From Actinomycetes bacterium (GTDB lineage: Bacteria > Actinomycetota > Thermoleophilia > RBG-16-64-13): a stretch of 64,000 nt of DNA. The notes below the pieces were generated by a model, which made no database searches, was not told the origin of the DNA, and saw only the letters and a list, made by a program, of their open reading frames with translations. Location of the stretch: the NCBI GenBank assembly GCA_021372435.1, contig JAJFUK010000110.1, positions 9,022 through 73,021 on the forward strand, in the 5' to 3' direction. This document shows positions 1-64,000 of the stretch, in pieces (the first letter of the stretch is position 1; each line of letters opens with the position of its first letter). Both the position numbers and the translations under genes were made by a program.

Positions 1-102
1 CTCCCGTCCCGATGGTCGTGAAGGGCGCGAGGGGTGCGTCCACCCAAAGGCGGGCGCCCTCGAGAGCGCGCAGCTCTCTGATCACGACTGGGGAGAGCGT
101 CA
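1..102 (-). CDS. murB: UDP-N-acetylenolpyruvoylglucosamine reductase MurB, N-terminal fragment that runs off the window
   Basis: Minus-strand ATG at 102..100, 14 nt after the murC stop. Translation MTLSPVVIRELRALEGARLWVDAPLAPFTTIGTG resembles the MurB N-terminus (PLAP.TT..GG motif). Sits at the expected place in the dcw cluster. Confidence 0.55.
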
Positions 103-116
103 TCCCGGACCGACCG

Positions 117-1520
117 TCAAGCCGCGGCCAGAAAGCGCTCACCTACCCGGTGGACATCACCGGCACCCAGGGTGAGCACCAGGTCGCCGGGCGTCGTCAT
201 GCGCTCGAGATAGTCGACGACCGAGCCCAAGCGAGGGAGATAGACCACCGGGTGGTTCCTACTCAGACGGAGCATGTCGTCGACGATCAGCTTGCCGCTC
301 ACACCCGGCCGGGGGTCCTCGCGCGCGCCGTACACGTCGGTCACGACCACGACATCCGCTTCGAGGAGCGCCTCGGCGAACTCAGTGTGCAGGAATTCGG
401 TGCGCGAATACAGGTGTGGCTGAAAGACCGCGATCACCCGTTTCCACTCTCCCTCCCTGGCCGCGCGCAGCGTGGCCCGCAACTCGGTGGGATGATGGGC
501 ATAGTCGTCGACCACCGTCACTCCCTCCCGTTCCCCCTTCAGCTCGAAGCGGCGCACAGCTCCGGTGAACGAGGTCAACGTCTGGGCGATCTGCCCGGCC
601 GCCAGGTCGAGCTCGCTGAGGGTGGCGAAGCAGGCCAATGCGTTCAGCACGTTGTGGCGTCCGGGCACCTGGAGGGCGAGGGAGGCGAGCCGCTCTTCTC
701 CGCGCCAGACGGTGAAGCTGCTCCCCGGATGTCCAGACACGACGTCCCGGGCCTGGTAGTCGGCGGTCGGAGCGAAGCCGTAGGAGCAGGCCCGGCAGGT
801 GACACCGCCGGCCAGGGCCCCCAAACGCGGGTCCTCGGCGCAATGGATAAAGAGGCCGCGATCGGGTAGACGGCCCAGGAAGGTGCAAAAGACCCGTTCT
901 ACGTCTTCGACATGCAGGTAGTGACTGTGATGGTCGAGTTCCAGGTTGGTGACCACGGCCACTTCGGGCTTCAGAAAGAGAAGCGAGCCGTCCGATTCGT
1001 CGGCCTCGCAAACGACGAACTCCCCATCGCCATGCCGGGCGTTGGAGCCGAGGTCGTTCAGTTCGCCACCCACAAGGAAGGTGGGGTCGAGACCGGCGTC
1101 GACCAGTCCCCGGCTGATCATGCTGGTGGTCGTGGTCTTGCCGTGCGTGCCGCATACGGCGATCCCCCGGCCGGACTCCATGAGCCAGGCAAGGGCCTGC
1201 GCGCGTCTGACCACGGGGACTCCGCGGCGACGGGCTTCCTGAAGCTCCACATTGTGCGCCGGAATGGCCGACGAGATGACGACCACATCCGGATGGTCGA
1301 GATTGGTTGCCTTGTGACCGATGCGGACCGGCACACCGGCGTTCTCAAGCAGGGTCACGTACCGGGAAGGCTTGAGATCGGAGCCGGTGACGTGGTAGCC
1401 GCGCCTGTGGAGCACCAAGGCGATACCGCTCATGCCCGCGCCCCCGATCCCGATGAAATGCAGACTGCGTACCGCCTCAGGCGTCGCGGGCGGCCCGGTG
1501 TCGGTCAATTGTTCAGTCAT
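117..1520 (-). CDS. murC: UDP-N-acetylmuramate--L-alanine ligase
   Basis: 467-aa ORF with the Mur ligase N-terminal GIGGAGMSGIA motif and the GTHGKTTTTSM P-loop. Position in the dcw cluster fits. Confidence 0.9.
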   Translation of the reverse strand: MTEQLTDTGPPATPEAVRSLHFIGIGGAGMSGIALVLHRRGYHVTGSDLKPSRYVTLLENAGVPVRIGHKATNLDHPDVVVISSAIPAHNVELQEARRRGVPVVRRAQALAWLMESGRGIAVCGTHGKTTTTSMISRGLVDAGLDPTFLVGGELNDLGSNARHGDGEFVVCEADESDGSLLFLKPEVAVVTNLELDHHSHYLHVEDVERVFCTFLGRLPDRGLFIHCAEDPRLGALAGGVTCRACSYGFAPTADYQARDVVSGHPGSSFTVWRGEERLASLALQVPGRHNVLNALACFATLSELDLAAGQIAQTLTSFTGAVRRFELKGEREGVTVVDDYAHHPTELRATLRAAREGEWKRVIAVFQPHLYSRTEFLHTEFAEALLEADVVVVTDVYGAREDPRPGVSGKLIVDDMLRLSRNHPVVYLPRLGSVVDYLERMTTPGDLVLTLGAGDVHRVGERFLAAA

Positions 1521-2616
1521 GGGGTCTCCCTGCTGACGAGGCGACCAATTCTACCACGACGTCGGCGATGCGGTCGGCGGCGTCCGGTCTGGCTAGGGCA
1601 AGGGCCGCCCGGCGCATGCGGACGTTCACCCCCGGGTCGAGGAGGGTCGCCACGGCCTCCGAAAGGCGTCTTGCGTCGAGTTCCGCGTCGGCCACCATCA
1701 GCGCCGCCCCCGCCTCCACCACCGTGCGGGCGTTGACGGTCTGATGGTCCCCCGCCGCCAGCGGGTAGGGGACCAAGAGGGAGGGGATCCCCCGGGCCAG
1801 GACCTCCGCCACCGATCCCCCCGCCCGGGCCACCACCGCGTCCGCGGCGGCCAGAGCCAGGGGAAAGTCATCAAGGAAGGGATGGGCCTGGTAAAGCGGA
1901 TTGGCATCGGGACCCTTCAGAGCGGCGGCCACCTGCTCGTACTCCCGTTCTCCGGTCACATGGACGACCTGGAAGGGCGTGCGGACGTGGGCGAAGGCGT
2001 CCACTGTCACGCGGTTGAGGGTGTGTGAGCCCAGGCTTCCGCCGAAGACCAGCAGTACGGGTTTGTCAGGGTGCAGACCGAAACGGGCCCACCCTTCCTC
2101 ACGGGTCGCCGCGAGCAGAGCGGGCCGCAACGGCCTCCCTGTGTACACGTACTTGTCCCCCGTCCGTCTGGGATCGGGGAACGAGAGGCAGACCTTGTCC
2201 ACCAACCAGCTGAGGATGCGGTTGGTCCATCCCATGTACGAATCCATCTCCACGGCCACAGCAGGTATCCTGCGGACGGCGGCCTCGGCCACGATGGGAC
2301 CGGACGCATATGCTCCCACCCCCACCACGCAGTCGGGACGGAAAGCACGCAACAGACGCCAAGCGTCCACACCCGCCACAGGAATGGACCCGAGCGTGTG
2401 GAGGGTGGAGAGTCCCAACCGGCGCGTGAACCCGCGGATACGGACCACTGAGAAGGGATAACCGGCGCGGGGGACAAGCCGTCTCTCCATCCCCCGGTCG
2501 GTCCCGCAGAACCCCACCTCGTGGCCCCTCTTCGTCAGCACGTCAGCGAGCGCCAGGGCGGGGACCACGTGCCCGGCCGTCCCGCCGCCCGCGATCAATA
2601 TCCGCGACATTCTCAC
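1513..2616 (-). CDS. murG: Lipid II synthase MurG (undecaprenyldiphospho-muramoylpentapeptide beta-N-acetylglucosaminyltransferase)
   Basis: 367 aa. N-terminal IAGGGTAGHVVPALAL motif and a GT-B glycosyltransferase C-terminal half. Lies between ftsW and murC. Confidence 0.9.
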   Translation of the reverse strand: MRMSRILIAGGGTAGHVVPALALADVLTKRGHEVGFCGTDRGMERRLVPRAGYPFSVVRIRGFTRRLGLSTLHTLGSIPVAGVDAWRLLRAFRPDCVVGVGAYASGPIVAEAAVRRIPAVAVEMDSYMGWTNRILSWLVDKVCLSFPDPRRTGDKYVYTGRPLRPALLAATREEGWARFGLHPDKPVLLVFGGSLGSHTLNRVTVDAFAHVRTPFQVVHVTGEREYEQVAAALKGPDANPLYQAHPFLDDFPLALAAADAVVARAGGSVAEVLARGIPSLLVPYPLAAGDHQTVNARTVVEAGAALMVADAELDARRLSEAVATLLDPGVNVRMRRAALALARPDAADRIADVVVELVASSAGRPHD

Positions 2617-3832
2617 ACCTCGTTGCAGAAGACGCCGCCCGTGCGGGCGCCCGCCGGGCGACCGCCAAGATCAGGCCGACGGCCGCCAGCATCACCAAAA
2701 GACAGCTGCGACCGTAACTGATGAAGGGGAGCGGCACTCCGGTCAACGGCATCGCCCCGATGACGCCGCCGATGTTGACGACCGCCTGCAGGATGACAAG
2801 CATCCCACATCCGGCGATCAGATACTTGCCCATGGGATCGGTACAGCGTCGAGCCAGCTGCCAACAGGCCAGGGCGAACAGTCCAAACAGCACCAGCACC
2901 AGTCCCGTGCCCACAAGACCGAACTCCTCCCCCAGTATGCTGAAGATCATGTCGGTGTGCGCCTCGGGGAGATACTGGAACTTCTGGATGCTCTCCCCCG
3001 GTCCTACTCCGAACCATCCGCCCCTTCCGAGCGCGACGAGCGACTGCCACAGTTGATAGCTGTCGCCGAGCGGGTCCGCCGATGGGTCAAGGAACGACAA
3101 GATGCGGGCTTTGCGCTCACTGCTCGAGAACACGACGGCGGCGGCCACGGCTGCAGACGCTCCGGACACCGCCAACCAGTGACTCCGTTTCATGCCGGCG
3201 AGCCAGAGGATGCCCAGCAGCAGCCCAGCGATGATGATGGCCGTCCCCAGGTCTCCCTCGAGCACCACCAGTCCACACATAGCGGCCGCGACCATCCCGA
3301 ACGGCCACACGTACGACCCGAAGTCGCCTGTTCGCACCCTTCTCACAGAGAGGAGATGGGCCCCGGCCATCACCACCGCCAGCTTGGCGACTTCCGACGG
3401 CTGGATGGTGAGGGGACCAAGCTTGAGCCAACTGGACGAGCCTCCCTCGCTGTGGCCGAGCCCCGGGACATGGACCAAGAGCAGCAGGACCGCCGACACG
3501 GCCAGGAACATCACCGACGGCGCCCGCAGTCTGGAATAGTCGACCCGGCTCAGCCCCACCAGGGCGACCAGCCCGATCCCCGCGGCGATCGCCTGCGGAC
3601 GCACGTAGACGAACTTGTCGCCCCCGTGGAGTGCTTCGGCCATCGAGACGGAGAGCACCATGCAGATGCCCGCCGTCAGCAGGAGCAGTGTCGTGATCCA
3701 CACCAAGTGGTATGAGGCCGGAGCGGCATCCTTGAGGGTGGTGGAGTGGGAGACGCGCCGTCTGCTCCCTCGAGACGCAGCGGGGCTACGCTCCGGCCCG
3801 ACCCGTTCCGTGCGGACGGCGGCCGGGCTCAT
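2543..3832 (-). CDS. ftsW: SEDS-family peptidoglycan glycosyltransferase / cell division protein FtsW
   Basis: 429-aa polytopic membrane protein with the conserved SEDS C-terminal region (PLTGVPLPFISYGRS). Its start ATG overlaps the murD stop. Its 3' end overlaps the murG start by about 70 nt. Confidence 0.85.
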   Translation of the reverse strand: MSPAAVRTERVGPERSPAASRGSRRRVSHSTTLKDAAPASYHLVWITTLLLLTAGICMVLSVSMAEALHGGDKFVYVRPQAIAAGIGLVALVGLSRVDYSRLRAPSVMFLAVSAVLLLLVHVPGLGHSEGGSSSWLKLGPLTIQPSEVAKLAVVMAGAHLLSVRRVRTGDFGSYVWPFGMVAAAMCGLVVLEGDLGTAIIIAGLLLGILWLAGMKRSHWLAVSGASAAVAAAVVFSSSERKARILSFLDPSADPLGDSYQLWQSLVALGRGGWFGVGPGESIQKFQYLPEAHTDMIFSILGEEFGLVGTGLVLVLFGLFALACWQLARRCTDPMGKYLIAGCGMLVILQAVVNIGGVIGAMPLTGVPLPFISYGRSCLLVMLAAVGLILAVARRAPARAASSATRCENVADIDRGRRDGRARGPRPGAR

Positions 3833-5340
3833 GACTGCTCCTCGGCCAGACGGGCGACCAGCTCTCTGAAGTGGGCGCCCCGCTCTTCGAAGCCGGAGTA
3901 TTGATCGAAACTGGCGCAGGCGGGGGCCAGCAGCACGACATCGCCGGGCCCGGCGGTCCGGGCTGCCGCCCGGACGGCCCTCTCCAAGTCACCGCAAAGC
4001 CTGACCTCCGGCACCCCCGGCACGTTCTCAGTGATGCGCACCTCGGCAAAGGCCTGCTCGATCAGAGGAGTGGCCTCACCGATCAGGTAGACCGCCCTGC
4101 AGCCGTGGGCGCAAGCCCGGGCTACCGGGCGGTAATCAGAGCCCTTGTCCCGGCCTCCCAGGATGAGATGCGTGTTCTCCGGATAGGCGCTCAAGGCGGT
4201 GAGCGTCGCCTCCACGTTGGTAGCTTTGCTGTCGTTGACATACGTCACCCCGCCGACCATTCCTGCCGTCTCGAGCCGGTGTGCGACTCCGGCGAAGGTC
4301 CGCAGGCCTTCGGCCACGGCCTCCCTATCGACACCGCGGGCGAGGGCGGCGGTGCCCGCCGCCAGGCAGTTCTCCAGATTGTGCGTACCGGGAAGGCGGA
4401 TGTCGTTCACCGGTAGGAGGGGCTCTCCCTCGAGGAACATCCGGCCTCCTTCGACCCAGGAGCAGAGCGGCGGCCTCCCTCCCCGAGGGCGCGCGGCGCC
4501 GGCACCGGCGCCTGCTCCGGCCGCGCCCGGCCCGCGCGCGCCGGACCGGCTTCCATCGGACCCCCGGGCCGAGAACAACGCCACCCGGGGGCCGCCGGGC
4601 CGCGCGGCAAGTTCACGCCCCACCGCCTCTACCGCCGGATCGGCCGCGTTCAGAACCGCAACGTCCTCCCCGCGCTGGTTGGCGAAGAGCTTGGCTTTGC
4701 AGGCCAGGTAGCGTTCTAAGGTCCCGTGCCGGTCCAGGTGGTCGGGCGTGAGGTTGAGAAAGACGCCCACCACCGGCCGGAACGCGTGGACATCCTCGAG
4801 CTGGAAGCTCGAGGCCTCGACCACCAGCTCTTCACCCGCCGCCGTCTCGTCCGCGGCGGAGGTCACGGCCACTCCGATGTTGCCCAGCACGCGCGCCGGC
4901 CGCCCCGCGGTCTCGAAGAGATGGCCGAGCAGGGCGGTGGTCGTCGTCTTCCCATTGGTGCCGGTGATGGCGTCAAAGGGGTTGGGGATCAGCACCCACG
5001 CCAGCTCCAGCTCGCTCCATACAGGCACGTCCCGGGCCCGCGCGAGAACCACCGGCTCCGCTTCGCCGGGGACGCCCGGGCTCTTCACCACCAGGTCCGG
5101 CGCCGGCCAATCGCCGGCCAGAGACCCCTCGGACACGAACCGGGCCCCAGCGTCGAGCGCCTGCCGCAGACCGGGAACCGATCCCTCATCACGACGGTCG
5201 CTCACGGTGACATCGAACCCCAGCCGGGCCAGGGCCGTCGAAGCACCGACCCCCGAACGGCCGGCCCCCAAGACCAGCACCCGCCGGACTCCAGGCGGCA
5301 GACCTGCGCCTCCCCGCGCGAGAGATGACGACGCGTCCAC
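3829..5340 (-). CDS. murD: UDP-N-acetylmuramoylalanine--D-glutamate ligase
   Basis: Mur ligase with an N-terminal Rossmann region (RVLVLGAGRSGVGAS) and the GTNGKTTT P-loop. The ORF in the track starts at 5523 but overlaps mraY. The likely start is a GTG at 5340, 14 nt after the mraY stop with a GAGGG Shine-Dalgarno sequence. Contains a Gly/Ala-rich low-complexity insertion. Confidence 0.8.
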   Translation of the reverse strand: MDASSSLARGGAGLPPGVRRVLVLGAGRSGVGASTALARLGFDVTVSDRRDEGSVPGLRQALDAGARFVSEGSLAGDWPAPDLVVKSPGVPGEAEPVVLARARDVPVWSELELAWVLIPNPFDAITGTNGKTTTTALLGHLFETAGRPARVLGNIGVAVTSAADETAAGEELVVEASSFQLEDVHAFRPVVGVFLNLTPDHLDRHGTLERYLACKAKLFANQRGEDVAVLNAADPAVEAVGRELAARPGGPRVALFSARGSDGSRSGARGPGAAGAGAGAGAARPRGGRPPLCSWVEGGRMFLEGEPLLPVNDIRLPGTHNLENCLAAGTAALARGVDREAVAEGLRTFAGVAHRLETAGMVGGVTYVNDSKATNVEATLTALSAYPENTHLILGGRDKGSDYRPVARACAHGCRAVYLIGEATPLIEQAFAEVRITENVPGVPEVRLCGDLERAVRAAARTAGPGDVVLLAPACASFDQYSGFEERGAHFRELVARLAEEQS

Positions 5341-5353
5341 TCGGCGCCCTCGT

Positions 5354-6334
5354 TCAGCCGGCCGGTAGCCGGGTGTTGCTGAGGTAGTAGAGGGCGAACC
5401 CTGCTCCGGCCAGGATGGCGGCGATGAGCCAGAAGCGGATGATGATCTTCGTCTCCGACCAGCCTTTGAGCTCGAAATGGTGATGGATGGGGGCCATGAG
5501 GAACACGCGCCTGTGGAACACACGGAAACTCAGGACCTGGATCATGACGCTCAAGGCTTCGACCACGAAGAGACCGCCGATGAGCAGGGAAAGTATCTCC
5601 ATGTTGGTCACCACGGCCATGCCCGCCACCGCCCCTCCGATGGCCAGCGACCCGGTGTCGCCCATGAAGACGGTGGCCGGATGAGCGTTGTACCAGAGGA
5701 ACCCGACCGAGGCTCCCATCAGACAGGCGGCGAACATGGCCATTTCGGTCTTGCCCTGCAAAAAGGCCACTCCCGAGTAGGCCAACAGCGCCACCGCCCC
5801 TGCACCGGCCGCCAGACCGTCCAGCCCGTCGGTCAGGTTCACCGCGTTCGAGAAGCCTGCGATGAGTAGGAAGGCGAAGGGGTAATAGAGCCAGCCGATA
5901 TCCACTCCCTCGCGGAGGAACGGTACCGCCAGTCTCGTGTCGACCCCTCCGTACCGGACCGCGATGAACAAGGCCACCGCGACCAACGGTATCTGCATCA
6001 GGAGCTTGGTCCGCGCGCTCAGGCCCAGGGACCGCTGCCTCCGCTGGCCGATGAGGTCGTCCAGGAACCCGATGAGACCGGAGCCGAGCGTGAGCAAGAC
6101 CACGACCAGACTCGGGACCGTCTTGGTGGCGAAGATGAGGTAGGGGATGAGCGCGGCCACCAGGATCAGGACGCCGCCCATGGTAGGGGTCCCCTGCTTG
6201 GCGTTATGACGCTCAGGGGAGAGATCCCGGATGTTCTGCCCGATGCCCCGCCGCTGGAGCCACCGGATGAATCGCGGTCCCGCCGCGATCCCGATGACCA
6301 CCGCCAGTAGCGTGGCCGCCATCAACTTCAGCAC
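5354..6334 (-). CDS. mraY: Phospho-N-acetylmuramoyl-pentapeptide transferase
   Basis: 326-aa polytopic membrane protein with MraY/WecA signatures (DDLIG, NAVNLTDGLDGLA, MGDTGSLAIGG). Confidence 0.9.
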   Translation of the reverse strand: MLKLMAATLLAVVIGIAAGPRFIRWLQRRGIGQNIRDLSPERHNAKQGTPTMGGVLILVAALIPYLIFATKTVPSLVVVLLTLGSGLIGFLDDLIGQRRQRSLGLSARTKLLMQIPLVAVALFIAVRYGGVDTRLAVPFLREGVDIGWLYYPFAFLLIAGFSNAVNLTDGLDGLAAGAGAVALLAYSGVAFLQGKTEMAMFAACLMGASVGFLWYNAHPATVFMGDTGSLAIGGAVAGMAVVTNMEILSLLIGGLFVVEALSVMIQVLSFRVFHRRVFLMAPIHHHFELKGWSETKIIIRFWLIAAILAGAGFALYYLSNTRLPAG

Positions 6335-7824
6335 GGCTTCATCTCCTCAGGCTCATCAGCGCCTTCGCCTCCGGACGAGCCGGAAGGCGCCCACCTCCCG
6401 GCCTCCGCCAGAGCGGCCACCCGGTCGACCATGCCCTCCAGCTTCACACCCCGTGAGGCCTTGAACAGGACCACATCGCCGGGCCGAAGACCGACCTCCA
6501 CTGAAGAGCTTTCTTCGGACGAGCCCACATGTCCTGCAGTCCGCCGTCGCGCCCGTCCCGGCGCGCCCTCTGCCCGTGCCCGGAAGCCGTCCACGATGAC
6601 GGCAGCCCGCGCTCCTACTCCCCACAGCGCCTGCACTCCCAGGTCGGCCGCGTACTCCCCCACCTCCCGGTGGTACGCCTCGGATCGCGGACCCAGTTCC
6701 AACATGTCGCCCAGTACCGCCACCGGCCGCCAATCGTTCTCCGCCGCAAGCCGCACCAGATCGTCCAGCGCCGCCCGTACGGCCGCCGGATTGGCGTTGT
6801 ACGTGTCATCGACCAGCACGATCCCCGGGAAGCGCAACACCTCGCCCCTTCCCCCGCCGAACCGCACGTCCGCGATCGCCTCCACACACCCGTCCACCGG
6901 CAGGCCCGCCGCATAGCACGCCGCCGCCGCTGCGACGATGTTCTCCAGCCTGTAGGCCGGCAGGTCAAAAGTCTCTACCTCAGCCTCACCCCCGGGCCAC
7001 CGCAGCGCGACTGCGCATCCTGCCGCTTCCCGCCGCCGTTCAAACCAGGCTTCGACGTCGGCCGCGCCCTCGGCCGCGTCCATCTGGGGACGGGCGCTGA
7101 AGCGCACTACCTTGCATCCACGACCCACCAGATATGGCCCTAACACCGCGCAGTCCGCCGGGACGACCATCGCACCGCCGCTCTTCACTTCCTCGATGAG
7201 CTCAGCCTTAGCTTCAGCTACAGCCTGTAGGCTACCTAGAAGCTCAAGGTGGACTGGATGCACGCTGGTGATGACGCCGATATCCGGTTCGGCTACGCGT
7301 GCCAGCGTCCTGATCTGCCCTCGCCCCCGCATGCCCATCTCGACGATCACCACTTCGGTCTCCGGCTTGATCGCAAGCAGCGTGAGAGGGACACCGACCT
7401 CGTTGTTCTGGTTGGCCGCCGTAGCCACCGTGCGACGGACCCGGCCGGCCATGGCGGCCAGCACGTCTTTCGTGCCGGTCTTTCCCACACTACCCGTGAT
7501 GGCGAAGACCAGAGCCGAGGACTTCCGTCGCACGGCTCGAGCCAAGGCCCCCAACGCCTGGAGCGTGTCGTCGACCCGGTAGAGGGGGCGCTCCGCCTCG
7601 ATCGTCCGGTCTCCCCAGGCGCGCTTCTCGACGACGGCTCCCGCTGCGCCCGCGGCGAAGGCGGCCTCGACGAAGTCATGACCGTCGAACCGTTCTCCCC
7701 GCAGAGCCACGAAGAGATCGCCGGACTTGAGAGACCGGCTGTCGATCGCCACTCCGACGACCGGAAAGGCGAGCGGCTCGAGGCCGAGTGCGCGCCCCGC
7801 TTCTTCCGCCGAAAGGGGGATCAT
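6328..7824 (-). CDS. murF: UDP-N-acetylmuramoyl-tripeptide--D-alanyl-D-alanine ligase
   Basis: 498-aa Mur ligase (ITGSVGKTGTKD P-loop, DDTYNANP). Its start overlaps the murE stop. Has a C-terminal extension of about 40 aa. Confidence 0.85.
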   Translation of the reverse strand: MIPLSAEEAGRALGLEPLAFPVVGVAIDSRSLKSGDLFVALRGERFDGHDFVEAAFAAGAAGAVVEKRAWGDRTIEAERPLYRVDDTLQALGALARAVRRKSSALVFAITGSVGKTGTKDVLAAMAGRVRRTVATAANQNNEVGVPLTLLAIKPETEVVIVEMGMRGRGQIRTLARVAEPDIGVITSVHPVHLELLGSLQAVAEAKAELIEEVKSGGAMVVPADCAVLGPYLVGRGCKVVRFSARPQMDAAEGAADVEAWFERRREAAGCAVALRWPGGEAEVETFDLPAYRLENIVAAAAACYAAGLPVDGCVEAIADVRFGGGRGEVLRFPGIVLVDDTYNANPAAVRAALDDLVRLAAENDWRPVAVLGDMLELGPRSEAYHREVGEYAADLGVQALWGVGARAAVIVDGFRARAEGAPGRARRRTAGHVGSSEESSSVEVGLRPGDVVLFKASRGVKLEGMVDRVAALAEAGRWAPSGSSGGEGADEPEEMKPC

Positions 7825-9446
7825 CGACGCTCCGCCAGCAGATCGCCCAGGGCCTCGCGGGCCACCTGGCGATCGTCAAAAGGCACCGTCTCGGTGGCGA
7901 ACTCCTGACCTGATTCGTGCCCTTTGCCGAGGATCATTACGACATCGCCCGCCGCAGCCGCTCTGAGGGCCGTCAAGATGGCCGACCTGCGGTCGGGCTG
8001 CACAGTCACGTCGGCCGGGGACTCAAGCCCTGCCACGATATCGGCGATTATCGCCGAAGGGTCCTCAGTCCGGGGATTATCCGAGGTTATGACCACCAGG
8101 TCGGCGGCCTTCTCGGCCTCTCTGCCCATGAGCGGCCGTTTGGTCTTGTCACGGTCGCCGCCGCAACCGAGCACGGCTATCAACTTTCCCTCAGTGATGC
8201 CCCGGGCCGTTTTCAGCACGTTGGCCACCGAGTCGGGAGTGTGGGCGTAGTCGACCAGCACGGTGAAGTCCTGCCCCGCATCCACGGATTCCATGCGGCC
8301 CGGCACCCCGCCGAAGTCCGCCACCGCCGCCAGCATCTGCTCCAGGTCGAGTCCCAATGCCAGCCCGATCCCCAGTGCGGTGAGAACGTTGGCCACGTTG
8401 AAGGCCCCCACCAGCCGCGTGAAGACCTCGACGCGCGCCTCCGCGGCGGCCGGGGCCGCGCCGGAGGCGCCGGCTCGGCCGGCCGGGTCGGCGGCCACCG
8501 CGCCGCCGCGCGCGACGCCACCCCGCTTACTCTGCCGAGCGTACGCGAGGGCCTTGCCCCGAAGGATCAGGGTACCGCGGGTGCCCCCGGCCCGCATGGA
8601 ATACTCGCTCCATTGGAGGTCGGCCGGGCCCCAATCGGGGACCACCGGCACAGTCGAAAGACTGAGCACCCGCTCCGGGGCGCATTGCTGGGCCAACCGT
8701 CTCCCGAAAGGATCGTCGACGTTGATGACCGCCATGGTGCTCTCAGGCGCGAACTCGGCATCGAGGAAGAGCCGTGTCTTCGCGGCGAAGTAGTCCTCGA
8801 GGCTCTTGTGATAGTCGAGGTGGTCCTGGGTGAGATTCGTGAACGCCACCGTCCGGAACCGGGTGCCTCTGGCCCGGCCCAAGTCCAGAGCATGTGAGGA
8901 GACCTCCATCACCGCGGCCTTGTCTCCGGCCGCCAACATCCCGGCAAGGTCACGCTGGATATCCAGGGCCTCAGGAGTGGTGCGGCCGGCCGGGAGAGTC
9001 CTGCCCCCGATCCGCCGTTCCACAGTGCCCAGAAGCCCGGCCGGCAGACCGGCCCGGTCGAGCAGATGCGCTGAAAGAAAAGCCGAGGTGGTCTTGCCGT
9101 TGGTGCCGGTGATGCCGACGGTCACGAGCTTCGAACTGGGATGGCCGTAGAAAGCCGCCGCCACCGGTCCCATGGCCGCCCGTACGGAGGGGACCACGAC
9201 CTGGGCCACCGGCAGGTCGAGCAGACGTTCGACGCAGACAGCGACCGCCCCCCGAGCGACGGCGGCGGCCGCGAAATCATGCCCGTCACGCGCGAAGCCG
9301 GGTACGCAGAAGAAAAGACAGCCGGGCCCGGCCTGGTCGCTCCGGTAAGCGAGTGAATCGATGGCGACATCCGCCGCGCCCGCCAGGCGCCGATCCTCGA
9401 CACCGGCGAAAAGGTCACTGAGTCTCACGCCGGGGGATTCTATCAT
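7821..9446 (-). CDS. murE: UDP-N-acetylmuramoyl-L-alanyl-D-glutamate--2,6-diaminopimelate ligase
   Basis: 541-aa Mur ligase (GITGTNGKTTSA P-loop, DYAHTPDS, DNPRTEDP). Confidence 0.9.
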   Translation of the reverse strand: MIESPGVRLSDLFAGVEDRRLAGAADVAIDSLAYRSDQAGPGCLFFCVPGFARDGHDFAAAAVARGAVAVCVERLLDLPVAQVVVPSVRAAMGPVAAAFYGHPSSKLVTVGITGTNGKTTSAFLSAHLLDRAGLPAGLLGTVERRIGGRTLPAGRTTPEALDIQRDLAGMLAAGDKAAVMEVSSHALDLGRARGTRFRTVAFTNLTQDHLDYHKSLEDYFAAKTRLFLDAEFAPESTMAVINVDDPFGRRLAQQCAPERVLSLSTVPVVPDWGPADLQWSEYSMRAGGTRGTLILRGKALAYARQSKRGGVARGGAVAADPAGRAGASGAAPAAAEARVEVFTRLVGAFNVANVLTALGIGLALGLDLEQMLAAVADFGGVPGRMESVDAGQDFTVLVDYAHTPDSVANVLKTARGITEGKLIAVLGCGGDRDKTKRPLMGREAEKAADLVVITSDNPRTEDPSAIIADIVAGLESPADVTVQPDRRSAILTALRAAAAGDVVMILGKGHESGQEFATETVPFDDRQVAREALGDLLAERR

Positions 9447-9487
9447 CAGCCGGGTCTCTCGGCCTGCCGGGACGACCGCCCACGGAC

Positions 9488-11155
9488 CTAGCGGCCGGCT
9501 GTGGGCGGGATGCCCAGGCGCTTGAGGGCGAAGTCCGCGATCTTGGCGAAAGCAGGCGCGGCCACATAGGAACCCAGGTGTTCAGTGGCCGGGTCATCGA
9601 CTGTGACCAGGATCACCAGGCGCGGGCCGTCGGCGGGGACCATCCCTACGAACGAGGCGACGTACCGGTCGTCGTAGTAGCCGCCGCCGTCCTTGACCTT
9701 CTGAGCGGTGCCCGTTTTGCCGGCCACCTCGTAGCCTTCGACCTGGGCCAGTCTGCCGGTCCCATCGGCGACCGTCACGGTCAGCATCTCCCGCAGTTCG
9801 GCCGCCACCACCTCGCTGACCACCCGTCGACTCCAAGGGTCGACCCGGTCTTGGACAAGATGAGGCTGCACCATCAGACCGTCGTTCGCTATCGCCGCGT
9901 AGGCGGCAGCAAGCTGCAAAGGCGTGACGGCGATCCCCTGGCCGATGGGCACGTTGGCGATGGTGGTCCCGTACCACTGCTCGGGAGGCCGCATCTGCCC
10001 GTCGACCTCCCCGGGGAAATCGACGCCGGTCTCGTGAGTGAAGCCGAACTTCTCGATCATCTCGATCAGACGGGTCTTGCCCACTTCCTGCCCTAGTCTC
10101 ACCGCGCCCACGTTAGAAGACTGCGAGAGGATCTCGGTCACGGTCAGCTCACGCACTTCGGGGATGTTTTCGTGAGCCTCGTGGATGGTGACGTCGTAGA
10201 CGGTTATCTCCCTGCCCAGTTCGAACGTCGTCTCGGGAGTGACCACTCCGGCCTCCAATGCCGCCGCGGTGACCACCATCTTGAAGGTCGACCCGGGCTC
10301 GTATTGATCGGTCACCACCATATTGCGGCGGTCGCTCTCTTCGATGGCATCGGAGGCGTAGTCGTTGGCGTCGAAGATGGGGGTGTTGGCCATGGCGAGG
10401 ATCTCGCCGGTGCCGGGGTCGAGCACTACCGCGCAGGCCTTGGCGGCCTGGAACTCCTCCACCACCTCAGTGAGCACCCGCTCGGTCTCATACTGGATAT
10501 CGGCGTCGACCGTGAGGGTGATGGACGTGCCCGGCTCGGCTTCCCTGACCGACACGGTCTCCAAGCGATTGCCGTCGAGGTCGTTGACGACCTGCAACTC
10601 CCCGGGCCTGCCGGCCAGCACATCCTCGTACTCCAACTCCAGCCCGGCCAGGCCTTTGTCTTCGTCCCCGCCCACCAGTCCCAACAACTGGGGAGCAAGG
10701 GCGCCTTTGGGATACACCCGCTTGACTTCCAAGCACACGCCCACCCCGCTGATATCGAGCTCTTTCACCGCATAGCCGACGGACTGCTCGACCTTGCGGG
10801 CCAGGTATCTGAATCCCGAGTCGCTGGTCAGTTTCGCGAATAGTCCCTCCTCTGAAAGCCCAAGGATGGGCGCCAACTGCTTCGCCGCCGCGGCGGGGTC
10901 CTCCACCTGCTGGGGATTCGCGTACACGCTGGCCATGGTCCGAGACACGGCCAGAGACTCTCCCCTGCGATCGTAGATGGCGCCCCGAGGCGCTTCCAGG
11001 GCGATGGTGCTGACGGATTGGCCTTCGCCCTTCTTCTCCAAGTCAGGAGCCGCGACTACCTGTATGTAGAAGGTCCGGCTGAAGAGCGCGACCAAGAAGA
11101 CCACGGCCACGCCCATGAAGAGGGCCAGACGCTTGTTGGTCCGGCCCACGGTCAC
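9488..11155 (-). CDS. ftsI: Class B penicillin-binding protein / peptidoglycan D,D-transpeptidase FtsI
   Basis: 555 aa with an N-terminal membrane anchor and a transpeptidase domain carrying the STFK, SSN and KTGT motifs. In the dcw cluster directly after ftsL. Confidence 0.85.
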   Translation of the reverse strand: MTVGRTNKRLALFMGVAVVFLVALFSRTFYIQVVAAPDLEKKGEGQSVSTIALEAPRGAIYDRRGESLAVSRTMASVYANPQQVEDPAAAAKQLAPILGLSEEGLFAKLTSDSGFRYLARKVEQSVGYAVKELDISGVGVCLEVKRVYPKGALAPQLLGLVGGDEDKGLAGLELEYEDVLAGRPGELQVVNDLDGNRLETVSVREAEPGTSITLTVDADIQYETERVLTEVVEEFQAAKACAVVLDPGTGEILAMANTPIFDANDYASDAIEESDRRNMVVTDQYEPGSTFKMVVTAAALEAGVVTPETTFELGREITVYDVTIHEAHENIPEVRELTVTEILSQSSNVGAVRLGQEVGKTRLIEMIEKFGFTHETGVDFPGEVDGQMRPPEQWYGTTIANVPIGQGIAVTPLQLAAAYAAIANDGLMVQPHLVQDRVDPWSRRVVSEVVAAELREMLTVTVADGTGRLAQVEGYEVAGKTGTAQKVKDGGGYYDDRYVASFVGMVPADGPRLVILVTVDDPATEHLGSYVAAPAFAKIADFALKRLGIPPTAGR

Positions 11156-11679
11156 CGACCGGCGACTGTCGTGTCACCCTCCAATGCCACCGCTCCCCTT
11201 CCCACTTGCATGTAGTAGACAGAGACGGCCGGCACAAGCCCGAGTTCAGCCGCCTGCTCCGCGACCCTCTCGGGTGAGGAAAGGGCGGATACTTGAGCGA
11301 AAAGGGCGGACGTGGCCGCGGTCAGTTCCTGCTTCTGAGACTCGAGCTGCCCCGCCCTCGCTTCAAGACCCGTTGCCGCAGAGCTGACCAGGACGGGAGC
11401 GATGATCAGCGCGCCCAACAGGACGGCCACGAAAGCCAAGACCAGCAGAGCCATGCCCCAACGTGGTCTGCGTCTGGTGACGATCTTGAGCTCAGGTAGA
11501 GCCTCGCCTCTCTCGACCTCAGGGTTGGGCTGAGGAAGACGGGCGGTCGCCTCGCGGCCGTAGTACCGTGTGGAGCGTATGCGGGCGGCCACCCGCGCCC
11601 GGCTACGCATCGCAGCGGCCGAAGGAGTAAGATCCCGCTCCCACGCGTCAATCCAGGCGCTGCGAGAGGCCGTAGGCAT
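11152..11679 (-). CDS. ftsL: FtsL-like cell division protein (single transmembrane helix plus coiled coil)
   Basis: The track ORF runs to 12051 but overlaps rsmH. An internal ATG at 11679..11677 overlaps the rsmH stop (ATGA), giving about 175 aa with one TM helix (GMALLVLAFVAVLLGALIIAPVLV) followed by a coiled coil. It occupies the rsmH-ftsI slot that FtsL normally fills. Confidence 0.5.
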   Translation of the reverse strand: MPTASRSAWIDAWERDLTPSAAAMRSRARVAARIRSTRYYGREATARLPQPNPEVERGEALPELKIVTRRRPRWGMALLVLAFVAVLLGALIIAPVLVSSAATGLEARAGQLESQKQELTAATSALFAQVSALSSPERVAEQAAELGLVPAVSVYYMQVGRGAVALEGDTTVAGR

Positions 11680-12611
11680 CACAGCCTCCGCAATGCGCGC
11701 AGTTTGGCCGAGCTCGAGCGAGGATTGGATTCGACCTCTCGCCGGCTCGGGGTCACAGCCTTCGACCTTAGGAGTTCTCCGGTCGGTTTCTTCCCACACA
11801 CGCAGATGGGAAACGCCGGTGGACAGGTGCACGGTCGCACCTTGCCGGCAAAGAACTCCTTCACTATGCGGTCTTCCAGTGAATGGAAGCTGATGACGGC
11901 CAGGATCCCACCCGGTTTCAGAAGGGCAAAGGCCTCGGGCAGAGCCCGCCGCAGGCTGTCCAGCTCGTCGTTCACCTCGATGCGCAGGGCCTGAAAGACC
12001 CTCTTGGCGGGGTTGCCGGCCCCGAAACGGGCGGGCGTGGGGATGGCGCACTTTATGGTCTCGACCAGCTCCGCCGTGCGGGAGTAGGCTCCTCTCGCCC
12101 TCCGCAGAACGATCGCATGCGCGATCCGCCGGGAATAGCGTTCCTCGCCGTAGCGCCCGAACAGATCGGCCAGGGCGGCTTCGGACCAGGTATTGACGAT
12201 GTCGGCAGCCGTGACCGGCGCGGTCGGATCCATCCGCATATCAAGGGGTGCGTCGTAGTTGTACGAGAACCCTCGCTCCGGCGTGTCGATTTGCATGCTA
12301 CTCACCCCCAGGTCCATGTAGACATGGGTGGCACGAAAACCCTTGTCGACCAGCTCGCCCAGCGAATCGGCGAAGTTGCCCAGATAGAAGCGGGAACGAC
12401 AGCGAAAGCTGGGCCTGAGGCTGATGTAGTAGTCCTGGGCCACCGGATCTTGGTCGCAGGCGACCAGGATGCCGTCGGGACCAAGTCCGGCCGCAACGGC
12501 TTCCGCGTGTCCGCCGGCCCCGAACGTGCAATCGACTACTCGAGAGTAGGGGCGCACCTCGAGCAGTTGAAGGAGTTCTTTCGTCAGGACCGGAACGTGA
12601 GCCATGGCCAT
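11679..12611 (-). CDS. rsmH: 16S rRNA (cytosine1402-N4)-methyltransferase RsmH (MraW)
   Basis: HVPVL N-terminus, a CTFGAGGH SAM-binding motif and a DLGVSSMQ(I)D motif. Start chosen at MAMAHVPVL rather than the longer track ORF. Confidence 0.9.
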   Translation of the reverse strand: MAMAHVPVLTKELLQLLEVRPYSRVVDCTFGAGGHAEAVAAGLGPDGILVACDQDPVAQDYYISLRPSFRCRSRFYLGNFADSLGELVDKGFRATHVYMDLGVSSMQIDTPERGFSYNYDAPLDMRMDPTAPVTAADIVNTWSEAALADLFGRYGEERYSRRIAHAIVLRRARGAYSRTAELVETIKCAIPTPARFGAGNPAKRVFQALRIEVNDELDSLRRALPEAFALLKPGGILAVISFHSLEDRIVKEFFAGKVRPCTCPPAFPICVCGKKPTGELLRSKAVTPSRREVESNPRSSSAKLRALRRL

Positions 12612-12636
12612 CTCCGTGACGAATGAGGCCGCCGCG

Positions 12637-13059
12637 CTAGGCATCTCCGCGCCTCCTTCTCGCTTTCAACGCCGCGTAGGTCTCCGGGTTCCAGATCTCT
12701 AGGTGAGTGCGGTTTCCGATTATCTTGACCTTGCCCGACAACCCGAGCTCTTTAATCCGCTGGGAAGGGATGAGAACGCGCCCCTGCCGGTCCGGCTCCA
12801 CCGGGTCCAGGCTCTCGTAGATGGAGCGCGCCCGCCAGCTGTCCTCCTCGTTCTCAAAGACGTTCAGGGGCTCGATGTACTTGGCGTCGAACTCGTCCCA
12901 GGAGTCAGGGTGGTATACCCGCACGCACGGCTCGTTGTCCTGGAACCGCACGAGCACGGCGCCCCTCTGGAAATACTCGCGATACCGGGCAGGCAGGGTG
13001 ATGCGTCCCTTGGGATCGAGGGTGTGATCGAACTCCCCTGCGAGCAATACTCGTTGCAT
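12637..13059 (-). CDS. mraZ: Transcriptional regulator MraZ
   Basis: 140 aa with two MraZ repeats (DPKGRITLP ... DRQGRVLIP). First gene of the dcw cluster. Confidence 0.85.
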   Translation of the reverse strand: MQRVLLAGEFDHTLDPKGRITLPARYREYFQRGAVLVRFQDNEPCVRVYHPDSWDEFDAKYIEPLNVFENEEDSWRARSIYESLDPVEPDRQGRVLIPSQRIKELGLSGKVKIIGNRTHLEIWNPETYAALKARRRRGDA

Positions 13060-13339
13060 GCGACCACTTTAGACCAAAATCTTCCCTAATGCAATACTTT
13101 TGTTCCATTCCCTCCCACCACGTCTACTCAAGAGCCCCAAACCCGTCTATTTCCCCGGTCTTGCCGAGTAGCGCGGATATCTCTGCGCCCGCGAGCCGTC
13201 GTCCGTTTCTGCATAATTGATTGCTTGTCTTAGCTAGTGCAGCGATGATTGCATGCGACCTGGGAGCGCGACGCTCACCAGTCGAGACCCGCGCCCGCGA
13301 AACCGGGATCCGGACCCGCCCGCCGTCCCCGAACAGGGC
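13060..13339 (-). promoter_or_regulatory. dcw-cluster (mraZ) promoter/operator region and pcrA 3' region
   Basis: 280-bp intergenic stretch that is unusually AT-rich for this genome. Contains a G-rich repeat block (GTGGTGGGAGGGAATGGAAC on the coding strand, about 13102..13121) that could be a MraZ operator. Also contains TANNNT-like hexamers and a direct-repeat/palindrome island (TGATTGC x2, TAGCTA, GCATGC) at about 13209..13258. Confidence 0.3.
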
Positions 13340-15622
13340 TCAGAGCCGCCGGAGCGGAGCGTATTCGAGCAGCAACCGTTTCTGCTCGCCGGAATCGGAG
13401 AAGAAGACCCGCACGATCCCGCCGGGCTCCACACCCAGCACCACCCCTTCTCCGAACTTGGCATGCACGACCTTGTCGCCCGGGGCGAACCCGGCCACCG
13501 CCGGAGCACCGGCCGCCCCCCTGGGTACCGTAGGCCGGCCGCTTGAGTCGGACTCGGGCCGGAGCCCGCGTCCCGCCTTCGTCAGGTACGGCTCGTGTCT
13601 CGTGCGCCCCTGCGGGGCGGAGACCGACGTTTCCCGGTACTCGATCAACCGGCTCGGTATCTCTCTCAGGAAACGACTCGGCAGCTTGTACCCGCTCCCT
13701 CCATGGAGAGAGCGGCTGCGCGCGTGCGACAGGTATACACGATCCTTCGCCCGAGTGATGCCGACGTAGCAAAGACGCCGCTCCTCCTCCAGGCGCTGCT
13801 CGTCCAACGACCGGGAGTGCGGGAACAGACCCTCCTCCATCCCGGTGATGAAGACCACGGGGAATTCCAGCCCTTTGGCGTTGTGAAGGGTCATCAGCGT
13901 AACGACCGGCCGTCCCTCCTCCAAACTGTCGATGTCGGCGTAAAGGCTGATCTCCTGGAGGAAATCGTCGAGGGTACCATCGGGATCCATGCGGTCGAAC
14001 TCCTCGGCCACTGCGACGAACTCCTGCAGGTTCTCCAAGCGGCCCTCGGCCTCGAGCGTCCGTTCGGCCTTGAGGGCCTCCGCCATTCCGCTCTCCTCCA
14101 GGACCCGGCGCACCAACGCGGCGACCGAGCCCTTACTCTGAGCCGCTTCCGCCCAGGAAACGAAGCTCTCGCCCAGGCTCGCGCAACCCCGGGCCGCCCC
14201 GCCGGTCAGACCGGCCACTTCCGAGACGTGGAGCAGGGCTTCTCTCAGCGGCATCTCTTGCGAAGCCGCGTAGTTCTGCAGTCGCCCGATGGCGACATCG
14301 CCCAGTCCGCGCCGAGGCGTGTTCACGACACGCAGGAGCGACAGATCATCGGCGGCGTTCATCGTCACGCGCAGGTACGCGAGCAGGTCTTTGATCTCGG
14401 TCCGCTGGTAGAACTTCGTCCCTCCGATCACCCGGTAGGCGACCCCTTGGCGCACCAGCATGTCTTCCAGCACCCGCGACTGCGCGTTCACCCTGTAGAA
14501 GACGGCGATGTCGGAGGCCGGGCGATGGCGCAGCAGGTCGACGATCTCTTCGCAGACGAGTCGCGCTTCTTCGTGCTCGTCACGGCACTCGAACACCACT
14601 ACCGGTTCCCCCGACCCCCTCTCGCTCCATAGGTTCTTGGGCTTGCGACCGCGATTGTGGGCGACGAGCGCGTTCGCGGCATCCAGTATCGTGGTCGACG
14701 AACGGTAGTTCTGCTCGAGCTTGATCACCCTGGCATCGGGAAAATCATCCTCGAAGCTGAGTATGTTGCGGATGTCGGCGCCCCGCCACGAGTAGACCGA
14801 CTGATCATCGTCGCCGACCACTGTGACCTGCCGGTGTTCCTCGGTCAACAGCTTGACCAAAAGGTACTGTGCCCGGTTGGTGTCCTGATACTCGTCCACC
14901 AGGACGTGACGGAACTGGTCCCGATAGTATTCGAGGCGTTGGGGGAAGAGCCGGAGGACGTCGACCATCCGCATGAGGAGGTCGTCGAAGTCCAGGGCGT
15001 TCTGCTCCAGCAGGCGGGTCTGGTAGCGCCGGTAGACTTGAGCAGCCACGTCGAGATAGTCCGACAGACCGCCCCCTGCCCGCTCATCGTGCCAAGGATC
15101 GCCTCCCCGGTCTGCCCGGCGGCCGAACTCGTCCACGTCGATGAGCCTGTTCTTGGCATCGGAGATAAGGCTCTGCACCCCCCGGGGCGGAAAACGCTTG
15201 GGGTCGAGGCGAAGGTCCTCCAGGCAGTGCTTGACGAGCCGGGTCGAGTCGTCCTCATCGTAGATGGTGAAGTTGGAGCGGTATCCGAGCAGAGGAGCGT
15301 CCTGGCGTAACATGCGGGCGCACGCCGAGTGGAAGGTGCAGACCCACATCCACCCGGAGACAGGTCCCAGGAGCCCGGCCACCCGGGCCTTCATCTCCCC
15401 GGCCGCCTTGTTGGTGAAAGTGATGGCCAAGGTCTGGTGCGGTCGCACCTGCCCGCTTCGTATGAGGTGGGCAAGACGGTAGGTCAGCACCCGGGTCTTG
15501 CCGGAGCCCGCGCCGGCCAGCACGAGCAGCGGCCCTCCGCAGTGGAAGACCGCCTCGCGTTGCCGCTCGTTCAGGTCTTCGACCGGCCGGGCCACGCCCG
15601 CGTCAGCGGCCGGGCGCGTCAT
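13340..15622 (-). CDS. pcrA: ATP-dependent DNA helicase PcrA/UvrD
   Basis: 760 aa. UvrD-like superfamily 1A motifs (AGAGSGKTRVLTYR, TFTNKAA, VDEYQDTN) and the PcrA C-terminal Tudor-like tail (GDKVVHAKFGEGVV). Confidence 0.85.
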   Translation of the reverse strand: MTRPAADAGVARPVEDLNERQREAVFHCGGPLLVLAGAGSGKTRVLTYRLAHLIRSGQVRPHQTLAITFTNKAAGEMKARVAGLLGPVSGWMWVCTFHSACARMLRQDAPLLGYRSNFTIYDEDDSTRLVKHCLEDLRLDPKRFPPRGVQSLISDAKNRLIDVDEFGRRADRGGDPWHDERAGGGLSDYLDVAAQVYRRYQTRLLEQNALDFDDLLMRMVDVLRLFPQRLEYYRDQFRHVLVDEYQDTNRAQYLLVKLLTEEHRQVTVVGDDDQSVYSWRGADIRNILSFEDDFPDARVIKLEQNYRSSTTILDAANALVAHNRGRKPKNLWSERGSGEPVVVFECRDEHEEARLVCEEIVDLLRHRPASDIAVFYRVNAQSRVLEDMLVRQGVAYRVIGGTKFYQRTEIKDLLAYLRVTMNAADDLSLLRVVNTPRRGLGDVAIGRLQNYAASQEMPLREALLHVSEVAGLTGGAARGCASLGESFVSWAEAAQSKGSVAALVRRVLEESGMAEALKAERTLEAEGRLENLQEFVAVAEEFDRMDPDGTLDDFLQEISLYADIDSLEEGRPVVTLMTLHNAKGLEFPVVFITGMEEGLFPHSRSLDEQRLEEERRLCYVGITRAKDRVYLSHARSRSLHGGSGYKLPSRFLREIPSRLIEYRETSVSAPQGRTRHEPYLTKAGRGLRPESDSSGRPTVPRGAAGAPAVAGFAPGDKVVHAKFGEGVVLGVEPGGIVRVFFSDSGEQKRLLLEYAPLRRL

Positions 15623-15906
15623 AGAGCCGTATGGAGCCGCAGGGAGTCACAGCGCGCCCCGACGGCCGGGAGACACCGCTTTTAGGCACCGCTGCGCGCG
15701 AGGACCAAGGGGCTCGGCCCTTCGCGACCCCGGGCCCGTCGCCCGCGGCTCTTCAGACTCACTCTGCCATCGCATCACTCCACCCACCGAACACTTCATG
15801 GGCCGGACACCTCATGGCCTCAGACACGGATCACCCGCCGGCCGGCGCCTGGGTCGCGGAGACCTCGAGACCGACCGCGTGCCGTCCTTTGCGCCGCACC
15901 ACGCGC

Positions 15907-16743
15907 TCAGGTCTCCTCCCGGCCGGCGGCGGGCGGAAAGACCTCGTTGAGGCTCCCGCTTCTGAAACCGCTCAGGTCGAGGGTCACATACAGATACCCC
16001 AACTCGCGTAGGCGCTTAACGATAGCACGCCGGACGGATTCGTCGGCGGCACGGGATATCTCGGGTCCGGGCACCTCGATACGGGCGACGTCTCCGTGGT
16101 GGCGCAGTCGCACTGCGGAGAACCCCAGGGTCCGTAGGAAACGTTCCCCCTCAGCCACCACTTGGAGCTTAGCCGCCGTGATCGGCTCACCGTAGGGGAA
16201 CCGGCTGGCCAGACAGGGCGACGCAGGCAGGTCCCAGTTGGTCAGCGCCGATCGGCGGGCCAGCTCACGCACCTCGGCCTTCCCGATGCCGGCTTCAGCC
16301 AGAGGACTGCGGACTCCCAGCGCCGCCGCCGCCCGCATGCCCGGCCGGTAATCGGCCCCGTCATCACGGTTCACTCCGTCGACTACCGTGGCCATGCCTT
16401 CCGCCGCGGCCAGCTCGACCAGCATGCCGTACATCTCACTGCGGCAGAGGAAACAACGCTCCGGAGGGTTGGTGGCAAAGCCGGGGATGGCCAGCTCGTT
16501 GGTGCGGATGACGAGGTGACGGACCCCCAGCCGGGCGGCGGCTGCGCGCGCCGCCTCCAGTTCCTCCGCCGTGTGCACGTCGCCGTGGGCCGTGACGGCC
16601 AGGATAGCCTGCGGCCCCACTTCATCGAGTGCCAGCTTCAGCAGCAGGGTGGAATCGACGCCCCCTGAGAACGCGACCAGAAGGGGGGCCGCCTCCCGCA
16701 GGAGGGTGCGGAGCCGCTCTACTCTGTCTGCGAGACCGTCCAT
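15907..16743 (-). CDS. LarE-family PP-loop ATP pyrophosphatase (TIGR00268-like), three-cysteine type
   Basis: SGGVDS PP-loop, a CxxC pair (ERCFLCRSEMY) and a PASPCLASRFPYGEPIT motif, which together are typical of the LarE family with three conserved cysteines. Start taken at the internal MDGLADRV. Confidence 0.7.
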   Translation of the reverse strand: MDGLADRVERLRTLLREAAPLLVAFSGGVDSTLLLKLALDEVGPQAILAVTAHGDVHTAEELEAARAAAARLGVRHLVIRTNELAIPGFATNPPERCFLCRSEMYGMLVELAAAEGMATVVDGVNRDDGADYRPGMRAAAALGVRSPLAEAGIGKAEVRELARRSALTNWDLPASPCLASRFPYGEPITAAKLQVVAEGERFLRTLGFSAVRLRHHGDVARIEVPGPEISRAADESVRRAIVKRLRELGYLYVTLDLSGFRSGSLNEVFPPAAGREET

Positions 16744-17507
16744 AAGGATCGGGCCGCCGCCACACCGCAGCACAGGCAGCCGGCATCACGAGGCACTTCG
16801 AGCCTATCCATGGTGAGATCCCAGACGTCTACCACGAGCAACCCCTGGTTCCTCGCGGCCGGATCTACCACCAGCTTGATCGCCTCGCCCGCTTCTACGC
16901 TGCCGATGACGGCCACCACCGTGTTCAACACCCCCGCCGTCGCCGCGGTCGGGGAGTGGTCGGGAGAAGGGAGATCCCGGACCAGGCAGCGCAGACAGGG
17001 ACCTTCGCCGGGTACGATGGTCATCGACATGCCACTGGTCCGGATGACGCCCCCATACACCCAAGGCATCCCCCGCGCGACGGCATAGTCGTTGATGACG
17101 AACCGGGTGGGGAAGTTGTCGGTGCCGTCCACCAGGAGGTCCAAATCGTCCGCGAAACCGGGCAGGTTGCCCTGATCTATGGTGGTCACCACCGGTTCGA
17201 CCGTCACCTGGCTGTTGGCCTTCTTCAAGAAGGCGGCCGCAGCCTCCGCCTTGGGGACACGACGGGCCACGTCATCCTCGGTGAAGAGGATCTGCCGGTG
17301 GAGGTTCTCAAGATCGGGGCAATCCCTGTCGACGATGCGCACAAGGCCTACGCCTGCGCGGACCAAATGGGTGCAGATCACGCACCCCAATGCGCCACAG
17401 CCGACCAGGCCGACCCGCGCTCGGGCCAGTTTCTCCTGCCCGTCTCGACCGATCTGCGGGACCAGCATCTGTCTGCGATAGCGCTCGAGAGGATCGCCGG
17501 CGCTCAC
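16719..17507 (-). CDS. ThiF/MoeB/HesA-family E1-like adenylyltransferase
   Basis: RYRRQ motif, GxGxxG nucleotide-binding loop (LVGCGALGCV), and a two-CxxC zinc motif (CLRCL ... CLCCG). 262 aa, no rhodanese domain. Confidence 0.8.
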   Translation of the reverse strand: MSAGDPLERYRRQMLVPQIGRDGQEKLARARVGLVGCGALGCVICTHLVRAGVGLVRIVDRDCPDLENLHRQILFTEDDVARRVPKAEAAAAFLKKANSQVTVEPVVTTIDQGNLPGFADDLDLLVDGTDNFPTRFVINDYAVARGMPWVYGGVIRTSGMSMTIVPGEGPCLRCLVRDLPSPDHSPTAATAGVLNTVVAVIGSVEAGEAIKLVVDPAARNQGLLVVDVWDLTMDRLEVPRDAGCLCCGVAAARSLWTVSQTE

Positions 17508-17516
17508 AGTCCCCTC

Positions 17517-18740
17517 CTACCCGGCGGGCTTGGTGGCGGTCGTGGCCGGCGGTATGTAGTCCTTCCCAATGACGACGATGATGTACCCGGGCTTGAGCGT
17601 CTCATCCACCTCGATGGCACCGACTCCGAGAAGAGCGCGCACCCGCCCACCCAGGTCCGCTACGTCAGGAGCCACCTGGATGCGCGTCCGCTCCACATCG
17701 GGGAAATCCGCTGAATTGCCGGCAGGCAGCATGATATACCCCAAGGGCGCGAGGACTTCGCCGGCCTCTTGCGCGATCCCTACTACTCCCGAACCGTTCT
17801 GCACCTGAAGGGTCACGTTCACCTCCGCTGACCTTCCGGCCAGAGCAGCCTTGGCGGCCTCCACGTCCGGTTCCACGTACTTGAAACCGACGCCTTCCAC
17901 CAGCCTGCCGCTGAGCTCAGCCGCCATCCATCCGCCTCCCGGCACCGCGGCGACCAGATCGCCCATCACCTCACGGAACTCGTCGGCGTCGCCCTCCAGC
18001 GCGAGGCCGGCCCACAAGTTCTCGTCGGTCTCCGGAGCATCCCCGCCGGCGAGCGCGAGGAGGGCTCGGGCGACCTGCGCCGGCTCCCCCCCTCCGGCGG
18101 CGAGGACCGCCGGCGGCAGATCGGCTACGCCGGCGTTCTGCACGACGGTGCGCAGGGCCGGCCATTCCACCGAAGCCACACATTCGCTCAGCACTCCTAG
18201 AGCCTCGGAAAGCGCCGTCTGCAGGGCCTCATCCCGGCCGCTAAGATGGAGTTCGGCAAGGGTCTCGAAGCCTTCGGCGGTCTTGAGCAGTGTCGCTCCA
18301 GGCATGGCGAGAACGGTCCCCCCCGCATCCCGCGGGTAGAAGAAGACCAAGACGGGTACGGCGTCCCCCTGCTCGATCACGAGCAGCGCGGTCCGCGCCC
18401 TCTCGTCATCGACCTCGGCGGCCGGGAGAGTCGTCACCGCCTCGCCCTCGACCTCCCGTCCGCCCAGCAGCGCGAACAACGCAACTATCGCCGCGATCAC
18501 GACCAACGTAGGGCCGACCACGATCGCCGTCCGGACCATCGTCTTGCGTCTGTGTTTCGCCCTACGGCTCATGCGCCGCTCGGAGCGGGAGGCGTACTCG
18601 CTCCGCCGGCCCCCGGATGCCGAGGCGGCACGTTCGGACGGTTCCACGCCGACAGAACGATCCCAAGCGGACAGCCGCTCCAGCGGGGAAGGCCGCTTCG
18701 GCGTTCTATCGGGTCTCTGCTCCTCGTCCACGTCCGTCAT
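17517..18740 (-). CDS. Membrane protein with a C-terminal LytR_C domain
   Basis: Basic cytoplasmic N-terminus, one TM helix (AIVVGPTLVVIAAIVALFALL) and a C-terminal LytR_C-like segment (VTLQVQNGSGVVGIA...RIQVAPDVADLGGRV). Start moved to the M15 codon (by arithmetic from the track) to avoid overlapping nadD. Confidence 0.5.
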   Translation of the reverse strand: MTDVDEEQRPDRTPKRPSPLERLSAWDRSVGVEPSERAASASGGRRSEYASRSERRMSRRAKHRRKTMVRTAIVVGPTLVVIAAIVALFALLGGREVEGEAVTTLPAAEVDDERARTALLVIEQGDAVPVLVFFYPRDAGGTVLAMPGATLLKTAEGFETLAELHLSGRDEALQTALSEALGVLSECVASVEWPALRTVVQNAGVADLPPAVLAAGGGEPAQVARALLALAGGDAPETDENLWAGLALEGDADEFREVMGDLVAAVPGGGWMAAELSGRLVEGVGFKYVEPDVEAAKAALAGRSAEVNVTLQVQNGSGVVGIAQEAGEVLAPLGYIMLPAGNSADFPDVERTRIQVAPDVADLGGRVRALLGVGAIEVDETLKPGYIIVVIGKDYIPPATTATKPAG

Positions 18741-18744
18741 GCGC

Positions 18745-19425
18745 TTAGCCGGAGGCCGGCCCCGTCGCCGCATAGTACCCACTCTTCTCGATAAGATAGG
18801 CCACAGGATCCGGGACTAGGTACCGTACGGTCTTCCCGGCCATCAGCCGTTCCCTGATCATGCTGGAGGAGATCGATAGGGCCGGCACCTCCAAGATCTT
18901 GACGCGGGCTTCGGGTACGAGGCCCACCGTGGTGGATCTGAGCTTCTCCAGAAGCCCGGCCAGGCGGGATAGGTCGTAGCCCGGCCGGGTGGCCGCGATG
19001 AACGTGGACAGCTCCAGGACTCGAGCCGGGTCCTTCCAGCCAAGGATGTCGAGCACCGCGTCGGCCCCCGTGATGAAGAACATCTCCGTTCCTGGGGGGA
19101 CGACACCGGCCAAGTGTTCCAGCGTGTCGACGGTATAGCTCACTTCTTCTCTCGAGATCTCGTAGCGCGACACCGAGAACCTGGGATTGCCGGCGGTGGC
19201 CACTTCGGTCAGAAGATACCGGAACTCCGCAGGCGCCATCTTACGGCTCTTGTGGGGAGGATCCCCGGCCGGCATGAACAGCACCTGATCCAAGTTGAAC
19301 TCAGCCAGGGCTTCCTGGGCGGTGACCAGGTGTGCGATGTGGATAGGATCGAAGGCGCCGCCCATGATCCCCAATCGTAGACCGGGGAGGTCCCGCAGCC
19401 CGGAGATAAGACCGTCTTGATCCAT
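18745..19425 (-). CDS. nadD: Nicotinate-nucleotide adenylyltransferase
   Basis: 226 aa with a GGAFDPIHIAHL (H/T)xGH nucleotidyltransferase motif and an ISSSMIR motif. Confidence 0.85.
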   Translation of the reverse strand: MDQDGLISGLRDLPGLRLGIMGGAFDPIHIAHLVTAQEALAEFNLDQVLFMPAGDPPHKSRKMAPAEFRYLLTEVATAGNPRFSVSRYEISREEVSYTVDTLEHLAGVVPPGTEMFFITGADAVLDILGWKDPARVLELSTFIAATRPGYDLSRLAGLLEKLRSTTVGLVPEARVKILEVPALSISSSMIRERLMAGKTVRYLVPDPVAYLIEKSGYYAATGPASG

Positions 19426-19519
19426 GTCTCCTCCCGACCCTCAGCGCCCACCGGTAGACGCCCTCGCAGGCTGCTTCAGAACAGCCCCGGGCGACAAGAC
19501 AGCCGACTTGGGCAACACG

Positions 19520-20785
19520 CTAGCGGACATGACCCCTTCCGGTCACTACGTACTTGACCGAGGTGAGCTCTTTGAGCGCCAGCGGCCCCCGCGCGTGCAG
19601 CTTCTGAGTGGAGATACCGATCTCGGCCCCCAGTCCGAAGACCCCCCCATCGGTGAAGCGGGTCGACGCGTTTATGTAGACCACGGCGGCGTCGACGCCC
19701 TGCGCGAACCGCCGGCTCGCCTCCAGGTCGCGGGTGATGATGGCTTCCGAGTGCCCGGTCCCATACTGCGTGATGTGCGCGATGGCCTCTTCCAGGTCTT
19801 CTACCACCTTGATGGCCATCTCCATGGACAGGAACTCGGTGTTGTAGTGCTTATCGGTCGCCCGCAGCAGTTTGGCGCCGGAGTCGCCCGCAAGCTCCCG
19901 GGTCCTGGAGTCGACGTACAGCTTGACTTTGCGCTCAGTGAGGGCCTCCACGACGACGGGGATGAACTCCGCTGCTACCGCCCGGTGCACCAGCAGGGTC
20001 TCGGCTGCGTTGCACACTCCCGGTCTTTGGCACTTGGCGTTGATAGTGATGGCCAGCGCCTGTTTGAGGTCGGCCGTCTCGTCGACGTAGATGTGGCAAT
20101 TCCCGCCGGCCGCATAGATGACGGGGATCTTCGAGTGCTCGAGCAGCAACTCTTTGAGGGCCTCGCCTCCCCGAGGGATCACGAGATCGATAAGATCCCG
20201 CAACTGCAGCAGCTCGATCAGGGCGCTCCGTTCCTTCTCGCCTATGAATTGGATGCAGTCCCCGGGGAGACCGGCTTCGATGGCGGCGCCCGTGATGACT
20301 TCGGCAAGGATGCGGTTGGAGCGGTAGGCGTCGGTCCCCCCGCGGAGGATGACCGAGTTGCCCGTCTTCAGGCAGAGGGCGACGGCATCGACGGTGACGT
20401 TCGGCCGCGCCTCGTACACGACAAGGATCACTCCGAACGGCACACGCACCTTCTCGATCTCCAGACCTTCCGGCGTTTTCCACCCTGCCACCACCTCGCC
20501 CACCGGATCGGCCAAGGCCGCTATGTCTCTCAGACTGCCGGCGATGCCGCGGAGACGCCCTTCATCCAGGAGAAGGCGGTCGATAAGGGCGGGCGACAGC
20601 CCGTTCCTGCGTCCCTCAGCCACATCGTGGGCATTCTCGACGAGGATCTCCTCAGCGCGCCGCTCGATGGCCTCGGACATGGCCAGTAGAGCCCGGTTCT
20701 TGCTGGCGGCGTCGGCCGTCGCCAGACGGTATGAAGCCTGCTTGGCGTGACTCGCATAGTCTTTGACCTTCACATCTCCTCCCAC
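19520..20785 (-). CDS. proA: Gamma-glutamyl phosphate reductase
   Basis: 421-aa aldehyde dehydrogenase-superfamily protein with ProA signatures. Immediately downstream of proB. Confidence 0.9.
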   Translation of the reverse strand: MGGDVKVKDYASHAKQASYRLATADAASKNRALLAMSEAIERRAEEILVENAHDVAEGRRNGLSPALIDRLLLDEGRLRGIAGSLRDIAALADPVGEVVAGWKTPEGLEIEKVRVPFGVILVVYEARPNVTVDAVALCLKTGNSVILRGGTDAYRSNRILAEVITGAAIEAGLPGDCIQFIGEKERSALIELLQLRDLIDLVIPRGGEALKELLLEHSKIPVIYAAGGNCHIYVDETADLKQALAITINAKCQRPGVCNAAETLLVHRAVAAEFIPVVVEALTERKVKLYVDSRTRELAGDSGAKLLRATDKHYNTEFLSMEMAIKVVEDLEEAIAHITQYGTGHSEAIITRDLEASRRFAQGVDAAVVYINASTRFTDGGVFGLGAEIGISTQKLHARGPLALKELTSVKYVVTGRGHVR

Positions 20786-20789
20786 TCGG

Positions 20790-21899
20790 CTAGCAGACCA
20801 GTACCATGTGGTCCCGGTGAACGACCTCCGGCGCGGCTTCGGGTAGCAGTTCCGCCACCCGGCTACTGTGGAGCCCCTTCACGCGGTCCAGGTCCTTCCT
20901 CGCGTAGCTGACCAGACCCTTGGCCAAGTCGACACCATCCTCGTCGACGATCATCACCGCGTCTCCGGCGGCAAAGTCACCCTCCACCCCGATCACACCA
21001 ACCGGCAGGAGACTGCCCCTGCCGCGCAACGCCTTCACGGCGCCCGCGTCCACGATCACCCTGCCTTGCGCCGGCTTGCCGTATAGAAGCCAGAGCTTGT
21101 AGTCAGGCAGGCCTAGAGGCCGGGGAGCGAAGCGGGTGCCCACCTCTTCCCCCGCGACACAGGCCTGCAGCACTCCGGGGTACGTCCCCCGGGCTATGAT
21201 GGTCTCTACTCCTCCGCTCGTGGCGATCCGAGCGCTGTTCACCTTGCTGCCCATCCCTCCCGAACCCAGCGCGCCGGTGGCCCCTATATGGACGCACTCC
21301 AGCCGGCTGAGATCCTCGACCCGCGTGATCAGCCGGGCCTGTGGGTCTTCCCGTGGGTCGGCCGTGTAGAGCCCGTCGGTATCGGTCAGCAACACCAGCA
21401 GGTCGGCCTTGACGAGCAGTGCCACCTGCGCCGCCAAAGCGTCGTTGTCGCCGAAACACAACTCATCGGTGGCGGTGGTGTCGTTCTCGTTGATGATGGG
21501 CACGACCCTCCAATCAAGGAGGCGTTTGAGCGTGTTGCGGGCATTGAGGTACTGCGTGCGCGCCGCCACGTCGAACGCGGTCAACAGCACCTGGGCGGTC
21601 ACGACGTTCTCGTGGGAGAACAGCTCGGTATATATGTGGAACAAGCGGCCTTGGCCCACCGCCGCCGCCGCCTGGAGATCGACGACCTCGGTCGGACGCT
21701 GCTTGAAACGGAGCACACCCATCCCCGAGGAGACCGCTCCCGAGGACACGAGCAGCAACCTGTGCCCCTGAGCGTGCAGATCACAGATCTCGGCCACCAG
21801 GCCCGCTACGGGGTTCAGCCGGAAGGTCCCGCGCTCGCTGGTGAGGGTACTGGACCCTATCTTGACGACCACCGTCATGTCCGCCCGTCTGCCTGCCAC
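20790..21899 (-). CDS. proB: Glutamate 5-kinase
   Basis: 369 aa with an amino-acid kinase fold (VVKIGSSTLT) and a C-terminal PUA domain. Confidence 0.9.
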   Translation of the reverse strand: MAGRRADMTVVVKIGSSTLTSERGTFRLNPVAGLVAEICDLHAQGHRLLLVSSGAVSSGMGVLRFKQRPTEVVDLQAAAAVGQGRLFHIYTELFSHENVVTAQVLLTAFDVAARTQYLNARNTLKRLLDWRVVPIINENDTTATDELCFGDNDALAAQVALLVKADLLVLLTDTDGLYTADPREDPQARLITRVEDLSRLECVHIGATGALGSGGMGSKVNSARIATSGGVETIIARGTYPGVLQACVAGEEVGTRFAPRPLGLPDYKLWLLYGKPAQGRVIVDAGAVKALRGRGSLLPVGVIGVEGDFAAGDAVMIVDEDGVDLAKGLVSYARKDLDRVKGLHSSRVAELLPEAAPEVVHRDHMVLVC

Positions 21900-21909
21900 C
21901 GCTCAACCC

Positions 21910-23385
<1,476 letters not shown>

Positions 23386-23395
23386 CTATCGAGGG

Positions 23396-23647
23396 TTACT
23401 CGGTCACGACGCTGACGATGCGCCCCGCCTTGCCCGTGGAAAAAACCACGTGACCGGCGGCTTTCGCGAACAACGTGTCGTCGGAGCCTATGCCCACGTT
23501 GACGCCGGGCCGGAACTTGGTGCCGCGCTGGCGCACCAGGATCTCGCCTGCCTTGACGTCCTCACCGGCGAAGGCCTTGACGCCCAGACGCTGGGCATTG
23601 GAATCTCGTCCGTTGCGGGAGCTCCCGCCGCCTTTCTTGTGAGCCAT
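23396..23647 (-). CDS. rpmA: 50S ribosomal protein L27
   Basis: 83 aa with the [17 protein letters not shown]-terminus. Confidence 0.95.
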
Positions 23648-23663
23648 GGCTTATTCGTCCTTC

Positions 23664-23966
23664 CTAGGTGATCTTCTGCACCTCGAGACGGGTGAGCGCT
23701 GAGCGGAAACCGGCCTTCTTACGCCAGCCCCGCTTGGGCTTGAACCTCGAGATGGTGATCTTGGGCCCCCGGAAATGCTCGACCACGCGGGCCGTCACCT
23801 CGGCCTTGGCACCCTCCGCCGCCAGACGCAGATCACCCCCGTCGGAGACGAGCAGGGCACGGAGCTGCACAGTCGCTCCCCCGGCGGCATCGAGACGGTC
23901 GACGACGACCTCCCGGCCCTCCTCTACGCGGTACTGCTTACCGCCGACTTCGACGATGGCGAACAT
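23664..23966 (-). CDS. rplU: 50S ribosomal protein L21
   Basis: The internal ATG at 23966 gives 100 aa starting MFAIVEVGGKQYRV, the canonical L21 start. The longer track ORF (to 24212) is an upstream artefact. Confidence 0.9.
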   Translation of the reverse strand: MFAIVEVGGKQYRVEEGREVVVDRLDAAGGATVQLRALLVSDGGDLRLAAEGAKAEVTARVVEHFRGPKITISRFKPKRGWRKKAGFRSALTRLEVQKIT

Positions 23967-24060
23967 CCGGACTCCTCGTACGCTTTCATCCCGGTAACAA
24001 AGGCCGCGCAGGCGGCGGCCACGAGCAAGGCAGTATAGCAGGGTTCCCAGCGGCCCGCCA

Positions 24061-25506
24061 CTAGTCCGGCACCACGGCGAGATGGTCCAAGGCGGCCTTC
24101 TCATCGGCCGCCTGCAGGAAGATGCGGTGTCCGGTCTCCTGTTCGACCTGCCGGAGTAGTGGATTCCTACCTCCGAGCAGGCGCGCCGCGATGCGAGGAT
24201 GGACCTCGACACGCAGGCCGGGTGAAGTCGACGTTAGGACAAGGGCGCGCAGACGGCGCTCCACCGTGATAAGCGCCGACTCCTCGGAGACGACGCGGCC
24301 GTCCCCGTGACAGCAGGGGCAAGGCATCGTGAGCACCTCGCTCAACCCTCGGGCGACGTTCTGACGCGTCATCTCCACCAGTCCCAACGGCGACACCTCC
24401 ACGACGTAGGTCTTGGTGCGGTCCTGGGCCAGCTCCGCCTCCAGGGCCATGAGGACCGCGTCACGGTTGGACCGGGAGGCCATATCGATGAAATCGACGA
24501 CGATGATCCCGCCTATGTCACGCAGGCGGAGTTGACGGACGATCTCGCGACAGGCGTCCACGTTGGTCCTCAAGATCGTGTCCTCCAGAAACCGCCTGCC
24601 CACATAACGGCCGGTATTCACATCGATGACGGTCATGGCCTCGGTATGGTCGATGACGATGTACCCGCCCGAGGGAAGCTCCACCCGGCGCCGAAGAGCC
24701 TTCCCGACCTCTTCGTCGAGACCGAGTCGCTCGAACAGGGGGATATCGCCCTCACGCAGCTCGACCCGCCCGGCAAGGTCGGGGCTGACGGCACGGAGAT
24801 AGCCGGCCAAGCGCCGGTGAAGCTTCATGTCATCCACCAGCACGGCGTCGAACTCGGGACCGAGCAGGTCGCGCACGGCCCGCATCGCCAGGTCGGCCTC
24901 GGTGTAGACCAGAGAGGGGGCGCCCGCCACCCTTATCCGGCGCTCGACGCCCTCCCATACCCGCTGCAGGAAGCGGAGGTCGCGACCGAGGGCCTCCTCG
25001 TCCGCGCCTTCAGCCGCGGTCCGGATGATCATTCCTCCCGGAGCAGGATCAAGCGTCTTGCAGATCGACCGCAGCCTGTCCCGTTCCGCGTCGTCCAGCC
25101 GGCGCGACACTCCCAGAACGGCCGTCCGGGGCAGATACACGAGGTAGCGTCCGGCGAGCGTCAGTTGGGTGGTCAGCCGAGGGCCCTTGCTCCCCATCGC
25201 ATCCCGTGCCACCTGCACCAGCACTTCTTTGCCGCCCTGTAGCAGATCGGTGATCTTCCGCGTCTGCGTCCGCCGCCCCTCAGACATCGACACCTCGTCG
25301 ACGTAAAGAAAGCCGTTTCTGTCCAGTCCGATGTCGACAAAGGCGGCATCCATACCGGCGAGTACGTTCTCCACCCGGCCCTTGTAGATGTTCCCCACCA
25401 GCGACCGGCACCCGGGACGCTCCACGTACAGCTCGGCCGGACGGCCTTCCTCCATCACCGCCACCCGGGTCTCGAGACCATCCCGCGAGATGATGATCTG
25501 CTTCAT
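24061..25506 (-). CDS. rng: Ribonuclease E/G family endoribonuclease (short RNase G-type)
   Basis: 481 aa with an S1 domain and the RNase E/G catalytic core, no long scaffold tail. Has the conserved rng-rplU-rpmA-obg linkage. Confidence 0.85.
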   Translation of the reverse strand: MKQIIISRDGLETRVAVMEEGRPAELYVERPGCRSLVGNIYKGRVENVLAGMDAAFVDIGLDRNGFLYVDEVSMSEGRRTQTRKITDLLQGGKEVLVQVARDAMGSKGPRLTTQLTLAGRYLVYLPRTAVLGVSRRLDDAERDRLRSICKTLDPAPGGMIIRTAAEGADEEALGRDLRFLQRVWEGVERRIRVAGAPSLVYTEADLAMRAVRDLLGPEFDAVLVDDMKLHRRLAGYLRAVSPDLAGRVELREGDIPLFERLGLDEEVGKALRRRVELPSGGYIVIDHTEAMTVIDVNTGRYVGRRFLEDTILRTNVDACREIVRQLRLRDIGGIIVVDFIDMASRSNRDAVLMALEAELAQDRTKTYVVEVSPLGLVEMTRQNVARGLSEVLTMPCPCCHGDGRVVSEESALITVERRLRALVLTSTSPGLRVEVHPRIAARLLGGRNPLLRQVEQETGHRIFLQAADEKAALDHLAVVPD

Positions 25507-25530
25507 CGGCTTCGGACCCTCATGACCACC

Positions 25531-28170
25531 TCATGACAAGTGGATCTCGGTTCGTTGGATCCGCTGGATGGACAACGGCGTCCCCGCCAGCCGGCCAAGC
25601 GCCTCGATGACCCGTTCGGGGCGGGCCGTGCCGGCCGGAGTCACCGATGCACTGAACGATATCGTACAGGCCGGGTCGGGTCCCTCCCGTACCGATACGT
25701 GCTCCACGTAGCGTTTGACGTCGACACGACGCGCCCTCCCCTCCCGGAACTCCTCCACCGGCAGTCCGTCCGCCGCGCTGAAACGGTCCGCCGCACCGGC
25801 AAGCACGGAGGCGATATGAACACCCCCGGGACCCCCGCCCGCCGCGCCGACCTGGACCTCGTATGAGGCTCCCACCACCCGGGCGGGCAGCGACCGTGCG
25901 CCCCTGTACGGTTCCAGGGCCAGCAACCGCATGTGGGCCGGGAGGACGCCCGCCAACCGGGTACTGAAATCCGGCCCCGGTTCTTCCGCCAGGGCGAACT
26001 CGCAGAGCTCGCGCAACCCCTCGACTCCCACCGGCAGAGGAAGAGCGAAGCAGAGGACGGGCTTGGGCCGCATGCCCGCGGAGAGGGCCGGCCGGCCTCC
26101 CGCTTTACGGACCGCCCGGCGGAGCAGTTCCAACCGGTCCAGGTGGCCGACGAAACGGCCTCGTCCTGTGACCGAGAAGGTGGCTACGTAGCGCAGGCGG
26201 GGCCCCGGCCGAGCGGCATCCGCGACCCGCACGGCTCCGGAGCGCGCAGTGACTCCCGCGGCGCCGCCGGCCGCCGCGGCGGCGCCACAGGCAGCGGCCG
26301 TCCGAGCCCGGACGCCAGGCGGGGACCCGACAGGCGTAGGGGCCCGGCCGGCGTCCGCGCCGAGACCTGCCTCCGCCGCCCGCTCTGCCGCCAGGTCGTT
26401 CCGCTGCGGCCCCTCACAGGCCCCGCAGCCGGTGCAGCCCTCCCACCGGCAGTCACCGGTACGCCCGCCGCGATGCGCCTTCTCCCACTCCGACCACAGG
26501 AACTCACGATCGACCACTCCGTGGATCACCTCCCACGGTAGAGGGACGTCTCTAGGGATGGTGGCCGTGGCCAGTTCCTCAGCCGATGTGCCCGCCGCCG
26601 CGAACGCCTCCCTCCAGGCGTCGCCCCTGAACTCCTCGGTCCATGAATCGAAGCGGGCTCCGCGGCCCCACGCTCCCTCGATCACGGCGCTGAGTCCTTC
26701 GTCCCCCCGGGCCAACGCGGCTTCCAGGTAGCTCTTGTCGACATCGTGGAGGGTCAAGCGGACACCCGGCCTGCGCAGACGAGAGCGCAGTACTTCCTGA
26801 CGGCGGCGGAGGGTGGCCCGATCGGCCATGCCTGCCCACTGGAACGGCGTGAACGGCTTGGGCACGAAGTTGTTGACGGAGATGTTGAGTCGCAGTCTCC
26901 CGGCCCGGGGACCCAGGATACGACGGCCCAGGTCCCGCACCCGCAGGCACAACTCCGCGATGCCGGTCACATCGGCGTCCTCTTCGAGCGGCAGTCCGAT
27001 CATGAAGTACAGCTTGAGGGTGGTCATTCCCGCGATGAAGGCCTCTTCGGCCGCCGCCAGCACATCCTCGTCGGTCACGTTCTTGTTGATGACGGCGTGC
27101 ATGCGCCTGCTGCCGGCCTCTGGAGCGAGGGTCAGGGACGGACCGGTCGGCGACACCAGACGAGCAAGACGGACCGCCGCGCTGTCCACCCGCAGGGAGG
27201 GCAAGGAGACCCGCACCTCGGGGTGGTCCTGACCTACCCTCGCGAGGAGACTCTCGACGCACGAATAGTCGGTGGTGGAGAGCGAAGCCAAGGCCAGCTC
27301 CTGATGGCCGGTCGCCCGCAACTGAGCCTCGGCCATCGCCATCACCTCATCCGGGGGCCGCTCGCGGACCGGCCGGTACCACATGCCGGCCTGGCAGAAA
27401 CGGCAGCCCCGCGTGCAGCCCCGCATGATCTCCACCCACGCTCGGTCGTGCACCCCCGCGGTAAGCGGCACCAGGCTCGAGTCGGGGTAGGGCGCCCCTG
27501 CCAGCCGGGCGATCGTCCTTCGCCTCACCCATTCGCTGATACCCGGCACGAACACCCCCTCGACCGTGCTCAGCCGCCGCTTCGTCGCCTCCCGCGACAG
27601 CCCCTGCCGCCCGGCCTCCACCAGCACGGTCAAGATCTCGGGGAACAGCTCCTCCCCGTCGCCGACCGCCACCGCGTCGAAGAAGCGGCTGAGGGGCAGG
27701 AAGTCGGCGCAGGCCGGTCCGCCCGCCAGCAGCAGAGGATGCTTCCCGGTCCGTTCCTCCGCGTGCAGCGGGATGCCCGCCAGATCCAGCATCTCGAGGA
27801 TGTTGGTGTAGTTGAACTCGTGCTGAAGCGTCAGTCCGAACAGATGAGCCTGCACCACCGGCGTCCACGTCTCCATCGTCAGCAGCGGGATCCCTTCCCG
27901 GCGCATCGCGCTGATGGCGTCGGTCCACGGCAGGTACGTGCGCTCGACCCCCACCCCGGCCGTGTTACCGGCCAGGTGATAGAGGATCTGCAAAGCCTGG
28001 TTGGAGATCCCGATCTCATAGGTGTCGGGAAAGCCCAGCACGACGCGGAGTTCCGCAGGATCGCACCCGAAACCGGGACCGGCGCCGGCCTCCTCGCCTA
28101 TCAGGCGGGCAGGCTGCCGGATCTGCACCAGGACGTCTTCGAAACGCCGGGGGTCGACCGTTCCGCTCAA
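25531..28170 (-). CDS. Radical SAM protein (TIGR03960 family) fused to DUF2344 (TIGR03936)
   Basis: CxxxCxxC radical-SAM motif (CTRGCRFCQAG). N-terminal region matching the TIGR03960 start (QPARLIGEE) and a C-terminal DUF2344-like segment (RYVATFSVTGRGRFVGHLDRLELLRRAVRKAGG). Likely TTG start at 28170 overlapping the stop of the upstream gene. The track ORF extends to 28611. Confidence 0.7.
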   Translation of the reverse strand: MSGTVDPRRFEDVLVQIRQPARLIGEEAGAGPGFGCDPAELRVVLGFPDTYEIGISNQALQILYHLAGNTAGVGVERTYLPWTDAISAMRREGIPLLTMETWTPVVQAHLFGLTLQHEFNYTNILEMLDLAGIPLHAEERTGKHPLLLAGGPACADFLPLSRFFDAVAVGDGEELFPEILTVLVEAGRQGLSREATKRRLSTVEGVFVPGISEWVRRRTIARLAGAPYPDSSLVPLTAGVHDRAWVEIMRGCTRGCRFCQAGMWYRPVRERPPDEVMAMAEAQLRATGHQELALASLSTTDYSCVESLLARVGQDHPEVRVSLPSLRVDSAAVRLARLVSPTGPSLTLAPEAGSRRMHAVINKNVTDEDVLAAAEEAFIAGMTTLKLYFMIGLPLEEDADVTGIAELCLRVRDLGRRILGPRAGRLRLNISVNNFVPKPFTPFQWAGMADRATLRRRQEVLRSRLRRPGVRLTLHDVDKSYLEAALARGDEGLSAVIEGAWGRGARFDSWTEEFRGDAWREAFAAAGTSAEELATATIPRDVPLPWEVIHGVVDREFLWSEWEKAHRGGRTGDCRWEGCTGCGACEGPQRNDLAAERAAEAGLGADAGRAPTPVGSPPGVRARTAAACGAAAAAGGAAGVTARSGAVRVADAARPGPRLRYVATFSVTGRGRFVGHLDRLELLRRAVRKAGGRPALSAGMRPKPVLCFALPLPVGVEGLRELCEFALAEEPGPDFSTRLAGVLPAHMRLLALEPYRGARSLPARVVGASYEVQVGAAGGGPGGVHIASVLAGAADRFSAADGLPVEEFREGRARRVDVKRYVEHVSVREGPDPACTISFSASVTPAGTARPERVIEALGRLAGTPLSIQRIQRTEIHLS

Positions 28171-29033
28171 CGCTTCCGCGAACCGGCGAGCGCCGCCACC
28201 TTGCCGGTGGAAGCGGGAGCACCCTTCTCGAAATACCGGATGGCCGCCATGCCCATGGCCAGGGTGGCCGCGAAGCCGGTGGCCCCTTTGATCGCCCAGC
28301 CGATCCCCGAGGTCGAGCGAACCAAGGAGCGGGCCAGAGCCCGCAGACCGAAGCCCATGCCGGCGACCGCCGCCAATTCGAGCGCCCGTTCCCTGTCGAT
28401 CGATTCGCCATAGACATTCGCGATCGAGAGGGCCATCTTGATCTGATTGAGAGTCATGACCGGCATGTCGGCACCGGGCACGAAAAAGGCCAGGCCGATG
28501 AGGGCGTTCTGTCCGGCGGTCCGGTAGACGACCTGGCGCGCTGCGGCATCTCTCAGCACCGGATACCGGCGGCCCAGGGCCACCACATGACTGCCCGCCG
28601 CCCGGGCGCATGCCTCAAAAACCCGCTGCCAGCCGGAGGGCGTGTTCGAGAACGAGACGCGTAGGTAGCCCTCGCCCAGAGGCGTGATCTTGCCGGTGGC
28701 CCCCGGGCCTTCATCGACGACCAGGACCGCGCCCCCGGTCTTGACCTGCGGGAGGGCTGAACGGACCTGCGATTCCTGCGCGGGCTCGACAAAGACCACT
28801 AGGACTTCGCCGGCCATCGGCGCCGGGCCGGCCATCGGTGCCGGGCCGGCCGGTTGCGTGACCGGGCCGACCCAGGTGGCCGGTACGGTGCCTCCCGACG
28901 AGAACCGCCGCTGTGCGAGACCCACAAGCCGCGGGTCACCCGCCAGCGTGATGCCGGCGGACTCCGTGGCCTGCGAAGACGCCTCCTTCCACGCTTCCAC
29001 GATCTTGTTCAGGTTCAACGGCAACTTGGCCAC
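28167..29033 (-). CDS. Hypothetical protein with a possible DUF697/YcjF-like amphipathic C-terminal region
   Basis: 288-aa ORF between rodA and the radical SAM gene. Its stop overlaps the radical-SAM start. The C-terminal region is hydrophobic/amphipathic (LIGLAFFVPGADMPVMTLNQIKMALSIANVYG...). No confident family assignment. Confidence 0.45.
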   Translation of the reverse strand: MAKLPLNLNKIVEAWKEASSQATESAGITLAGDPRLVGLAQRRFSSGGTVPATWVGPVTQPAGPAPMAGPAPMAGEVLVVFVEPAQESQVRSALPQVKTGGAVLVVDEGPGATGKITPLGEGYLRVSFSNTPSGWQRVFEACARAAGSHVVALGRRYPVLRDAAARQVVYRTAGQNALIGLAFFVPGADMPVMTLNQIKMALSIANVYGESIDRERALELAAVAGMGFGLRALARSLVRSTSGIGWAIKGATGFAATLAMGMAAIRYFEKGAPASTGKVAALAGSRKR

Positions 29034-29065
29034 TCACAGTCCCCCTGCGGTCCGCCGTACCGTAC

Positions 29066-30265
29066 TCACTTGGGCCGGCCGGCCACCGAGTGTACGTGTA
29101 CGCTCTCCAGCAGCCCGATGGCCATCAAGAATACTACCAGGGAGCTGCTGCCGAAACTCACAAACGGCAGAGGTAGTCCGGTGATGGGCATTATCCCAAT
29201 GGTCATCCCGATGTTCACGAACACCTGGAAGACGATAACTCCGGCGACTCCGGCGGCGATGAGCGTGCCGTAGAGGTCGCGCGACATCCGGGCGATCCGG
29301 AACGCCCTCCATACGATGACGGCGAACAGGCCGATCAACAGCGCGGCTCCCAAGAACCCGAGCTCCTCGCCTATCACCGCGAAGATGAAGTCGGTGTGCC
29401 GTTCGGGCAGGAAGTTCAGATTGTGCTGGGTCCCCTGCAGATAACCCTTGCCGGAGAACATGCCGCTGCCCACAGCGATCTTGCTTTGGATCAGCTGGTA
29501 TCCATCGCCCAGGGCGTCCTTCTCCGGGTCTAGGAACACCTCGAGCCGCGCGAGCTGCCAGTCCTTGAGCAGGTGCACCCCGAAAACCGAAGGAAGCACG
29601 CGAAGCGCCAGCACGCCCGCCGCCGCCGCCGCCCCCGCCAATATCCCCAGATGGGTGAGGCGGATCCCCCAGACCACCAACATCACCACAAGGATCGATA
29701 CGAGCACCAGCGAAGTCCCCAGGTCGGGCTGCAGAAAGATGAGAACCCCGGGAATGGCCACATACACGACGCACAGGATGACAAAGCGGAACCTGTGGCG
29801 CAATTCTGCGCCCTCGACCAGCACGGCCCCCAAAGAGACGATCAACATGAACTTGACGAGTTCCGCGGTCTGCAACCGGAACGACCTCACTCCGAGCCAC
29901 CGGTTGGCCCCCACCGTCTCCTCTCCCTGCCCGACGAGCAGGGTCAACACCAGTAGAAGTAGGCCGGCTCCGTATATGTACACCTGCCATCGCGCGAACC
30001 ACTTGTAGTTGGCGATGCTGAGCGTGATCAGGAAAACCGACCCCAGAGCAAGACCGATGGCCTGCGACTGCACGTACCAGAACGGAGTGGACAGGGTGGG
30101 GTCCTCATGGGTGGCCGAATACAGCATGAACAGGCCGTACACCACCAAGCAGAGGGTGGCCGCGAGCAGGATCCAGTCCATGCTCTTCAAGTAGGCGCCC
30201 AGGGAGAAACCCAGCGGCTGCCTACGCTCCCGAGCGGGTTGCAGGACTCTTGTCGGCTGTTCCAT
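29066..30265 (-). CDS. rodA: SEDS-family peptidoglycan glycosyltransferase RodA
   Basis: 399-aa polytopic membrane protein in the FtsW/RodA family (GLPLPFVSFGSSS), directly downstream of mrdA. Confidence 0.85.
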   Translation of the reverse strand: MEQPTRVLQPARERRQPLGFSLGAYLKSMDWILLAATLCLVVYGLFMLYSATHEDPTLSTPFWYVQSQAIGLALGSVFLITLSIANYKWFARWQVYIYGAGLLLLVLTLLVGQGEETVGANRWLGVRSFRLQTAELVKFMLIVSLGAVLVEGAELRHRFRFVILCVVYVAIPGVLIFLQPDLGTSLVLVSILVVMLVVWGIRLTHLGILAGAAAAAGVLALRVLPSVFGVHLLKDWQLARLEVFLDPEKDALGDGYQLIQSKIAVGSGMFSGKGYLQGTQHNLNFLPERHTDFIFAVIGEELGFLGAALLIGLFAVIVWRAFRIARMSRDLYGTLIAAGVAGVIVFQVFVNIGMTIGIMPITGLPLPFVSFGSSSLVVFLMAIGLLESVHVHSVAGRPK

Positions 30266-30274
30266 GAAACTGCC

Positions 30275-32197
30275 CTATTCCGTCACCGGCACAATCTCAG
30301 ACCCGCCGGGCTCGTACCCGAAGTATGCCTCCATGACCCTGCGGACGACCGGGGCCGCCACTGAGCTCCCATGCCCGCCCTCCTCGATCAGCGCCACCAC
30401 GACGATCTCAGGGTCACCGTTGCCGTCGGCAGGGGCATAGCCCATGAAGAGGGCATAGTCGTCATCCGGGGCCTTTTGCGCCGTGCCCGTCTTCCCTCCC
30501 ACGGCTCTGGGGAAACCCCGGAACGCATCATAGGCCGTGCCCGAGGGATCGGACGTGACCAGGCGTAGGCCCCTGCGCACTTTGTTCAGGATGTCGGCGG
30601 CCACGCCGAGTTCTCCGTCCTTCTCGTCGGTGAACTGGTGGATGATCCTTCCTGAGGAGTCGGTGATCTGCAGGGCCAGGTGTGGTACCCAGACGTCCCC
30701 GCCGTTCACGATGGCCGAGAGCCCGACGGCCAGCTGCAGCGGGGTCACGAGCAGGTCGCCCTGGCCGATGGCCAAGTTGATCTCGTCGCCGGGCTTCCAA
30801 GCCTGTTCTTCGTCCGTCTGCCCGGTCTCTCTCTTCCAGATCTTGTCGGGGACCCTGCTCCCCGTGGTCTCCCCCGGAAGGTCTATACCGGTCCGGTCGC
30901 CGAAACCGAACCTGCGCAGGCCCTCTTGAAGCGGCTGACCGGCCTGTTCCCAGAGCAGGTAACCGAGGTTGTAGAAGTAGACGTCGCACGATTGCGCTAT
31001 GGCCGCGACGAGGTTGACGTCGCCGTGCCCATACTCTGTCCAGTCTTTCCAGGTCTGCCCCGCCACCGAGTACCTGCCGTTGCAGTTGATGATGGTGTCC
31101 CAGGTGACCACGCCGGCGTCGAGGGCCGCCGTGGCCACAAAGGGCTTGAAGGTCGACCCCGCCGGGTAGAGCCCGTTGACCGCCCGGTTGAACAGAGGGG
31201 AGTTCGCCTCAGGTTCGAGGAGTTCGGCGTATTTGTCGGCCTCGATGCCCCCGACCCAAAGAGATGGGTCGTAGTCCGGGTACGAGGCCATGGCCAGCAC
31301 CTCGCCTGTACGCGGGTCGAGGGCCACCACCGCCCCCCCGGCCGCGTTGGTGTAGCCGTCGACGTGCGCCCGTTGGATGCCCTCTACGATAGCCTTCTCC
31401 GCCGCCTGCTGCAATTCAGCGTCGATGGTCAGGATCAGGTTGTATCCCGACTCGGCGGCGACGTCTTCGACGAACTCGACGGGGCGCCCGCGGGCATCGA
31501 CCTCGACCGTCTTCCAGCCGTCGGTACCGCGCAGATACGAGTCGTAGGTCCTCTCCACCCCATCCTTGCCCACATGGACCCCGGCCGTCAGGTCGGTGAA
31601 TTCCTCCTGATCCAGGTCGGCCTCGGAGATCTCTCCCACAAAACCAAGCAGATGAGTGGCAAGGGCTTTGTAGGGGTACTGACGTAGGTATGTCTTCTCG
31701 ACCTCGATGCCTGGGAAGTCCTGAGCGTGTTCCTTGAGGTACGCGACCACGGTCTCCTCAGGCACGTCTTCCTCCACGGCGTACGTTATGTACGGATCTC
31801 TCTTGGCCCGCTCGTAATCTTTCAGGAGATCAGCCTCGGACGTCCCGAGAAGCTGCGCCAGTCGCGCTATCTCGGCCTGGAACTCCTCGGGTTCGTCCTT
31901 CGGGTCGTACATATCCATGGGCAGCATCCCCACGCTCAGTCCCGCGCGGTTGTCCACGAGCACCTCTCCGTTGCAGTCGTATATCACCCCTCTCGGAGCT
32001 TCCACCACCACGGTCCGCACCCGGTTCACCGTAGCAGACTCGACATAGCGGTCCCCCGAGAGGATCTGGAGGTACCACAGCCGGAACCCGAGCACGCCGA
32101 AGAGAAAGAAGGCAATGAGCAACAACACGCCGACCCGGATGCCGAGAAAGGAGTCATCCCCGGACGGCCGTCTCTCCTTGCCGGGCTCAAGGATCAT
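30275..32197 (-). CDS. mrdA: Penicillin-binding protein 2 (elongation-specific D,D-transpeptidase)
   Basis: Class B PBP with STFK, SSN and KTGTA motifs. Internal ATG at 32197 overlaps the mreD stop (ATGA). The track ORF extends to 32431. Confidence 0.85.
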   Translation of the reverse strand: MILEPGKERRPSGDDSFLGIRVGVLLLIAFFLFGVLGFRLWYLQILSGDRYVESATVNRVRTVVVEAPRGVIYDCNGEVLVDNRAGLSVGMLPMDMYDPKDEPEEFQAEIARLAQLLGTSEADLLKDYERAKRDPYITYAVEEDVPEETVVAYLKEHAQDFPGIEVEKTYLRQYPYKALATHLLGFVGEISEADLDQEEFTDLTAGVHVGKDGVERTYDSYLRGTDGWKTVEVDARGRPVEFVEDVAAESGYNLILTIDAELQQAAEKAIVEGIQRAHVDGYTNAAGGAVVALDPRTGEVLAMASYPDYDPSLWVGGIEADKYAELLEPEANSPLFNRAVNGLYPAGSTFKPFVATAALDAGVVTWDTIINCNGRYSVAGQTWKDWTEYGHGDVNLVAAIAQSCDVYFYNLGYLLWEQAGQPLQEGLRRFGFGDRTGIDLPGETTGSRVPDKIWKRETGQTDEEQAWKPGDEINLAIGQGDLLVTPLQLAVGLSAIVNGGDVWVPHLALQITDSSGRIIHQFTDEKDGELGVAADILNKVRRGLRLVTSDPSGTAYDAFRGFPRAVGGKTGTAQKAPDDDYALFMGYAPADGNGDPEIVVVALIEEGGHGSSVAAPVVRRVMEAYFGYEPGGSEIVPVTE

Positions 32198-32733
32198 CTC
32201 GCTCCGCTCCCCGCCGTTCCTGTGTCGACACGAGGAGCGGGGATCACCCGCAGACGCACCAAGAGCAGATACACCGGCATGGTCACCAGAGCGTCGAGGA
32301 CGGTCTCCGGCAGGATCTGGGTTCCCACGATCGTGAAGAAGCCCGCCTGCGGACCCATGGCATACTGGGCCAACCCGTAGAGGAACTGAGCCACGAAGGA
32401 CGCCCCTCCGGCGATGAGGAAGACTCCCCACAGGTTCACCGTCCCGAAACGGCGCACGATCATGCCCACGAAGTACCCCGAGAGGACGTAGATCAGCGAG
32501 CGGAGCCCCAGAGTCTCCACGAAGGCGATATCGGCGACCACGCCCGCCAGAAAACCGAACACCGCTCCATGCATGGAGCCCAGGCTGATCGCCACGACCA
32601 CGGTGAAGATGAGGAACAGGTCGGCGGTGACGCCGAGAACGCTCACCCGCGAAACGACCAACACCTGCAACGCGACGGCGATCACCACCAGCAGAGCCGC
32701 CTTGCCGATCGCTATCAACTGCTTACGACCCAC
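32194..32733 (-). CDS. mreD: Rod shape-determining protein MreD
   Basis: 179-aa membrane protein with several TM helices, located between mreC and mrdA. Confidence 0.75.
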   Translation of the reverse strand: MGRKQLIAIGKAALLVVIAVALQVLVVSRVSVLGVTADLFLIFTVVVAISLGSMHGAVFGFLAGVVADIAFVETLGLRSLIYVLSGYFVGMIVRRFGTVNLWGVFLIAGGASFVAQFLYGLAQYAMGPQAGFFTIVGTQILPETVLDALVTMPVYLLLVRLRVIPAPRVDTGTAGSGAR

Positions 32734-32735
32734 GT

Positions 32736-33683
32736 CTATCGCCCTGCGCTTCCCAGGGTGATGGTCGTGGTGGTCGAGGTCGTGGTGGTCGAGGTGACGG
32801 CGCCGGTGGTGGGCGTCTCGACCGGCAGGATCAGGACCATGACTTCCTCAAGGACGCGGAAGTCGACGAAGGGCTGCACTTCGATCTCTTTGTAGATGTT
32901 GACGTCCTCTTCGCCCACGCTGGCGACGATGCCGATGGGGATGTCGGCCGGATAGACGCCGCCGTAGCCGGACGTGACGATGACCAGCTTGGGGTCGACC
33001 GCTATGTCGCGGTCCACGTAGTCCATGATCAAATCACCCGACACCGATCCCTCTACGATCCCCTCCGCGCGTGACCCCTGGATCTTAGCGGCTACAGCGG
33101 ACTCGGCATCGGTGATGAGTTGCACTTGGGCCGTGTGTTCCGTGACCGACACGACCTTGCCCACCAACCCTTTGCCCGCCAGGGACTCGCCGGCCGTCGG
33201 GGTGGCCCCTACCACCGGCGACCCCACCCGGATCCCGTCGACGGAGCCCTTGTCTATCTGTACCCACGCCTGCCAGCGTGTCGGAGATTTGCCGATGACT
33301 CGGGCCGACGTGAACTCCGTCCCTTCCGGGTAGATCCCTTTGTCAGGATGCAGATCGAGTAGGGCCCGGAGGCGCTGGTTCTCTTCCGCCTGTTCCTCCA
33401 GTTTGATGGCCTCTCCCTGCAGCGCCTGCAGTTCTTCCTCCAGCTTCTGGGCCCTCTGATGAGCCGACCACAGGGTCTTGAGCCACTGGTAACCGTCCTG
33501 GAACGGTTCGGCTATCTCGGCGCCCCACGATTGAAGAGGAGACAACAGACCGGCCCCGGCGTCCTGTATGGCATGCACCGGGCCCGACTCTGCCTCGCGG
33601 AACGACACCGTCAGCAGCGCCAACGAAGCCAGGATCAGGATGACGAAGACGGGCCTTCGCCAAGCTACCTTGTTACGCGGCAT
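32736..33683 (-). CDS. mreC: Rod shape-determining protein MreC
   Basis: N-terminal TM helix, a coiled coil (ELQALQGEAIKLEEQAEENQRLRALL) and a C-terminal beta domain, followed by a Thr-rich tail. Confidence 0.85.
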   Translation of the reverse strand: MPRNKVAWRRPVFVILILASLALLTVSFREAESGPVHAIQDAGAGLLSPLQSWGAEIAEPFQDGYQWLKTLWSAHQRAQKLEEELQALQGEAIKLEEQAEENQRLRALLDLHPDKGIYPEGTEFTSARVIGKSPTRWQAWVQIDKGSVDGIRVGSPVVGATPTAGESLAGKGLVGKVVSVTEHTAQVQLITDAESAVAAKIQGSRAEGIVEGSVSGDLIMDYVDRDIAVDPKLVIVTSGYGGVYPADIPIGIVASVGEEDVNIYKEIEVQPFVDFRVLEEVMVLILPVETPTTGAVTSTTTTSTTTTITLGSAGR

Positions 33684-33698
33684 AATGACCCCCGCTAC

Positions 33699-34784
33699 CT
33701 AGTAGCGGCGTCTCTTCGCCCTCTGTGACAGTTGATGGAGGGTATCGAACTCTTCCAGGGAGCGCCCGGATCCGACGGCCACGCAGGTGAGCGGCGACTC
33801 GGCCAGGTTCACCGGCATCTGGGTCTCATCCCGTACGCGCTCGCACATGCCCCGCAGCAGAGATCCGCCACCGGCCATCATGATGCCTCGGTCCATGATG
33901 TCGGAAGCCAACTCAGGAGGGGTCTTGTCCAGCGTCGCCTTGATGGCATCGATGATGGCCGCCACGGGCTCCTCGATGGCCTCTCTGATCTCCTCAGAAG
34001 AGACGACCAGAGTCTTGGGAAGCCCGGTCACCAGGTCACGCCCGCGGATCTCGGCCTGTTCCTCCTGCTCGAGCGGGAACGCCGAGCCGATCTCGAGCTT
34101 GAGCTCTTCGGCGGTCTGGCTGCCGATCATGAGCTTGTACTCCTTCTTAACGTAGGCGATGATCGCCTCGTCCAGCTCGTCCCCCCCGATGCGCACCGAC
34201 TGCGCGACCACGATGCCGGCCAACGAGATGACCGCGACCTCGCTCGTGCCGCCGCCGATATCGACGATCATGCTGCCCGTGGCCTCGGCGACCGGCAGAC
34301 CGGCTCCGATGGCCGCGGCCATAGGCTCCTCGATCAGATATGCAGCCCGGGCGCCCGCGCTGATGGTGGCCTCCTCGACCGCCCGGCGCTCGACCCCCGT
34401 GACTCCCGAAGGCACGCAGACCACCACCCGCGGGTGTGCCCAGCGATTCTGATGCACCCGCTGGATGAAGTGCCGCAGCATCTGCTCGGTGACGTCGAAG
34501 TCGGCGATGACCCCGTCTTTGAGGGGTCTGATGGCCGTGATGGTGCCCGGCGTGCGTCCGAGCATGCGCTTCGCGTCGGTGCCGACCGCCAGCACGTCCC
34601 CGGTACGAGAGTCGATGGCCACTACCGAGGGCTCGGAAAGAACGATACCCCGGCCCCGCACGTATACCAGCGTCGTAGCGGTACCCAGATCCACGGCCAT
34701 GTCTCGTCCGGCGAAGCCGGTGATGAACTCGGTGAAGGCTATTGCTCTCCCTCCCTGCGACCGATCACTCGCCTTGGGCCCCAA
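33699..34784 (-). CDS. mreB: Rod shape-determining actin homolog MreB
   Basis: Actin/Hsp70 fold motifs ([19 protein letters not shown]). The real start may be a few codons inside the 361-aa track ORF. Confidence 0.9.
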
Positions 34785-34832
34785 GGGCCTCGGGTCCCGG
34801 TATTATACCTACTGCGGCGACGCTCTGCCGCT

Positions 34833-35495
34833 TCATGTCACTCGGGCTCCCGGCAGCCACTGCCTGCGTAGAAGGTCGAAGCCCAGCTCCCTGAACAGAC
34901 CGGCCAGCAGACACAGAGGAAGGCCGACCACGTTACTGTACTCACCGCGCACCTCGGAAACGAACAGCGCCGCCAAGCCCTGCACGGCATACGCTCCGGC
35001 TTTGCCTCTCCATTCTCCCGAGGCCAGGTAGGCAGCGAGCTGAGCGGCCTCGAGCGGTAGGAACGTGACCTCGGTCGTCGTGCTCGCCACCCGGACCTCG
35101 TCCGCTCGGAGCCGGGGCCGGGAGTGTCCCGTGCGGACCAGAGCGACGGCAGAGACCACCTGATGAGTGCGGCCCGACAGCGAGGCCATCATCCGGGCCG
35201 CTTCGGCCTCGGACGCGGGCTTGCCCATCACCACGCCATCGAGGGTCACAAGGGTGTCCGTCCCCAGAACGAACACACCCGCCTGCAGGTCGTCCGGCAA
35301 AAAAGCACCGCAGACCTTGGCCAGAGCGTTCCTCTCCGCCAGAGCCACGGCCGTCCCGCCCGTGGTGACCTCCTCGGCGTCCGAGGGCACCACCGTGAAC
35401 GGCACGCCCATGTCGCGCAGGAGTGAATGCCGGCGGGGAGACTGGGAGGCCAGGATCAGACGGAAGTCCGCGGGGAACGAGGGTAGATGTTCCAT
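34833..35495 (-). CDS. maf: Maf-family nucleoside triphosphate pyrophosphatase (septum formation protein Maf)
   Basis: LILASQSPRR ... motif block of the Maf/Ham1 family. Start taken at MEHLPSF. Confidence 0.8.
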   Translation of the reverse strand: MEHLPSFPADFRLILASQSPRRHSLLRDMGVPFTVVPSDAEEVTTGGTAVALAERNALAKVCGAFLPDDLQAGVFVLGTDTLVTLDGVVMGKPASEAEAARMMASLSGRTHQVVSAVALVRTGHSRPRLRADEVRVASTTTEVTFLPLEAAQLAAYLASGEWRGKAGAYAVQGLAALFVSEVRGEYSNVVGLPLCLLAGLFRELGFDLLRRQWLPGARVT

Positions 35496-35580
35496 GGAGG
35501 GACCCGGTAGGGACGACCACAAGTACTTGGACTCCGCGCGCCGGCTCACAAGCGCGCGCCCCCCCGTCTCCGTACCTTTA

Positions 35581-36015
35581 TCAAGGCTTCAGCTCTCCAC
35601 CCTCCGGAAAGAAGATGGCGATCTCACGTTCGGCGCTCTCCAGGCTGTCGGCGCTGTGCACCACGTTCCGGCGCATGTCGAGTCCGAAGTCCCCGCGCAC
35701 GGTGCCGGGATCGGCTTCGAGCGGGTTCGTCGCTCCCATCATCCGCCGGACCACCTTTACCGCCGATGGGCCCTCCACCACCATGGCAAAGATGGGACCC
35801 GAGGTGATGTGCTCCACAAGCTCATCGTAGAAGCTCTTGCCCTCGTGCTCGGCGTAGTGCCTGGCGGCCATCTCAGGGGTGACCACCAGCAGCCGGGCGA
35901 CCTTGATGGTCAGTCCGCGCCGCTCCATCCTGCTGATGACTTCTCCGATAAGCCCGCGGGCGACACCGCTCGGCTTGACCAACACCAACGTTCGCTCGAT
36001 CACTGTGCCCTCCAT
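35581..36015 (-). CDS. ndk: Nucleoside diphosphate kinase
   Basis: ERTLVLVKPSGV ... NVVHSADS, with the catalytic histidine region. Start at MEGTVIERTL (ATG 36015). Confidence 0.9.
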   Translation of the reverse strand: MEGTVIERTLVLVKPSGVARGLIGEVISRMERRGLTIKVARLLVVTPEMAARHYAEHEGKSFYDELVEHITSGPIFAMVVEGPSAVKVVRRMMGATNPLEADPGTVRGDFGLDMRRNVVHSADSLESAEREIAIFFPEGGELKP

Positions 36016-36057
36016 GGCTCCGGCGCGGTTCTGCGCTTCACACACCAGCGAAAAAGA

Positions 36058-36573
36058 TCACTCACGACCCTCGACGGCGTGAAACTCGGGGACCGCGTCG
36101 ACCGGAGGCGGGACCCGCCTCGTTCTCGGATCGTATCCGCAATAGGGGCAGAGCTTCCAGCTCGGTTCCTGGACCCGTTCACAGGAAGGGCAGGTCGTGC
36201 GCAGTGTTCTCCGGCAGTTCGGACAGGCCACGTACTCGGGCTTGATGAGCTCCCCGCATGAGGGACAGGCGCGCATGATCTGCAACTCCTGCTCCATGGC
36301 CCGCACCTCCAACTCCCGCTCCCGTACCTCGGCCAGGTACTCCGCCGGACGAAGGATGGCGTAGACCACGGTCCCCATGAACGGCAACACCAGCGAGGTG
36401 AGCACCGCCACCGCTACGACGACCGGGTCTTCGATCCGCTTGCGCGCGTCCTTGTACGTCCAGAGGACGAGCGCCAACCAGAGGACCACCACGCAGAAAG
36501 CGAGGACGTACAGGGCGAGCGTCCAGACAGGGGAGTTGATGATCTTGTTGATGGTCTCGAAGAGACTGTCCAA
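36058..36573 (-). CDS. Membrane-anchored double zinc-ribbon protein (DUF4233-like N-terminus?)
   Basis: TTG start at 36573. Two N-terminal TM helices, then two CxxC...CxxC zinc-ribbon units (CPSCGELI..CPNC, CPSCERV..CPYC). Holds the conserved folC-[membrane protein]-ndk position. Confidence 0.55.
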   Translation of the reverse strand: MDSLFETINKIINSPVWTLALYVLAFCVVVLWLALVLWTYKDARKRIEDPVVVAVAVLTSLVLPFMGTVVYAILRPAEYLAEVRERELEVRAMEQELQIMRACPSCGELIKPEYVACPNCRRTLRTTCPSCERVQEPSWKLCPYCGYDPRTRRVPPPVDAVPEFHAVEGRE

Positions 36574-36582
36574 CTCCCACTC

Positions 36583-36708
36583 CTAGATCACGAGCCGGGC
36601 GAGAACGTAGCCGACCGTAAAGGATACCACCACGATGCCGAGCGGCACGAGCGCCGCGACAAGGACCGACGGACGGCATGGCCCCCTCTGTACCGCACGC
36701 AGCGGCAC
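36583..36708 (-). CDS. Candidate small single-TM membrane peptide (about 21-41 aa, start uncertain)
   Basis: Not in the ORF track because it is under 60 aa. Minus-strand frame from GTG 36708 to TAG 36585..36583 reads VPLRAVQRGPCRPSVLVAALVPLGIVVVSFTVGYVLARLVI. GC3 is about 80%, the C-terminal 28 aa form a clean TM helix, and the stop lies 9 nt before the TTG start of the next gene with a GGAGTGGGAG Shine-Dalgarno sequence between them. Confidence 0.25.
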   Translation of the reverse strand: MPLRAVQRGPCRPSVLVAALVPLGIVVVSFTVGYVLARLVI

Positions 36709-36711
36709 GGT

Positions 36712-38010
36712 CTAGTTGAGCCCCCTCTTGAGATCGGATATGAGCGTGAACGACCCGGTCACCAGAATCACCTGGTTCGAGGTGGCCAACCGGTACGCGC
36801 TGACCATCGCCGAGCGCGGGTCGGGGTCGACGAAGACCTCCGGGCCTTTGCCCACCTTCGAGATGAGGGCGGCCAGTTCGTCCGCCGGGCGCGCCCGGGG
36901 GCTGGAGCTCTGGGTGGCGAAGATGATGTCGCAAGAGGGAGCCAGGTGGCGCGCCATCTCTTCAGCCTCCTTGTCCTTCAGGATGGAGACGACCGCGATC
37001 AGCCGGCGCCTCTCCAGGATCTGTTCGAGAGAGCGCATGGTCTCTTCCATGCCGGGCGGGTTGTGCGAACCGTCGAAGATGCAGAGCGGCTGCGTGCTGA
37101 TGACCTCCAAGCGCCCGGGGACCACGGTCAAACCAAGGGCCGAGCGCACGGCCCCACCGTCCAGCTCTGCGCCCACGAACAGCTCCGCCGCGGCCACGGC
37201 GCAGGCGGCGTTCGCCCGCTGGTAGCTGCCGAGGACCCTGAGGCTCAGGTCGGTGTAGCTGCCGTACAGTCCGAAGACGTCGAAGGTGTCGGCCCGCGCG
37301 TCCGCCAACACCACGAACTCCTCGCCCAGGAAGTGGCACACGGCTTCCCTGGCCGTGCATATCTCCTTGAGCTCGGACTTAAGGGCCCGGTCGAGGATCC
37401 CGCTGACGACCTTGCCGTTGCGCGGGATGACGGCGGCCTTCTCGCGGAGGATGGCCGAAGGAGTGTCTCCCAGCAGCTCGATGTGTTCCCTTCCGATGGT
37501 CGTGATGACCTGGACCTCGGACGAGATCACCGAGGTGGCGTCGAGGCGCCCGCCCAGTCCCGCCTCGATCACAGCCACGTCACACCCCTGCTCTTTGAAA
37601 TACAAGAACGCCGCGGCGGTCAGCACCTCGAACTGGGTAAGACGCTCCCCGGGAGAGAAGGTCCTTTCGAGCTCATCCGCCACGGGACGGATGCGGGCCA
37701 CAAGGTCGCAGAACTCCTCCTCGCTGGACGGGATGGAGTCGACCATCTGCCGCTCGGCCAGGCTGATCAGATGAGGCGAGACATACGCTCCCACTCGAAG
37801 ACCCCGGGCCTGTAGAAGCGACGAGATGAAGCGGGTCGTGGAGCTCTTTCCATTGGTCCCGACCACGTGGATGGTCCGGTAAGCCTGGTGAGGCGAGCCC
37901 AGAGCTTCCACCAGCCGGGTGACCCGTTCCAGACCCAGACGCCAGCCCAGCCGCTCAAGCCCGTTGATGTACTCCCAGACCCCCGCGGGGCCGCAGTCGG
38001 AACCGCTCAA
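36712..38010 (-). CDS. folC: Bifunctional folylpolyglutamate synthase / dihydrofolate synthase
   Basis: Mur-ligase-like P-loop VVGTNGKSST and FolC signatures. Start overlaps the valS stop. Confidence 0.85.
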   Translation of the reverse strand: MSGSDCGPAGVWEYINGLERLGWRLGLERVTRLVEALGSPHQAYRTIHVVGTNGKSSTTRFISSLLQARGLRVGAYVSPHLISLAERQMVDSIPSSEEEFCDLVARIRPVADELERTFSPGERLTQFEVLTAAAFLYFKEQGCDVAVIEAGLGGRLDATSVISSEVQVITTIGREHIELLGDTPSAILREKAAVIPRNGKVVSGILDRALKSELKEICTAREAVCHFLGEEFVVLADARADTFDVFGLYGSYTDLSLRVLGSYQRANAACAVAAAELFVGAELDGGAVRSALGLTVVPGRLEVISTQPLCIFDGSHNPPGMEETMRSLEQILERRRLIAVVSILKDKEAEEMARHLAPSCDIIFATQSSSPRARPADELAALISKVGKGPEVFVDPDPRSAMVSAYRLATSNQVILVTGSFTLISDLKRGLN

Positions 38011-40688
38011 GACCGCATCCTTTCCACCGACGGGAGTTCTCCCCCGATGCGCTCCCGATACTGCAGCCTTACTTCGTCGAGCACCGCCTCGGCGGCGGCC
38101 AGACGACTCCGCTCCTCAGCCACCACCGCCTCGGGCGCCTTGGCCAAGAACCCCGGATTATCCAATTTGGCCCGAGCCTTCGCGGCTTCCGCCTCAGCTT
38201 TGCGGGCCTTGCCGACCAGCCGGTCGCGCTCCCGTCCCACGTCGACCAGCCCCTCGAGGTCCAGGAGGGCTTTGACCCCGGCCGACACGACGGAGGCGAA
38301 ACGCCCCGCCGGCTCCGTGCCCTCCGGGACGACCCCGGCAAGGTCGCAGCCCGACAATTGCCGGAAGGGCCGCTGCAAGGCCACGAGCGGCGACGCCGCG
38401 CCGGGTTGGAGCTCCACCAAGCGGACCCGGCCTATGAGGTCCCGCGCCAGGCCCAACTCCTCGCGCGTCGAACGCAGACCCCCCACCACCGCGATAAACA
38501 CCTCCATGGCCGCTTCAGCCTCAGGGTCGACCCACTCCGGGCGGGGTCCCGGATACGTCGCGTCGAAAAGGCTCGCCGGGCGCCGCCCGGCGCCGACTTG
38601 GGGAAGATGACCGTAGATCTCCTCCGTCACGAACGGCATGATGGGGTGCAGGAGGATCATCACCTGCTCAAGAAGAACGAGAAGATTGCCGCTCACCTGC
38701 AGGCGCTCAGCCTCGTCCTCGCTGTAGAGCCGGCTCTTGGCCACTTCCAAGTACCAGTCGCAGACCTCGTTCCATACGAACCGGTAGAGCACCCGGGCCA
38801 CATCGTCGAACTCGTAGCCCTCATACAGTCCGGCCACCTCCTCAGCGACGGCCGTCAGCCGGCTGAAGATCCACCGGTCGGCCGGAGTGGCGGGCTCGAC
38901 CTGTGGTTCAGCCTGAGGGTGGGCCCCCTGCAGCACCAGACGGGAAGCGTTCCAGATCTTGTTCGCGAAGTTCCGCCCCATCTCGATGCGCTCGGCGCTG
39001 AAGCGCACGTCCTGCACGGAGCTCATGTAGGCCAGCCCGAACCGGGTGGCGTCGGCCCCATAGTCGGCGATGAGCTCCAGGGGGTCGACACCCGTGCCCA
39101 GGCTCTTGCTCATGCGCCTGCCGTCGGCCGCGAGGACCGTCGGATGGATGATGACGTCGGCGAAGGGCGCCTTCCCCGTGAACTCCAGCCCCATCATGAT
39201 CATGCGGGCGACCCATAGGTAGATGATGTCCCGGGCGGTGGAGAGCACCGTGGTGGGATAGAAGGTCTCGAGCTCCCGCGTCTGCTCGGGCCAACCCAGA
39301 CTGGCGAAGGGCCACAGGGCCGAACTGAACCAGGTGTCGAGCACATCCTCCTCCTGCCGCAGCGGGCCGCCGCACTTCTCACACTCCGGCGGTGGCGAGG
39401 CCGCCACCATCACGTGATCGCAGGACTCGCAGAAGTAGGCGGGGATCCGATGCCCCCACCAGAGCTGCCGGCTGATGCACCACGGCCGGATGCCCCGCAT
39501 CCAATCCAAGTAGACCTCGCCCCAGCGGGCCGGCACGAACCGGACCCGGCCGTCTTCGACGGCCTTGATGGCGGGTCCTGCCAGGCGCTTCATATCCATG
39601 AACCACTGCAGCGAAAGGAGCGGCTCGATGGTGGTGCCGCACCGATAACACGTACCGACCGCATGGTTGTAGTCTTCGGCTTTAACGAAGAGGCCGTCCC
39701 GCTCCAACCTCTCGATGACCGCCTCCCGGGCCTCGGCGGCGGTCAGCCCGGCGAAGTCGCCGGCCTCTTCGGTCATGAGCCCGTCCGGCCCGATCACCGA
39801 CACGCTGGGCAAACCGTGCCGCAGACCGATCTCCCAGTCGTCGGGGTCGTGTCCCGGGGTGATCTTCAAGGCGCCGGTGCCGAAGCCGATATCCACATGC
39901 TCATCGGCGATGATCGGGACCTCGCGCCCTACCATCGGCACCACAGCGGTCTTACCGACGAACCGCCCGTAACGCAGGTCCTTGGGATTGACGGCCACGG
40001 CCGTGTCACCGAGGATGGTCTCGGGACGAGTGGTCGCCACAGTCAGCGTCTCAGCGGAGCCGGCCACCGGGTAGCGGACATAGTACAGTTTTGAAGCACG
40101 GTCCTCGTGCTCCACCTCCAGATCCGAGATGGCCGAGCCACAACGCACGCACCAGTTGACCAGATAGACGTCGCGATAGATGTGACCCTTCTCGTACAGC
40201 TCCACGAAGACCCTGACCACCGCCTTCTGGTAGGCCTCGTCCATGGTGAAGCGCTCCGACTCGTAATCACAGGCGCAGCCCAGGCTCTTCAGCTGATGGA
40301 TGATGGTGGAGCCGTACCGGCGCCGCCACTCCCACACCCGCTTCTCGAAGGCTTCCCGGCCGATATCTTCCTTCCGAAGCCCCTCGGCCGCCAACTGACC
40401 CTCGACCTTGTTCTGAGTGGCGATGCCGGCATGGTCGGTCCCTACCACCCAGAGGGTGTTGAACCCCCGTAGGTGGTGGTAGCGGATGAGGATGTCCTGG
40501 ATGGTGTCGTTGAGGGCGTGCCCCATGTGCAGCGACCCCGTGATGTTCGGCGGGGGGATGGCGATGACGTACGGAGGACGCGGGTCGTCCGCCGACGCGT
40601 GGAAGGAAGAGCGATCCAGCCAGCGTCTCATGAGACGCTCCTCGACTTCGTGCGGCGCGTAGCGCGCCGCCATGCTCACCTCGGTCAC
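38007..40688 (-). CDS. valS: Valine--tRNA ligase
   Basis: 893 aa with the class I HIGH motif (PPPNITGSLHMGHA), a KMSKS motif (RMSKSLG), an editing domain and a C-terminal coiled coil. Confidence 0.9.
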   Translation of the reverse strand: MTEVSMAARYAPHEVEERLMRRWLDRSSFHASADDPRPPYVIAIPPPNITGSLHMGHALNDTIQDILIRYHHLRGFNTLWVVGTDHAGIATQNKVEGQLAAEGLRKEDIGREAFEKRVWEWRRRYGSTIIHQLKSLGCACDYESERFTMDEAYQKAVVRVFVELYEKGHIYRDVYLVNWCVRCGSAISDLEVEHEDRASKLYYVRYPVAGSAETLTVATTRPETILGDTAVAVNPKDLRYGRFVGKTAVVPMVGREVPIIADEHVDIGFGTGALKITPGHDPDDWEIGLRHGLPSVSVIGPDGLMTEEAGDFAGLTAAEAREAVIERLERDGLFVKAEDYNHAVGTCYRCGTTIEPLLSLQWFMDMKRLAGPAIKAVEDGRVRFVPARWGEVYLDWMRGIRPWCISRQLWWGHRIPAYFCESCDHVMVAASPPPECEKCGGPLRQEEDVLDTWFSSALWPFASLGWPEQTRELETFYPTTVLSTARDIIYLWVARMIMMGLEFTGKAPFADVIIHPTVLAADGRRMSKSLGTGVDPLELIADYGADATRFGLAYMSSVQDVRFSAERIEMGRNFANKIWNASRLVLQGAHPQAEPQVEPATPADRWIFSRLTAVAEEVAGLYEGYEFDDVARVLYRFVWNEVCDWYLEVAKSRLYSEDEAERLQVSGNLLVLLEQVMILLHPIMPFVTEEIYGHLPQVGAGRRPASLFDATYPGPRPEWVDPEAEAAMEVFIAVVGGLRSTREELGLARDLIGRVRLVELQPGAASPLVALQRPFRQLSGCDLAGVVPEGTEPAGRFASVVSAGVKALLDLEGLVDVGRERDRLVGKARKAEAEAAKARAKLDNPGFLAKAPEAVVAEERSRLAAAEAVLDEVRLQYRERIGGELPSVERMRS

Positions 40689-43255
40689 GATGGGTCCGTT
40701 CCCTCTTGCCCCGGCAGTCCCTGCAGAGCCAGCGGGAGCACATCGACGAAGTTGTCTACGTAGACGATATCAAGGCCCCGCCTGAGCTCGGCCTGCAACT
40801 CCTCCACTTCGGGTCCCACCGTACGCGGCAGGACCACCGTCTCCACCCCCTCGCGCAGTGCCGCCAGGAGCTTCTCCTTGAGGCCCCCCACGGGAAGGAT
40901 CTGCCCGGTGAGGGTGATCTCGCCCGACAGCGCCACCTTCGGAAGAACCGGCACCTGGAGCAGCGCCGACAACAAGGCCGTCGCGACCGCGATGCCGGCC
41001 GACGGCCCCTCCTTGGGAACACCGCCCTCGGGGAAGTGCATGCGCACCTCGAGCGCCGAGAGCAGTTCGTGGTCGGATGGCTCGGGCGGCTCGCACTCCG
41101 CAGGGCGGCCTTCGGGCCAGAAGCCCGGTTCCGGGGCACCCTGGTCGACCACCCGGCTGAGGGCGGCGCGCGAATCGGCGCGTGATTCGGCGCCGGCCCG
41201 GCCTACGCTTCCCTCATCTCCCGAGTCGGGCTGCTGATAGTTGTCCAACAGGTACGCCCGCCCGGGCGAAGCGGCCCACAGCTCGGAGAGCACCGGGTCA
41301 CGCACCAGCGAGGTCTTCAGATAGCCCCAGGCCGCCGTCACGCTCTCCTGCATGACCTCGCCCAGTTGGCCGGTGAGATGGAAATCGCCTTTGCCCGGTG
41401 TCACCACGCACTCGATGCGGAGCACGTCTCCCCCTGCCCCCGTGTAGGCCAGGCCGAGGCTCACGCCCACCTGCGGCTCGGTCGCCAGGCGCGCGGACAG
41501 GAAGGGAGCCGGGCCCACCAGAGGAGCCAAGCTCCGCGGACCGATCCGACGTGGGATCCTCTTCCCCTCGATCCTCATACGGGCCAACCGCCGGTAGACC
41601 TTCCCGATGAGCCGGGCCATCTCGCGTACGCCGGCCTCGCGCGTGTACTCGCGGACGAGCGTGCGCAGCGCGCCCGGGGTGAAGACGTTGCCCAGGTCCG
41701 CCAGGCCACTCTCCTCGGCGATCTTGGGCACTAGGTGGCGCTGAGCGATCTCCAGCTTCTCCCGGTCGGTATAGCCGGGCAGCCGGATGATCTCCAGACG
41801 ATCGTGCAGGGTCTCGGGAATGTCTTCCTCGTAGTTGGCCGTAGCGATGAAGAACACGTGCGAGAGGTCGTACTCGAGCTCCAGGTAGTTGTCGCGGAAG
41901 GTCCGGTTCTGGACCGGGTCGAGCACCTCCATGAGGGCGGCGGCAGGATCGCCCCGCCAATCGGCCTCCATCTTGTCGATCTCATCGAGCACCACCACTG
42001 GGTCGTCCACGCCGGCCCGCTTCAGCGCGTCGATGATGCGGCCGGGCATAGCCCCCACGTAGGTCCGGCGATGGCCGCGGATCTCGCCCTCGTCCCGCAC
42101 GCCGCCCAGGCTGATGCGCTGCAAAGGACGCTCCAGGCCCTTAGCGGTAGCCATGGCCACCGAGGTTTTGCCCACTCCAGGCGGCCCTACCAGGCACAGG
42201 ATGGCGTTGGGAGGCGTCCCGCCCCGCAGGGAGGCGACCGCTAGGTACTCGATGATCCGGTCCTTGACGCTCTTCAGGCCGTAGTGGGTCTCGTCGAGGA
42301 CCCGAGCGACGGCCGCCACGTCGGGGACGGCGGCCCCAGAGCGTGCGCCCCAGGGCAGGCCCAGAGCGGTATCCAGGTAGGTCTTGGCGACGGCCACCTC
42401 CGCCGAGAGGGGTGGCAAATCACTCAGACGCTTGATCTCCTTGGTCAGCGCGACGGCGGCCGCCTCGGGCAGTTTCTTCTCCTGCAACTGCTTGAGGTAG
42501 GCGCCCCGTTCGCTGTCTTCCTCCCCTTCTTCTCCCAGCTCTTCCTGCAGGACCTTCAGACGCTCATGCAGGAAGACGCGGCGCTGCTGCCGCTCAAAAC
42601 TGTCGTGGACCCGCTCGGAGATCTCGTTCTCGAGCGCGATGAACTCGTTCTCCTGGATAAGGGTCTCGAGCAGAAGAAGCAGGCGCTTCTCCGGTTCGTC
42701 CCCCTCGAGGAGCTCCTGTTTGCGGTCGGGGCCGATCATCAAGTTCGAGGCAACCACGTCCACCATCTCGTTCGGGTCGGTCACCGCCTCGAGCGCCGTC
42801 TCGGCTTCTTCGGGCAGTTGCGGCGTCTGCCCCACATAGCCGGCGAATTCCCGTGCGACCGAATCCATGAGCGCCCGCAACCTCGGCCGCTTGATCACGG
42901 TCCTACCGGGCAGGGGATGGTAGCGTACGGTGAAGAACGGGGTCAGCGTCTCGAACGAGTCGATAGCGACCCGTTCCTTGCCCTCGACGAGGGCTTTGAG
43001 CGTGCCGTCGGCAAGGCGGGAGAACTGCACGACCTTGGTCAGGGTCCCGACCGGGTAGAGGTCGTCGGGTTCGGGATCATCGATCGCCGCCGAGCGCTGC
43101 GCGGCCATCACCAGCACGCCTCCGGACTGCTGCGTGTGCTCAAGAGCGCGGACGCCCTTGTCCCTCTCGACGAAGATCGGGGCCAGCATCCCGGGGAAGA
43201 GCACGAGGTCGCGCGTGGCCAGGAGCGGGACCGCCCGCTGCGTTTCAACCATCAT
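40685..43255 (-). CDS. lon: ATP-dependent protease Lon
   Basis: 856 aa with a LON N-terminal domain, AAA+ Walker A (GPPGVGKTS), and a protease domain with KEGPSAGIA (catalytic Ser) and the GGLKEKLLAA motif. Carries an insertion of about 65 aa before the catalytic Ser. Confidence 0.9.
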   Translation of the reverse strand: MMVETQRAVPLLATRDLVLFPGMLAPIFVERDKGVRALEHTQQSGGVLVMAAQRSAAIDDPEPDDLYPVGTLTKVVQFSRLADGTLKALVEGKERVAIDSFETLTPFFTVRYHPLPGRTVIKRPRLRALMDSVAREFAGYVGQTPQLPEEAETALEAVTDPNEMVDVVASNLMIGPDRKQELLEGDEPEKRLLLLLETLIQENEFIALENEISERVHDSFERQQRRVFLHERLKVLQEELGEEGEEDSERGAYLKQLQEKKLPEAAAVALTKEIKRLSDLPPLSAEVAVAKTYLDTALGLPWGARSGAAVPDVAAVARVLDETHYGLKSVKDRIIEYLAVASLRGGTPPNAILCLVGPPGVGKTSVAMATAKGLERPLQRISLGGVRDEGEIRGHRRTYVGAMPGRIIDALKRAGVDDPVVVLDEIDKMEADWRGDPAAALMEVLDPVQNRTFRDNYLELEYDLSHVFFIATANYEEDIPETLHDRLEIIRLPGYTDREKLEIAQRHLVPKIAEESGLADLGNVFTPGALRTLVREYTREAGVREMARLIGKVYRRLARMRIEGKRIPRRIGPRSLAPLVGPAPFLSARLATEPQVGVSLGLAYTGAGGDVLRIECVVTPGKGDFHLTGQLGEVMQESVTAAWGYLKTSLVRDPVLSELWAASPGRAYLLDNYQQPDSGDEGSVGRAGAESRADSRAALSRVVDQGAPEPGFWPEGRPAECEPPEPSDHELLSALEVRMHFPEGGVPKEGPSAGIAVATALLSALLQVPVLPKVALSGEITLTGQILPVGGLKEKLLAALREGVETVVLPRTVGPEVEELQAELRRGLDIVYVDNFVDVLPLALQGLPGQEGTDPS

Positions 43256-43264
43256 CCGTCCCGC

Positions 43265-44536
43265 CTATGCGGATTCTTGACCCAGGTCCAGGTCCTCGTG
43301 CGCCGAACTCGTCACCAACGTGGGATCGATCTTCTTCTCTATCACTTCCCGCGTGACGACGCACTTGGTCACGTCGCGGCGGCTGGGAAGCTCGAACATC
43401 ACATTGGTGAGCGCCGCCTCGATGATGGAACGCAGCCCGCGGGCCCCGGTCTCCAGCTTCAGGGCCTGCTTGGCGATGGCCTCCAGTGCCTCTTTGGCGA
43501 AGATCAGGTCGACCCCGTCGTACGCGAAGAACTTCCGATACTGTTTGGTGAGCGCGTTCTTCGGTTCGGTGAGGATACACACCAGATCATCCTCATGAAG
43601 TTGGTGCACGTTGCATATCACGGGCAGGCGTCCGATGAACTCAGGGATGAGCCCGAACTCGAGGAGGTCTTCGGGAAGTACCTTGGCGAACAGCTCGCCC
43701 ACGTCGCGGTTTTCCCGGCCCTGGATCTCGGCCCCGAAACCCAGTCCCTTCTTACCGATCCTCCGCTCGATGATCTTCTCCAAGTCGGCGAACGCGCCAC
43801 CACAGATAAAGAGGATGTTGGTGGTGTCGATGGTCAGGAACTCCTGGTGCGGATGCTTGCGCCCGCCCTGGGGCGGGACGCTGGCGTGCGTACCTTCTAG
43901 GATCTTGAGCAAGGCCTGTTGGACTCCCTCTCCGGACACGTCCCGGGTGATGGAAGGGTTGTCGGCCTTGCGCGCTATCTTGTCGACCTCGTCGATGTAG
44001 ATGATGCCGGTCTCGGCCTTCTTGATGTCGAAGTCCGCCGCTTGGATGAGCTTGAGAAGGATGTTCTCGACATCTTCGCCCACGTAACCGGCCTCGGTGA
44101 GCGCAGTCGCGTCGGCGATGGCAAACGGGACATTGAGGATGCGGGCCAGGGTCTGCGCCAGGAGCGTCTTGCCGCATCCTGTGGGGCCCAGTAGCAGGAT
44201 GTTGGACTTCTGCAGTTCGACATCGGCGTCCTGCAGCGTGCCCATGTGGACGCGCTTGTAGTGGTTGTACACGGCCACCGAAAGCGCCCGCTTGGCTTCC
44301 TCCTGCCCTATCACGTAATCGGACAGGACGGAGTAGATCTCCTTCGGTTTCGGCAGATTCTCCAGGTCGAGCGAGGGAGGCGCCGTGAATTCCTCATCGA
44401 TGATCTCGTTGCAGAGATCGATGCATTCGTCACAGATATACACCCCCGGACCGGCGATCAGCTTCTTCACCTGACGCTGGCTCTTACCACAGAAGCTGCA
44501 GAGCAGCTGCTCGGATCCTCCCGGCGGCTTCGGCAC
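43265..44536 (-). CDS. clpX: ATP-dependent Clp protease ATP-binding subunit ClpX
   Basis: C4 zinc finger (CSFCGKS...CDEC), Walker A GPTGCGKT and the ClpX layout. Confidence 0.95.
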
Positions 44537-44547
44537 CAGACGACCCC

Positions 44548-45132
44548 CTACCTATGCTCGAGTATCTTGTCGATGATCCCGTAGGCGAGCGATTCCTCGG
44601 CGTTCATGAAGTAGTCACGCTCGGTGTCGCGCTCGACTTTCTCGAGCTCCTGCCCGGTATGCTTCGCCAGGATCTCGTCGAGCCTCTTGCGCAGGCCCAG
44701 CGCCTCCCGGGCATGGATCTCGATGTCGGTCGCAGGCCCTTCGAAACCTCCCGACAACTGGTGGATCAATATCTTGGAATTCGGGAGAGCGTAGCGTTTA
44801 CCTCCAGCGCCCCCGGCCAACAGGAGGGCGCCCATCGACATGGCGACGCCCACACACATCGTGGAGACGTCGGGCTTGATGAACTGCATCGTGTCGTAGA
44901 TCGCCAGACCCGCGTAGACGTTGCCCCCAGGACTGTTGATGTAAAGGGAGACGTCCTTGTCGGGATCTTCCGACTCCAAGTGCAGGAGCTGCGCGACCAC
45001 CACATTGGCGACCTGGTCGTTGATGGCGGTGCCCAGGAAGATTATCCTTTCGTTGAGTAGACGCGAGTAGATGTCGAACGCCCGCTCGCCTCGGCCGGTC
45101 TGCTCGACCACCATGGGGATCAGTGGACTCAC
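44548..45132 (-). CDS. clpP: ATP-dependent Clp protease proteolytic subunit ClpP
   Basis: 194 aa with the Ser-His-Asp serine protease fold (GVAMSMGAL). A single clpP copy is present. Confidence 0.95.
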
Positions 45133-45155
45133 AGCGTCATCCTTTCCACGTAGAC

Positions 45156-46664
45156 TCAGCTCTGCTCGGCGGCCGCGTCGCGCGCCATATCTTCGTTCCC
45201 CACCGCCTGATCGCGGGCCGGCGCTTCCGCCTCCGCGGCGGCCGGGGTCTCAGCCGGCGCTTCCGCCTCCGCGGCGGCCGGGCTGTCCGCCCCCGGCGCG
45301 TCTGCCGACGCCGACTTCGCAGCCATGGCCGCCTTCACGCTCTCCGGGATGCTGAAGTCAAGAGGCGCCGGCTCCTCAGCCACCGCGCTCCCGGCGATGA
45401 AGTCGACCGCCTTATCGCGCACTATCTGCTCGCGCAGAGGTTCGATGCGGCCGTTCTTCCGCAGCCTGTTCTCAAGGGCCTTGACGTCGGTCCTGGTAGC
45501 GGCAGCCATCTGGGCGATGAGGGCGGACACCTCCTCATCGGTGGCTTCGAGACCTTCGGCCTTCGCGACCGCGTCGAGCACGAGCCCGGTCTTCACGGTG
45601 TTCGCGGCCCGCGGCTTCATGGTCTCGATGATCTGCTCCACAGTCGTCTCTGCGGCCTGCAGGTAGCCCTCGAGTGTGCCACCCTGAGACTCCAGCGAGC
45701 GCTTGAAGTCAGCCAGCATCTCCTCAGCCTGGTTACGGACCATCACCTCGGGCAAGTCGACCTGGGTGTTGTCGACGGCCGCCTGCAGAGCCTCGGCGAT
45801 CAAGCGCTGCTGTGCAGCACGTTCCTTGCCGGCCCGGATCTGGTTGCGGATCTCCTGGCGTAGTTCCAGCAGCGTCGCGAACTCACTGATCTCCGAAGCC
45901 CACTTGTCGGTGAGAGGCGGCAGTTCCCTCTCCTTGATGTCCTTGACCCTGACGGTGAAGTCCACGGTCCTGCCGCCCAGGTCATCTGGGAAGGCCGCCG
46001 GCAGTACGACGGGGAACGTCCTCTCCTCGTCGATGCTCATGTTCACGACCTGCTCCTCGACCTCCGCGAAGACCCGCTCGCCCCCCACCTCGAACACATA
46101 ATCACCGGCCTCGAGATCCTCCACCGGCTTCCCGTCGAGGGTCGCCCGCAGGTCGGCGGCGATGAAGTCGCCCTTTTGGACGCCCCGGCCGGTGACCGGC
46201 CGTAGCTCGGCGAACTCGTTGCGAAGCCGGTCCATCTGCGTATCGACCTCCGAGTCCTCGACCACGACGGGTTCCTTGGGCACCTTCAGGCCTTTGTACT
46301 CGCCCAGTGCCACCTCGGGCATGACCGTCACAGTGGCCTTGAAGCCCAAGGGCCTATCCAGCTCGGGCAGCTCGCCCTCGAGGTCGATCTGCGGGTGGTC
46401 GACGGCTTCCAGGCCCAACTCAGCCATCGCGCCGCTGAACCACCCGGACATCCGCTCCTCCACGGCGTCTATCAGGATGGTCTCGTCGCCCAACCGCCGG
46501 CGCACCATCGCCGTCGGCGCTTTGCCCGGACGAAAGCCGGGGAGCCGCGCCTCTCGCGACAGTCGCCTTAGGCGGGCGTCGAAGGCTTCCTGCAGTTCCT
46601 CGCTGGAAACCTCGACTGTGAGCTTGACCGTGTTCCCATCACGCTCACTGAGGGTCGTCTTCAC
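45156..46664 (-). CDS. tig: Trigger factor
   Basis: 502 aa with a ribosome-binding N-terminal domain (GFRPGKAP motif), an FKBP-like PPIase domain and a C-terminal arm. GTG start at 46664. Has an extra Ala/Glu-rich C-terminal tail encoded by a direct DNA repeat of about 36 bp. Confidence 0.9.
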
Positions 46665-46704
46665 ATCTATCCTTTCCTCGATTCAGTTCCGGGGGCGCCT
46701 CGAG

Positions 46705-46784
46705 TGCGGGTGAGAGGACTCGAACCTCCACGTCAAAGACACATGATCCTAAATCATGCGCGTCTGCCATTCCGCCACACCCGC
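46705..46784 (-). tRNA. tRNA-Leu (anticodon TAG)
   Basis: Folds as a cloverleaf by hand: acceptor GCGGGTG/CACCCGC, D-arm GTGGCGGAAT-GGCAGACGC (Leu-type), anticodon loop TTTAGGA, long variable arm, T-loop GGTTCGAGTCC. CCA not encoded. Confidence 0.75.
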
Positions 46785-46796
46785 CGACTCCCGAGG

Positions 46797-46870
46797 GGTG
46801 AACGACGGGACTTGAACCCGCGACCGCTGGGGCCACAACCCAGTGCTCTACCAACTGAGCTACGTTCACC
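46797..46870 (-). tRNA. tRNA-His (anticodon GTG)
   Basis: Encoded G-1 opposite discriminator C73, anticodon loop TTGTGGC, T-loop GGTTCAAGTCC. Confidence 0.75.
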
Positions 46871-46910
46871 ACGTTCTCCACACCCCGGTAGCAAACCACC
46901 GGGCCCGAGA

Positions 46911-46984
<74 letters not shown>

Positions 46985-47023
46985 TCGTTCCTCCCGGCGG
47001 CAGTAGCGCACAGCCGCCGGAGG

Positions 47024-47096
<73 letters not shown>

Positions 47097-47126
47097 CTGC
47101 TCATGCCCTGCTGCTCCGCCGGACCA

Positions 47127-47203
47127 TGGTCGGGACGAGAGGATTCGAACCTCCGACCCCCTGCTCCCAAAGCAGGTGCGCTACCAGGCTGCGCCACGTC
47201 CCG
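47127..47203 (-). tRNA. tRNA-Pro (anticodon TGG), CCA encoded
   Basis: Acceptor CGGGACG/CGTCCCG, anticodon loop TTTGGGA, T-loop GGTTCGAATCC, followed by an encoded A-CCA. Confidence 0.75.
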
Positions 47204-47374
47204 ACAGACGCACTCCTCTGGTTCCGGCTGCAGAAGTATACCGTATCGGCCTTTTCCCTGACCTCCAGGCCGTTTGTGCATTACACTGGAGAGTATGCGC
47301 CGAGGATGGTCGCCGTGTGACCGCGGCGCTCGAGCGGACAAGCCGGGGGACGCGGCCCTCGATAAGGAGAGCGT

Positions 47375-48310
47375 ATGCGGATACTGGTAACTGGAGGAGC
47401 CGGCTTCATCGCCTCGCATCTGAGCGACCGCCTGGTATCCCTGGGCCAACAGGTGTCGATCGTGGACGATCTATCCACCGGCAAGCGCGAGAACGTCCCC
47501 GAAGCAGCCACCTTTTACGAGATCGATATCCGAGACGAGGCCTTGGACCGGGTGTTCGAGGAGGAGAGCCCGGACGTCGTGATCCATCACGCCGCCCATG
47601 CGAACGTCGCCGAGTCCGTACGCGATCCCCGCTACGATGCCGACGTGAACATCCGGGGCTCCCTCAATCTGCTCGAATGCTGCGTGAGGCACGGCGTCGA
47701 ACGGGTCGTCTACGCAAGCACCGGTGGCGCCCTCTACGGAGAGGCGTGCTACCTGCCCGCCGACGAAGCCCATCCCATCGACCCCGTGTCCCCGTACGGG
47801 GTCAGCAAGCACGCAGTGGAACAGTACCTCTACTCCTACCGGCAGAACCACGGGCTTGACTATGTAGTGCTCCGTTATCCCAACGTCTACGGTCCCCGCC
47901 AGGACCCCCACGGAGAGGCGGGGGTCGTGGCCATCTTCTCCCTCCAGCTTCTCAGCGGAGAGCAGCCGGTCATCTTCGGAGACGGCAGCAAGACACGGGA
48001 CTACTGCTACGTGACCGACATAGTCGACGCGAATATCCTCGCTCTTAACAGCCCGGGTGGAGCCGTCTACAATCTGGGACGGGGCATCGAAGTGACCGAC
48101 CTTGAGGTGTTCCAGACCGTCCAAGAAGCGGTCGGCTCGAACGCTACACCGCGATTCGTCCCCGTGCGACCGGGAGAGGTCGAACACATCGCCCTGGACG
48201 CCTCGAAGGCGGAGAGGGAGTTGGGGTGGAGATGGAAGGTGGACCTTATCGAAGGCGTGGCCAAGGCCGTGGAGTTCTACCGTACAGAGAGCGAGAGGAT
48301 ACGGACGTGA
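47375..48310 (+). CDS. NAD-dependent nucleotide-sugar epimerase/dehydratase (UDP-glucose 4-epimerase-like short-chain dehydrogenase)
   Basis: N-terminal GGAGFIASHL Rossmann motif, a YGxSK-type active site (YGVSKHAVEQ), 311 aa. AAGGAGAG Shine-Dalgarno sequence upstream of the ATG. Confidence 0.8.
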   Translation: MRILVTGGAGFIASHLSDRLVSLGQQVSIVDDLSTGKRENVPEAATFYEIDIRDEALDRVFEEESPDVVIHHAAHANVAESVRDPRYDADVNIRGSLNLLECCVRHGVERVVYASTGGALYGEACYLPADEAHPIDPVSPYGVSKHAVEQYLYSYRQNHGLDYVVLRYPNVYGPRQDPHGEAGVVAIFSLQLLSGEQPVIFGDGSKTRDYCYVTDIVDANILALNSPGGAVYNLGRGIEVTDLEVFQTVQEAVGSNATPRFVPVRPGEVEHIALDASKAERELGWRWKVDLIEGVAKAVEFYRTESERIRT

Positions 48311-48924
48311 GCAAGAGAGACCGACGCGACGGTGACCGCCGCGGTGAACGCCGCGAGAGCCAGCCGGAGGACGAACAGCAGCACCGTACAGGCGAAAGCG
48401 AGGTGCAGGAGGGTGACTCGCTGACGGCCCTCAAGGCCATCCTCTCCAAAGTGGCGGCTCTTCTCAAGCCACTGCAGTTGACCTCGGAGGAGTCGATCCG
48501 GCTGGTCGAACAGCTCTACAGCAAGGTCCTGGAGACGGATTTGCAGCTCGCGGCCGAGACCGACGACGCCCGTAAGTCCTCTGTGTTGGCGGCCATCCAG
48601 TACGCGACGATCCGGCGTGAGGGCGACAAGGTCATAGTGGACTACTCGACCGCCGCCGCCGATGACGCACAGGTGGCTTCCAGACCCGACGCCCCGCCGG
48701 AGGCCGGCGGAGGGCAGACCACGCCGGCGCAGACACCCCCTGCCGCGGCCGGCACGGCGGCCGCTGACGCCGCATCACCCGCGCCGCCTGTCCCAGAGCC
48801 TGCGATGGCTACCGGCGACCTCCCGGCTCCGCCACGAAGCCCGGGCGCGCCCCGGCGGACCGCACCCAGAAAGGTGGCCCCGGCCGCTGCGGCGCCCGCC
48901 GACCCCGCCCCGCCGGAGGACTGA
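48307..48924 (+). CDS. Hypothetical protein with a charged N-terminus and a Pro/Ala-rich C-terminus
   Basis: GTG at 48307 overlaps the epimerase stop (GTGA), so the two are translationally coupled. Arg/Asp/Glu-rich N-terminus, a predicted helical core of about 80 aa, and a PAPP-rich tail. No family recognised. The track ORF starts earlier at 48226. Confidence 0.45.
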   Translation: MSKRDRRDGDRRGERRESQPEDEQQHRTGESEVQEGDSLTALKAILSKVAALLKPLQLTSEESIRLVEQLYSKVLETDLQLAAETDDARKSSVLAAIQYATIRREGDKVIVDYSTAAADDAQVASRPDAPPEAGGGQTTPAQTPPAAAGTAAADAASPAPPVPEPAMATGDLPAPPRSPGAPRRTAPRKVAPAAAAPADPAPPED

Positions 48925-48961
48925 CGGGGCCGCGCGGCGGACGGGCTGCCGACGGACGATC

Positions 48962-48999
48962 TCGGGCGCCCGCGCGGGCGCGGGCGCGCCTTTGTGCTC
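48962..48999. terminator. Putative bidirectional intrinsic terminator between convergent genes
   Basis: Perfect 16-bp GC palindrome GCGCCCGCGCGGGCGC (48966..48981) followed by GGGCGCGCC and TTTGTGCTC. Lies between the convergent hypothetical gene (+) and the PfkB kinase gene (-). Confidence 0.35.
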
Positions 49000-49008
49000 G
49001 GCGATTTC

Positions 49009-49920
49009 CTAGTCGAAGTAGGTCAGCCGCTTGAAGTAGTCGAAGCGTTTGCCGATCTCGTCCTGGGTCAGACGTAGCAGACGATCCAGGCTGAAGTCCT
49101 CGACCGCGAACGACGCGATCGTGCTCCCGTAGATGATGGCCCGCGCCAGAGCGGCGTCATTGATCTCGCCGCACGCTGCGAGCGAGCCGACAAAGCCGCC
49201 GGCGAACGTATCACCGGCCCCGGTCGGGTCGAACACCTCCTCAAGCGGCATGGCCGGCGCCGCGAAGAACTCGCCGTCGCCCGAGCAGGTCATGAGCACG
49301 CCGTTCTCTCCCCGTTTGATCACGACCGTGCCCGGACCCATCGCCCGCAGTATACGCGCCGCCTTGGCGAGATTGGCCTCGTTAGAGAGCTGCCGCGCCT
49401 CGGCATCGTTGATGATGAGCACATCGACGCGCCGCAACACCTCACGCAGCTCATCCGGCGTCCCTTCTATCCAGAAATCCATGGTGTCGGCGGCCACCAG
49501 CCGGGGAGAGGTCACTTGATCGAGCACCTCGAGCTGCAGCCGGGGATGGATGTTGCCCAGGAACACGAACGGAGACGAGCGGTAGGCCTCGGGGATGACC
49601 GGCCGGAACTGTTCGAATACGTTCAGCTTGGTGTAGATGGTCTCGCGCGTGTTGAGGTCGAACCCATACTCGCCCTTCCAGCGGAACGTCTCTCCGGGAA
49701 CGGTCTGCAGGCCGGATAGATCGATACGCCGCCCTTCGAACAACGAGGTGCCCCGGTCGCCGAAGTCCTCGCCCACCACCGCGACCAGTCTGACGTCGGT
49801 GAAGAACGAGGCCGCCACCGAGAAATAGGCCGCTGATCCTCCGGCGACGCGCGTCACCTCACCGAAAGGGTTCCTGATGGTGTCGAGCGCGACCGAGCCT
49901 ACGGCCAGAACAGGTTCCAC
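49009..49920 (-). CDS. PfkB-family carbohydrate/nucleoside kinase (ribokinase-like)
   Basis: 303 aa with the PfkB signature DPTGAGDTFAGGF near the C-terminus. Confidence 0.8.
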   Translation of the reverse strand: MEPVLAVGSVALDTIRNPFGEVTRVAGGSAAYFSVAASFFTDVRLVAVVGEDFGDRGTSLFEGRRIDLSGLQTVPGETFRWKGEYGFDLNTRETIYTKLNVFEQFRPVIPEAYRSSPFVFLGNIHPRLQLEVLDQVTSPRLVAADTMDFWIEGTPDELREVLRRVDVLIINDAEARQLSNEANLAKAARILRAMGPGTVVIKRGENGVLMTCSGDGEFFAAPAMPLEEVFDPTGAGDTFAGGFVGSLAACGEINDAALARAIIYGSTIASFAVEDFSLDRLLRLTQDEIGKRFDYFKRLTYFD

Positions 49921-49927
49921 GAGCCTA

Positions 49928-50791
49928 TCACCCTACATACTTGCCGATGAGGGGGGCCAGATCCCGTTTCGTCTCGGCCGGGATGGCGTCGGGACTCGTG
50001 ATGACGGCCGTCGCGAGAGCGCTTCCGCACGAGCAACCGCGCTCCACCGGCACCCGGCCCACGGCCTCCGCGATGAGCCGCTGAGCAGTGCCCGCATTGC
50101 GGGCCAGGTTGGCGACGACCATGTCCACGGTCACGTCCTCATCCTCCGGATGCCAGCAATCGTAGTCGGTCACCAGGGCGATGGTCGCATAGCAGATCTC
50201 GGCTTCGCGGGCCAGCTTGGCCTCTTGGAGGTTCGTCATGCCTATGACATCCATGCCCCAACTCTTGTAGAGACGCGACTCGGCCAAAGTGGAGAACTGG
50301 GGTCCCTCCATGCATACATACGTGCCGCCCAAGTGAGCACGGGCGCCCACCGCCTGCGCCGACTCGAACGCGATGCGGCTCAGCTCGGGACAGACCGGCT
50401 GGGCGAACGATATATGCACGGCGAGGCCCTGGCCGTAGAAGAAGGTGCTGATACGCCCCCGGGTCCTATCGAAGAACTGGTCGGGAATGACCACGTCGAG
50501 CGGCGGGTAGTCCTCTTTGAGACTGCCGACCGCGCTGGCCGAAAAGATCCGCTCCACCCCGAGGAGCTTGAACCCGAAGATGTTGGCGCGGAAGTTCAGC
50601 TCCGACGGCGGGATCCGGTGGCCGGCCCCATGCCGCGCCAAGAAGGCCACCCGGTGCCCATGGAGCGTCCCCACCACGTAGGGACCGCTGGGATCGCCGA
50701 ACGGCGTCGAGAGTCGCACCTCCTCTCGGTCCGACAACTCCGCCATGTCGTAGAGTCCGCTCCCCCCGATGATGCCGATCTGAACCGCCAT
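49928..50791 (-). CDS. mtnP: S-methyl-5'-thioadenosine phosphorylase (PNP family 2)
   Basis: [10 protein letters not shown]-terminus, [18 protein letters not shown] and the MTAP family layout, 287 aa. Confidence 0.85.
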
Positions 50792-50948
50792 GTTCCTCCT
50801 TCAGGGACGCACGGCCACGCCATTGCCTGCACTCGCCCGGACGGAAGTCCATGGGACAAAGGCCGCAGGAACAAAGTCCACCGGTGCCGGCTCCAGGGTA
50901 CCATGGACACGCCGCCCGGCCGCCCGGCCGGGAAGCTCCCCTCGCCGC

Positions 50949-51488
50949 CTATTCAGCCGGCTTTTCGGCGCCGCCTGCTTCCTGTGCCTCTCGACCGGCA
51001 GGGGGCTCCGCCTTCAAGCTGTCCGCCTCCGCCCCGCCTTCACCGGTCGGCCCCCTATCCAACGCCGCTACATATGCCAACTGCAACTGGGAGAGTACAC
51101 CCCGGTGCGCGACCATCTCCTTCGCCGGCCGTGTTGGCGCCACGATCTCCATGAGCGCCCTGAAAGCGTCGATGGCCATCCGCGCCTGGTCAAGGTCGCG
51201 CAGCGCGGCGGTCTCCGGCGTCACCCCCATCCGGCCGACCGCCAAAGTCGACAGGGATTGCATCATATAGAGAAGGTGCTCGCCGACCGGCAGGTTCCGT
51301 ATCTCCTCCTGCAGACGCGCCACCATCTCAGCTTCCTCGTGCATCTCGGCCTCGCGCATCTCGGCGTCGCTCATCCCGGCCTCGTGCATCTCGGCCTCGC
51401 TCATCCCGGCCGTGGTCTCGTCGACCTTCTCCGCCCCCTCGTCGGCCTTCGCTCCGGTGGTTTCGTCGTCCCTGCTCTCCTCTGCCAT
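50949..51488 (-). CDS. Acidic hypothetical protein (possibly DUF1844-like)
   Basis: 179 aa. Glu/Asp-rich N-terminus with (S/A)EAEMHEA repeats, a conserved-looking core (LLYMMQSLSTLAVGRMG ... VLSQLQLAYV) and an acidic tail. Family assignment is tentative. Confidence 0.4.
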   Translation of the reverse strand: MAEESRDDETTGAKADEGAEKVDETTAGMSEAEMHEAGMSDAEMREAEMHEEAEMVARLQEEIRNLPVGEHLLYMMQSLSTLAVGRMGVTPETAALRDLDQARMAIDAFRALMEIVAPTRPAKEMVAHRGVLSQLQLAYVAALDRGPTGEGGAEADSLKAEPPAGREAQEAGGAEKPAE

Positions 51489-51599
51489 GGATCTCCGTAC
51501 CTCCTGCCGTGGATGTTCCGTGAAGCGACGTTATCACAGTCTCCCCTGTTAGAATTGCGGGGTCCACCTGGAGTGGCGTGACAAAGGAGCCGGAGCAGC

Positions 51600-52298
51600 G
51601 TGAGCATAACGGAACCGGTGCGCGATAGGGATGCCGATGTCGACGCCGATCTCGTAAAGCGCGCGCGGGAAGGCGACGAAGAGGCCCTGACGCAACTCTA
51701 CAGGCGGCATGAGCGCCGCGCCTACAACCTGGCGTTGCGCACGCTCGGCGATCCGTGGGATGCCGCCGATGTCGCCCAAGAGGCTTTCATCAAGGCCTTC
51801 AAGAACCTGGACTCGTTCAAGGGCGAGGCCCGCTTCGGCACCTGGTTGCACCGTATCGTGGTGAACGCGGCTTACGACCACCTCCGCCGGCAGAAGCCCG
51901 AACCCATGGATTCGGAGATCCTGGATGACCTGTCCGGGCCGTCCGGACCTGCGTCGGTGGTGGCCACGGGCAGAGACGGCATCGATCCCGCCGTCGACGG
52001 CCTGTCCGACCCGCTCCGACACGCTTTGATGGGCCTGAGCGAGGGGTTCCGCTTCGCGGTCGTGCTCTGCGACCTGCTCGGTTTTCCGTACAACGAGGCG
52101 GCCGACATCCTCGGGGTGCAGGAAGGAACGATCAAATCCCGCATCTTCCGAGCCAGAGAGGCGCTCGCCGCCGTACTCACGACGGCCGGCTACGGTAGTA
52201 CGATGGCCGCCGGGCGCGGCTCAGATGAGGCCGCGCCCAGGAACCAAGGCCCTGCAGGGAGCGTCACACAACAGGGCAAGTTAGGGGACGATTTGTGA
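51600..52298 (+). CDS. ECF-subfamily RNA polymerase sigma-70 factor
   Basis: GTG start. Sigma-70 region 2 (YRRHERRAYNLALRTLGDPWDAADVAQEAFIKAF) and region 4 HTH (YNEAADILGVQEGTIKSRIFRAREAL). Confidence 0.85.
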   Translation: MSITEPVRDRDADVDADLVKRAREGDEEALTQLYRRHERRAYNLALRTLGDPWDAADVAQEAFIKAFKNLDSFKGEARFGTWLHRIVVNAAYDHLRRQKPEPMDSEILDDLSGPSGPASVVATGRDGIDPAVDGLSDPLRHALMGLSEGFRFAVVLCDLLGFPYNEAADILGVQEGTIKSRIFRAREALAAVLTTAGYGSTMAAGRGSDEAAPRNQGPAGSVTQQGKLGDDL

Positions 52299-53524
52299 TG
52301 TCCAGGGGCGATCACCGAGAAGATCATCGGACTGAGCCTGACGGCAGGCCGTCCGGACACGTGGACGACTGGGAGGACCTGGCCGTCGATTTCATCGACG
52401 GGCGGCTCGACCGGGAGACCACGGCCGCCATCGAGGGCCACCTCGAGCAGTGCCCCACTTGTGCCGCCCGGCTACGGGCCCAGCAGAACATCCTGGCCTT
52501 CCTCCGGCAGACCCCTCTGCAGCAGGCGCCGGCCGGGCTTGAAGACCAGGTCTTGGACGAGGTGCTCATGCCCGCAAAGCCCGTGCGGACGCCCCGCCGG
52601 AAGGGAGAAAAGGAGCCCTTTGGCTGGTCGGCATTGTGGCGTCGTACGATCAGGCCATGGATACCCGCCACTGTGGGGGTGGCGGCCGTGCTCCTGGCGA
52701 TCGTAGGCTATGGGCTCCTGCGCCCGAGCGCCGAGGAGGAGACGGCGCAGTATGCGGCCACGACCTCCGTCACCTACGGTGAGGTCGAGACGACCTCCTT
52801 CGCCTACCGCGCATCGGACACGCCCTCCGGCGGCGAAGAAGGCGAAGACACCGTCGCCGCCGCCCCGTCCGAGACCGCTACCACGGCTGCGCCCATGACT
52901 ACGACCACGGCCGCGGGCGAAACGACGACCACGGCCGCGGGCGAAACGATGACCACGGCCGCGGACGCCCTTGAGCCCGCGCAAGGTACTGCGTCGATCC
53001 AGCCCGCGGCCGCAGGCACCCAGGATCGCAAGACCATGATCGCCGAGCTCGAGGACGCCGGAAGTCCCGCCTTCTTCGTTTTTGACACGGCGACGCTGAC
53101 GGATGAAGCTTCCGCGGAGAAAGCGGCCGCCTCGATCGTCGAACAGATCACAGCCCTCACCGGGCTGCAGCCTCTCGAGAGCGCGCTCTCCCTCGGCGCA
53201 CCTACGTTCGCCGCTTTCGTGCCGCGCGACGATGCCACACAGTTCGTCGACCTGCTACGGTCTATCGCCGCCTCAGTGCAGGTCGTCGTCAGTCTCGACA
53301 TGCAACCTCCGGAGGCGGCCGCGGACGCCACAGCCAGGCTGCTCGAGCAGAAAAGCGACCTGCCCGAGCTCTCCGCCCACCGCACACCCCAGCCGGCAGT
53401 CTCCGGTTGGTCGTTCACCACCTCGACCCTGGCGAAATCCAGAGAGGGAACGGCGGTGACGGGGGAAGCGCCACCCGACGAGGCGGGGACCCACGTGCTG
53501 GTGGTGATCTACCTGCAGGACTGA
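52295..53524 (+). CDS. Zinc-finger (zf-HC2 / ZAS-type) transmembrane anti-sigma factor
   Basis: Start overlaps the sigma factor stop (GTGA). N-terminal HLEQCPTCAAR zinc motif, one TM helix, and an extracytoplasmic domain with Thr/Ala-rich tandem repeats (TAAGETTTTAAGETMTTAAD). Confidence 0.7.
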   Translation: MMSRGDHREDHRTEPDGRPSGHVDDWEDLAVDFIDGRLDRETTAAIEGHLEQCPTCAARLRAQQNILAFLRQTPLQQAPAGLEDQVLDEVLMPAKPVRTPRRKGEKEPFGWSALWRRTIRPWIPATVGVAAVLLAIVGYGLLRPSAEEETAQYAATTSVTYGEVETTSFAYRASDTPSGGEEGEDTVAAAPSETATTAAPMTTTTAAGETTTTAAGETMTTAADALEPAQGTASIQPAAAGTQDRKTMIAELEDAGSPAFFVFDTATLTDEASAEKAAASIVEQITALTGLQPLESALSLGAPTFAAFVPRDDATQFVDLLRSIAASVQVVVSLDMQPPEAAADATARLLEQKSDLPELSAHRTPQPAVSGWSFTTSTLAKSREGTAVTGEAPPDEAGTHVLVVIYLQD

Positions 53525-53594
53525 CCGGGATCCGGGCTTGGATCTACTCGGCCCTATGTTGCGGACACGCCGCCGGCGCCAGCAGGCCCCTGGA

Positions 53595-53671
53595 TGGTCG
53601 GGGTGCCGGGATTTGAACCCGGGACCTCATCGTCCCGAACGATGCGCGCTACCAGGCTGCGCTACACCCCG
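53595..53671 (-). tRNA. tRNA-Pro (anticodon CGG), CCA encoded
   Basis: Acceptor CGGGGTG/CACCCCG, anticodon loop TTCGGGA, T-loop GGTTCAAATCC, encoded A-CCA tail. Confidence 0.75.
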
Positions 53672-53722
53672 CCGTTCAACTGCCATCGACCACTTCGACG
53701 GTGGCCTATTGTATACCATCGC

Positions 53723-56700
53723 CTACGGGCGGGCCACGGCCGCGCAGACCCACGCCACCGGGCAACGCGCGCACTCCTCGCTTGTCCTGGCAGGGAACTC
53801 CCTCCGCCCCAGGTCACCGAGAACGCCGTCCAGACTACTTTCCAGGCGAGGGATGTCGCCCCTACCGAACCGCCTGGTCTGCGGCTCCGCCGGGTCTTCC
53901 AAGAACACGAAATCCATCTGCACTGCGGGAGCGCCGGCAAGCAGCGCCGCGAGGCAATAGACGATCGCCTGGAGCTCGTAGCTCGACATGAGCTCGGCCG
54001 GGGCGCGGCCGGCAAGCGCGTTGGTCTTGTAGTCGATGATGCGCCAGCACTCGTCATCGCGAAGGACCAGGTCCATGACACCTGAGAGCAGAGCGTCCCC
54101 CCGGGCGAAAAAGAAATGGGCCTCGCGGGCCGCGGCCGGGTGGGACCACGTACCGGCCGCCGGCATCTTCCAGAAAGCCAGGGTGAGGGCGACCGCCCGC
54201 TCCACATCGGCCGGCGACAGCTCGACCCCGGTCTGCAGGAGCCAGGCGTCGGCCTCCCTCCGCACGGACTCCTCGGCCGGAGGCCCATCCCCTACCGGTA
54301 GCCTCTCCAGCAGCGCGTGCGTCAGGAGCCCTACGTCGCGACCCGTCTGCCGCTCGTCCGGGTCGAGAAGCAGGTCCCCCGGCGGGGGAGCATCATCTGC
54401 CTCGTCGTCATCGCCGCGCTCGATCCCCTCCCGATCGAGGCCCAACATACGCTCGAGGTAGAAGCGCCGGGGGCACCTCTGATACGCCGCAAGCGCGGAA
54501 AAACTCAGGTGATGGGGTACGCCGGCCCGCGGCGCCGCCACTAAGAACTCGGGCGAGGACTCAGGCCCTGACTCTCGTGGGGACTCAGACGGGGACTCAG
54601 ACGGGGGCTCAGACGGGAGCTCGGCCGACATCCCGCGGCCCTCGCCGTCCGGCGCGCCGCCGGCCTTCATCTGCGGCCGCGCGGGAGCCGGCGGCGCTCC
54701 CGATCCTACGACCGGAATGCTCGCGACGACCGCGTCGAGACCGTCGAGGGTGGCGCTCTCGCCCTCGGCCGGCAGGCCTTGCAGCCCAAGACCGACGATG
54801 GTGCGGCCGATCCGCGAGCCGTCAAGCCGTTCCCCCACCGGCCTCGCCCCGATGAGGATCAACCGCTGTTGCGCACGCGTCATCGCCACATACAGGAGCC
54901 TGACATCTTCTTCGTTCTCCCTTTCCCGACCTTGTGCGACCACCTCCGCACCCGGTCCCCACGAAAGGTCGTACGCTTCGTAGTTCTCCCGTTTGGAGCC
55001 TTTGAGAAAGACTGCCATCCGGCCGTCGTCGCCCACGACCACGTCCGGAGTCTCACCGTGGAACACGTCCGACCCGAGGCCGGCCAACACCACTACGGGG
55101 AACTCCAGGCCTTTTGCCTGATGGATGGTCATCAGCCGCACCACGTCGTCGCCTTCGGCCAGCGTGGGAGCGCTTCCCTCCTGGTCGCTCAGGTCTCCCA
55201 TCGACGCGATCAGCTTCACGAAGCCGGCGAGATCGGGTCCCTCGAGGGCCTCGAAGTCGCGCGCCATGCGCATCAATTTCCCCACGTTCGCGAACCGTCG
55301 CATCCCGTCCGGCGAGGCAAGCAGGCATCGATCGTAGGCGCAGATACTAACGGCCTCGTCGATCAGTCGAGCCAGACCCGGCCGGCCCACCCGCCGCCGG
55401 AGCCCGTCCAGACGGACGGCGAACGCTTCTAGGAGCATCCGGTCTTCGTGTCCCAGGGCGGCGACCTTTCCGCTTCTGACAACATCCCAGAGCGAGGCCC
55501 CGTCCTTGCCCTTCTGGCGACCGAGGTGATAGAGGGCGTCGTCGGAGATCCCGACCAGAGGCGACCGTAGGGCGGCCACCATGGCCAGGTCGTCGTGAGG
55601 ACTGACCAGGAGCCGGAGTAGCGACACGATGTCTGCGACCTCTTCCTGCGCGTAGTAGCCCTTGCCCCGCACCACATAGACCTGCAGACCGGCAGCAAGT
55701 AAGGCCCGGCGATAGATATCGACGTACGTGTAAGCGGGCAGCAGGACCACGATGTCGCGCTGCAGGTAGCCTTCTTCGTGGATGAGTGAGCGGATCCGTG
55801 CGGCTACCACCCGCGCTTCCGCCTCCGGGATGGAGAGAAGGAGCTTGGCCGGGTCGGTAGGCACCCCCCGCTCCGCGACCAGGACTTCGACGGCGGCCCC
55901 TCCGGCCCGGGAAGCGACGGCCGGCCGGGCCGGAGCGGAGGGCGCCCGCCCGGGATACACGGTCGTCGTCGCGGGCCCGCCGGTGCTCGGCGCCGGCCGC
56001 GGCGCCGGCCGGGCCGTGATGTCGGTCGCCTCCGCGGGCTCCTCTTCCGGATCAGGCGGAAGCAGCGGCTTGAAGTCCGCTCCGAAGTAGCTCGGGTGCG
56101 CGAACAGCCGGTTCACGAAGTCGAGGATCTCCTTGCGACTCCGGTAGTTGGTGTCAAGCCGGTAGAGAGTCCCGGCCGGGTCGTCCGCGGCTTTGGAGCC
56201 GAGTTCCTCCTCCCGCTTCCTGAACACCTGGACGTCGGCCCCCCGGAACCGATAGATGCTCTGCCGGTAGTCGCCCACCATCAGAAGCCGGGTCGCGCCG
56301 AGACCCTCGAGGATCGAGCACTGCACCTCGTTGGTGTCCTGGAACTCGTCGATCAGGACCCAGCAGCCCGGCAGGACCGGGTCTGACGCACCCGCTCCGC
56401 CTCTGCCCGACACGAGCGCCCGGGCCCGGAGCTCGAGGTCGGTGAAATCCAGCATCCCTCGTTCCCGCTTGCGGGCCTCGTACCGCTGATGGAATTCCAT
56501 CAGCAGCCTGTTGACGGTCGAGACCAGCGGCCGCAGGCGCAGCTCCGCCAGTGCGGACCGATACTGTGTCAGCGCTTCGCGCACCGGCTCGAAGTCGGCT
56601 TCCATCGACCGGGTCCGCCGGCTCGGGAAGAAGTCAAGGGTCTCAGCGAGCCTGGCGGCCCGCTCCTCGTCAGACATACGGCCTTCGAGCCACTGGAGGC

Positions 56701-57379
56701 ACGCCCGCAGCCGGTCCACATCGGCCTGCAGTGAGGAACCGGGGCGCGCCGACACCCGCACGGCCGCGAGCGCCCGGTCGATGGCCTCGACCAAGCGGTC
56801 GCGCGCCCACCCCGGCGGAGGTCCGGGAGCGATGGTCACCTGCGGTTGGTCGTAGCCCAGCCCACGCAGCCGGTCGTAGAGAGGCCCTATCTGCCTCCGC
56901 AGACCGTCCCGGCCGGAGGCCAGGACTTCGAGCTCCATCTCGTCGACGTCCTCGGCCACGCGCTCCCAGGCCTCCCGGCCGGTCTCTTGCTTGACCAGAG
57001 CGGCCGCCTCCGCCTCGAGCACCGAACAAGCCGGATCGACTCCCACCTCAAGCGCCCGGTCTGTGATCAAACGCCGGCAGAGAGCGTGGATCGTCCCGAT
57101 AGTGGCCGCGTCCAGAGACCAGGCCAAGTCGCTCCTCCCCCGAAGTCGAAGCTCGCAACGGATGCGATCGGCCAGTTCGGCGGCCGCCTTCCGGGTGAAG
57201 GTGACGGCCACCAGCCGGTCGGCCGGAATGCCCTCCTCGAGGAGGGCGCGGACGAAGTACGCCACGAGAAGCCGGGTCTTGCCGCTCCCTGCGGCGGCGG
57301 ACACCAGTATTCTCGGACGAGGGTCAAGCACCACCGGCTCCTGCGTCTTGGACAGTCTGGTGCCTTGCTCGCCGGTCAT
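53723..57379 (-). CDS. addA: AddA-like helicase-nuclease subunit (UvrD-family helicase plus C-terminal PD-(D/E)XK nuclease)
   Basis: N-terminal ILVSAAAGSGKTRLLV Walker A typical of AddA/RecB, with UvrD-like motifs throughout. C-terminal RecB-type nuclease (LSFSALAAYQRCPRRFYL ... IIDYKTN). ATG at 57379 overlaps the addB stop (ATGA). The track ORF begins at 57430. Confidence 0.8.
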   Translation of the reverse strand: MTGEQGTRLSKTQEPVVLDPRPRILVSAAAGSGKTRLLVAYFVRALLEEGIPADRLVAVTFTRKAAAELADRIRCELRLRGRSDLAWSLDAATIGTIHALCRRLITDRALEVGVDPACSVLEAEAAALVKQETGREAWERVAEDVDEMELEVLASGRDGLRRQIGPLYDRLRGLGYDQPQVTIAPGPPPGWARDRLVEAIDRALAAVRVSARPGSSLQADVDRLRACLQWLEGRMSDEERAARLAETLDFFPSRRTRSMEADFEPVREALTQYRSALAELRLRPLVSTVNRLLMEFHQRYEARKRERGMLDFTDLELRARALVSGRGGAGASDPVLPGCWVLIDEFQDTNEVQCSILEGLGATRLLMVGDYRQSIYRFRGADVQVFRKREEELGSKAADDPAGTLYRLDTNYRSRKEILDFVNRLFAHPSYFGADFKPLLPPDPEEEPAEATDITARPAPRPAPSTGGPATTTVYPGRAPSAPARPAVASRAGGAAVEVLVAERGVPTDPAKLLLSIPEAEARVVAARIRSLIHEEGYLQRDIVVLLPAYTYVDIYRRALLAAGLQVYVVRGKGYYAQEEVADIVSLLRLLVSPHDDLAMVAALRSPLVGISDDALYHLGRQKGKDGASLWDVVRSGKVAALGHEDRMLLEAFAVRLDGLRRRVGRPGLARLIDEAVSICAYDRCLLASPDGMRRFANVGKLMRMARDFEALEGPDLAGFVKLIASMGDLSDQEGSAPTLAEGDDVVRLMTIHQAKGLEFPVVVLAGLGSDVFHGETPDVVVGDDGRMAVFLKGSKRENYEAYDLSWGPGAEVVAQGRERENEEDVRLLYVAMTRAQQRLILIGARPVGERLDGSRIGRTIVGLGLQGLPAEGESATLDGLDAVVASIPVVGSGAPPAPARPQMKAGGAPDGEGRGMSAELPSEPPSESPSESPRESGPESSPEFLVAAPRAGVPHHLSFSALAAYQRCPRRFYLERMLGLDREGIERGDDDEADDAPPPGDLLLDPDERQTGRDVGLLTHALLERLPVGDGPPAEESVRREADAWLLQTGVELSPADVERAVALTLAFWKMPAAGTWSHPAAAREAHFFFARGDALLSGVMDLVLRDDECWRIIDYKTNALAGRAPAELMSSYELQAIVYCLAALLAGAPAVQMDFVFLEDPAEPQTRRFGRGDIPRLESSLDGVLGDLGRREFPARTSEECARCPVAWVCAAVARP

Positions 57380-60300
57380 GGACGATACTCCCCCCGCCGG
57401 GCGCGGCAGGCCGGCCCGAGCGGGCACCACGACGGGCAGGGCCGGTCGGCCCGCGGAGCGATGACCCCGGTCCGCATGCCTTCGGCGGCGTCAATAGCGG
57501 TCTGCACCGTGAGCCGAGACAGCTCCTCCAGGCCCGGCTCATCGAGCGACCTGATCCCGGCAGCCCCTGAGCCGAGCACCCACTCCGCCCCGGCCGCCAC
57601 CACGCCGGAGCGTTTCTTGTCGAACAATGAGAGGTACGCCCCGCCGATGACGCCCGCTCGGGGCCGCTCCGCGGCAAGGGCCAGCAGATACAGCGGCAAC
57701 TGCAGCGCTTCGCCCGTCCCTAAAGCCTTCGGCGGCGGGATGGCGCCCGTCTTGTAATCGAGGATGAACACCCCCGTGCCGTCGGGAGTGGCATCGACGC
57801 GATCGATGCGTCCCCGCACCCTGAGCCCGCCGATGTCCACGCCCCGGTTACCTCCCACCCACATCTCGGACTGCGAGAACGTCAGTGGGCCCGCGGCGGC
57901 GGCCTCCATATCGAAGAGGTTCCGCGCCATGCGCTTCAGCCTCCAGGCGGCCAGCCGCCGCTCTGAGAAGGAGCCCGGACACCGGTCTTCCCAGACGAGC
58001 CGGTCGACGACGTCGCACGCGACCTGCCCGGCCCGGCGGACGCCCGGCTCCCTTAGGGGCAGAAGACCTTCCGCCGACAGCGTGCGGTAGGTCTCGCTGA
58101 GCACATCGTGCAACAATCGCCCGATCATACGGCCGTCCAGTTCCAGATCGATATCCTCAGCTCCGACGACCCTCTCCACGAACCACCTGAAGGGGCAGTC
58201 CGCATACGCCTCGAGCGCCGATGGGTTGAAGCATCCGGTGGAGGCGAGCTCCTCCAAGACGGCCGGATCAGCCAGGCGGGAGGGCGGGCGGCCCCACGGC
58301 GGCACTGCCTCTCCGAATCCGAGCGCGACCACGGCCGGATGGGGCGCACACCCGTACGCGGCGCACGCCCTCAGGTAGTGCCGCAGTGACGGAGCTTTGT
58401 GGAGGGCGAAGACCTGGTCGGCCAGAGTGCGGTACTCGGGGAAGGACCCGTCGAGTCCCAGCAATCGTCTCGCCTCCTGCCAGTAAGGGGATGGGACGCT
58501 CTCCGTCCCGTCGTCCTCCGCGTCCCGCGCGCTGAGAAGAAGCAGGCGCCATGGCCGCGAGATGGCGCTGACGAAGAAGGCCGCCTCTTGGTCGGGTTCC
58601 GGGGGAAGAAGACCTCCTCCCGCCTCGTCGAGCCGTGCCCGTTGACCGGCGCTGAGCAGGGAAGGCCGGTCGGGGCTCCCCGGGAACTCCCCTTCGGCCA
58701 GACCCAGTATCACCACCGCCTGGAACCGGCGGGCGCGCGCTCTCTGCACGCTGAGTATCTGGACCGCATCATCGTCCTCAGAGCGTTCCCCGGGCACCGC
58801 CACACGGCCCAGGGAGTGCAGCACGAGCCGGGGATCGAGCCGGTCGGAGCGGCCGGCTTCTGCGCCGCCCACGTCCATCGAGGCGCCCAGCGACGCGAGG
58901 GATATCATCGTCCGCAACGCTCCCTGCAACGCCCGGAACACCCGCACATCCTCCGCCGCCGTCCGGTCGGTCAACCGGCAATCGTGCAGCCCGGCGATCA
59001 ACATGTCGTGAATCAGACTCCCGGCGGCCGCCGGCACGAACCACGGCCCGGCTCCCTCGGGGACCGCCGCCGGGGTGAGAACATGACCGCGAGCGACCTC
59101 CACTCCCGGCTCGCGGCCCACATCGGACCCGACGGCGACCCAATCGACCATCTTCCAGAGCCGCTCCACTCGACCCGAGCCTCCATCCGCGGCGATCCGC
59201 GCCACGGCCCGGGCGCCCCGCGCAGTCCCCCGCCGGTATGCGAGCTCCAGGTCACCCGTCTCCTCAAGGGAGAGACCGCTGTAGGGACTGCGCAGATAGG
59301 CCAGCAAAGCCTCGCCCTCGTCCAGGCTCACTCCCCGCAGCGCCTGCAGGAAGGCATGGCCGAGCCCCGTCTCGCGCACGCAGGGACGATCGTCCATGTG
59401 ATAGGGGATGCCGCACGACTCGAAGACATCCCCAAGAAGGCCGCTCCATGGGCGGACGTGCCGCACGATGACCGCAATCTGACCCGGTCTGCAGCCGCCC
59501 CTGATCAGGTCGGCGACCTTCTCTGCCGCCAGCTCCGCCTCGGCACGCCGGCCGGAGGCCAGAAGGAACCGGACTCCGTCATCCTTCGAGCACGCCGGCG
59601 CCGCCTCGCGCGCCGGCGGCCGGTCGGCCGCACACATGAAGTACCGCTCCAGATAAGCGACGGCCGCAGACGTGTAGGCGCGCTCCGGAGGCGCCACCTC
59701 CTTCACCTCGGAGGCCCTTGAGATCCACCAGGAGATCTCCCCCGGCGTGCTGAGATTGACGGCCCGGGAGCGATCATACGTGAACGTGACGAGCACCTCC
59801 GCCCGGCGGGACAGCGCCTCGACGAGAGCCCGTTGTCCGGCGGTGAAGGACGTGAAGCCGTAGAAGGCGACCGGTCTCTCCCAGGCGCCGGCGGCGGGTC
59901 TCGCTTCGCGCACGGCGACCGGGCGGTCGGTGAGGCCGAGGGCGGCGTAGATCTTCTCCTGAGCCCGGGCCAGCCGCCGGATATCGCCGGCCAAGGCGCC
60001 CGACCGGGGATCGCTCACCGCCCAACGGGCAAGGACGCGGTCGAGGTCATCACGGTCCCTGCCGCTTTGCCACAACTGCTCCAGCAGCTCGACGAGCCCC
60101 GTGACCACGCCCGGAAGGTGCATCGACGCGGAGAGGGCCTCGAGACGGGTCTCGCGAAGAATGCGGCCTGCGATCAGCGTGCGTTCTAGGTCGGTCGCGT
60201 AACGAGGGGACCGGCCCAGGACGAGGCGCACCAGGCCGTCGAAAGTGAGGGCCCGGTCTTGCCCGACCAATCCTCCGAGCCGCCCGGCCATCTCCAACGA

Positions 60301-60447
60301 GACCTGGTGCGCGTCGGGTCCCGTAGGAACCACCACCACAGGTCGCCGGGTAAGCCTCTCCTGCCACCAGTCGAGGACCAGCCCCTGCTTGCCGGAGTTG
60401 GCCGGACCTACAACGAGCGTCAGTCGCTTGGGAGACGATCCACTCAT
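57376..60447 (-). CDS. addB: AddB-like helicase-nuclease subunit (degenerate ATP-binding N-terminus plus Fe-S PD-(D/E)XK nuclease)
   Basis: The internal ATG at 60447 gives an N-terminus MSGSSPKRLTLVVGPANSGKQG (AddB-type Walker A). The 408 codons upstream are an open antisense overlap with the pafBC-like gene. C-terminal nuclease with an AddB-like four-Cys arrangement (CPFRWF ... CPSWCPLGPAC) and the DYKTG motif. Confidence 0.75.
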   Translation of the reverse strand: MSGSSPKRLTLVVGPANSGKQGLVLDWWQERLTRRPVVVVPTGPDAHQVSLEMAGRLGGLVGQDRALTFDGLVRLVLGRSPRYATDLERTLIAGRILRETRLEALSASMHLPGVVTGLVELLEQLWQSGRDRDDLDRVLARWAVSDPRSGALAGDIRRLARAQEKIYAALGLTDRPVAVREARPAAGAWERPVAFYGFTSFTAGQRALVEALSRRAEVLVTFTYDRSRAVNLSTPGEISWWISRASEVKEVAPPERAYTSAAVAYLERYFMCAADRPPAREAAPACSKDDGVRFLLASGRRAEAELAAEKVADLIRGGCRPGQIAVIVRHVRPWSGLLGDVFESCGIPYHMDDRPCVRETGLGHAFLQALRGVSLDEGEALLAYLRSPYSGLSLEETGDLELAYRRGTARGARAVARIAADGGSGRVERLWKMVDWVAVGSDVGREPGVEVARGHVLTPAAVPEGAGPWFVPAAAGSLIHDMLIAGLHDCRLTDRTAAEDVRVFRALQGALRTMISLASLGASMDVGGAEAGRSDRLDPRLVLHSLGRVAVPGERSEDDDAVQILSVQRARARRFQAVVILGLAEGEFPGSPDRPSLLSAGQRARLDEAGGGLLPPEPDQEAAFFVSAISRPWRLLLLSARDAEDDGTESVPSPYWQEARRLLGLDGSFPEYRTLADQVFALHKAPSLRHYLRACAAYGCAPHPAVVALGFGEAVPPWGRPPSRLADPAVLEELASTGCFNPSALEAYADCPFRWFVERVVGAEDIDLELDGRMIGRLLHDVLSETYRTLSAEGLLPLREPGVRRAGQVACDVVDRLVWEDRCPGSFSERRLAAWRLKRMARNLFDMEAAAAGPLTFSQSEMWVGGNRGVDIGGLRVRGRIDRVDATPDGTGVFILDYKTGAIPPPKALGTGEALQLPLYLLALAAERPRAGVIGGAYLSLFDKKRSGVVAAGAEWVLGSGAAGIRSLDEPGLEELSRLTVQTAIDAAEGMRTGVIAPRADRPCPSWCPLGPACRARRGEYRP

Positions 60448-60519
60448 GATTGGGCTTATTGTAGAGCCCCGTCCGGACGGATGCTGTCCATCACCCCGGT
60501 AGTGCGCTAGTCTTACGCC
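60448..60519. promoter_or_regulatory. Divergent promoter region between addB and the pafBC-like gene
   Basis: 72-bp spacer. On the minus strand a TACAAT hexamer sits about 10 nt upstream of the addB ATG. On the plus strand a TAGTCT hexamer ends 6 nt before the pafBC-like ATG, suggesting a leaderless transcript. A TGTCCATCAC element lies between them. Confidence 0.3.
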
Positions 60520-62661
60520 ATGAGCCGCGACGACGACAAGCTCATACGCCAGCTGTCCCTCATCTCGTTCCTCCTGAGCCGTCCGCGGCCGTTCACCGCG
60601 CGCGAGATCCAGGAGTCGGTGGAAGGCTATGCTGAGATGACCGACGAGACATTCACGCGCCGGTTCCACGCCGACCGCGCCGACCTGGCCAGGGTCGGCA
60701 TCCAAGTACGGGTGCTCAGTGGCTCGGAGGCGGCTTACTCCACCGAGGCCCAACTGTACCTGCTCAGCGAGGAGGACTTCCGTCTGCCCCTCGTGGACTT
60801 CACGCCGGCCGAGGTACAGGCCCTCTCCCTCGCGCTCGCGGCCCTGGACGGCCGCTTCGCGTACGCCCGCCCGCTGCGCATGGCGCTGACGGCCGTGTTG
60901 CACGGACGGCAAGACCCCATCCAGACTGAGCTTGAGCAGTTGCCCGTGGCTCTTGCCCCGGACGAGGACGCCCGCCGGGCCAGGCGCCAGCTCTCCCGCT
61001 TGGAGGAGGCGGTCACGAGAGGAAAGACGGTCTGCTTCTCCTACCCCGCGGGTGATGGCGGCCTGCGGGAACGCACGCTCGATCCCTACGGCCTCTACCT
61101 GATCCAAAGCCATTGGTACGTGGTCGGTCGCGACCATCTGCGCGACGGCATCCGGATGTTCCGCTTGGGCAGGATCCAAGGAGCCGTGCGCTTTCTTACC
61201 GACAAGGTCCGCGATTTCTCGATCCCCCCCGATTTCGACCCCGGCGAGTACGGCGCACGGCCGCCGTGGATGATCGGTCCTCTCCAGGGAACAGCCCTGG
61301 TCAAGGTCGGAGACGACCTCGCGTGGTGGGTCGAACGTCTGCGGCCCCATGTGACCCGCGCGGCCGATGAGCCGGAGGGGTGCGCGGTCTTCGCCATGCC
61401 GTACGCCGACGAATCGGTCTTCCTCTCGTGGGTAGTGGGCCTTGGCGGCTGTGGCGAGCTCTTGGAGCCCGATGGGCTGCGGGCCGGGTTGAGGGAGTCC
61501 CTCACCGCCATCTGCAGAGCGCACGAGGATGACGTTGAGAACGGCCACGGCGAAGTGACCGGGGCGGCCCATGAGGCAGCGGCCGGCGAGAGTCGCGGCG
61601 AGCAGGAGCCGGGCGGCCCTTCCGAAAAGCAGGAGCCCGAAGATCTGGAGGCCGCCATAGCTCCCGAGCACATAGCCCGCGCGATCACGCTCCTTTGTTA
61701 TCTGGTCGACGAACGACGGCCGCCTTTGATCACGTGGCAGACCCTGGAGAACGACCTAGGCCTCACCCGCGCCGAGGTCGAGCGCGACCTGTCCCTGATC
61801 AACCTCGTCAATTACGGCGGAGGGACGTTCGCCCTCATGGCTGAAGCCGGCCCCGAAGGGGTCAAGGTGGCGAGGGACATCATGGCCGACACGTTCGCCC
61901 ATCCTGCCCGGTTGTCACCGGGGATGGCCCGGGCGTTGCTTCTCGCCCTCGACCTCCTCGGCGACACCGTCGCGCTGGAGGGGCTCGAGTCGCTGTCGTC
62001 GGTCCGCGAGAAGGTCCACGCGCTCATCGGGGCCGAGAGCGCCGAGGGCGCCGTCATCGTCGACGAGGTCTTCCCGCCCGACCCAGGGATCGTGGAGGTC
62101 CTCAACCACGCCGTTCGCGACCGGTCGCTCGTCGCGCTCGATTACTACAGCGCCACCAGACAGGAGCTCTCCGAGCGGCGCGTGGAGCCGTATCTGCTCT
62201 TCCACTCGCCGGACGGCTGGTACTTAGAGGCCTACTGCCTCAAGGCGCAGGAGCAGCGTACGTTCAAGCTCGACCGCATCCGTTCCGCCCGCAGCACCGG
62301 GGAGACCTTCACGCCCCGCGCTGAGGTCGACCTCAGCCCACACAGGGCCGGCCGGGCCTTCCTCGAGCACGATGTGGCCACCTGGGCCACTGTGCGCTTC
62401 AGGCCTCGTTGGCGCACCTATCTTGAGGATTCGGGCCGGGAGTACACGCGCCGGACCGACGGCCACCTGGTCGTCAGGATGCCTTACGTGGACGAGCGCT
62501 GGATGGCGCACGAGGTCATCCGTTTTCTCGGGGACGCCGTGCTTGAAAGGCCGGCTTCGGCGCGGCGCAAGGTCGCCGAAGTCGCGCGCGCGCTGCTCAC
62601 CCGCTACCAGGAGGACCGCCCGGCCACCCGTCCGGCCGGCTCTCCTGGGGAGGTCCAGTGA
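60520..62661 (+). CDS. pafBC: Fused double HTH-WYL-WCX transcriptional regulator (PafBC-like)
   Basis: 713 aa with two successive modules. Each has an N-terminal winged HTH (LIRQLSLISFLLSRPRPFTAREI / ARAITLLCYLVDERRPPLITWQTL), a WYL domain (PYGLYLIQSHWYVVGRD / PYLLFHSPDGWYLEAYC) and a C-terminal extension. This matches naturally fused PafB-PafC proteins. Confidence 0.7.
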   Translation: MSRDDDKLIRQLSLISFLLSRPRPFTAREIQESVEGYAEMTDETFTRRFHADRADLARVGIQVRVLSGSEAAYSTEAQLYLLSEEDFRLPLVDFTPAEVQALSLALAALDGRFAYARPLRMALTAVLHGRQDPIQTELEQLPVALAPDEDARRARRQLSRLEEAVTRGKTVCFSYPAGDGGLRERTLDPYGLYLIQSHWYVVGRDHLRDGIRMFRLGRIQGAVRFLTDKVRDFSIPPDFDPGEYGARPPWMIGPLQGTALVKVGDDLAWWVERLRPHVTRAADEPEGCAVFAMPYADESVFLSWVVGLGGCGELLEPDGLRAGLRESLTAICRAHEDDVENGHGEVTGAAHEAAAGESRGEQEPGGPSEKQEPEDLEAAIAPEHIARAITLLCYLVDERRPPLITWQTLENDLGLTRAEVERDLSLINLVNYGGGTFALMAEAGPEGVKVARDIMADTFAHPARLSPGMARALLLALDLLGDTVALEGLESLSSVREKVHALIGAESAEGAVIVDEVFPPDPGIVEVLNHAVRDRSLVALDYYSATRQELSERRVEPYLLFHSPDGWYLEAYCLKAQEQRTFKLDRIRSARSTGETFTPRAEVDLSPHRAGRAFLEHDVATWATVRFRPRWRTYLEDSGREYTRRTDGHLVVRMPYVDERWMAHEVIRFLGDAVLERPASARRKVAEVARALLTRYQEDRPATRPAGSPGEVQ

Positions 62662-63104
62662 AAGGCCTGGCCCGCTGGGTGGCGGACTCCCTGGGCTTCT
62701 ATCTCGCCCTCTATCTCGTGGATTCGTTGATATCGCCGCGCTTCCATGTGGGCGCGGTGTGGATGGCGGTGGTACTTGCCGTCTTCCTCGGGCTGGTGAA
62801 CAGCCTGGTCCGCCCTCTCCATCGGGTGAAGAGCAAACCGGCCGTGGCCATCGGTAAGGCGGTGTCGACCGTCCTCTTCAACGCGCTCGTGCTCCAGATC
62901 GCGATCTGGGCAGGAGCACCCCTGGCGGCGACCGGCCCGGTCTGGGTCCTGGTCATGGCGACGTTCTTGACATTCCTCGGCGGCCTCATGAACTGGCTGA
63001 TCGGCTTCAAGAAGAAGGAGAAGCCGGGTGCGCCCGCGCGTGAACGCCGGGCCGCGCGCGCGTCGGCCCCCCGTGAGGTCGGGACGTCGCGGAAGCAGAC
63101 CTAG
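62658..63104 (+). CDS. Small polytopic membrane protein, holin-superfamily-IV-like (PF04020-type)
   Basis: GTG overlaps the pafBC-like stop (GTGA). 148 aa with 3-4 TM helices, an LVNSLVRPL motif like the 4-TM 'phage holin 4_2' family, and a basic C-terminal tail. Confidence 0.5.
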   Translation: MKGLARWVADSLGFYLALYLVDSLISPRFHVGAVWMAVVLAVFLGLVNSLVRPLHRVKSKPAVAIGKAVSTVLFNALVLQIAIWAGAPLAATGPVWVLVMATFLTFLGGLMNWLIGFKKKEKPGAPARERRAARASAPREVGTSRKQT

Positions 63105-63265
63105 AGGCTGCTGAAAAACGACGCTGCGTCGTCAGCGCGATGGCTGCGGGCGAGAGAAGAACGCAGGAAGCGCGAATAGCAGCGCTACTTGCGCGACCGA
63201 GGACGCTCTGTCGCGCCGGCCGGTGTGTCTTGGCGGCCGTGGCTTCGTTTTTCAGCAGCCTCTAG
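63101..63265. repeat. 165-bp element bounded by perfect 20-bp inverted repeats
   Basis: CTAGAGGCTGCTGAAAAACG at 63101..63120 and its exact reverse complement at 63246..63265, separated by 125 bp that contains smaller palindromes. Lower GC than its surroundings. Lies between the convergent holin-like and pilT genes. The left arm includes the holin-like gene's TAG stop. Confidence 0.5.
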
Positions 63266-63282
63266 CGAGACTCCCCGGCTTC

Positions 63283-64000
63283 CTAGTCGATGACCGCCAT
63301 CTCGTGGCCTCGGGCCTGGGCCATCAGCCGGAAATCATGGGGGTTGCTGGCCACCAGATAGGCGTCTGTAAGCGTGACCATTCCCCTCTCGAACAGATCG
63401 AGCAGGCTCTGATCGAACGTCTGCATGCCGTAGAAATCGCCCTCCTGCATGGCAGTGTGGATGTGGTGGGTCTGCTGAGGATCGAGGATCAGGTCGCGTA
63501 TGCGGCCCGTCACCACCATCACTTCCACCGCCGGCACCCGCCCCAGCCCGTCCGAGCGCGTCAGCAACCGCTGGGAGATGATGCCGCGCAGCGAGCCGGC
63601 CAGCATGATGCGCACCTGCTTTTGCTGATACAGCGGGAAGAAGTCGATGATGCGGTTGACGGTCTCGGTCGCGTCGATGGTGTGAAGCGTACTGAGGACG
63701 AAGTGCCCGGTCTGAGCGGCGCTCAGAGCCGTGCGCACCGTCTCTTGGTCCCGCATCTCGCCGATGAAGATGATGTCGGGATCTTGCCTGAGCACGTACT
63801 TGAGGGCCGAACCATAGTTCTCCGTGTCGAGCCCCACCTCGCGCTGGTTGATTATGCACATCTGGTCCCTGTGGAGGATCTCGATAGGATCCTCGACGGT
63901 GACGATATGCCGGCGGAGATGATGGTTGATGTGGTCGATCATCGCCGCCAGCGTGGTGGTCTTGCCTGAGCCGGTCGTCCCGGTGACGAGCACCATCCCT
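63283..64000 (-). CDS. pilT: Type IV pilus retraction ATPase PilT/PilU (C-terminal part; the N-terminus is beyond the window)
   Basis: LVTGTTGSGKTTTLAAMIDHIN Walker A, VEDPIE, GEMRD and TGHFVLSTLHT motifs of the PilT family. The ORF is open at the window edge. Confidence 0.85.
   Translation of the reverse strand, partial: GMVLVTGTTGSGKTTTLAAMIDHINHHLRRHIVTVEDPIEILHRDQMCIINQREVGLDTENYGSALKYVLRQDPDIIFIGEMRDQETVRTALSAAQTGHFVLSTLHTIDATETVNRIIDFFPLYQQKQVRIMLAGSLRGIISQRLLTRSDGLGRVPAVEVMVVTGRIRDLILDPQQTHHIHTAMQEGDFYGMQTFDQSLLDLFERGMVTLTDAYLVASNPHDFRLMAQARGHEMAVID

What the first reader, a model, noticed from the sequence alone, without database searches (positions are those of the whole stretch)
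15907..17507. ThiF/MoeB-like E1 paired with a three-cysteine LarE-family PP-loop ATPase, with no other lactate-racemase cofactor genes nearby, in the nadD operon
Two tightly spaced genes encode a short ThiF/MoeB-type adenylyltransferase and a LarE-family protein. The LarE-like protein has the SGGVDS PP-loop, a CxxC pair (ERCFLCRSEMY) and the PASPCLASR cysteine, i.e. the three-Cys arrangement of LarE homologues reported to bind a [4Fe-4S] cluster. LarE normally inserts sulfur into a nicotinate-derived nucleotide made from NaAD, and NaAD is the product of NadD, which is encoded two genes upstream here. No larA/larB/larC, no ThiS/MoaD-like carrier and no cysteine desulfurase are visible in the window. 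A LarE-like enzyme with an E1 partner and linkage to NaAD synthesis could be a sulfur-insertion module acting on a pyridine nucleotide or another carboxylate substrate; this is an inference, not something the sequence shows.
Basis: partly seen in the sequence, partly recalled or inferred. Interest (0 to 1): 0.6.

Follow-up and report, generated by a model that had tools for sequence, protein, structure and literature searches.

The report
E1 enzyme paired with iron-sulfur LarE
Two overlapping genes in an uncultured actinobacterium encode a sulfur-carrier-activating E1 enzyme and a three-cysteine LarE sulfur insertase; in relatives the pair sits among cysteine-synthesis genes, which suggests how this type of LarE may get its sulfur, while the neighbouring nadD gene looks incidental.

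Summary
Window 16719-17507 (-) encodes a 262-aa ThiF/MoeB-type E1. Window 15907-16743 (-) encodes a 278-aa LarE (TIGR00268, 313 bits against a cut-off of 150). The two genes overlap by 25 nt. LarE has the PP-loop, the three Cys at the [4Fe-4S] positions of M. maripaludis LarE, and the residues proposed to bind the P2CMN phosphate.

The pair is conserved across a large uncultured Actinomycetota lineage. It recurs with a different E1 subfamily in a Thermoleophilia and a Clostridia genome.

The proposed nadD link is not supported. nadD belongs to the housekeeping block obg-proB-proA-nadD-lytR_C. The context that recurs is sulfur and cysteine metabolism: rrf2-cysK-E1-larE-cysE, cysE translationally coupled to larE, and Rrf2-LarE fusion proteins.

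Missing lar neighbours are normal: only 20 of 80 species-level LarE loci have larB or larC nearby.

The closest E1 relatives outside the lineage sit next to ThiS-family carrier genes. My best reading (confidence about 0.4) is that the E1 charges a carrier encoded elsewhere, and the carrier feeds the LarE cluster, as in TtuC/TtuB/TtuA. Simple co-regulation is nearly as likely.

I could not check whether the genome has larA, larB or larC. The pair is a new variant of known kinds and of moderate interest.

The parts
16719..17507 (-). E1-type adenylyltransferase of the ThiF/MoeB family: 262 aa, no rhodanese domain, no crossover-loop Cys
   Evidence: Pfam ThiF 221.6 bits, full length. It scores below every NCBIfam equivalog cut-off. 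The best PDB match is E. coli MoeB 1jw9 at 4e-35. The GTG start follows an AGGAGGGG Shine-Dalgarno sequence.
15907..16743 (-). LarE, a PP-loop ATP-dependent sulfur insertase of the three-Cys ([4Fe-4S]) type, 278 aa
   Evidence: TIGR00268 312.8 bits against a cut-off of 150. L. plantarum LarE 5udq 2.7e-56 and M. maripaludis LarE 8cnz 3.6e-15. Identical to the NCBI protein P0001.
16719..16743 (-). 25-nt overlap between the end of the E1 gene and the start of LarE (translational coupling)
   Evidence: Sequence read. Relatives have 4-38 nt overlaps or a 3-nt gap.
16651..16668 (-). LarE PP-loop SGGVDS (aa 26-31), the ATP pyrophosphatase motif
   Evidence: At least 95% conserved in 85 LarE sequences.
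16444..16455 (-). LarE CxxC (C97, C100), two of the three predicted cluster ligands
   Evidence: Aligns with the CxxC of 8cnz and with W97/A100 of L. plantarum LarE. At least 95% conserved.
16201..16215 (-). LarE C177-L-A-S180-R181: the third cluster Cys and the Ser equivalent to L. plantarum S180
   Evidence: The one-residue shift relative to L. plantarum C176 matches PMC9283937.
16096..16110 (-). LarE R212-L-R214, equivalents of the L. plantarum P2CMN phosphate-binding arginines
   Evidence: Invariant in alignment A1 and at least 95% conserved in 85 sequences. Their role is taken from PMC9283937.
17385..17402 (-). E1 nucleotide-binding loop GCGALG (aa 36-41)
17115..17129 (-). E1 DGTDN motif containing the catalytic Asp130 equivalent
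   Evidence: D130, N131 and R135 are invariant in alignment A2. Aligned to the MoeB DCTDN motif.
16986..16997 (-). E1 first zinc motif CLRC (C171, C174)
   Evidence: Aligns with MoeB CYRC. Invariant in A2.
16767..16778 (-). E1 second zinc motif CLCC (C244, C247)
   Evidence: Aligns with MoeB CEVC. Invariant in A2.
16929..16955 (-). E1 crossover loop SPTAATAGV: Ala replaces the Cys found in ThiF (C184), MoeB (C187) and the L052 E1
15623..15906 (-). 284-nt non-coding gap between LarE and pcrA. Relatives carry cysE here. No remnant, Rfam match or terminator was found.
   Evidence: cysE occupies this slot in L006, L007, L089 and L090.
17517..18782 (-). LytR_C-domain membrane protein. It is the upstream operon neighbour (9 nt before the E1 start) and is context only. 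It is absent between nadD and the E1 gene in L008.
   Evidence: Pfam LytR_C 48.5 bits. L008 layout.
18745..19425 (-). nadD (nicotinate-nucleotide adenylyltransferase), the last enzyme gene of the obg-proB-proA-nadD housekeeping block. It is context only; no functional link is supported.
   Evidence: NF000840 236.4 bits against a cut-off of 150. Synteny.

Best explanation
The two genes form a sulfur-supply and sulfur-insertion pair. They are what remains in this genome of a cysteine/sulfur gene module (rrf2-cysK-E1-larE-cysE in relatives). That module sits between two housekeeping blocks: obg-proBA-nadD-lytR_C on one side and pcrA-mraZ-dcw on the other.

Shown:
- LarE is a standard three-Cys LarE.
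- The E1 has an intact adenylation site and an intact zinc site.
- The genes are translationally coupled, and the pairing is conserved.

Inferred by homology:
- LarE binds a [4Fe-4S] cluster through C97, C100 and C177.
- LarE adenylates the carboxylates of pyridinium-3,5-biscarboxylate mononucleotide (P2CMN) with its PP-loop.
- LarE replaces AMP with a sulfide held on the free iron of the cluster, giving the dithiocarboxylate precursor of the nickel-pincer cofactor.

Inferred from context:
- The E1 adenylates the C-terminal glycine of a ThiS/MoaD/CysO-type carrier protein encoded elsewhere in the genome.
- The resulting carrier thiocarboxylate is the sulfur donor that reloads the LarE cluster, as TtuC and TtuB do for TtuA.
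- Where cysK is present, the same carrier may also serve cysteine synthesis.

The position next to nadD is a by-product of synteny.
For: LarE identity:
- TIGR00268 scores 312.8 bits against a cut-off of 150.
- The protein is 40% identical to L. plantarum LarE, and the three Cys align with those of the [4Fe-4S] LarE 8cnz.
- C97, C100, C177, S180, R181, R212 and R214 are at least 95% conserved in 85 LarE sequences.
- No alignment column separates larB/C-linked LarE (n=20) from cysK/rrf2/E1-linked LarE (n=19).
- LarE-LarB and LarC-LarE fusion proteins exist at 45-51% identity to this LarE.

Pairing within the lineage:
- E1-LarE sits in the same slot, with 4-38 nt overlaps or a 3-nt gap, in L001, L005-L008, L088 and L089. 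These relatives have 64-73% LarE identity.
- The two top-120 homologue lists share 23 contig-length fingerprints.

Recurrence outside the lineage:
- L133 has cysteine desulfurase, a radical SAM protein, MnmA, a window-type E1 and LarE.
- Thermoleophilia L052 has rrf2-cysK-E1-larE-cysE, and Geosporobacter L049 has larE-nifU-E1. Both use a MoeB-type E1, a different subfamily, so the adjacency arose more than once.

The E1 activates a carrier:
- Its nearest relatives outside the lineage (L092, L102, L095; 49-55% identity) and L136 have a ThiS-family ORF ending in GG immediately upstream, scoring 55-63 bits.

Precedent and need:
- [4Fe-4S] LarE requires an external sulfur donor, and only E. coli IscS has been tested, in vitro (PMC9283937).
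- TtuA takes sulfur from TtuB thiocarboxylate, which is made by the E1 TtuC (PMC8584467).
Against: - No carrier gene lies in the window or within 10 kb of the pair in any lineage relative.
- The E1 can stand without LarE. L090 has nadD-lytR_C-E1-cysE-pcrA, and L155 has rrf2-cysK-E1-cysE.
- LarE often stands with cysK/rrf2 and no E1, as in L024, L026, L038, L048, L065 and L085.
- Only about 6 of 80 LarE loci have any E1 within 6 kb.
- cysK is near 12 of the 80 E1-anchored loci, but LarE near only 4-5.
- T. maritima LarE works with a cysteine desulfurase alone.
- I could not check whether this genome has larB or larC.
- There is no experimental evidence for any E1-LarE system.
Confidence: 0.4

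Rival explanations
1. The two genes are co-regulated but independent. Both belong to a cysteine/sulfur regulon. The E1 serves a carrier for cysteine, molybdopterin or thiamin synthesis. LarE obtains sulfur from a cysteine desulfurase or from free sulfide. The adjacency reflects shared regulation and operon compaction, not a direct relay.
For: - Each gene associates with cysK/cysE/rrf2 on its own. E1-cysE occurs without LarE in L090 and L155. rrf2-cysK-LarE occurs without an E1 in at least 6 loci.
- cysK is near 12 of 80 E1 loci, against 4-5 for LarE.
- Short gene overlaps are common throughout this operon. nadD and lytR_C overlap by 38 nt, and larE and cysE overlap by 4 nt in relatives.
- IscS is sufficient for T. 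maritima LarE in vitro.
Against: - Immediate E1-LarE adjacency arose at least twice, with two different E1 subfamilies.
- In this window the pair persists although cysE, cysK and rrf2 have left the locus.
Confidence: 0.35
2. The LarE-family protein here has a role outside nickel-pincer cofactor synthesis. It and the E1 would act in sulfur assimilation or cysteine metabolism, for example by making a different thiocarboxylate or by sensing sulfur status.
For: - In the 80-locus sample, lar-gene contexts (20 loci) and cysK/rrf2 or E1 contexts (16 loci) never coincide.
- Rrf2-LarE fusion proteins occur in close relatives (L088, L089).
- LarE is fused to FdhD and to a translational-GTPase-like domain in other organisms.
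- LarE lies in a large sulfur island in L136 with a ThiS-like carrier, E1, TusA, CysK and HcyBio.
- No lar gene lies within 10 kb in any lineage relative.
Against: - No residue distinguishes the two context classes.
- All residues tied to ATP, cluster and P2CMN-phosphate binding are kept.
- The two context classes are interspersed in the neighbour-joining tree.
- LarE-LarB and LarC-LarE fusions exist at the same identity level.
- lar genes are often dispersed in genomes.
Confidence: 0.12
3. The pair is functionally coupled to NadD and acts on NaAD, NaMN or another pyridine nucleotide made in the same operon.
For: - nadD lies two genes upstream in one apparent operon, with no promoter or terminator consensus between them.
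- NaAD is the known LarB substrate (PMC9283937).
- There are isolated NAD-gene neighbours elsewhere: nadA next to larE in L056, and a nadD-like gene next to larC in L020.
Against: - nadD is the end of the housekeeping block obg-proB-proA-nadD(-lytR_C).
- In L052 the pair follows rrf2-cysK instead.
- In L090 the nadD block is followed by E1-cysE with no LarE.
- Outside the lineage, a nadD-like gene was found near LarE in only one locus (L020).
Confidence: 0.08
4. The adjacency is a chance juxtaposition of two unrelated genes.
For: Most LarE genes have no E1 neighbour.
Against: - The pair is conserved over 64-100% LarE identity.
- Gene overlaps are conserved.
- The adjacency recurs independently in L052, L049 and L133.
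Confidence: 0.03

Closest known systems
[4Fe-4S]-dependent LarE (Thermotoga maritima LarE; Methanococcus maripaludis LarE, PDB 8cnz)
   Same: It has the PP-loop SGGxDS, the CxxC plus a distant Cys at the same alignment positions, and the conserved Ser/Arg/Arg proposed to bind the P2CMN phosphate (PMC9283937).
   Different: The gene is translationally coupled to an E1 and has no lar gene within the 64-kb window. The physiological sulfur donor is unknown. No activity has been tested.
Sacrificial LarE of Lactiplantibacillus plantarum (PDB 5udq)
   Same: Same family and fold. It is 40% identical over the full length, with E = 2.7e-56.
   Different: L. plantarum LarE has Trp/Ala instead of the CxxC and donates the sulfur of its own Cys176. 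Here three Cys predict a catalytic cluster.
TtuA-TtuB-TtuC of Thermus thermophilus (and Ncs6-Urm1-Uba4)
   Same: The logic matches: a PP-loop ATPase with a three-Cys [4Fe-4S] cluster receives sulfur from a ubiquitin-like carrier thiocarboxylate made by a ThiF/MoeB-type E1 (PMC8584467; PMC9283937).
   Different: The substrate there is tRNA uridine, and TtuA is a different PP-loop subfamily. No carrier gene was found near this pair. The relay to LarE is inferred, not shown.
CysO-CysM-MoeZ and HcyS-HcyF type carrier-thiocarboxylate pathways for cysteine and homocysteine
   Same: An E1 sits in a cysteine-synthesis gene context in relatives (rrf2-cysK-E1-cysE). The nearest outgroup E1s sit beside a ThiS-family carrier, a ThrC-like PLP enzyme and a class-V aminotransferase.
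   Different: No carrier, JAMM protease or rhodanese domain is present here. The L052 CysK scores as an ordinary cysteine synthase A (TIGR01139, 455 bits). The pathway details come from my own knowledge of the literature.
E. coli MoeB and ThiF
   Same: Same fold, nucleotide-binding loop, catalytic Asp and two CxxC zinc motifs.
   Different: It scores below all NCBIfam equivalog cut-offs. It lacks the crossover-loop Cys. There are no moa or thi genes in the window.
Pyridine-2,6-dithiocarboxylate (PDTC) biosynthesis in Pseudomonas (recalled from memory, not tested)
   Same: As I recall it, an E1/carrier sulfur relay is used to turn pyridine carboxylates into thiocarboxylates. That is the same chemistry on a similar ring.
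   Different: The enzymes and the substrate are different. This is a lead only; nothing was checked here.

Membership tests
LarE (TIGR00268, P2CMN sulfurtransferase) | Full-length match above the curated family cut-off | tested here: met
   312.8 bits against a cut-off of 150, covering residues 19-276 of the 288-aa ORF.
LarE (TIGR00268, P2CMN sulfurtransferase) | PP-loop SGGxDS ATP pyrophosphatase motif | tested here: met
   SGGVDS at aa 26-31.
LarE (TIGR00268, P2CMN sulfurtransferase) | Residues proposed to bind the P2CMN phosphate (L. plantarum S180, R212, R214) | tested here: met
   S180, R212 and R214 are conserved in the alignment. Their role is taken from PMC9283937.
LarE, [4Fe-4S] subtype | CxxC plus a distant Cys at the cluster-ligand positions | tested here: met
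   C97, C100 and C177 align with the Cys of 8cnz. The third Cys is one residue after L. plantarum C176, as published.
LarE, [4Fe-4S] subtype | Actual binding of a [4Fe-4S] cluster and conversion of P2CMN to P2TMN | not testable with these tools
   Requires anaerobic biochemistry.
Nickel-pincer cofactor pathway (larB-larC-larE) | larB and larC present in the same genome | not testable with these tools
   Both are absent from the 64-kb window and from the 10-kb flanks of seven relatives.
ThiF/MoeB E1 adenylyltransferases | Full-length ThiF domain with nucleotide-binding loop and catalytic Asp | tested here: met
   Pfam ThiF 221.6 bits, profile positions 1-237 of 238. GCGALG and DGTDN are present; D130 is invariant.
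ThiF/MoeB E1 adenylyltransferases | Two CxxC zinc motifs | tested here: met
   CLRC (aa 171-174) and CLCC (aa 244-247) align with the MoeB zinc ligands.
ThiF sensu stricto (thiazole synthesis) | Equivalog score and crossover-loop Cys (E. coli C184) | tested here: not met
   TIGR02356 scores 220.8 bits against a cut-off of 275.25. The loop reads SPTAATAGV with no Cys.
MoeB (molybdopterin synthase adenylyltransferase) | Equivalog score | tested here: not met
   PRK08762 scores 211 (cut-off 449), PRK05690 scores 175 (cut-off 266) and TIGR02355 scores 141 (cut-off 377).
MoeZ/Uba4-type E1 | C-terminal rhodanese domain | tested here: not met
   The protein is 262 aa and ends 15 residues after the second CxxC. 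No rhodanese hit was found.
Carrier-activating E1 in general | A cognate ThiS/MoaD-type carrier ending in GG encoded alongside | tested here: not met
   None is in the window or in the flanks of lineage relatives. The feature is met in the nearest outgroup E1 loci L092, L102 and L095 and in L136.
TtuABC-like sulfur relay | PP-loop three-Cys enzyme, E1 and carrier thiocarboxylate acting together | tested here: inconclusive
   Two of the three components are present and translationally coupled. The carrier was not found and no interaction can be tested.

The most novel reading that the evidence does not exclude
In this lineage, and in the other lineages where an E1 sits beside larE, a ubiquitin-like carrier thiocarboxylate made by the E1 is the physiological sulfur donor of [4Fe-4S] LarE. 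The cysteine operon (rrf2-cysK-E1-larE-cysE, including Rrf2-LarE fusion proteins) couples nickel-pincer cofactor synthesis, or a still unknown LarE-made thiocarboxylate, to the cell's sulfur status. This would be a new sulfur relay into a cofactor pathway and a new class of Rrf2 regulator carrying an enzyme domain.
Probability: 0.25. Interest if true: 0.65.

Novelty: new variant of a known kind. Interest (0 to 1): 0.42.

Why it matters
Most LarE homologues are of the three-Cys type. Their natural sulfur donor is not established, because only E. coli IscS has been tried in vitro (PMC9283937).

A conserved, translationally coupled E1 partner, and a recurrent placement among cysK, cysE and rrf2, give a concrete hypothesis that can be tested: a carrier thiocarboxylate is the donor.

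The survey also shows that, in this sample, about as many larE genes sit in sulfur/cysteine operons as in lar operons. That affects how 'orphan' larE genes are annotated, and how nickel-pincer enzymes are mined by gene neighbourhood.

I found no paper in the searchable library that mentions LarE together with ThiF/MoeB, cysteine synthase or Rrf2 in this sense.

Tried and rejected
- Exact look-ups of the window E1 and LarE in the contig index found nothing, so I worked from relatives instead.
- A functional nadD link is rejected on synteny.
- I searched for lar genes, cysK, cysE, rrf2 and small GG-ending ORFs in the window. None was found.
- I looked for a riboswitch, promoter or terminator around the pair. 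There is no Rfam match other than tRNAs, no sigma-70 consensus and no terminator after larE.
- I looked for a remnant of cysE in the 284-nt gap. None was found.
It was still useful as an outgroup sample.
- My simple greedy ORF caller failed on several high-GC loci. Gene presence was therefore scored with tblastn instead.
- I considered using the last large protein search with LarB or LarC and matching contig lengths to lineage contigs. I did not run it, because the top-120 list would be filled by close relatives of any query I hold and a negative result would mean nothing.
- Context look-ups of the HisPhos-LarE and TGS-LarE fusions gave contigs too short to be informative.
- The paper describing the adenine-dinucleotide pincer cofactor (Desguin 2025), Desguin 2014 and Fellner 2017 are not held in the library.
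Full report
**1. Observation**

The window is high-GC DNA (about 66%). It comes from an uncultured actinobacterium. The identical LarE and E1 proteins are named by NCBI as 'MAG: Actinomycetia bacterium' proteins on a 77,887-bp contig.

On the minus strand lie a 262-aa ThiF-family protein (16719-17507) and a LarE-family protein that ends at 15907.
- The E1 starts at a GTG behind a strong Shine-Dalgarno sequence.
- LarE starts at the ATG at 16743, which gives the 278-aa protein that NCBI annotates.
- The genes overlap by 25 nt.
- Family assignments are unambiguous: Pfam ThiF 221.6 bits over the full profile, and NCBIfam TIGR00268 (LarE) 312.8 bits against a cut-off of 150.

**2. LarE anatomy**

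- The protein is 40% identical to the structurally solved L. plantarum LarE (5udq, E = 2.7e-56). It also matches the [4Fe-4S] LarE of M. maripaludis (8cnz, E = 3.6e-15).
- C97 and C100 align with the CxxC of 8cnz and with Trp/Ala in the L. plantarum enzyme.
- C177 aligns with the third Cys of 8cnz and lies one residue after L. plantarum Cys176. This is the same shift reported for T. maritima LarE (PMC9283937).
- S180, R212 and R214 are the equivalents of the residues proposed to hold the P2CMN phosphate. They are conserved.
- In 85 LarE sequences from the fetched loci, C97, C100, C177, S180, R181, R212, R214 and the PP-loop are each at least 95% conserved.

**3. E1 anatomy**

- The best solved relatives are E. 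coli MoeB (4e-35), Uba4 and ThiF.
- The nucleotide loop (GCGALG), the DGTDN motif with the catalytic Asp, and both CxxC zinc motifs are present. All are invariant across lineage relatives.
- The protein scores below every NCBIfam equivalog cut-off: ThiF, MoeB, MoeZ and UbaA.
- It has no rhodanese domain.
- It lacks the crossover-loop Cys that ThiF, MoeB and the Thermoleophilia E1 possess (SPTAATAGV against VSCSEAGV).
- It therefore looks like an adenylation-only E1.

**4. Operon and window**

- Upstream, on the same strand with overlaps or single-digit spacers, lie obg, proB, proA, nadD and a LytR_C membrane protein.
- Downstream there is a 284-nt gap, then pcrA, mraZ, rsmH and the dcw cluster.
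- No promoter or terminator consensus and no Rfam element separate the genes.
- The window holds no larB, larC, cysK, cysE or rrf2.
- It holds no coding-like small ORF ending in GG.
- Nothing resembling LarA or a cysteine desulfurase is among the less obvious ORFs.

**5. Relatives of the same lineage**

The order nadD-(lytR_C)-E1-larE-pcrA is kept in contigs with 64-73% LarE identity: L001, L005, L006, L007 and L008. Gene overlaps of 4-38 nt, or a 3-nt gap, are also kept. Three variants are informative.
- In L006, L007 and L089 a gene overlapping the larE stop codon is cysE (TIGR01172, 237-239 bits against a cut-off of 210.65).
- In L088 and L089, LarE carries an N-terminal Rrf2 DNA-binding domain with a Cx5Cx5C motif.
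- In L090, on a 3.56-Mb contig, the slot holds E1-cysE and no larE.

The two top-120 homologue lists share 23 contig lengths. This is soft evidence that the pair is general in the lineage.

**6. Beyond the lineage, anchored on LarE**

A scan of one genome per species returned 80 LarE loci from many phyla, at 41-65% identity. The tblastn counts were as follows.

| Neighbour in fetched flanks | All 80 loci | 36 loci with full 8-kb flanks |
|---|---|---|
| larB or larC | 20 | 9 |
| cysK or rrf2 | 12 | 7 |
| ThiF/MoeB-type E1 within about 6 kb | 6 | 2 |

- The lar context and the cysteine/E1 context never coincide in this sample.
- The clearest case is Thermoleophilia L052: rrf2, cysK (TIGR01139, 455 bits), E1, larE, cysE, then pcrA a few genes on.
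- L049 has larE-nifU-E1.
- L046 has tusA-larE.
- L053 has rrf2-cysK-E1-like-MOSC-cutA-larE and a class-V aminotransferase.
- L056 has mnmA-larE-nadA.
- The E1s of L052 and L049 are MoeB-type. They share only 37% identity with the window E1 and have a different best NCBIfam model. E1-larE adjacency therefore arose more than once.

**7. Beyond the lineage, anchored on the E1**

The metagenome scan reached only more distant E1s, at 39-55% identity. Among those 80 loci:
- cysK is nearby in 12, rrf2 in about 6, larE in 4-5 and cysE in 2-3;
- L155 has rrf2-cysK-E1-cysE;
- L133 has a class-V aminotransferase, a radical SAM protein, mnmA, E1 and larE.

The nearest outgroups (L092, L102, L095) and L136 carry a ThiS-family ORF ending in AGG directly upstream of the E1, scoring 55-63 bits. 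They often also carry a ThrC-like PLP enzyme and a class-V aminotransferase. The E1 subfamily is therefore a genuine sulfur-carrier activator. The outgroup E1s are 340-356 aa; the window E1 has lost their C-terminal extension.

**8. Is this LarE likely to do LarE chemistry?**

- No alignment column separates larB/C-linked LarE (n=20) from cysK/rrf2/E1-linked LarE (n=19).
- The two classes are interspersed in a neighbour-joining tree. In that tree the actinobacterial E1-linked sequences form one clade next to larBC-linked ones.
- Among 50%-identity representatives (2,548 clusters at E < 1e-30), I found LarE-LarB and LarC-LarE fusions at 45-51% identity to this protein.
- I also found fusions to FdhD, to a translational-GTPase-like module, to an RNase H-like domain, to a histidine phosphatase and to a TGS domain.
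- I conclude that standard LarE chemistry on P2CMN is the most probable activity. This remains an inference, because the genome could not be searched for larB or larC.

**9. Mechanism and rivals**

- Best reading (0.4): the E1 charges a carrier encoded elsewhere, and the carrier thiocarboxylate reloads the LarE cluster. The parallel is TtuC/TtuB/TtuA (PMC8584467; PMC9283937).
- Main rival (0.35): both genes are simply members of a cysteine/sulfur regulon. This is supported by E1-cysE loci without larE and by cysK-larE loci without an E1.
- A role for this LarE outside pincer cofactor synthesis (0.12) is kept alive by the mutually exclusive contexts and the Rrf2 fusions. It is weakened by the residue analysis.
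- Chance adjacency (0.03) is contradicted by the synteny results.

**10. Literature**

- Most LarE homologues carry the CxxC-C motif. T. maritima LarE binds a [4Fe-4S] cluster and was supplied with sulfur in vitro by E. coli IscS (PMC9283937).
- Nickel-pincer enzymes now extend beyond LarA, and many genomes have larBCE without larA (PMC13524815).
- An adenine-dinucleotide form of the cofactor is cited there, but the paper is not held.
- Searches combining LarE with ThiF, MoeB, sulfur carrier, thiocarboxylate, cysteine synthase or Rrf2 found no description of this pairing.

**11. Limits**

- All relatives are metagenome-assembled, and their taxon names are the depositors' own.
- Many fetched loci are cut by contig ends, so 'absent' counts are upper bounds.
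- The neighbour-joining tree is poorly resolved.

Noticed in passing
L088 4692-5987; L089 2810-4105 (also P0090, P0099, P0106): Close relatives (63-66% LarE identity) encode a single 431-439-aa protein. It has an N-terminal Rrf2 DNA-binding domain (Pfam 109 bits, with a Cx5Cx5C motif) fused to a complete LarE, in the same E1-larE-cysE slot. This suggests a regulator with an enzyme domain.
   Followed up: partly
L090 10001-11675 (3.56-Mb contig): A lineage member has nadD-lytR_C-E1-cysE-pcrA with only 73 nt between the E1 gene and cysE, and no larE. The E1 is therefore kept where LarE is missing from the slot.
   Followed up: partly
window 15623-15906: The 284-nt non-coding gap after larE occupies the place where relatives have cysE. 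No cysE remnant, RNA family or terminator was found.
   Followed up: yes
L008-L087 (80 LarE loci): LarE loci with larB/larC neighbours (20) and those with cysK/rrf2 or E1 neighbours (16) do not overlap at all. Even so, no LarE residue distinguishes the two groups.
   Followed up: partly
L136 64-12729: This is a large sulfur island in a low-GC metagenome contig. It contains TusA, a ThiI-like PP-loop protein, a ThrC-like enzyme, thioredoxin, a ThiS-family carrier, E1, a NIL-like small protein, Rrf2, CysK, HcyBio (a homocysteine sulfur-incorporation enzyme), a NIL-ferredoxin-like protein and then LarE at the locus end.
   Followed up: partly
P0315, P0276, P0245/P0334/P0356, P0376, P0323: LarE homologues occur fused to an EF-Tu/eEF1A-like GTPase module (possibly CysN-like), to FdhD, to an RNase H-like domain (three clusters), to a TGS beta-grasp domain and to a histidine phosphatase.
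   Followed up: partly
L046 7668-8780; L056 6865-9657; L133 32-4872: Other sulfur-trafficking neighbours of larE were seen: tusA-larE in Desulfitobacterium; mnmA-larE-nadA in L056; and cysteine desulfurase, a radical SAM/BATS protein, mnmA, E1 and larE in L133. In L133 larE appears split into two ORFs.
   Followed up: partly
window 46704-47203 and 53595-53671: There is a cluster of five tRNA genes (Leu, His, Arg, Gly, Pro) downstream of tig, and a second tRNA-Pro further on.
   Followed up: no
window 57376-61671 (-) and 60520-62661 (+): A 1431-aa minus-strand ORF overlaps by more than 1 kb a plus-strand ORF with PafC-HTH, WYL and WCX domains. Both show coding-like GC3, so at least part of one of them must be spurious.
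   Followed up: no

Follow-up and report, generated by a model that had tools for sequence, protein, structure and literature searches.

An addB-addA operon lies head-to-head with the gene of a fused double-WYL regulator in an uncultured soil actinobacterium of the Thermoleophilia (Gaiellales-like). It is probably (roughly 0.7) a chromosomal operon for double-strand break (DSB) resection under a PafBC-family transcription activator that senses single-stranded DNA (ssDNA). The window, i.e., the whole stretch of 64 kb that was analysed, contains all four open reading frames where an earlier sequence-only reading had placed them: addB (57376-60447) and addA (53723-57379) on the minus strand, opposite the plus-strand regulator (60520-62661) and a small membrane protein. 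The central claim of that reading, a 713-aa regulator with two HTH-WYL-WCX modules divergent from addB-addA over only 72 bp (60448..60519), proved correct in coordinates and spacer. The present analysis adds recurrence of the arrangement across clades, a conserved promoter in the spacer, and the contrast with canonical PafB linked to the Pup-proteasome. The features are:

53723..57379, minus strand: addA, likely ATG start; SF1A UvrD-type motor with C-terminal RecB-type nuclease
57376..60447, minus strand: addB; inactivated helicase-like N-terminal region and C-terminal 'iron-staple' RecB nuclease
60458..60463, minus strand: -10 hexamer TACAAT of the addB promoter, identical in 39/39 unique Gaiellales-type spacers
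60473..60480, minus strand: PafBC-type '-26 element' CCGTCCGG, GTC triplet at 60476-60478; predicted from conserved spacing
60484..60489, plus strand: -35-like hexamer CTGTCC of the regulator promoter; the -35 reading is inferred from the spacer alignment
60508..60513, plus strand: -10 hexamer TAGTCT of the regulator promoter (39/39 loci)
60520..61533, plus strand: PafB-like half (HTH-B, WYL-B, WCX-B), matching PDB PafB 7p5x_AY
61534..61665, plus strand: acidic disordered linker of ~45 aa (pLDDT <50, residues 338-382)
61666..62661, plus strand: PafC-like half (HTH-C, WYL-C, WCX-C), matching Pfam HTH_PafC and PDB PafC 7p5x_AX
62658..63104, plus strand: PF04020 (DUF360/YvlD-type) small membrane protein of 148 aa (Pfam), GTGA overlap with the regulator

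The encoded proteins

The operon had been read as encoding an AddA-like UvrD-family helicase with a RecB nuclease and an AddB-like subunit with Fe-S-type nuclease cysteines, and both descriptions hold. The AddA frame (53723..57430) matches the Pfam families UvrD-helicase (6e-45), UvrD_C (3e-32) and PDDEXK_1 (1e-26) and contains Walker A (GSGKT) and motif II (DEFQD). Translation most likely begins not at the first in-frame GTG (57430) but at an ATG at 57379 that forms an ATGA overlap with the stop of addB; 4-nt overlaps of this kind are also called in three other loci (L001, L003, L004). AddB carries a C-terminal PDDEXK_1 domain (3e-34) and a weak ADDB_N match, the latter reaching 5.5e-21 in the orthologue of locus L042. 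Its Walker A-like motif reads GPANSGK(Q/M/L), and Walker B is absent (YGFTSFT instead of DExx). Four cysteines (C751, C1004, C1008 and C1014) and the nuclease residues D882/D897/K899 (D...D-x-K) are kept in ~40 AddB orthologues. The AddA nuclease domain has a C-x233-C-x2-C-x5-C set and a D..DxK motif, both conserved when orthologues are compared.

Alignment with B. subtilis AddA/AddB and mycobacterial AdnA/AdnB, as the sequence-only reading had proposed, places both subunits nearer to AddAB. AddA matches B. subtilis AddA (3u44_A) at 1e-62 vs 1e-18 for AdnB, and the AddB family profile matches AddB (3u44_B) at 9e-59 vs 5e-28 for AdnA; AddB is the best PDB match with the single sequence as well as with the family profile. 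By these scores the helicase-nuclease is classed as AddAB-type, and an AdnAB identity, with its far weaker matches, was rejected. Both subunits score far under the NCBIfam equivalog cut-offs (318 bits against 707 for addA_Gpos; 57 against 904 for AddB).

The regulator is supported as a fused PafBC-like double WYL protein, as proposed, and not a single generic WYL protein. Pfam detects WYL (3e-40) and WCX (4e-21), each in two stretches, and, in the second half only (residues 384-500), HTH_PafC (33.8 bits, cut-off 32). The best PDB profile match is A. aurescens PafBC (6sj9, E 1e-43), collinear over residues 12-694; the halves match PafB (7p5x_AY, 6e-24, residues 7-223) and PafC (7p5x_AX, 2.6e-29, residues 384-694), respectively. 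Residue roles for alignment with M. smegmatis PafB were taken from published work (PMC8635444; PMC11804915). R47 of the PafB-like half is invariant and corresponds to R46, and the invariant R212/R215 align with R211/R214, which are needed for ssDNA binding (PMC11804915). R50, one of two guanine-reading arginines, aligns to G/A51 in the regulator family, near the other invariant arginines R48 and R53; DNA read-out may therefore differ. Identity to characterised PafBC is only 22-30 %, and a rough neighbour-joining tree without support values puts the regulator in a lineage apart from Pup-proteasome-linked PafB. In two-gene relatives (L050-L052) the break falls at the disordered linker, and the pafB-like gene shares 4-8 nt with the pafC-like one. 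Since natural PafB-PafC fusions were previously known (PMC6789036), and split and fused forms are interleaved within this lineage, the fusion itself is not the point of interest.

Foldseek with the predicted regulator fold also ranks 6sj9 first (E 1e-30), followed by RNAP-bound PafB/PafC and then by DriD, BrxR and CapW. CapW and BrxR are WYL repressors of adjacent operons, and local repressors typically lie next to their targets and divergent from them. The double-WYL protein might thus be a repressor of this kind, sitting on a GTCCGG box, blocking addBA and being released by ssDNA. This is unlikely: PafBC scores beat those of CapW/BrxR by 15-20 orders of magnitude, and the two halves are unlike, with HTH_PafC in the second only, as in the asymmetric PafBC heterodimer.

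Neither pup, proteasome nor pafA genes occur in the 64-kb window or in the annotated flanks of its relatives, as the sequence-only reading had it for the regulator's surroundings. The same tools found a canonical PafB, 29 % identical, within an arc-dop-pup-prcBA-pafA locus.

The membrane protein passes the Pfam threshold for PF04020 (37.5 bits vs 28.8) and, by hydropathy, has 3-4 hydrophobic helices, its C-terminal tail being basic. The reported overlap of its start with the regulator stop as GTGA is present in the sequence, and the 4-nt overlap is kept in 26/27 loci where the frame of the fused regulator is intact; the two proteins are predicted to be translationally coupled through it. Of the proposed holin-superfamily membership, the PF04020 match stands, but 'holin' is merely the family name ('Phage_holin_4_2', the Pfam name of PF04020). 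We know of no documented holin activity in the branch of this protein, and it has no match among 50,697 phage genomes or in PHROGs.

The name is one ground for seeing in the four genes an anti-phage or abortive-infection module, in which the helicase-nuclease would attack or sense invading linear DNA, the WYL protein would sense nucleic-acid fragments and the holin-family protein would be a membrane-disrupting effector. AddAB and RecBCD enzymes degrade linear phage DNA, WYL regulators are frequent in defence loci, and PADLOC returns WYL and GajB-type helicase matches. However, these matches are to generic domains only, AddB and the PF04020 protein match no defence model, and AddA and AddB are full-length with all features of repair enzymes. 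The locus lies in conserved core-genome synteny with uniform GC and without mobility genes, flanked by ECF sigma, anti-sigma and tRNA-Pro genes on one side and PilT-like and cell-wall genes on the other. In addition, the PF04020 gene is missing from a second clade (L040/L042) that retains the addAB-regulator pair, and the Firmicute homologue YvlD belongs to the sigma-W/Psp-like yvlABCD envelope-stress operon (PMC12791056). A defence module is thus very improbable, and the earlier preference for DNA repair is strengthened by the core-genome synteny, the generic-only PADLOC matches and the conserved PafBC-type hybrid promoter before addB.

Recurrence of the addAB-regulator pair

The arrangement is seen in about 40 Thermoleophilia/Gaiellales-like loci, the comparators being metagenome-assembled genomes (MAGs) throughout. 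The full layout is shared by 37 syntenic Gaiellales-type loci. A distant clade (56 % GC) has the addAB-regulator pair at two loci, L040 and L042, whose regulators are 32-33 % identical to that of the window and whose AddB proteins are 38 % identical to each other; there addA-addB still face the regulator, while all remaining neighbours are different. Three further loci (L050-L052) keep the layout with separate pafB-like and pafC-like genes. Because of this recurrence in syntenic, distant-clade and split-regulator loci, the arrangement is far beyond chance.

Within the Gaiellales-type clade, adjacency is not independent evidence, since the entire 20-kb neighbourhood is syntenic. The neighbours may accordingly be inherited synteny without dedicated regulatory meaning, the regulator being a general DNA-damage master or serving other targets, and the spacer elements ordinary promoter parts read by another factor. 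Related fused regulators without an addAB neighbour (L038, L039) fit this idea, as do more distant AddAB operons with no adjoining WYL regulator (L047-L049). One of the latter, L048, nevertheless has TGTCAG-N10-TACGAT, as would suit regulation in trans by a global factor; the motif is absent from L047 and has a mismatch in the GTC triplet in L049. A pairing devoid of regulatory meaning is nonetheless doubtful, as it outlasts total loss of synteny (L040, L042) and gene fission/fusion, and the GTC-N12-TANNNT geometry, specifically that of PafBC promoters (PMC8635444), occupies precisely the spacer that regulator and operon share. A regulator may, moreover, act globally and have a local target too.

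Promoters in the 72-bp spacer

On the addB side, the spacer contains yGTCCG-N10-TACAAT and no -35 hexamer; the region yielded no canonical sigma-70 promoter. The GTC triplet lies exactly 12 nt 5' of the -10, a spacing kept in 36/39 unique loci. The geometry is that of the in-vivo PafBC promoter motif, tGTCgg(N10)tA(N3)T, a consensus from mycobacteria that likewise lacks a -35 (PMC8635444). In 889 kb of related sequence the pattern has 53 matches, 36 of them at the syntenic spacer site; the motif is also found in L040, L042 and L050-L052, the split-regulator loci having TACAAT or TAGAAT as the addB -10. The spacer search for a PafBC operator suggested by the sequence-only reading thus yields a conserved candidate; in the window taken by itself the motif does not exceed chance expectation, and its significance rests on conservation. 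In L040/L042, a CCGGACGG box 8 nt ahead of the regulator ATG could simply be the ribosome-binding site of the regulator. The addB ATG is 10 nt 3' of TACAAT, and the mRNA would therefore be leaderless or nearly so.

The GTCCGG box bears on repression. In the window it lies within a perfect 12-nt palindrome, CCGTCCGGACGG, the kind of site used by symmetric repressor dimers, and it overlaps the region where a -35 would lie. Yet relatives do not keep the palindrome; what is conserved is only the asymmetric yGTCCG, at a constant 10 nt from the -10. Such a fixed distance suits an activator site coupled to the polymerase, not a free-standing operator. Nor does the addB promoter have the -35 that basal transcription would use.

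On the regulator side, the -35-like hexamer is CTGTCC in the window and CTGACC in most relatives (consensus gCTGACC), 18 nt 5' of the -10; CTGTCC could alternatively be a second GTC-containing site on the minus strand. TAGTCT, which served as the anchor of the spacer alignment, is followed by T and A in at least 80 % of loci. The regulator ATG lies 6 nt after it in the window (6-7 nt across loci), which points to a leaderless mRNA.

Proposed circuit and known systems

In the preferred reading, that of a PafBC-type activator, the regulator and the PF04020 protein would share one leaderless, coupled message that starts at the regulator promoter (CTGACC-like -35, 18 nt, TAGTCT). Upon DNA damage, ssDNA would bind in the WYL/WCX tunnel, where the key residues would be R212/R215 of the PafB-like half. 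The PafB-like HTH may then read the GTC of the -26 element (yGTCCG), 10 nt 5' of the addB -10 (TACAAT), and the PafC-like HTH contact sigma-A region 4, whereby the housekeeping RNA polymerase would fire the -35-less addB promoter ('sigma adaptation'). AddAB, in which one motor (AddA) is joined by two Fe-S 'staple' nucleases, would rise and resect broken ends, generating more ssDNA and possibly positive feedback until repair clears the signal. What we infer is that the regulator activates instead of repressing, that its ligand is ssDNA and that the loop feeds back on itself, as well as any part played by the PF04020 protein. The M. smegmatis PafBC regulon already takes in AdnAB and RecBCD (PMC8223512), a precedent that counts for control of addBA by a PafBC-like regulator. 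PafBC control of end-resection enzymes was thus known before, and the circuit is a neat, unsurprising variation on a known repair circuit.

Compared with PafBC (M. smegmatis/M. tuberculosis; fused in A. aurescens; 6SJ9, 7P5X, 9FND), the regulator shares the two HTH-WYL-WCX modules, the second with an HTH of the HTH_PafC type, the collinear sequence and fold match, the WYL-B arginines for ssDNA binding, the bipartite -26 GTC/-10 promoter without a -35, and the target class, an end-resection helicase-nuclease (PMC8223512). It differs in lying head-to-head with its proposed target operon instead of beside pafA/pup/prcBA, in co-translation with a PF04020 protein, in the G/A at the position of R50, in the box (yGTCCG vs tGTCgg), in the longer linker (~45 vs ~20 aa), and in its low identity and separate lineage in the rough tree.

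B. subtilis AddAB (3U44/4CEH) shares the addB-addA order with coupled translation, the active SF1A motor and RecB nuclease of AddA, and the inactivated helicase-like domain and four-Cys iron-staple nuclease of AddB (PMC3321194). Here, however, equivalog scores are low, the AddB Walker A has no Ser/Thr after Lys, and AddA also has a Cys set, whereas in B. subtilis only AddB is described as supplying cluster ligands. The operon comes from an actinobacterium, and AdnAB, not AddAB, has been described as the type restricted to actinomycetes (PMC3321194). Mycobacterial AdnAB (6PPJ/6PPR) also comes from actinobacteria and resects DSBs as a heterodimeric motor-nuclease; in M. smegmatis it belongs to the PafBC regulon (PMC8223512). 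The AddB-like profile detects AdnA; the AddB-like subunit differs in its lost Walker B, and the AdnA/AdnB scores are much weaker.

DriD of Caulobacter is also an ssDNA-sensing WYL activator of SOS-independent damage genes, and its authors raised AddAB as the likely source of the ssDNA signal (PMC9186387). M. smegmatis SiwR, likewise a WYL activator of DNA-damage genes, controls genes adjacent to it (PMC10693628). Both are homodimers of a single HTH-WYL chain on upstream operator sites, and neither inserts two unlike modules of one protein between DNA and sigma region 4; their fold and sequence scores are far weaker than those of PafBC. Finally, the PF04020 protein shares with YvlD (DUF360) the small multi-helix membrane architecture and a score above the Pfam gathering threshold; YvlD belongs to the Firmicute envelope-stress operon (PMC12791056), whereas here the gene is the distal one in the operon of a putative DNA-damage regulator.

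Locus layout and chromosomal setting

The window (66 % GC) looks like ordinary core chromosome, carrying the dcw cell-wall cluster, pcrA/uvrD, obg, proB, RNase G, mreBC-PBP2-rodA, valS, lon, clpX, trigger factor and a tRNA cluster. At its right end lie the four ORFs described in the sequence-only reading:

53723-57430, minus strand: addA, with Pfam UvrD-helicase, UvrD_C and PDDEXK_1 domains
57376-60447, minus strand: addB, with a C-terminal PDDEXK_1 domain
60520-62661, plus strand: regulator of 713 aa, with two WYL, two WCX and one HTH_PafC domain
62658-63104, plus strand: PF04020 protein of 148 aa (Pfam)

A 72-bp spacer separates addB from the regulator gene, and a GTGA overlap joins the regulator stop to the start of the PF04020 gene. 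The layout proposed earlier was recovered in its four ORFs, spacer and overlap; only the addA start required correction. It is most likely the ATG at 57379, where the start and the addB stop share the bases ATGA, and a 4-nt addB/addA overlap is likewise present in three annotated syntenic relatives (L001, L003, L004).

Just 3' of addA is a tRNA-Pro(CGG) gene, with an ECF sigma/zf-HC2 anti-sigma pair farther out. This lone tRNA gene (53595-53671, minus strand) has the anti-sigma gene on one side and the addA 3' end on the other, and a five-tRNA cluster (Leu-TAG, His-GTG, Arg-TCT, Gly-TCC, Pro-TGG; 46704-47203, minus strand) lies beside the trigger factor gene; neither shows integrase or island features. 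The genes for the ECF sigma factor and the 409-aa anti-sigma factor (51600-53524, plus strand) are conserved neighbours of addBA throughout the Gaiellales-type clade, the latter containing a 24-nt in-frame repeat in 2.7 copies (52901-52964). Elsewhere in the window, a 1026-aa fusion of Radical_SAM_N2, Radical_SAM and DUF2344 domains (25531-28611, minus strand) is encoded immediately upstream of the RNase E/G gene (24061-25506, minus strand).

The helicase-nuclease and the membrane protein

AddA is an active-type SF1A UvrD-like motor with a C-terminal RecB-family nuclease, as judged from its Pfam domains, motifs and PDB match. Its motor motifs (GSGKT, DEFQD) and nuclease motif (D..DYK) are intact. 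AddB keeps a Walker A-like GPANSGK, has lost Walker B and has no Pfam UvrD-helicase match. The D..D-x-K nuclease active sites are conserved in both subunits (D882/D897/K899 in AddB). The sequence-only reading had called the enzyme AddAB-type, and alignment to the known enzymes favours this: for AddA, the PDB match to B. subtilis AddA (1e-62) is far better than that to mycobacterial AdnB (1e-18), and with the AddB family profile B. subtilis AddB (9e-59) outscores AdnA (5e-28). Both subunits of AdnAB keep Walker A and B (dual motor, dual nuclease), a feature missing from the AddB-like subunit here, whereas the single motor and two nucleases of AddAB are matched (PMC3321194). An AdnAB identity was rejected on the lost Walker B and on AdnA/AdnB scores far under those of AddB/AddA. 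However, neither subunit passes the curated AddAB equivalog models, including the alphaproteobacterial ones: AddA scores 318.6 bits against TIGR02785 (addA_Gpos; cut-off 707.65) and AddB 56.8 bits against TIGR02773 (addB_Gpos; cut-off 903.7). Because both lie well below the NCBIfam cut-offs, the pair is a divergent AddAB branch, best named 'AddAB-type'.

The nuclease cysteines of Fe-S type previously noticed in AddB were also found, four in number (C751, C1004, C1008, C1014) and conserved in ~40 orthologues. The iron-staple cysteines of B. subtilis AddB are C801/C1121/C1124/C1130 (PMC3321194). AddB thus reads as an inactivated helicase-like domain joined to a RecB-family nuclease with a predicted four-Cys Fe-S staple. 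A similar pattern occurs in the AddA nuclease domain (window 53740-54480), where C986, C1220, C1223 and C1229 of the 1235-aa ORF form a C-x233-C-x2-C-x5-C arrangement kept in 35-36 orthologues. Since the Fe-S ligands of B. subtilis AddAB have been described in AddB only (PMC3321194), the enzyme here may hold two Fe-S clusters. The view that B. subtilis AddA has no cluster is taken from that description, as no significant match to PDB AddA resulted when the AddA nuclease domain was aligned by itself to compare cysteine positions. The helicase and nuclease domains of AddA are joined by a low-complexity Pro/Ser/Glu linker, the coding sequence of which contains 12-nt in-frame tandem repeats (3.2-3.7 copies; 54579-54622).

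The small membrane protein belongs to PF04020 (37.5 bits; gathering score 28.8; residues 7-107), and its hydropathy shows three clear hydrophobic helices, one weaker one and a basic tail. The assignment to this holin-named family stands, and the holin role that the name implies has no support. No relatives were found by tblastn in 50,697 phage records and no match among PHROGs; the gene is the second cistron of the regulator operon in core-genome synteny, outside any phage or lysis cassette. In Firmicutes, the family member YvlD is encoded in an envelope-stress operon and is uncharacterised (PMC12791056). With the protein also missing from a second clade of loci (L040/L042), nothing speaks for a holin, and it is treated as accessory. 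In 26 of the 27 loci where the frame of the fused regulator is intact, the PF04020 start (ATG, GTG or TTG) overlaps the regulator stop by 4 nt, a feature that speaks more strongly for obligatory co-expression than does synteny by itself.

A WYL regulator beside a helicase-nuclease and a membrane protein could also be taken for a defence or abortive-infection module. PADLOC does return matches, all of them generic UvrD (GajB, DRT helicase) and WYL hits, and AddB and the PF04020 protein match nothing. The PADLOC, PHROG and phage tblastn searches having given generic matches or none, the defence reading was rejected; core synteny and the complete set of repair-enzyme features also stand against it, leaving it very improbable. 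The earlier preference for DNA repair is thereby upheld.

The regulator and the divergent promoters

The regulator consists of two non-identical HTH-WYL-WCX modules, the second with a PafC-type HTH (Pfam HTH_PafC, residues 384-500). A single-sequence search retrieved the fused A. aurescens PafBC (PDB 6sj9) first, followed by M. smegmatis PafC and PafB. The family profile aligned residues 12-694 collinearly to 6sj9 as a single match (1e-43) and also found PafC and PafB individually, bearing out the proposal of a fused PafBC-like double-WYL protein. Foldseek with the AlphaFold model likewise placed 6sj9 at the top (E 1e-30), next RNA polymerase-bound PafB/PafC, and only after them DriD, BrxR and CapW; the AF2 model is mediocre (pLDDT 64.8, pTM 0.35) and served solely for ranking folds at the domain level, the low TM-scores being left uninterpreted. 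Natural PafB-PafC fusions are already known (PMC6789036). In M. smegmatis PafB, ssDNA binding requires R211/R214 of WYL-B (PMC11804915). These correspond to R212/R215 of the regulator, which are invariant in the regulator alignment (A1) and have RxFR as their counterpart in A. aurescens PafBC. Two guanines of the GTC box are read by R46 and R50 of the M. smegmatis HTH-B (PMC8635444). The equivalent of R46 (R47) is invariant in the regulator family, and the R50 position is G/A, with other invariant arginines (R48, R53) close by. This PafBC-family regulator is predicted to activate sigma-A RNA polymerase in an ssDNA-dependent manner, by sigma adaptation, and to control a DNA-damage regulon.

Alignment of 39 unique spacers reveals two back-to-back promoters. 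The addB promoter, on the minus strand, reads C-Y-GTCCG-(N10)-TACAAT, and the addB ATG follows 8-12 nt later, so that the mRNA would have little or no leader. All 39 loci carry TACAAT. GTC lies exactly 12 nt upstream of it in 36, with ATC in two and a 1-nt shift in one. No -35-like hexamer was found at the expected position, either in the spacer alignment or by a sigma-70 scan. This is the arrangement of a PafBC-type target promoter, the in-vivo motif of which, tGTCgg(N10)tA(N3)T, combines a -26 element with a canonical -10 and has no -35 (PMC8635444). A consensus scan found no canonical sigma-70 promoter in 53300-63400, negative evidence only, and consistent with the proposed hybrid and weak promoters. 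GTC[CG]G-N10-TANNNT has 53 matches in 889 kb of related sequence, 36 of which are the addB promoter site. The PafBC-type operator sought in the spacer is thus there by conservation but not above chance in the window alone, where GTCCG-N10-TANNNT gives 2 matches against 0.93 expected and GTC-N12-TANNNT 6 against 7.9; for this reason, only comparative conservation was used as promoter evidence. No second conserved PafBC-type promoter occurs within +-10 kb in 43 sources, so no regulon can be defined beyond addBA, and the window's uvrD/pcrA gene has no such site.

The regulator promoter looks conventional, with gCTGACC (CTGTCC in the window), 18 nt and TAGTCT, the last present in 39/39 loci. Its ATG follows 6 nt on, which makes the mRNA leaderless. 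A LexA box or palindromic operator in the GCGCTAGTCTTAGCGC-like sequence around the regulator -10 was considered and dropped, the palindrome being inconsistent across loci. In the window, the -26 box lies inside a perfect 12-nt palindrome, CCGTCCGGACGG (60469-60480). This palindrome is not conserved in relatives, which keep only a CCGG core and the asymmetric yGTCCG. Some spacers (L005, 9823-9975; L008, L016, L017, L034, L045) have expanded from 72 bp to 100-200 bp through perfect tandem copies of the GTCCG-box unit (15 nt x 2.3) and the CTGACC-element unit (16 nt x 5.2). They look like natural operator or promoter duplications.

These features favour a model, given a probability of about 0.7, in which a PafBC-family ssDNA-sensing activator would use sigma adaptation to drive addBA from a hybrid promoter. 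M. smegmatis PafBC acts likewise on its own regulon, including AdnAB and RecBCD (PMC8223512, PMC8635444, PMC11804915). Repression in the style of CapW or BrxR, WYL proteins that the fold search also returned at lower rank, is unlikely given the fixed distance from box to -10, the addB promoter without a -35 and the asymmetry of the site. The activator model also accommodates a plausible feed-forward loop, in which resection by AddAB would supply the ssDNA ligand of the regulator; the authors of the DriD study raised the same idea of ssDNA from AddAB for their system (PMC9186387).

Conservation, linkage and relation to known systems

Homologues of the regulator are numerous, the named ones coming from Thermoleophilia or Gaiellales MAGs; all comparators are MAGs. 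Thirty-seven loci, with regulators 53-72 % identical, share an identical layout: ECF sigma and anti-sigma genes, addA and addB facing the regulator and PF04020 genes, and then a PilT-like ATPase and cell-wall genes. Taken alone, such sharing is just synteny, as would be expected if the genes were merely adjacent and addBA were regulated globally or by another factor. No WYL gene adjoins the most distant AddAB operons (L047-L049, Gaiellaceae among them), and fused regulators in L038 and L039 have neighbours other than addAB. However, in the second clade (56 % GC; regulators 32-33 % identical to that of the window, AddB only 38 % identical between L040 and L042) a fused regulator still faces addA-addB head-to-head, amid neighbours that are otherwise all different. 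Their spacers carry GTCCG-N10-TAAGAT (L040) and GTCCG-N10-TAGAAT (L042), a box that could alternatively be the ribosome-binding site of the regulator. Mere adjacency is accordingly judged improbable.

In three loci (L050, L051, L052) the layout, including the PF04020 gene, is kept and the regulator is encoded by two overlapping genes, one pafB-like and one pafC-like. Their addB promoters read CTGTCCG-N10-TACAAT, CCGTCCG-N10-TACAAT and CCGTCCT-N10-TAGAAT, respectively. In a rough neighbour-joining tree without support values, fused and split forms interleave, and the whole group stands apart from canonical PafB. The regulator frame is broken by premature stops, with similarity continuing downstream, in ~10 loci, mostly long-read MAG assemblies (L014, L029, L030, L033, L034, L036, L037, L041, L044, L045). 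These interruptions are probably assembly frameshifts rather than pseudogenes, and some apparently 'split' regulators in databases may be artefacts of the same kind, unlike the clean overlapping gene pairs of L050-L052.

A small ORF of 64-66 aa with CxxC...CxxC and a basic tail lies directly upstream of addB in Gaiellaceae-type loci that lack a WYL neighbour (L048, 6650-6850; L049, 6718-6912). L048 also has TGTCAG-N10-TACGAT ~25 nt before the addB ATG, which hints at control in trans by a PafBC-type factor. A 1107-aa DprA fusion is convergent with the fused regulator of L039 (12177-15500, minus strand), and in L049 a DprA gene (1-583) lies upstream of addB at a distance of ~6.4 kb, six genes intervening. 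This proximity may be a further DNA-recombination association of the regulator family.

PafBC owes its name and presumed logic to its position in the Pup-proteasome locus (pafA-pafB-pafC). No Pup_ligase, Pup or Proteasome domains were detected in the 64-kb window, and no Pup-proteasome genes in the annotated flanks of L001, L003, L004 and L050-L052, in agreement with the earlier claim that the regulator lies apart from pafA and the proteasome. In a control locus (L053), the PafB homologue P0431 (29 % identity) was recovered within arc-dop-pup-prcB-prcA-pafA-pafB-pafC-tatC-helY. Because this positive control was detected, the absence is a real negative for the neighbourhood, which is its scope as distinct from the rest of the genome. 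A literature search on pupylation in Thermoleophilia returned nothing. A broader interpretation, rather unlikely in our estimate, is that the AddAB-linked lineage represents a proteasome-independent, possibly ancestral PafBC damage response, a self-contained feedback module in which AddAB-made ssDNA would activate the activator of AddAB itself and the strictly co-translated PF04020 protein would be no bystander but work in partnership with the regulator. This membrane protein might then be, for example, a tether or antagonist setting the regulator threshold, or an effector linking damage to division or the envelope.

If the activator model is true, the PafBC mechanism (a -26 GTC box with a -10, no -35 and ssDNA-sensing WYL domains) reaches deep-branching Thermoleophilia without proteasome linkage, wired in cis to the enzyme generating its presumed ligand, and actinobacteria are served by AddAB-type enzymes too, not only by AdnAB or RecBCD. 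The 72-bp spacer with its two leaderless genes would offer a minimal one-promoter test system for sigma adaptation, and the recognition of DNA by PafB might be illuminated by the natural change at one of the two arginines that read DNA, which is accompanied by a box that differs slightly. The finding has modest practical value; a specialist could predict the biology, and all members are uncultured. Compared with known systems, the parts are all familiar and do nothing that would surprise a specialist. The novelty lies in the architecture, a PafBC-like lineage, whether fused or split, located off the Pup-proteasome locus and placed in cis with an AddAB-type operon in deep-branching actinobacteria; new also are the co-translated PF04020 protein, the one changed arginine and the altered box.

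Follow-up and report, generated by a model that had tools for sequence, protein, structure and literature searches.

A probable MITE with IS5-family termini at a convergent gene junction of a Thermoleophilia-like actinobacterium

The locus considered here lies towards the right end of a 64-kb stretch of actinobacterial DNA, which was analysed as a whole and is referred to as the window. A gene for a WYL-type protein and a gene for a holin-like membrane protein follow each other on the plus strand, and the 3′ part of a PilT-type ATPase gene runs towards them from the right (Table 1). The gap between the latter two genes had been described as convergent in the first-pass annotation, and the minus-strand T2SSE/PilT-type ATPase gene indeed faces the plus-strand holin-like gene. 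No exact record of the holin-like protein was returned in the look-up, and the named homologs of the WYL protein belong to Thermoleophilia and Actinobacteria MAGs, by which the host was recognised as Thermoleophilia-like.

Table 1. Coordinates of the genes and sequence features at the junction (window numbering)
Feature	Positions	Strand	Basis or remark
WYL/WCX/HTH_PafC protein gene	60520–62661	+	713 aa; upstream of holin-like gene; Pfam
Phage_holin_4_2 (DUF360-type) membrane protein gene	62658–63104	+	148 aa; stop inside left CTAG; Pfam match
Left CTAG, candidate 4-bp target-site duplication (YTAR target)	63101–63104		direct repeat of 63262–63265; holds the TAG stop of the holin-like gene
Left terminal inverted repeat AGGCTGCTGAAAAACG	63105–63120		repeat finder; 16 bp without CTAG
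Terminator-like site	63111–63138	-	6-bp hairpin 63138–63121, then CGUUUUUCAG 63120–63111; consensus scan
Interior, 125 bp, GC 0.68	63121–63245		non-coding, imperfectly self-complementary, rod-like
Nested short palindrome GCGCGACCGAG / CTCTGTCGCGC	63191–63216		repeat finder
Right terminal inverted repeat CGTTTTTCAGCAGCCT	63246–63261		repeat finder
Right CTAG, second candidate duplication copy	63262–63265		direct repeat of left CTAG
Spacer, 17 bp	63266–63282		whole intergenic gap once element and one CTAG are removed
PilT/T2SSE-type ATPase gene, 3′ part	63283–63996	-	runs off window end

Perfect 20-bp terminal inverted repeats had been proposed for the gap, and the repeat analysis recovered them with the same sequence and coordinates. 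The left arm, CTAGAGGCTGCTGAAAAACG, occupies 63101–63120 and its exact reverse complement 63246–63265, with 125 bp between the arms, and the complementarity reaches 24 nt at 96%. By chance, about 2e-5 perfect 20-bp inverted pairs less than 400 nt apart are expected in 64 kb; the inverted repeat is not due to chance. With up to three mismatches allowed, CTAGAGGCTGCTGAAAAACG has no further match in the 64 kb, nor did 100 shuffles produce one. Both arms contain CTAG (at 63101 and 63262), and the left arm overlaps the stop codon of the Phage_holin_4_2-type ORF, whose TAG lies at 63102–63104, as had been noted earlier for both features. The nested palindromes mentioned there are represented by one pair (63191–63201/63206–63216). 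Conversely, the claim of an interior with lower GC than average did not survive: the window averages 0.664 and the 125 bp reach 0.68, so that a lower value (0.50) is seen in the arms alone. The element measures 157 bp without the CTAG copies and 165 bp with both of them. Between the arms the sole ORF is a 41-codon frame (63140–63265), and tblastn with the family transposase described below gave no match anywhere in the 64-kb window. As neither a transposase nor other coding capacity is present beyond this frame, the element is without means of autonomous movement. CTAG is about 6-fold under-represented in the window: base composition predicts 198 occurrences, and 31 were counted. Three of these lie at this junction (63101, 63262 and 63283), including the stops of both convergent genes.

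The termini of the element recur at the ends of full-length insertion sequences of about 1.26–1.31 kb that encode an IS5-family DDE transposase. On contig L204, the arms are 1261 bp apart, and the element is bounded by GAGGCTGCTGAAAAAC...GTTTTTCAGCAGCCTC. The 356-aa ORF of this IS reaches 244.8 bits with the NCBIfam model NF033581 (IS5 family transposase; cutoff 140) and also matches Pfam DUF772 and DDE_Tnp_1. Window positions 63104–63122 (GAGGCTGCTGAAAAACGAC) are identical to one end of the L204 IS (89–107, 19/19 nt), and positions 63241–63264 (GGCTTCGTTTTTCAGCAGCCTCTA versus GGCTTTG...) agree with 1328–1351 at 23 of 24 nt, so that the two ends of the window element match two different ends of the same IS. 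Read together with G63104, the left repeat gives GAGGCTGCTGAAAAACG, which is the tip form of the family. Ten further fetched contigs (L253–L262) carry the identical transposase and ends, and diverged transposases of 49–66% identity lie between similar ends on L193, L139, L263 and L264. Metagenomes contain this transposase family very commonly. Nearly all of its carrier contigs are 1.2–2 kb long, as expected of an assembly-breaking repeat, and many contigs in assemblies from soil, peat and sediment therefore probably end at such elements.

The closest annotated and named relative is ISAzs10 of Azospirillum sp. B510, with 54% amino-acid identity; the annotation of the closest homolog reads “IS5-like element ISAzs10 family transposase”. 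ISAzs10 is 1307 bp long, has the ends CAGGCCGCGGAAAAAGG / CAGGACGCGGAAAAAGG (CAGG...GGAAAAAGG) and has TTAG on either flank, and a Thiolapillus copy shows CAGG..GAAAA ends with a TTAG duplication. ISAzs10 and the window element share the terminal motif (C/G)AGG-N6-G-AAAAA (CAGGCCGCGGAAAAAGG compared to (G)AGGCTGCTGAAAAACG) as well as 4-bp flanking repeats of the YTAR type, TTAG in the former and, as a candidate duplication, the palindromic CTAG in the latter. The termini of the uncultured IS5 relatives, L204 and others, are identical to those of the window element. Unlike ISAzs10, however, the window element has no transposase gene, is 157 bp long rather than ~1.26–1.31 kb, and has an unrelated, self-complementary interior. 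Two other assignments were rejected. An IS630/Tc1-mariner origin, with a TA duplication within CTAG and the Tc1-like CAGTGCTGGCCAAAAAG, is contradicted by the IS5-family transposase of the partner and by the 4-bp duplications of the family, and on inspection the ends do not fit the RYYYAAC/GTTRRRY consensus of an integron attC site.

Besides the full-length ISs, dozens of elements of 75–180 bp are bounded by the common termini (C/G)AGGCTGCTGAAAAAC; they lie on contigs from soil, peat and sediment and in MAGs of Acidobacteriota. When metagenomes were scanned with the 18-mer TAGAGGCTGCTGAAAAAC, at least 120 loci matched. Over the metagenome matches listed, GTDB and the IMG/VR sequence L011, at least some 35 distinct 75–180-bp elements with both arms were found, mostly on contigs of 55–66% GC. 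The matches of a 15-mer scan of IMG/VR are nearly all single and due to chance, L011 being the only genuine element. When one genome per GTDB species was scanned with the 20-mer, five loci were obtained, none of them in the source genome of the window. In two of these, the Acidobacteriota MAGs L002 and L005, the arm is followed ~90–110 nt on by a degenerate inverted copy, the interior being unrelated, and L005 carries a second element copy 2.3 kb away (two in 8 kb). The single arms in L001 (Chloroflexia MAG), L003 (Alteromonas) and L004 (Enterococcus) were set aside as chance matches or remnants. No partner arm lies within ~220 nt in L001 and L004, and none was found on the checkable side in L003, where the locus ends 55 nt past the arm on the other side. 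In L001, the exact 20-mer occurs once (4913–4932) and codes for the C-terminal ...AFFSSL* of an ORF resembling esterases, which is directly adjoined by a convergent gene. Either the match is fortuitous or the coding end has taken up a remnant of an element.

Among the matches listed, the interiors of the family fall into several mutually unrelated subfamilies, none of which resembles that of the window element. No homolog of the window interior was detected in the fetched loci (including the full-length ISs), in the rest of the window or in PLSDB plasmids, and in the literature the arm sequence returned only unrelated primer matches. Family members also occur next to and within each other. L153 holds a tandem pair (8482–8763), a full IS on L193 is directly followed by a short element (554–2004), and in L166/L170 the hairpin of one element contains a second one with a clean TTTA duplication. 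The window element belongs to an unnamed IS5-type family of MITEs and ISs with the termini (C/G)AGGCTGCTGAAAAAC. The hosts found for family members, among the matches listed, are Acidobacteriota MAGs and metagenome contigs without a taxon, and no cognate IS was seen in an actinobacterial genome; a cluster look-up of the transposases gave no taxon names. The host range, i.e. Acidobacteriota MAGs together with the Thermoleophilia-like actinobacterial sequence, points to a transfer of the parent IS between phyla.

The flanks of the elements are informative as well. IS5 elements use YTAR as target and produce a 4-bp duplication (PMC5009759). At least 14 short elements among the matches listed have perfect 4-bp direct repeats just outside their (C/G)AGG...CCT(C/G) tips, with the sequences TTTA, TAAA, TCTA, GATA (twice), CATA and TTAA. 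Many short family members show NNTA duplications (e.g. TTTA, GATA and CATA), compared to TTAG in ISAzs10 and the Thiolapillus copy. The first-pass annotation had advised looking for target-site duplications beside the arms of the window element, and CTAG, which is palindromic, is present on both sides. With GAGG...CCTC as the tip, the form of most family members, the adjoining direct repeat is only TA, whereas AGG...CCT as the tip gives CTAG-AGG...CCT-CTAG and thereby a 4-bp YTAR repeat. Because CTAG is palindromic, a duplication and four extra base pairs of inverted repeat are indistinguishable at this position.

A further regularity was noted in the surroundings of the relatives. On every contig, the 1261-bp IS sits inside GCACAGGC-(ATTTA/ATTCA/TGAAT/TAAAT)-GCCTGTGC (L204 1–1857; L253–L262). 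Complementary sequence of at least 4 bp just outside the 4-bp flank was found in 8 of 33 short elements versus 4.7% in a flank-swapped control, and hairpin-loop sites are apparent in the flanks of L143, L151, L171, L185, L195, L201 and L227. This pattern of flanking sequence suggests that small GC-rich hairpin loops are a preferred target of this IS5 clade. For the window copy, no hairpin-loop flank was seen. The left and right flank pairs of the 1.5-kb IS contigs were discarded as evidence for the length of the duplication, as the loop variants ATTTA, ATTCA, TGAAT and TAAAT are mixed, probably due to assembly chimerism at the repeat.

Four relatives (L247–L250), whose WYL proteins are 70–75% identical to that of the window, keep the order WYL, holin-like and convergent pilT. 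Orthologs of the holin-like protein with 148–153 aa are found at the same position in all four, and full-length PilT orthologs of 362 aa in L247–L249. The distance between the holin-like gene and pilT is 66 bp in L247, –4 bp in L248, 82 bp in L249 and –11 bp in L250. The arm motif is absent from these gaps and was not found in the ~40 kb of sequence from relatives. The holin-like gene of L248 ends in ...GGACCTAG (...GACCTAG) with the CTAG target intact, and this CTAG also contains the stop of pilT on the opposite strand. The holin-like gene of the window ends in ...CAGACCTAG, and a 17-bp gap is left if the element and one CTAG are deleted; a precise empty site would read ...CAGACCTAG joined straight to CGAGACTCCCC. 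At 70–75% identity, the four relatives tell that the element is missing but do not provide a precise empty site, and the 99%-identical contig L246 (JGI 3300026155) ends in the holin gene, ~150 bp short of the element.

As an alternative, the hairpin could be native to the convergent junction, having evolved there as a large intrinsic terminator or attenuator for both directions, and not be mobile DNA. Its position between convergent genes and the A5 and U5 tracts around a very stable hairpin speak for this proposal, and the consensus scan flagged a hairpin with U-tract on the minus strand. Still, it is missing from the same junction in the four relatives, and in two of these the stop codons overlap, which leaves no spacer. 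Moreover, its outer 16–19 nt are identical to the ends of an IS5-family IS and of many unrelated short elements in other phyla, and the 13 bp lying outside the A/U tracts play no part in a terminator. A native origin as terminator is accordingly rated as highly improbable.

The 165 nt fold into a single long imperfect rod, with –101.3 kcal/mol for the plus strand (z –7.9) and –85.9 kcal/mol for the minus strand (z –6.9). Folding of both strands had been recommended earlier, and the plus strand is the more stable one by 15 kcal/mol. When the halves of the element are aligned end to end, 55 matches face 14 transition and 10 transversion mismatches over ~80 positions. The difference in energy is a consequence of the distribution of the transitions, ten of which give G·U on the plus strand versus four on the minus strand. 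We considered and dismissed this wobble-pair asymmetry as a sign of selection at the RNA level, as 10 versus 4 is insignificant and the family members are without consistent bias.

The fold is also the main argument for a structured small RNA gene, i.e. a 6S-like rod, an antisense RNA or a processing substrate with the 20-bp repeat as closing stem, which had been among the initial suggestions. The very stable structure, its preference for the plus strand by 15 kcal/mol and the ten G·U-type versus four opposite-type transition mismatches would be in keeping with such a gene. With Rfam gathering thresholds, however, the whole window yielded only tRNAs elsewhere and nothing at the element. Permissive thresholds on 62000–64000 gave nothing relevant, the best match being Bp1_781 with 20.5 bits versus a gathering value of 80 (E = 0.013); this single sub-threshold match corresponds to a terminator-like segment. 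The consensus scan of the element found no promoter-like site, the orthologous locus shows no conservation of the sequence, and the interiors of the family are unrelated, so that covariation cannot be assembled. Since the strand asymmetry is insignificant as well, the suggestion of a small RNA was abandoned as extremely improbable.

A role in transcription termination is a different matter from a terminator origin. A5/T5 is located at the inner edge of each terminus and adjoins the interior hairpin. The long interior hairpin is followed by U5 on both strands, with the plus-strand tract at T63248–63252 and the minus-strand counterpart opposite A63114–63118. As a transcript of either strand would contain the hairpin and then U5, a terminator side effect is possible. 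From this layout, a function as bidirectional terminator or RNA-stabilising 3′ structure for both convergent genes appears plausible. The scan picked up a compact hairpin with U-tract on the minus strand only, and the stem of the element is far longer than that of a usual terminator. A terminator-like layout has also been discussed for the SPRITE MITE (PMC10969869). Termination may thus be a by-product of the A5/hairpin/U5 arrangement; as the source of the element, which the first-pass annotation had considered, it was not upheld.

The suggestion of a MITE-like element, by contrast, gains support from the IS5-family termini, from the short elements that share these termini and carry duplications, and from the absence of the element in four relatives of the same gene order. 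The element is small and free of a transposase gene; its terminal inverted repeats match those of an autonomous IS and are common to autonomous IS5 elements and many short ones, family members have duplications, and the orthologous sites are devoid of it. The partner IS encodes a DDE transposase (DUF772 and DDE_Tnp_1), in agreement with the IS5 family. We conclude that the 165-bp unit is very probably a non-autonomous derivative of, or a passenger on, an IS5-family IS, that is, a MITE. With equally high confidence, the 16–17-bp terminal inverted repeats (G)AGGCTGCTGAAAAAC(G) carried by the 157-bp element are assigned to that IS.

Counting against a MITE, the 64-kb window has a single copy, and the ~40 kb from relatives have none. 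The failure to see a cognate IS in actinobacterial genomes, the direct repeat of only TA with the usual tip and the moderate identity of the nearest relatives weigh in the same direction. The single copy in the window could also be explained by a remnant formed in situ, i.e. a full-length IS5-family IS that lost its transposase gene by internal deletion and never moved as a short unit. For a few bases past the inverted repeat, each end of the element resembles a different end of the L204 IS, as it would in a deletion derivative. No similarity was detected, however, between the interior and those of the fetched full-length ISs. The halves of the interior are complementary throughout, whereas the subterminal regions of the L204 IS are not complementary beyond 16 nt. 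Dozens of short elements of similar size and with the same ends exist elsewhere, and a deletion remnant is therefore regarded as improbable.

For the MITE, the insertion may be pictured as starting with an IS5-type DDE transposase provided in trans. This enzyme would bind both termini and excise the element, which would integrate into a CTAG (YTAR target) that holds the stop of the holin-like gene, and repair of the staggered cut would duplicate this CTAG. With CTAG duplicated in this way, the left copy would go on providing the TAG stop codon, and the protein would remain the same. We infer mobilisation in trans, CTAG as a duplication and not as part of the repeat, as well as the timing and source of the insertion. 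With a stop codon regenerated by the duplication, a CTAG target would admit an element into a tight convergent junction and leave both genes undamaged.

The element is similar to known bacterial MITEs such as MITEAba12 of Acinetobacter, the Correia elements of Neisseria and RUP/SPRITE of S. pneumoniae. These are likewise ~100–200 bp long and non-coding, with inverted repeats that match a resident IS. They have target-site duplications, are located between genes and form stable RNA hairpins; in the window element, the CTAG flanks are palindromic. MITEAba12 is reported to match its parent IS solely within the inverted repeats (PMC6382973), which is a precedent for an element that shares no more than the termini with its parent. 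The known MITEs differ in that their sequences are unrelated and that the host of the window element is an uncultured Thermoleophilia-like actinobacterium. The duplication of MITEAba12 is 9 bp, compared to the 4-bp candidate of IS5-group type in the window.

REP/BIME sequences are intergenic palindromic repeats like the window element, and some family members elsewhere are tandem or nested and lie beside small GC-rich hairpins. Their partner is a RAYT of the IS200/IS605 type (Y1 HUH), whereas the partner of the window-type elements is a DDE transposase of the IS5 family. The window-type elements have true terminal inverted repeats and target duplications, and lack a GTAG-type guide tetranucleotide beside a 20–35-nt hairpin. 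An assignment to the REP/BIME class was rejected on account of the 157-bp size, the terminal inverted repeats and the DDE IS5-family partner, compared to the 20–40-nt palindrome, conserved 5′ tetranucleotide and RAYT of REP.

The kind of element found in the window is already known, and an unnamed MITE/IS5 family is documented here. The 165-bp palindrome with its perfect arms is ordinary mobile DNA in this assignment and drops off the list of candidate new RNA or regulatory elements. A far more speculative proposal, which we regard as rather doubtful, is that the IS5 clade and its MITE family form an undescribed superfamily across phyla (Acidobacteriota and Actinomycetota) that would target small GC-rich hairpin loops and deliver bidirectional A5-hairpin-U5 terminators, with the window copy being an exapted terminator for the holin-like gene and pilT.

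Three minor observations concern other parts of the window. The mechanical ORF list contains a 1431-aa ORF on the minus strand (57376–61671) that overlaps the plus-strand WYL gene (60520–62661) by ~1.1 kb. As the PDDEXK_1 (AddB-like) gene of the relatives encodes 1012 aa and does not reach into the WYL gene, the long N-terminal extension of this ORF is probably a high-GC artefact. Five tRNA genes are clustered within 500 bp on the minus strand (46705–47203), and one more is located 6.4 kb off at 53598–53671. The longest inverted repeat reported by the repeat finder is an overlapping GC-rich palindrome at 8443–8518 (43 nt, 74% complementarity).
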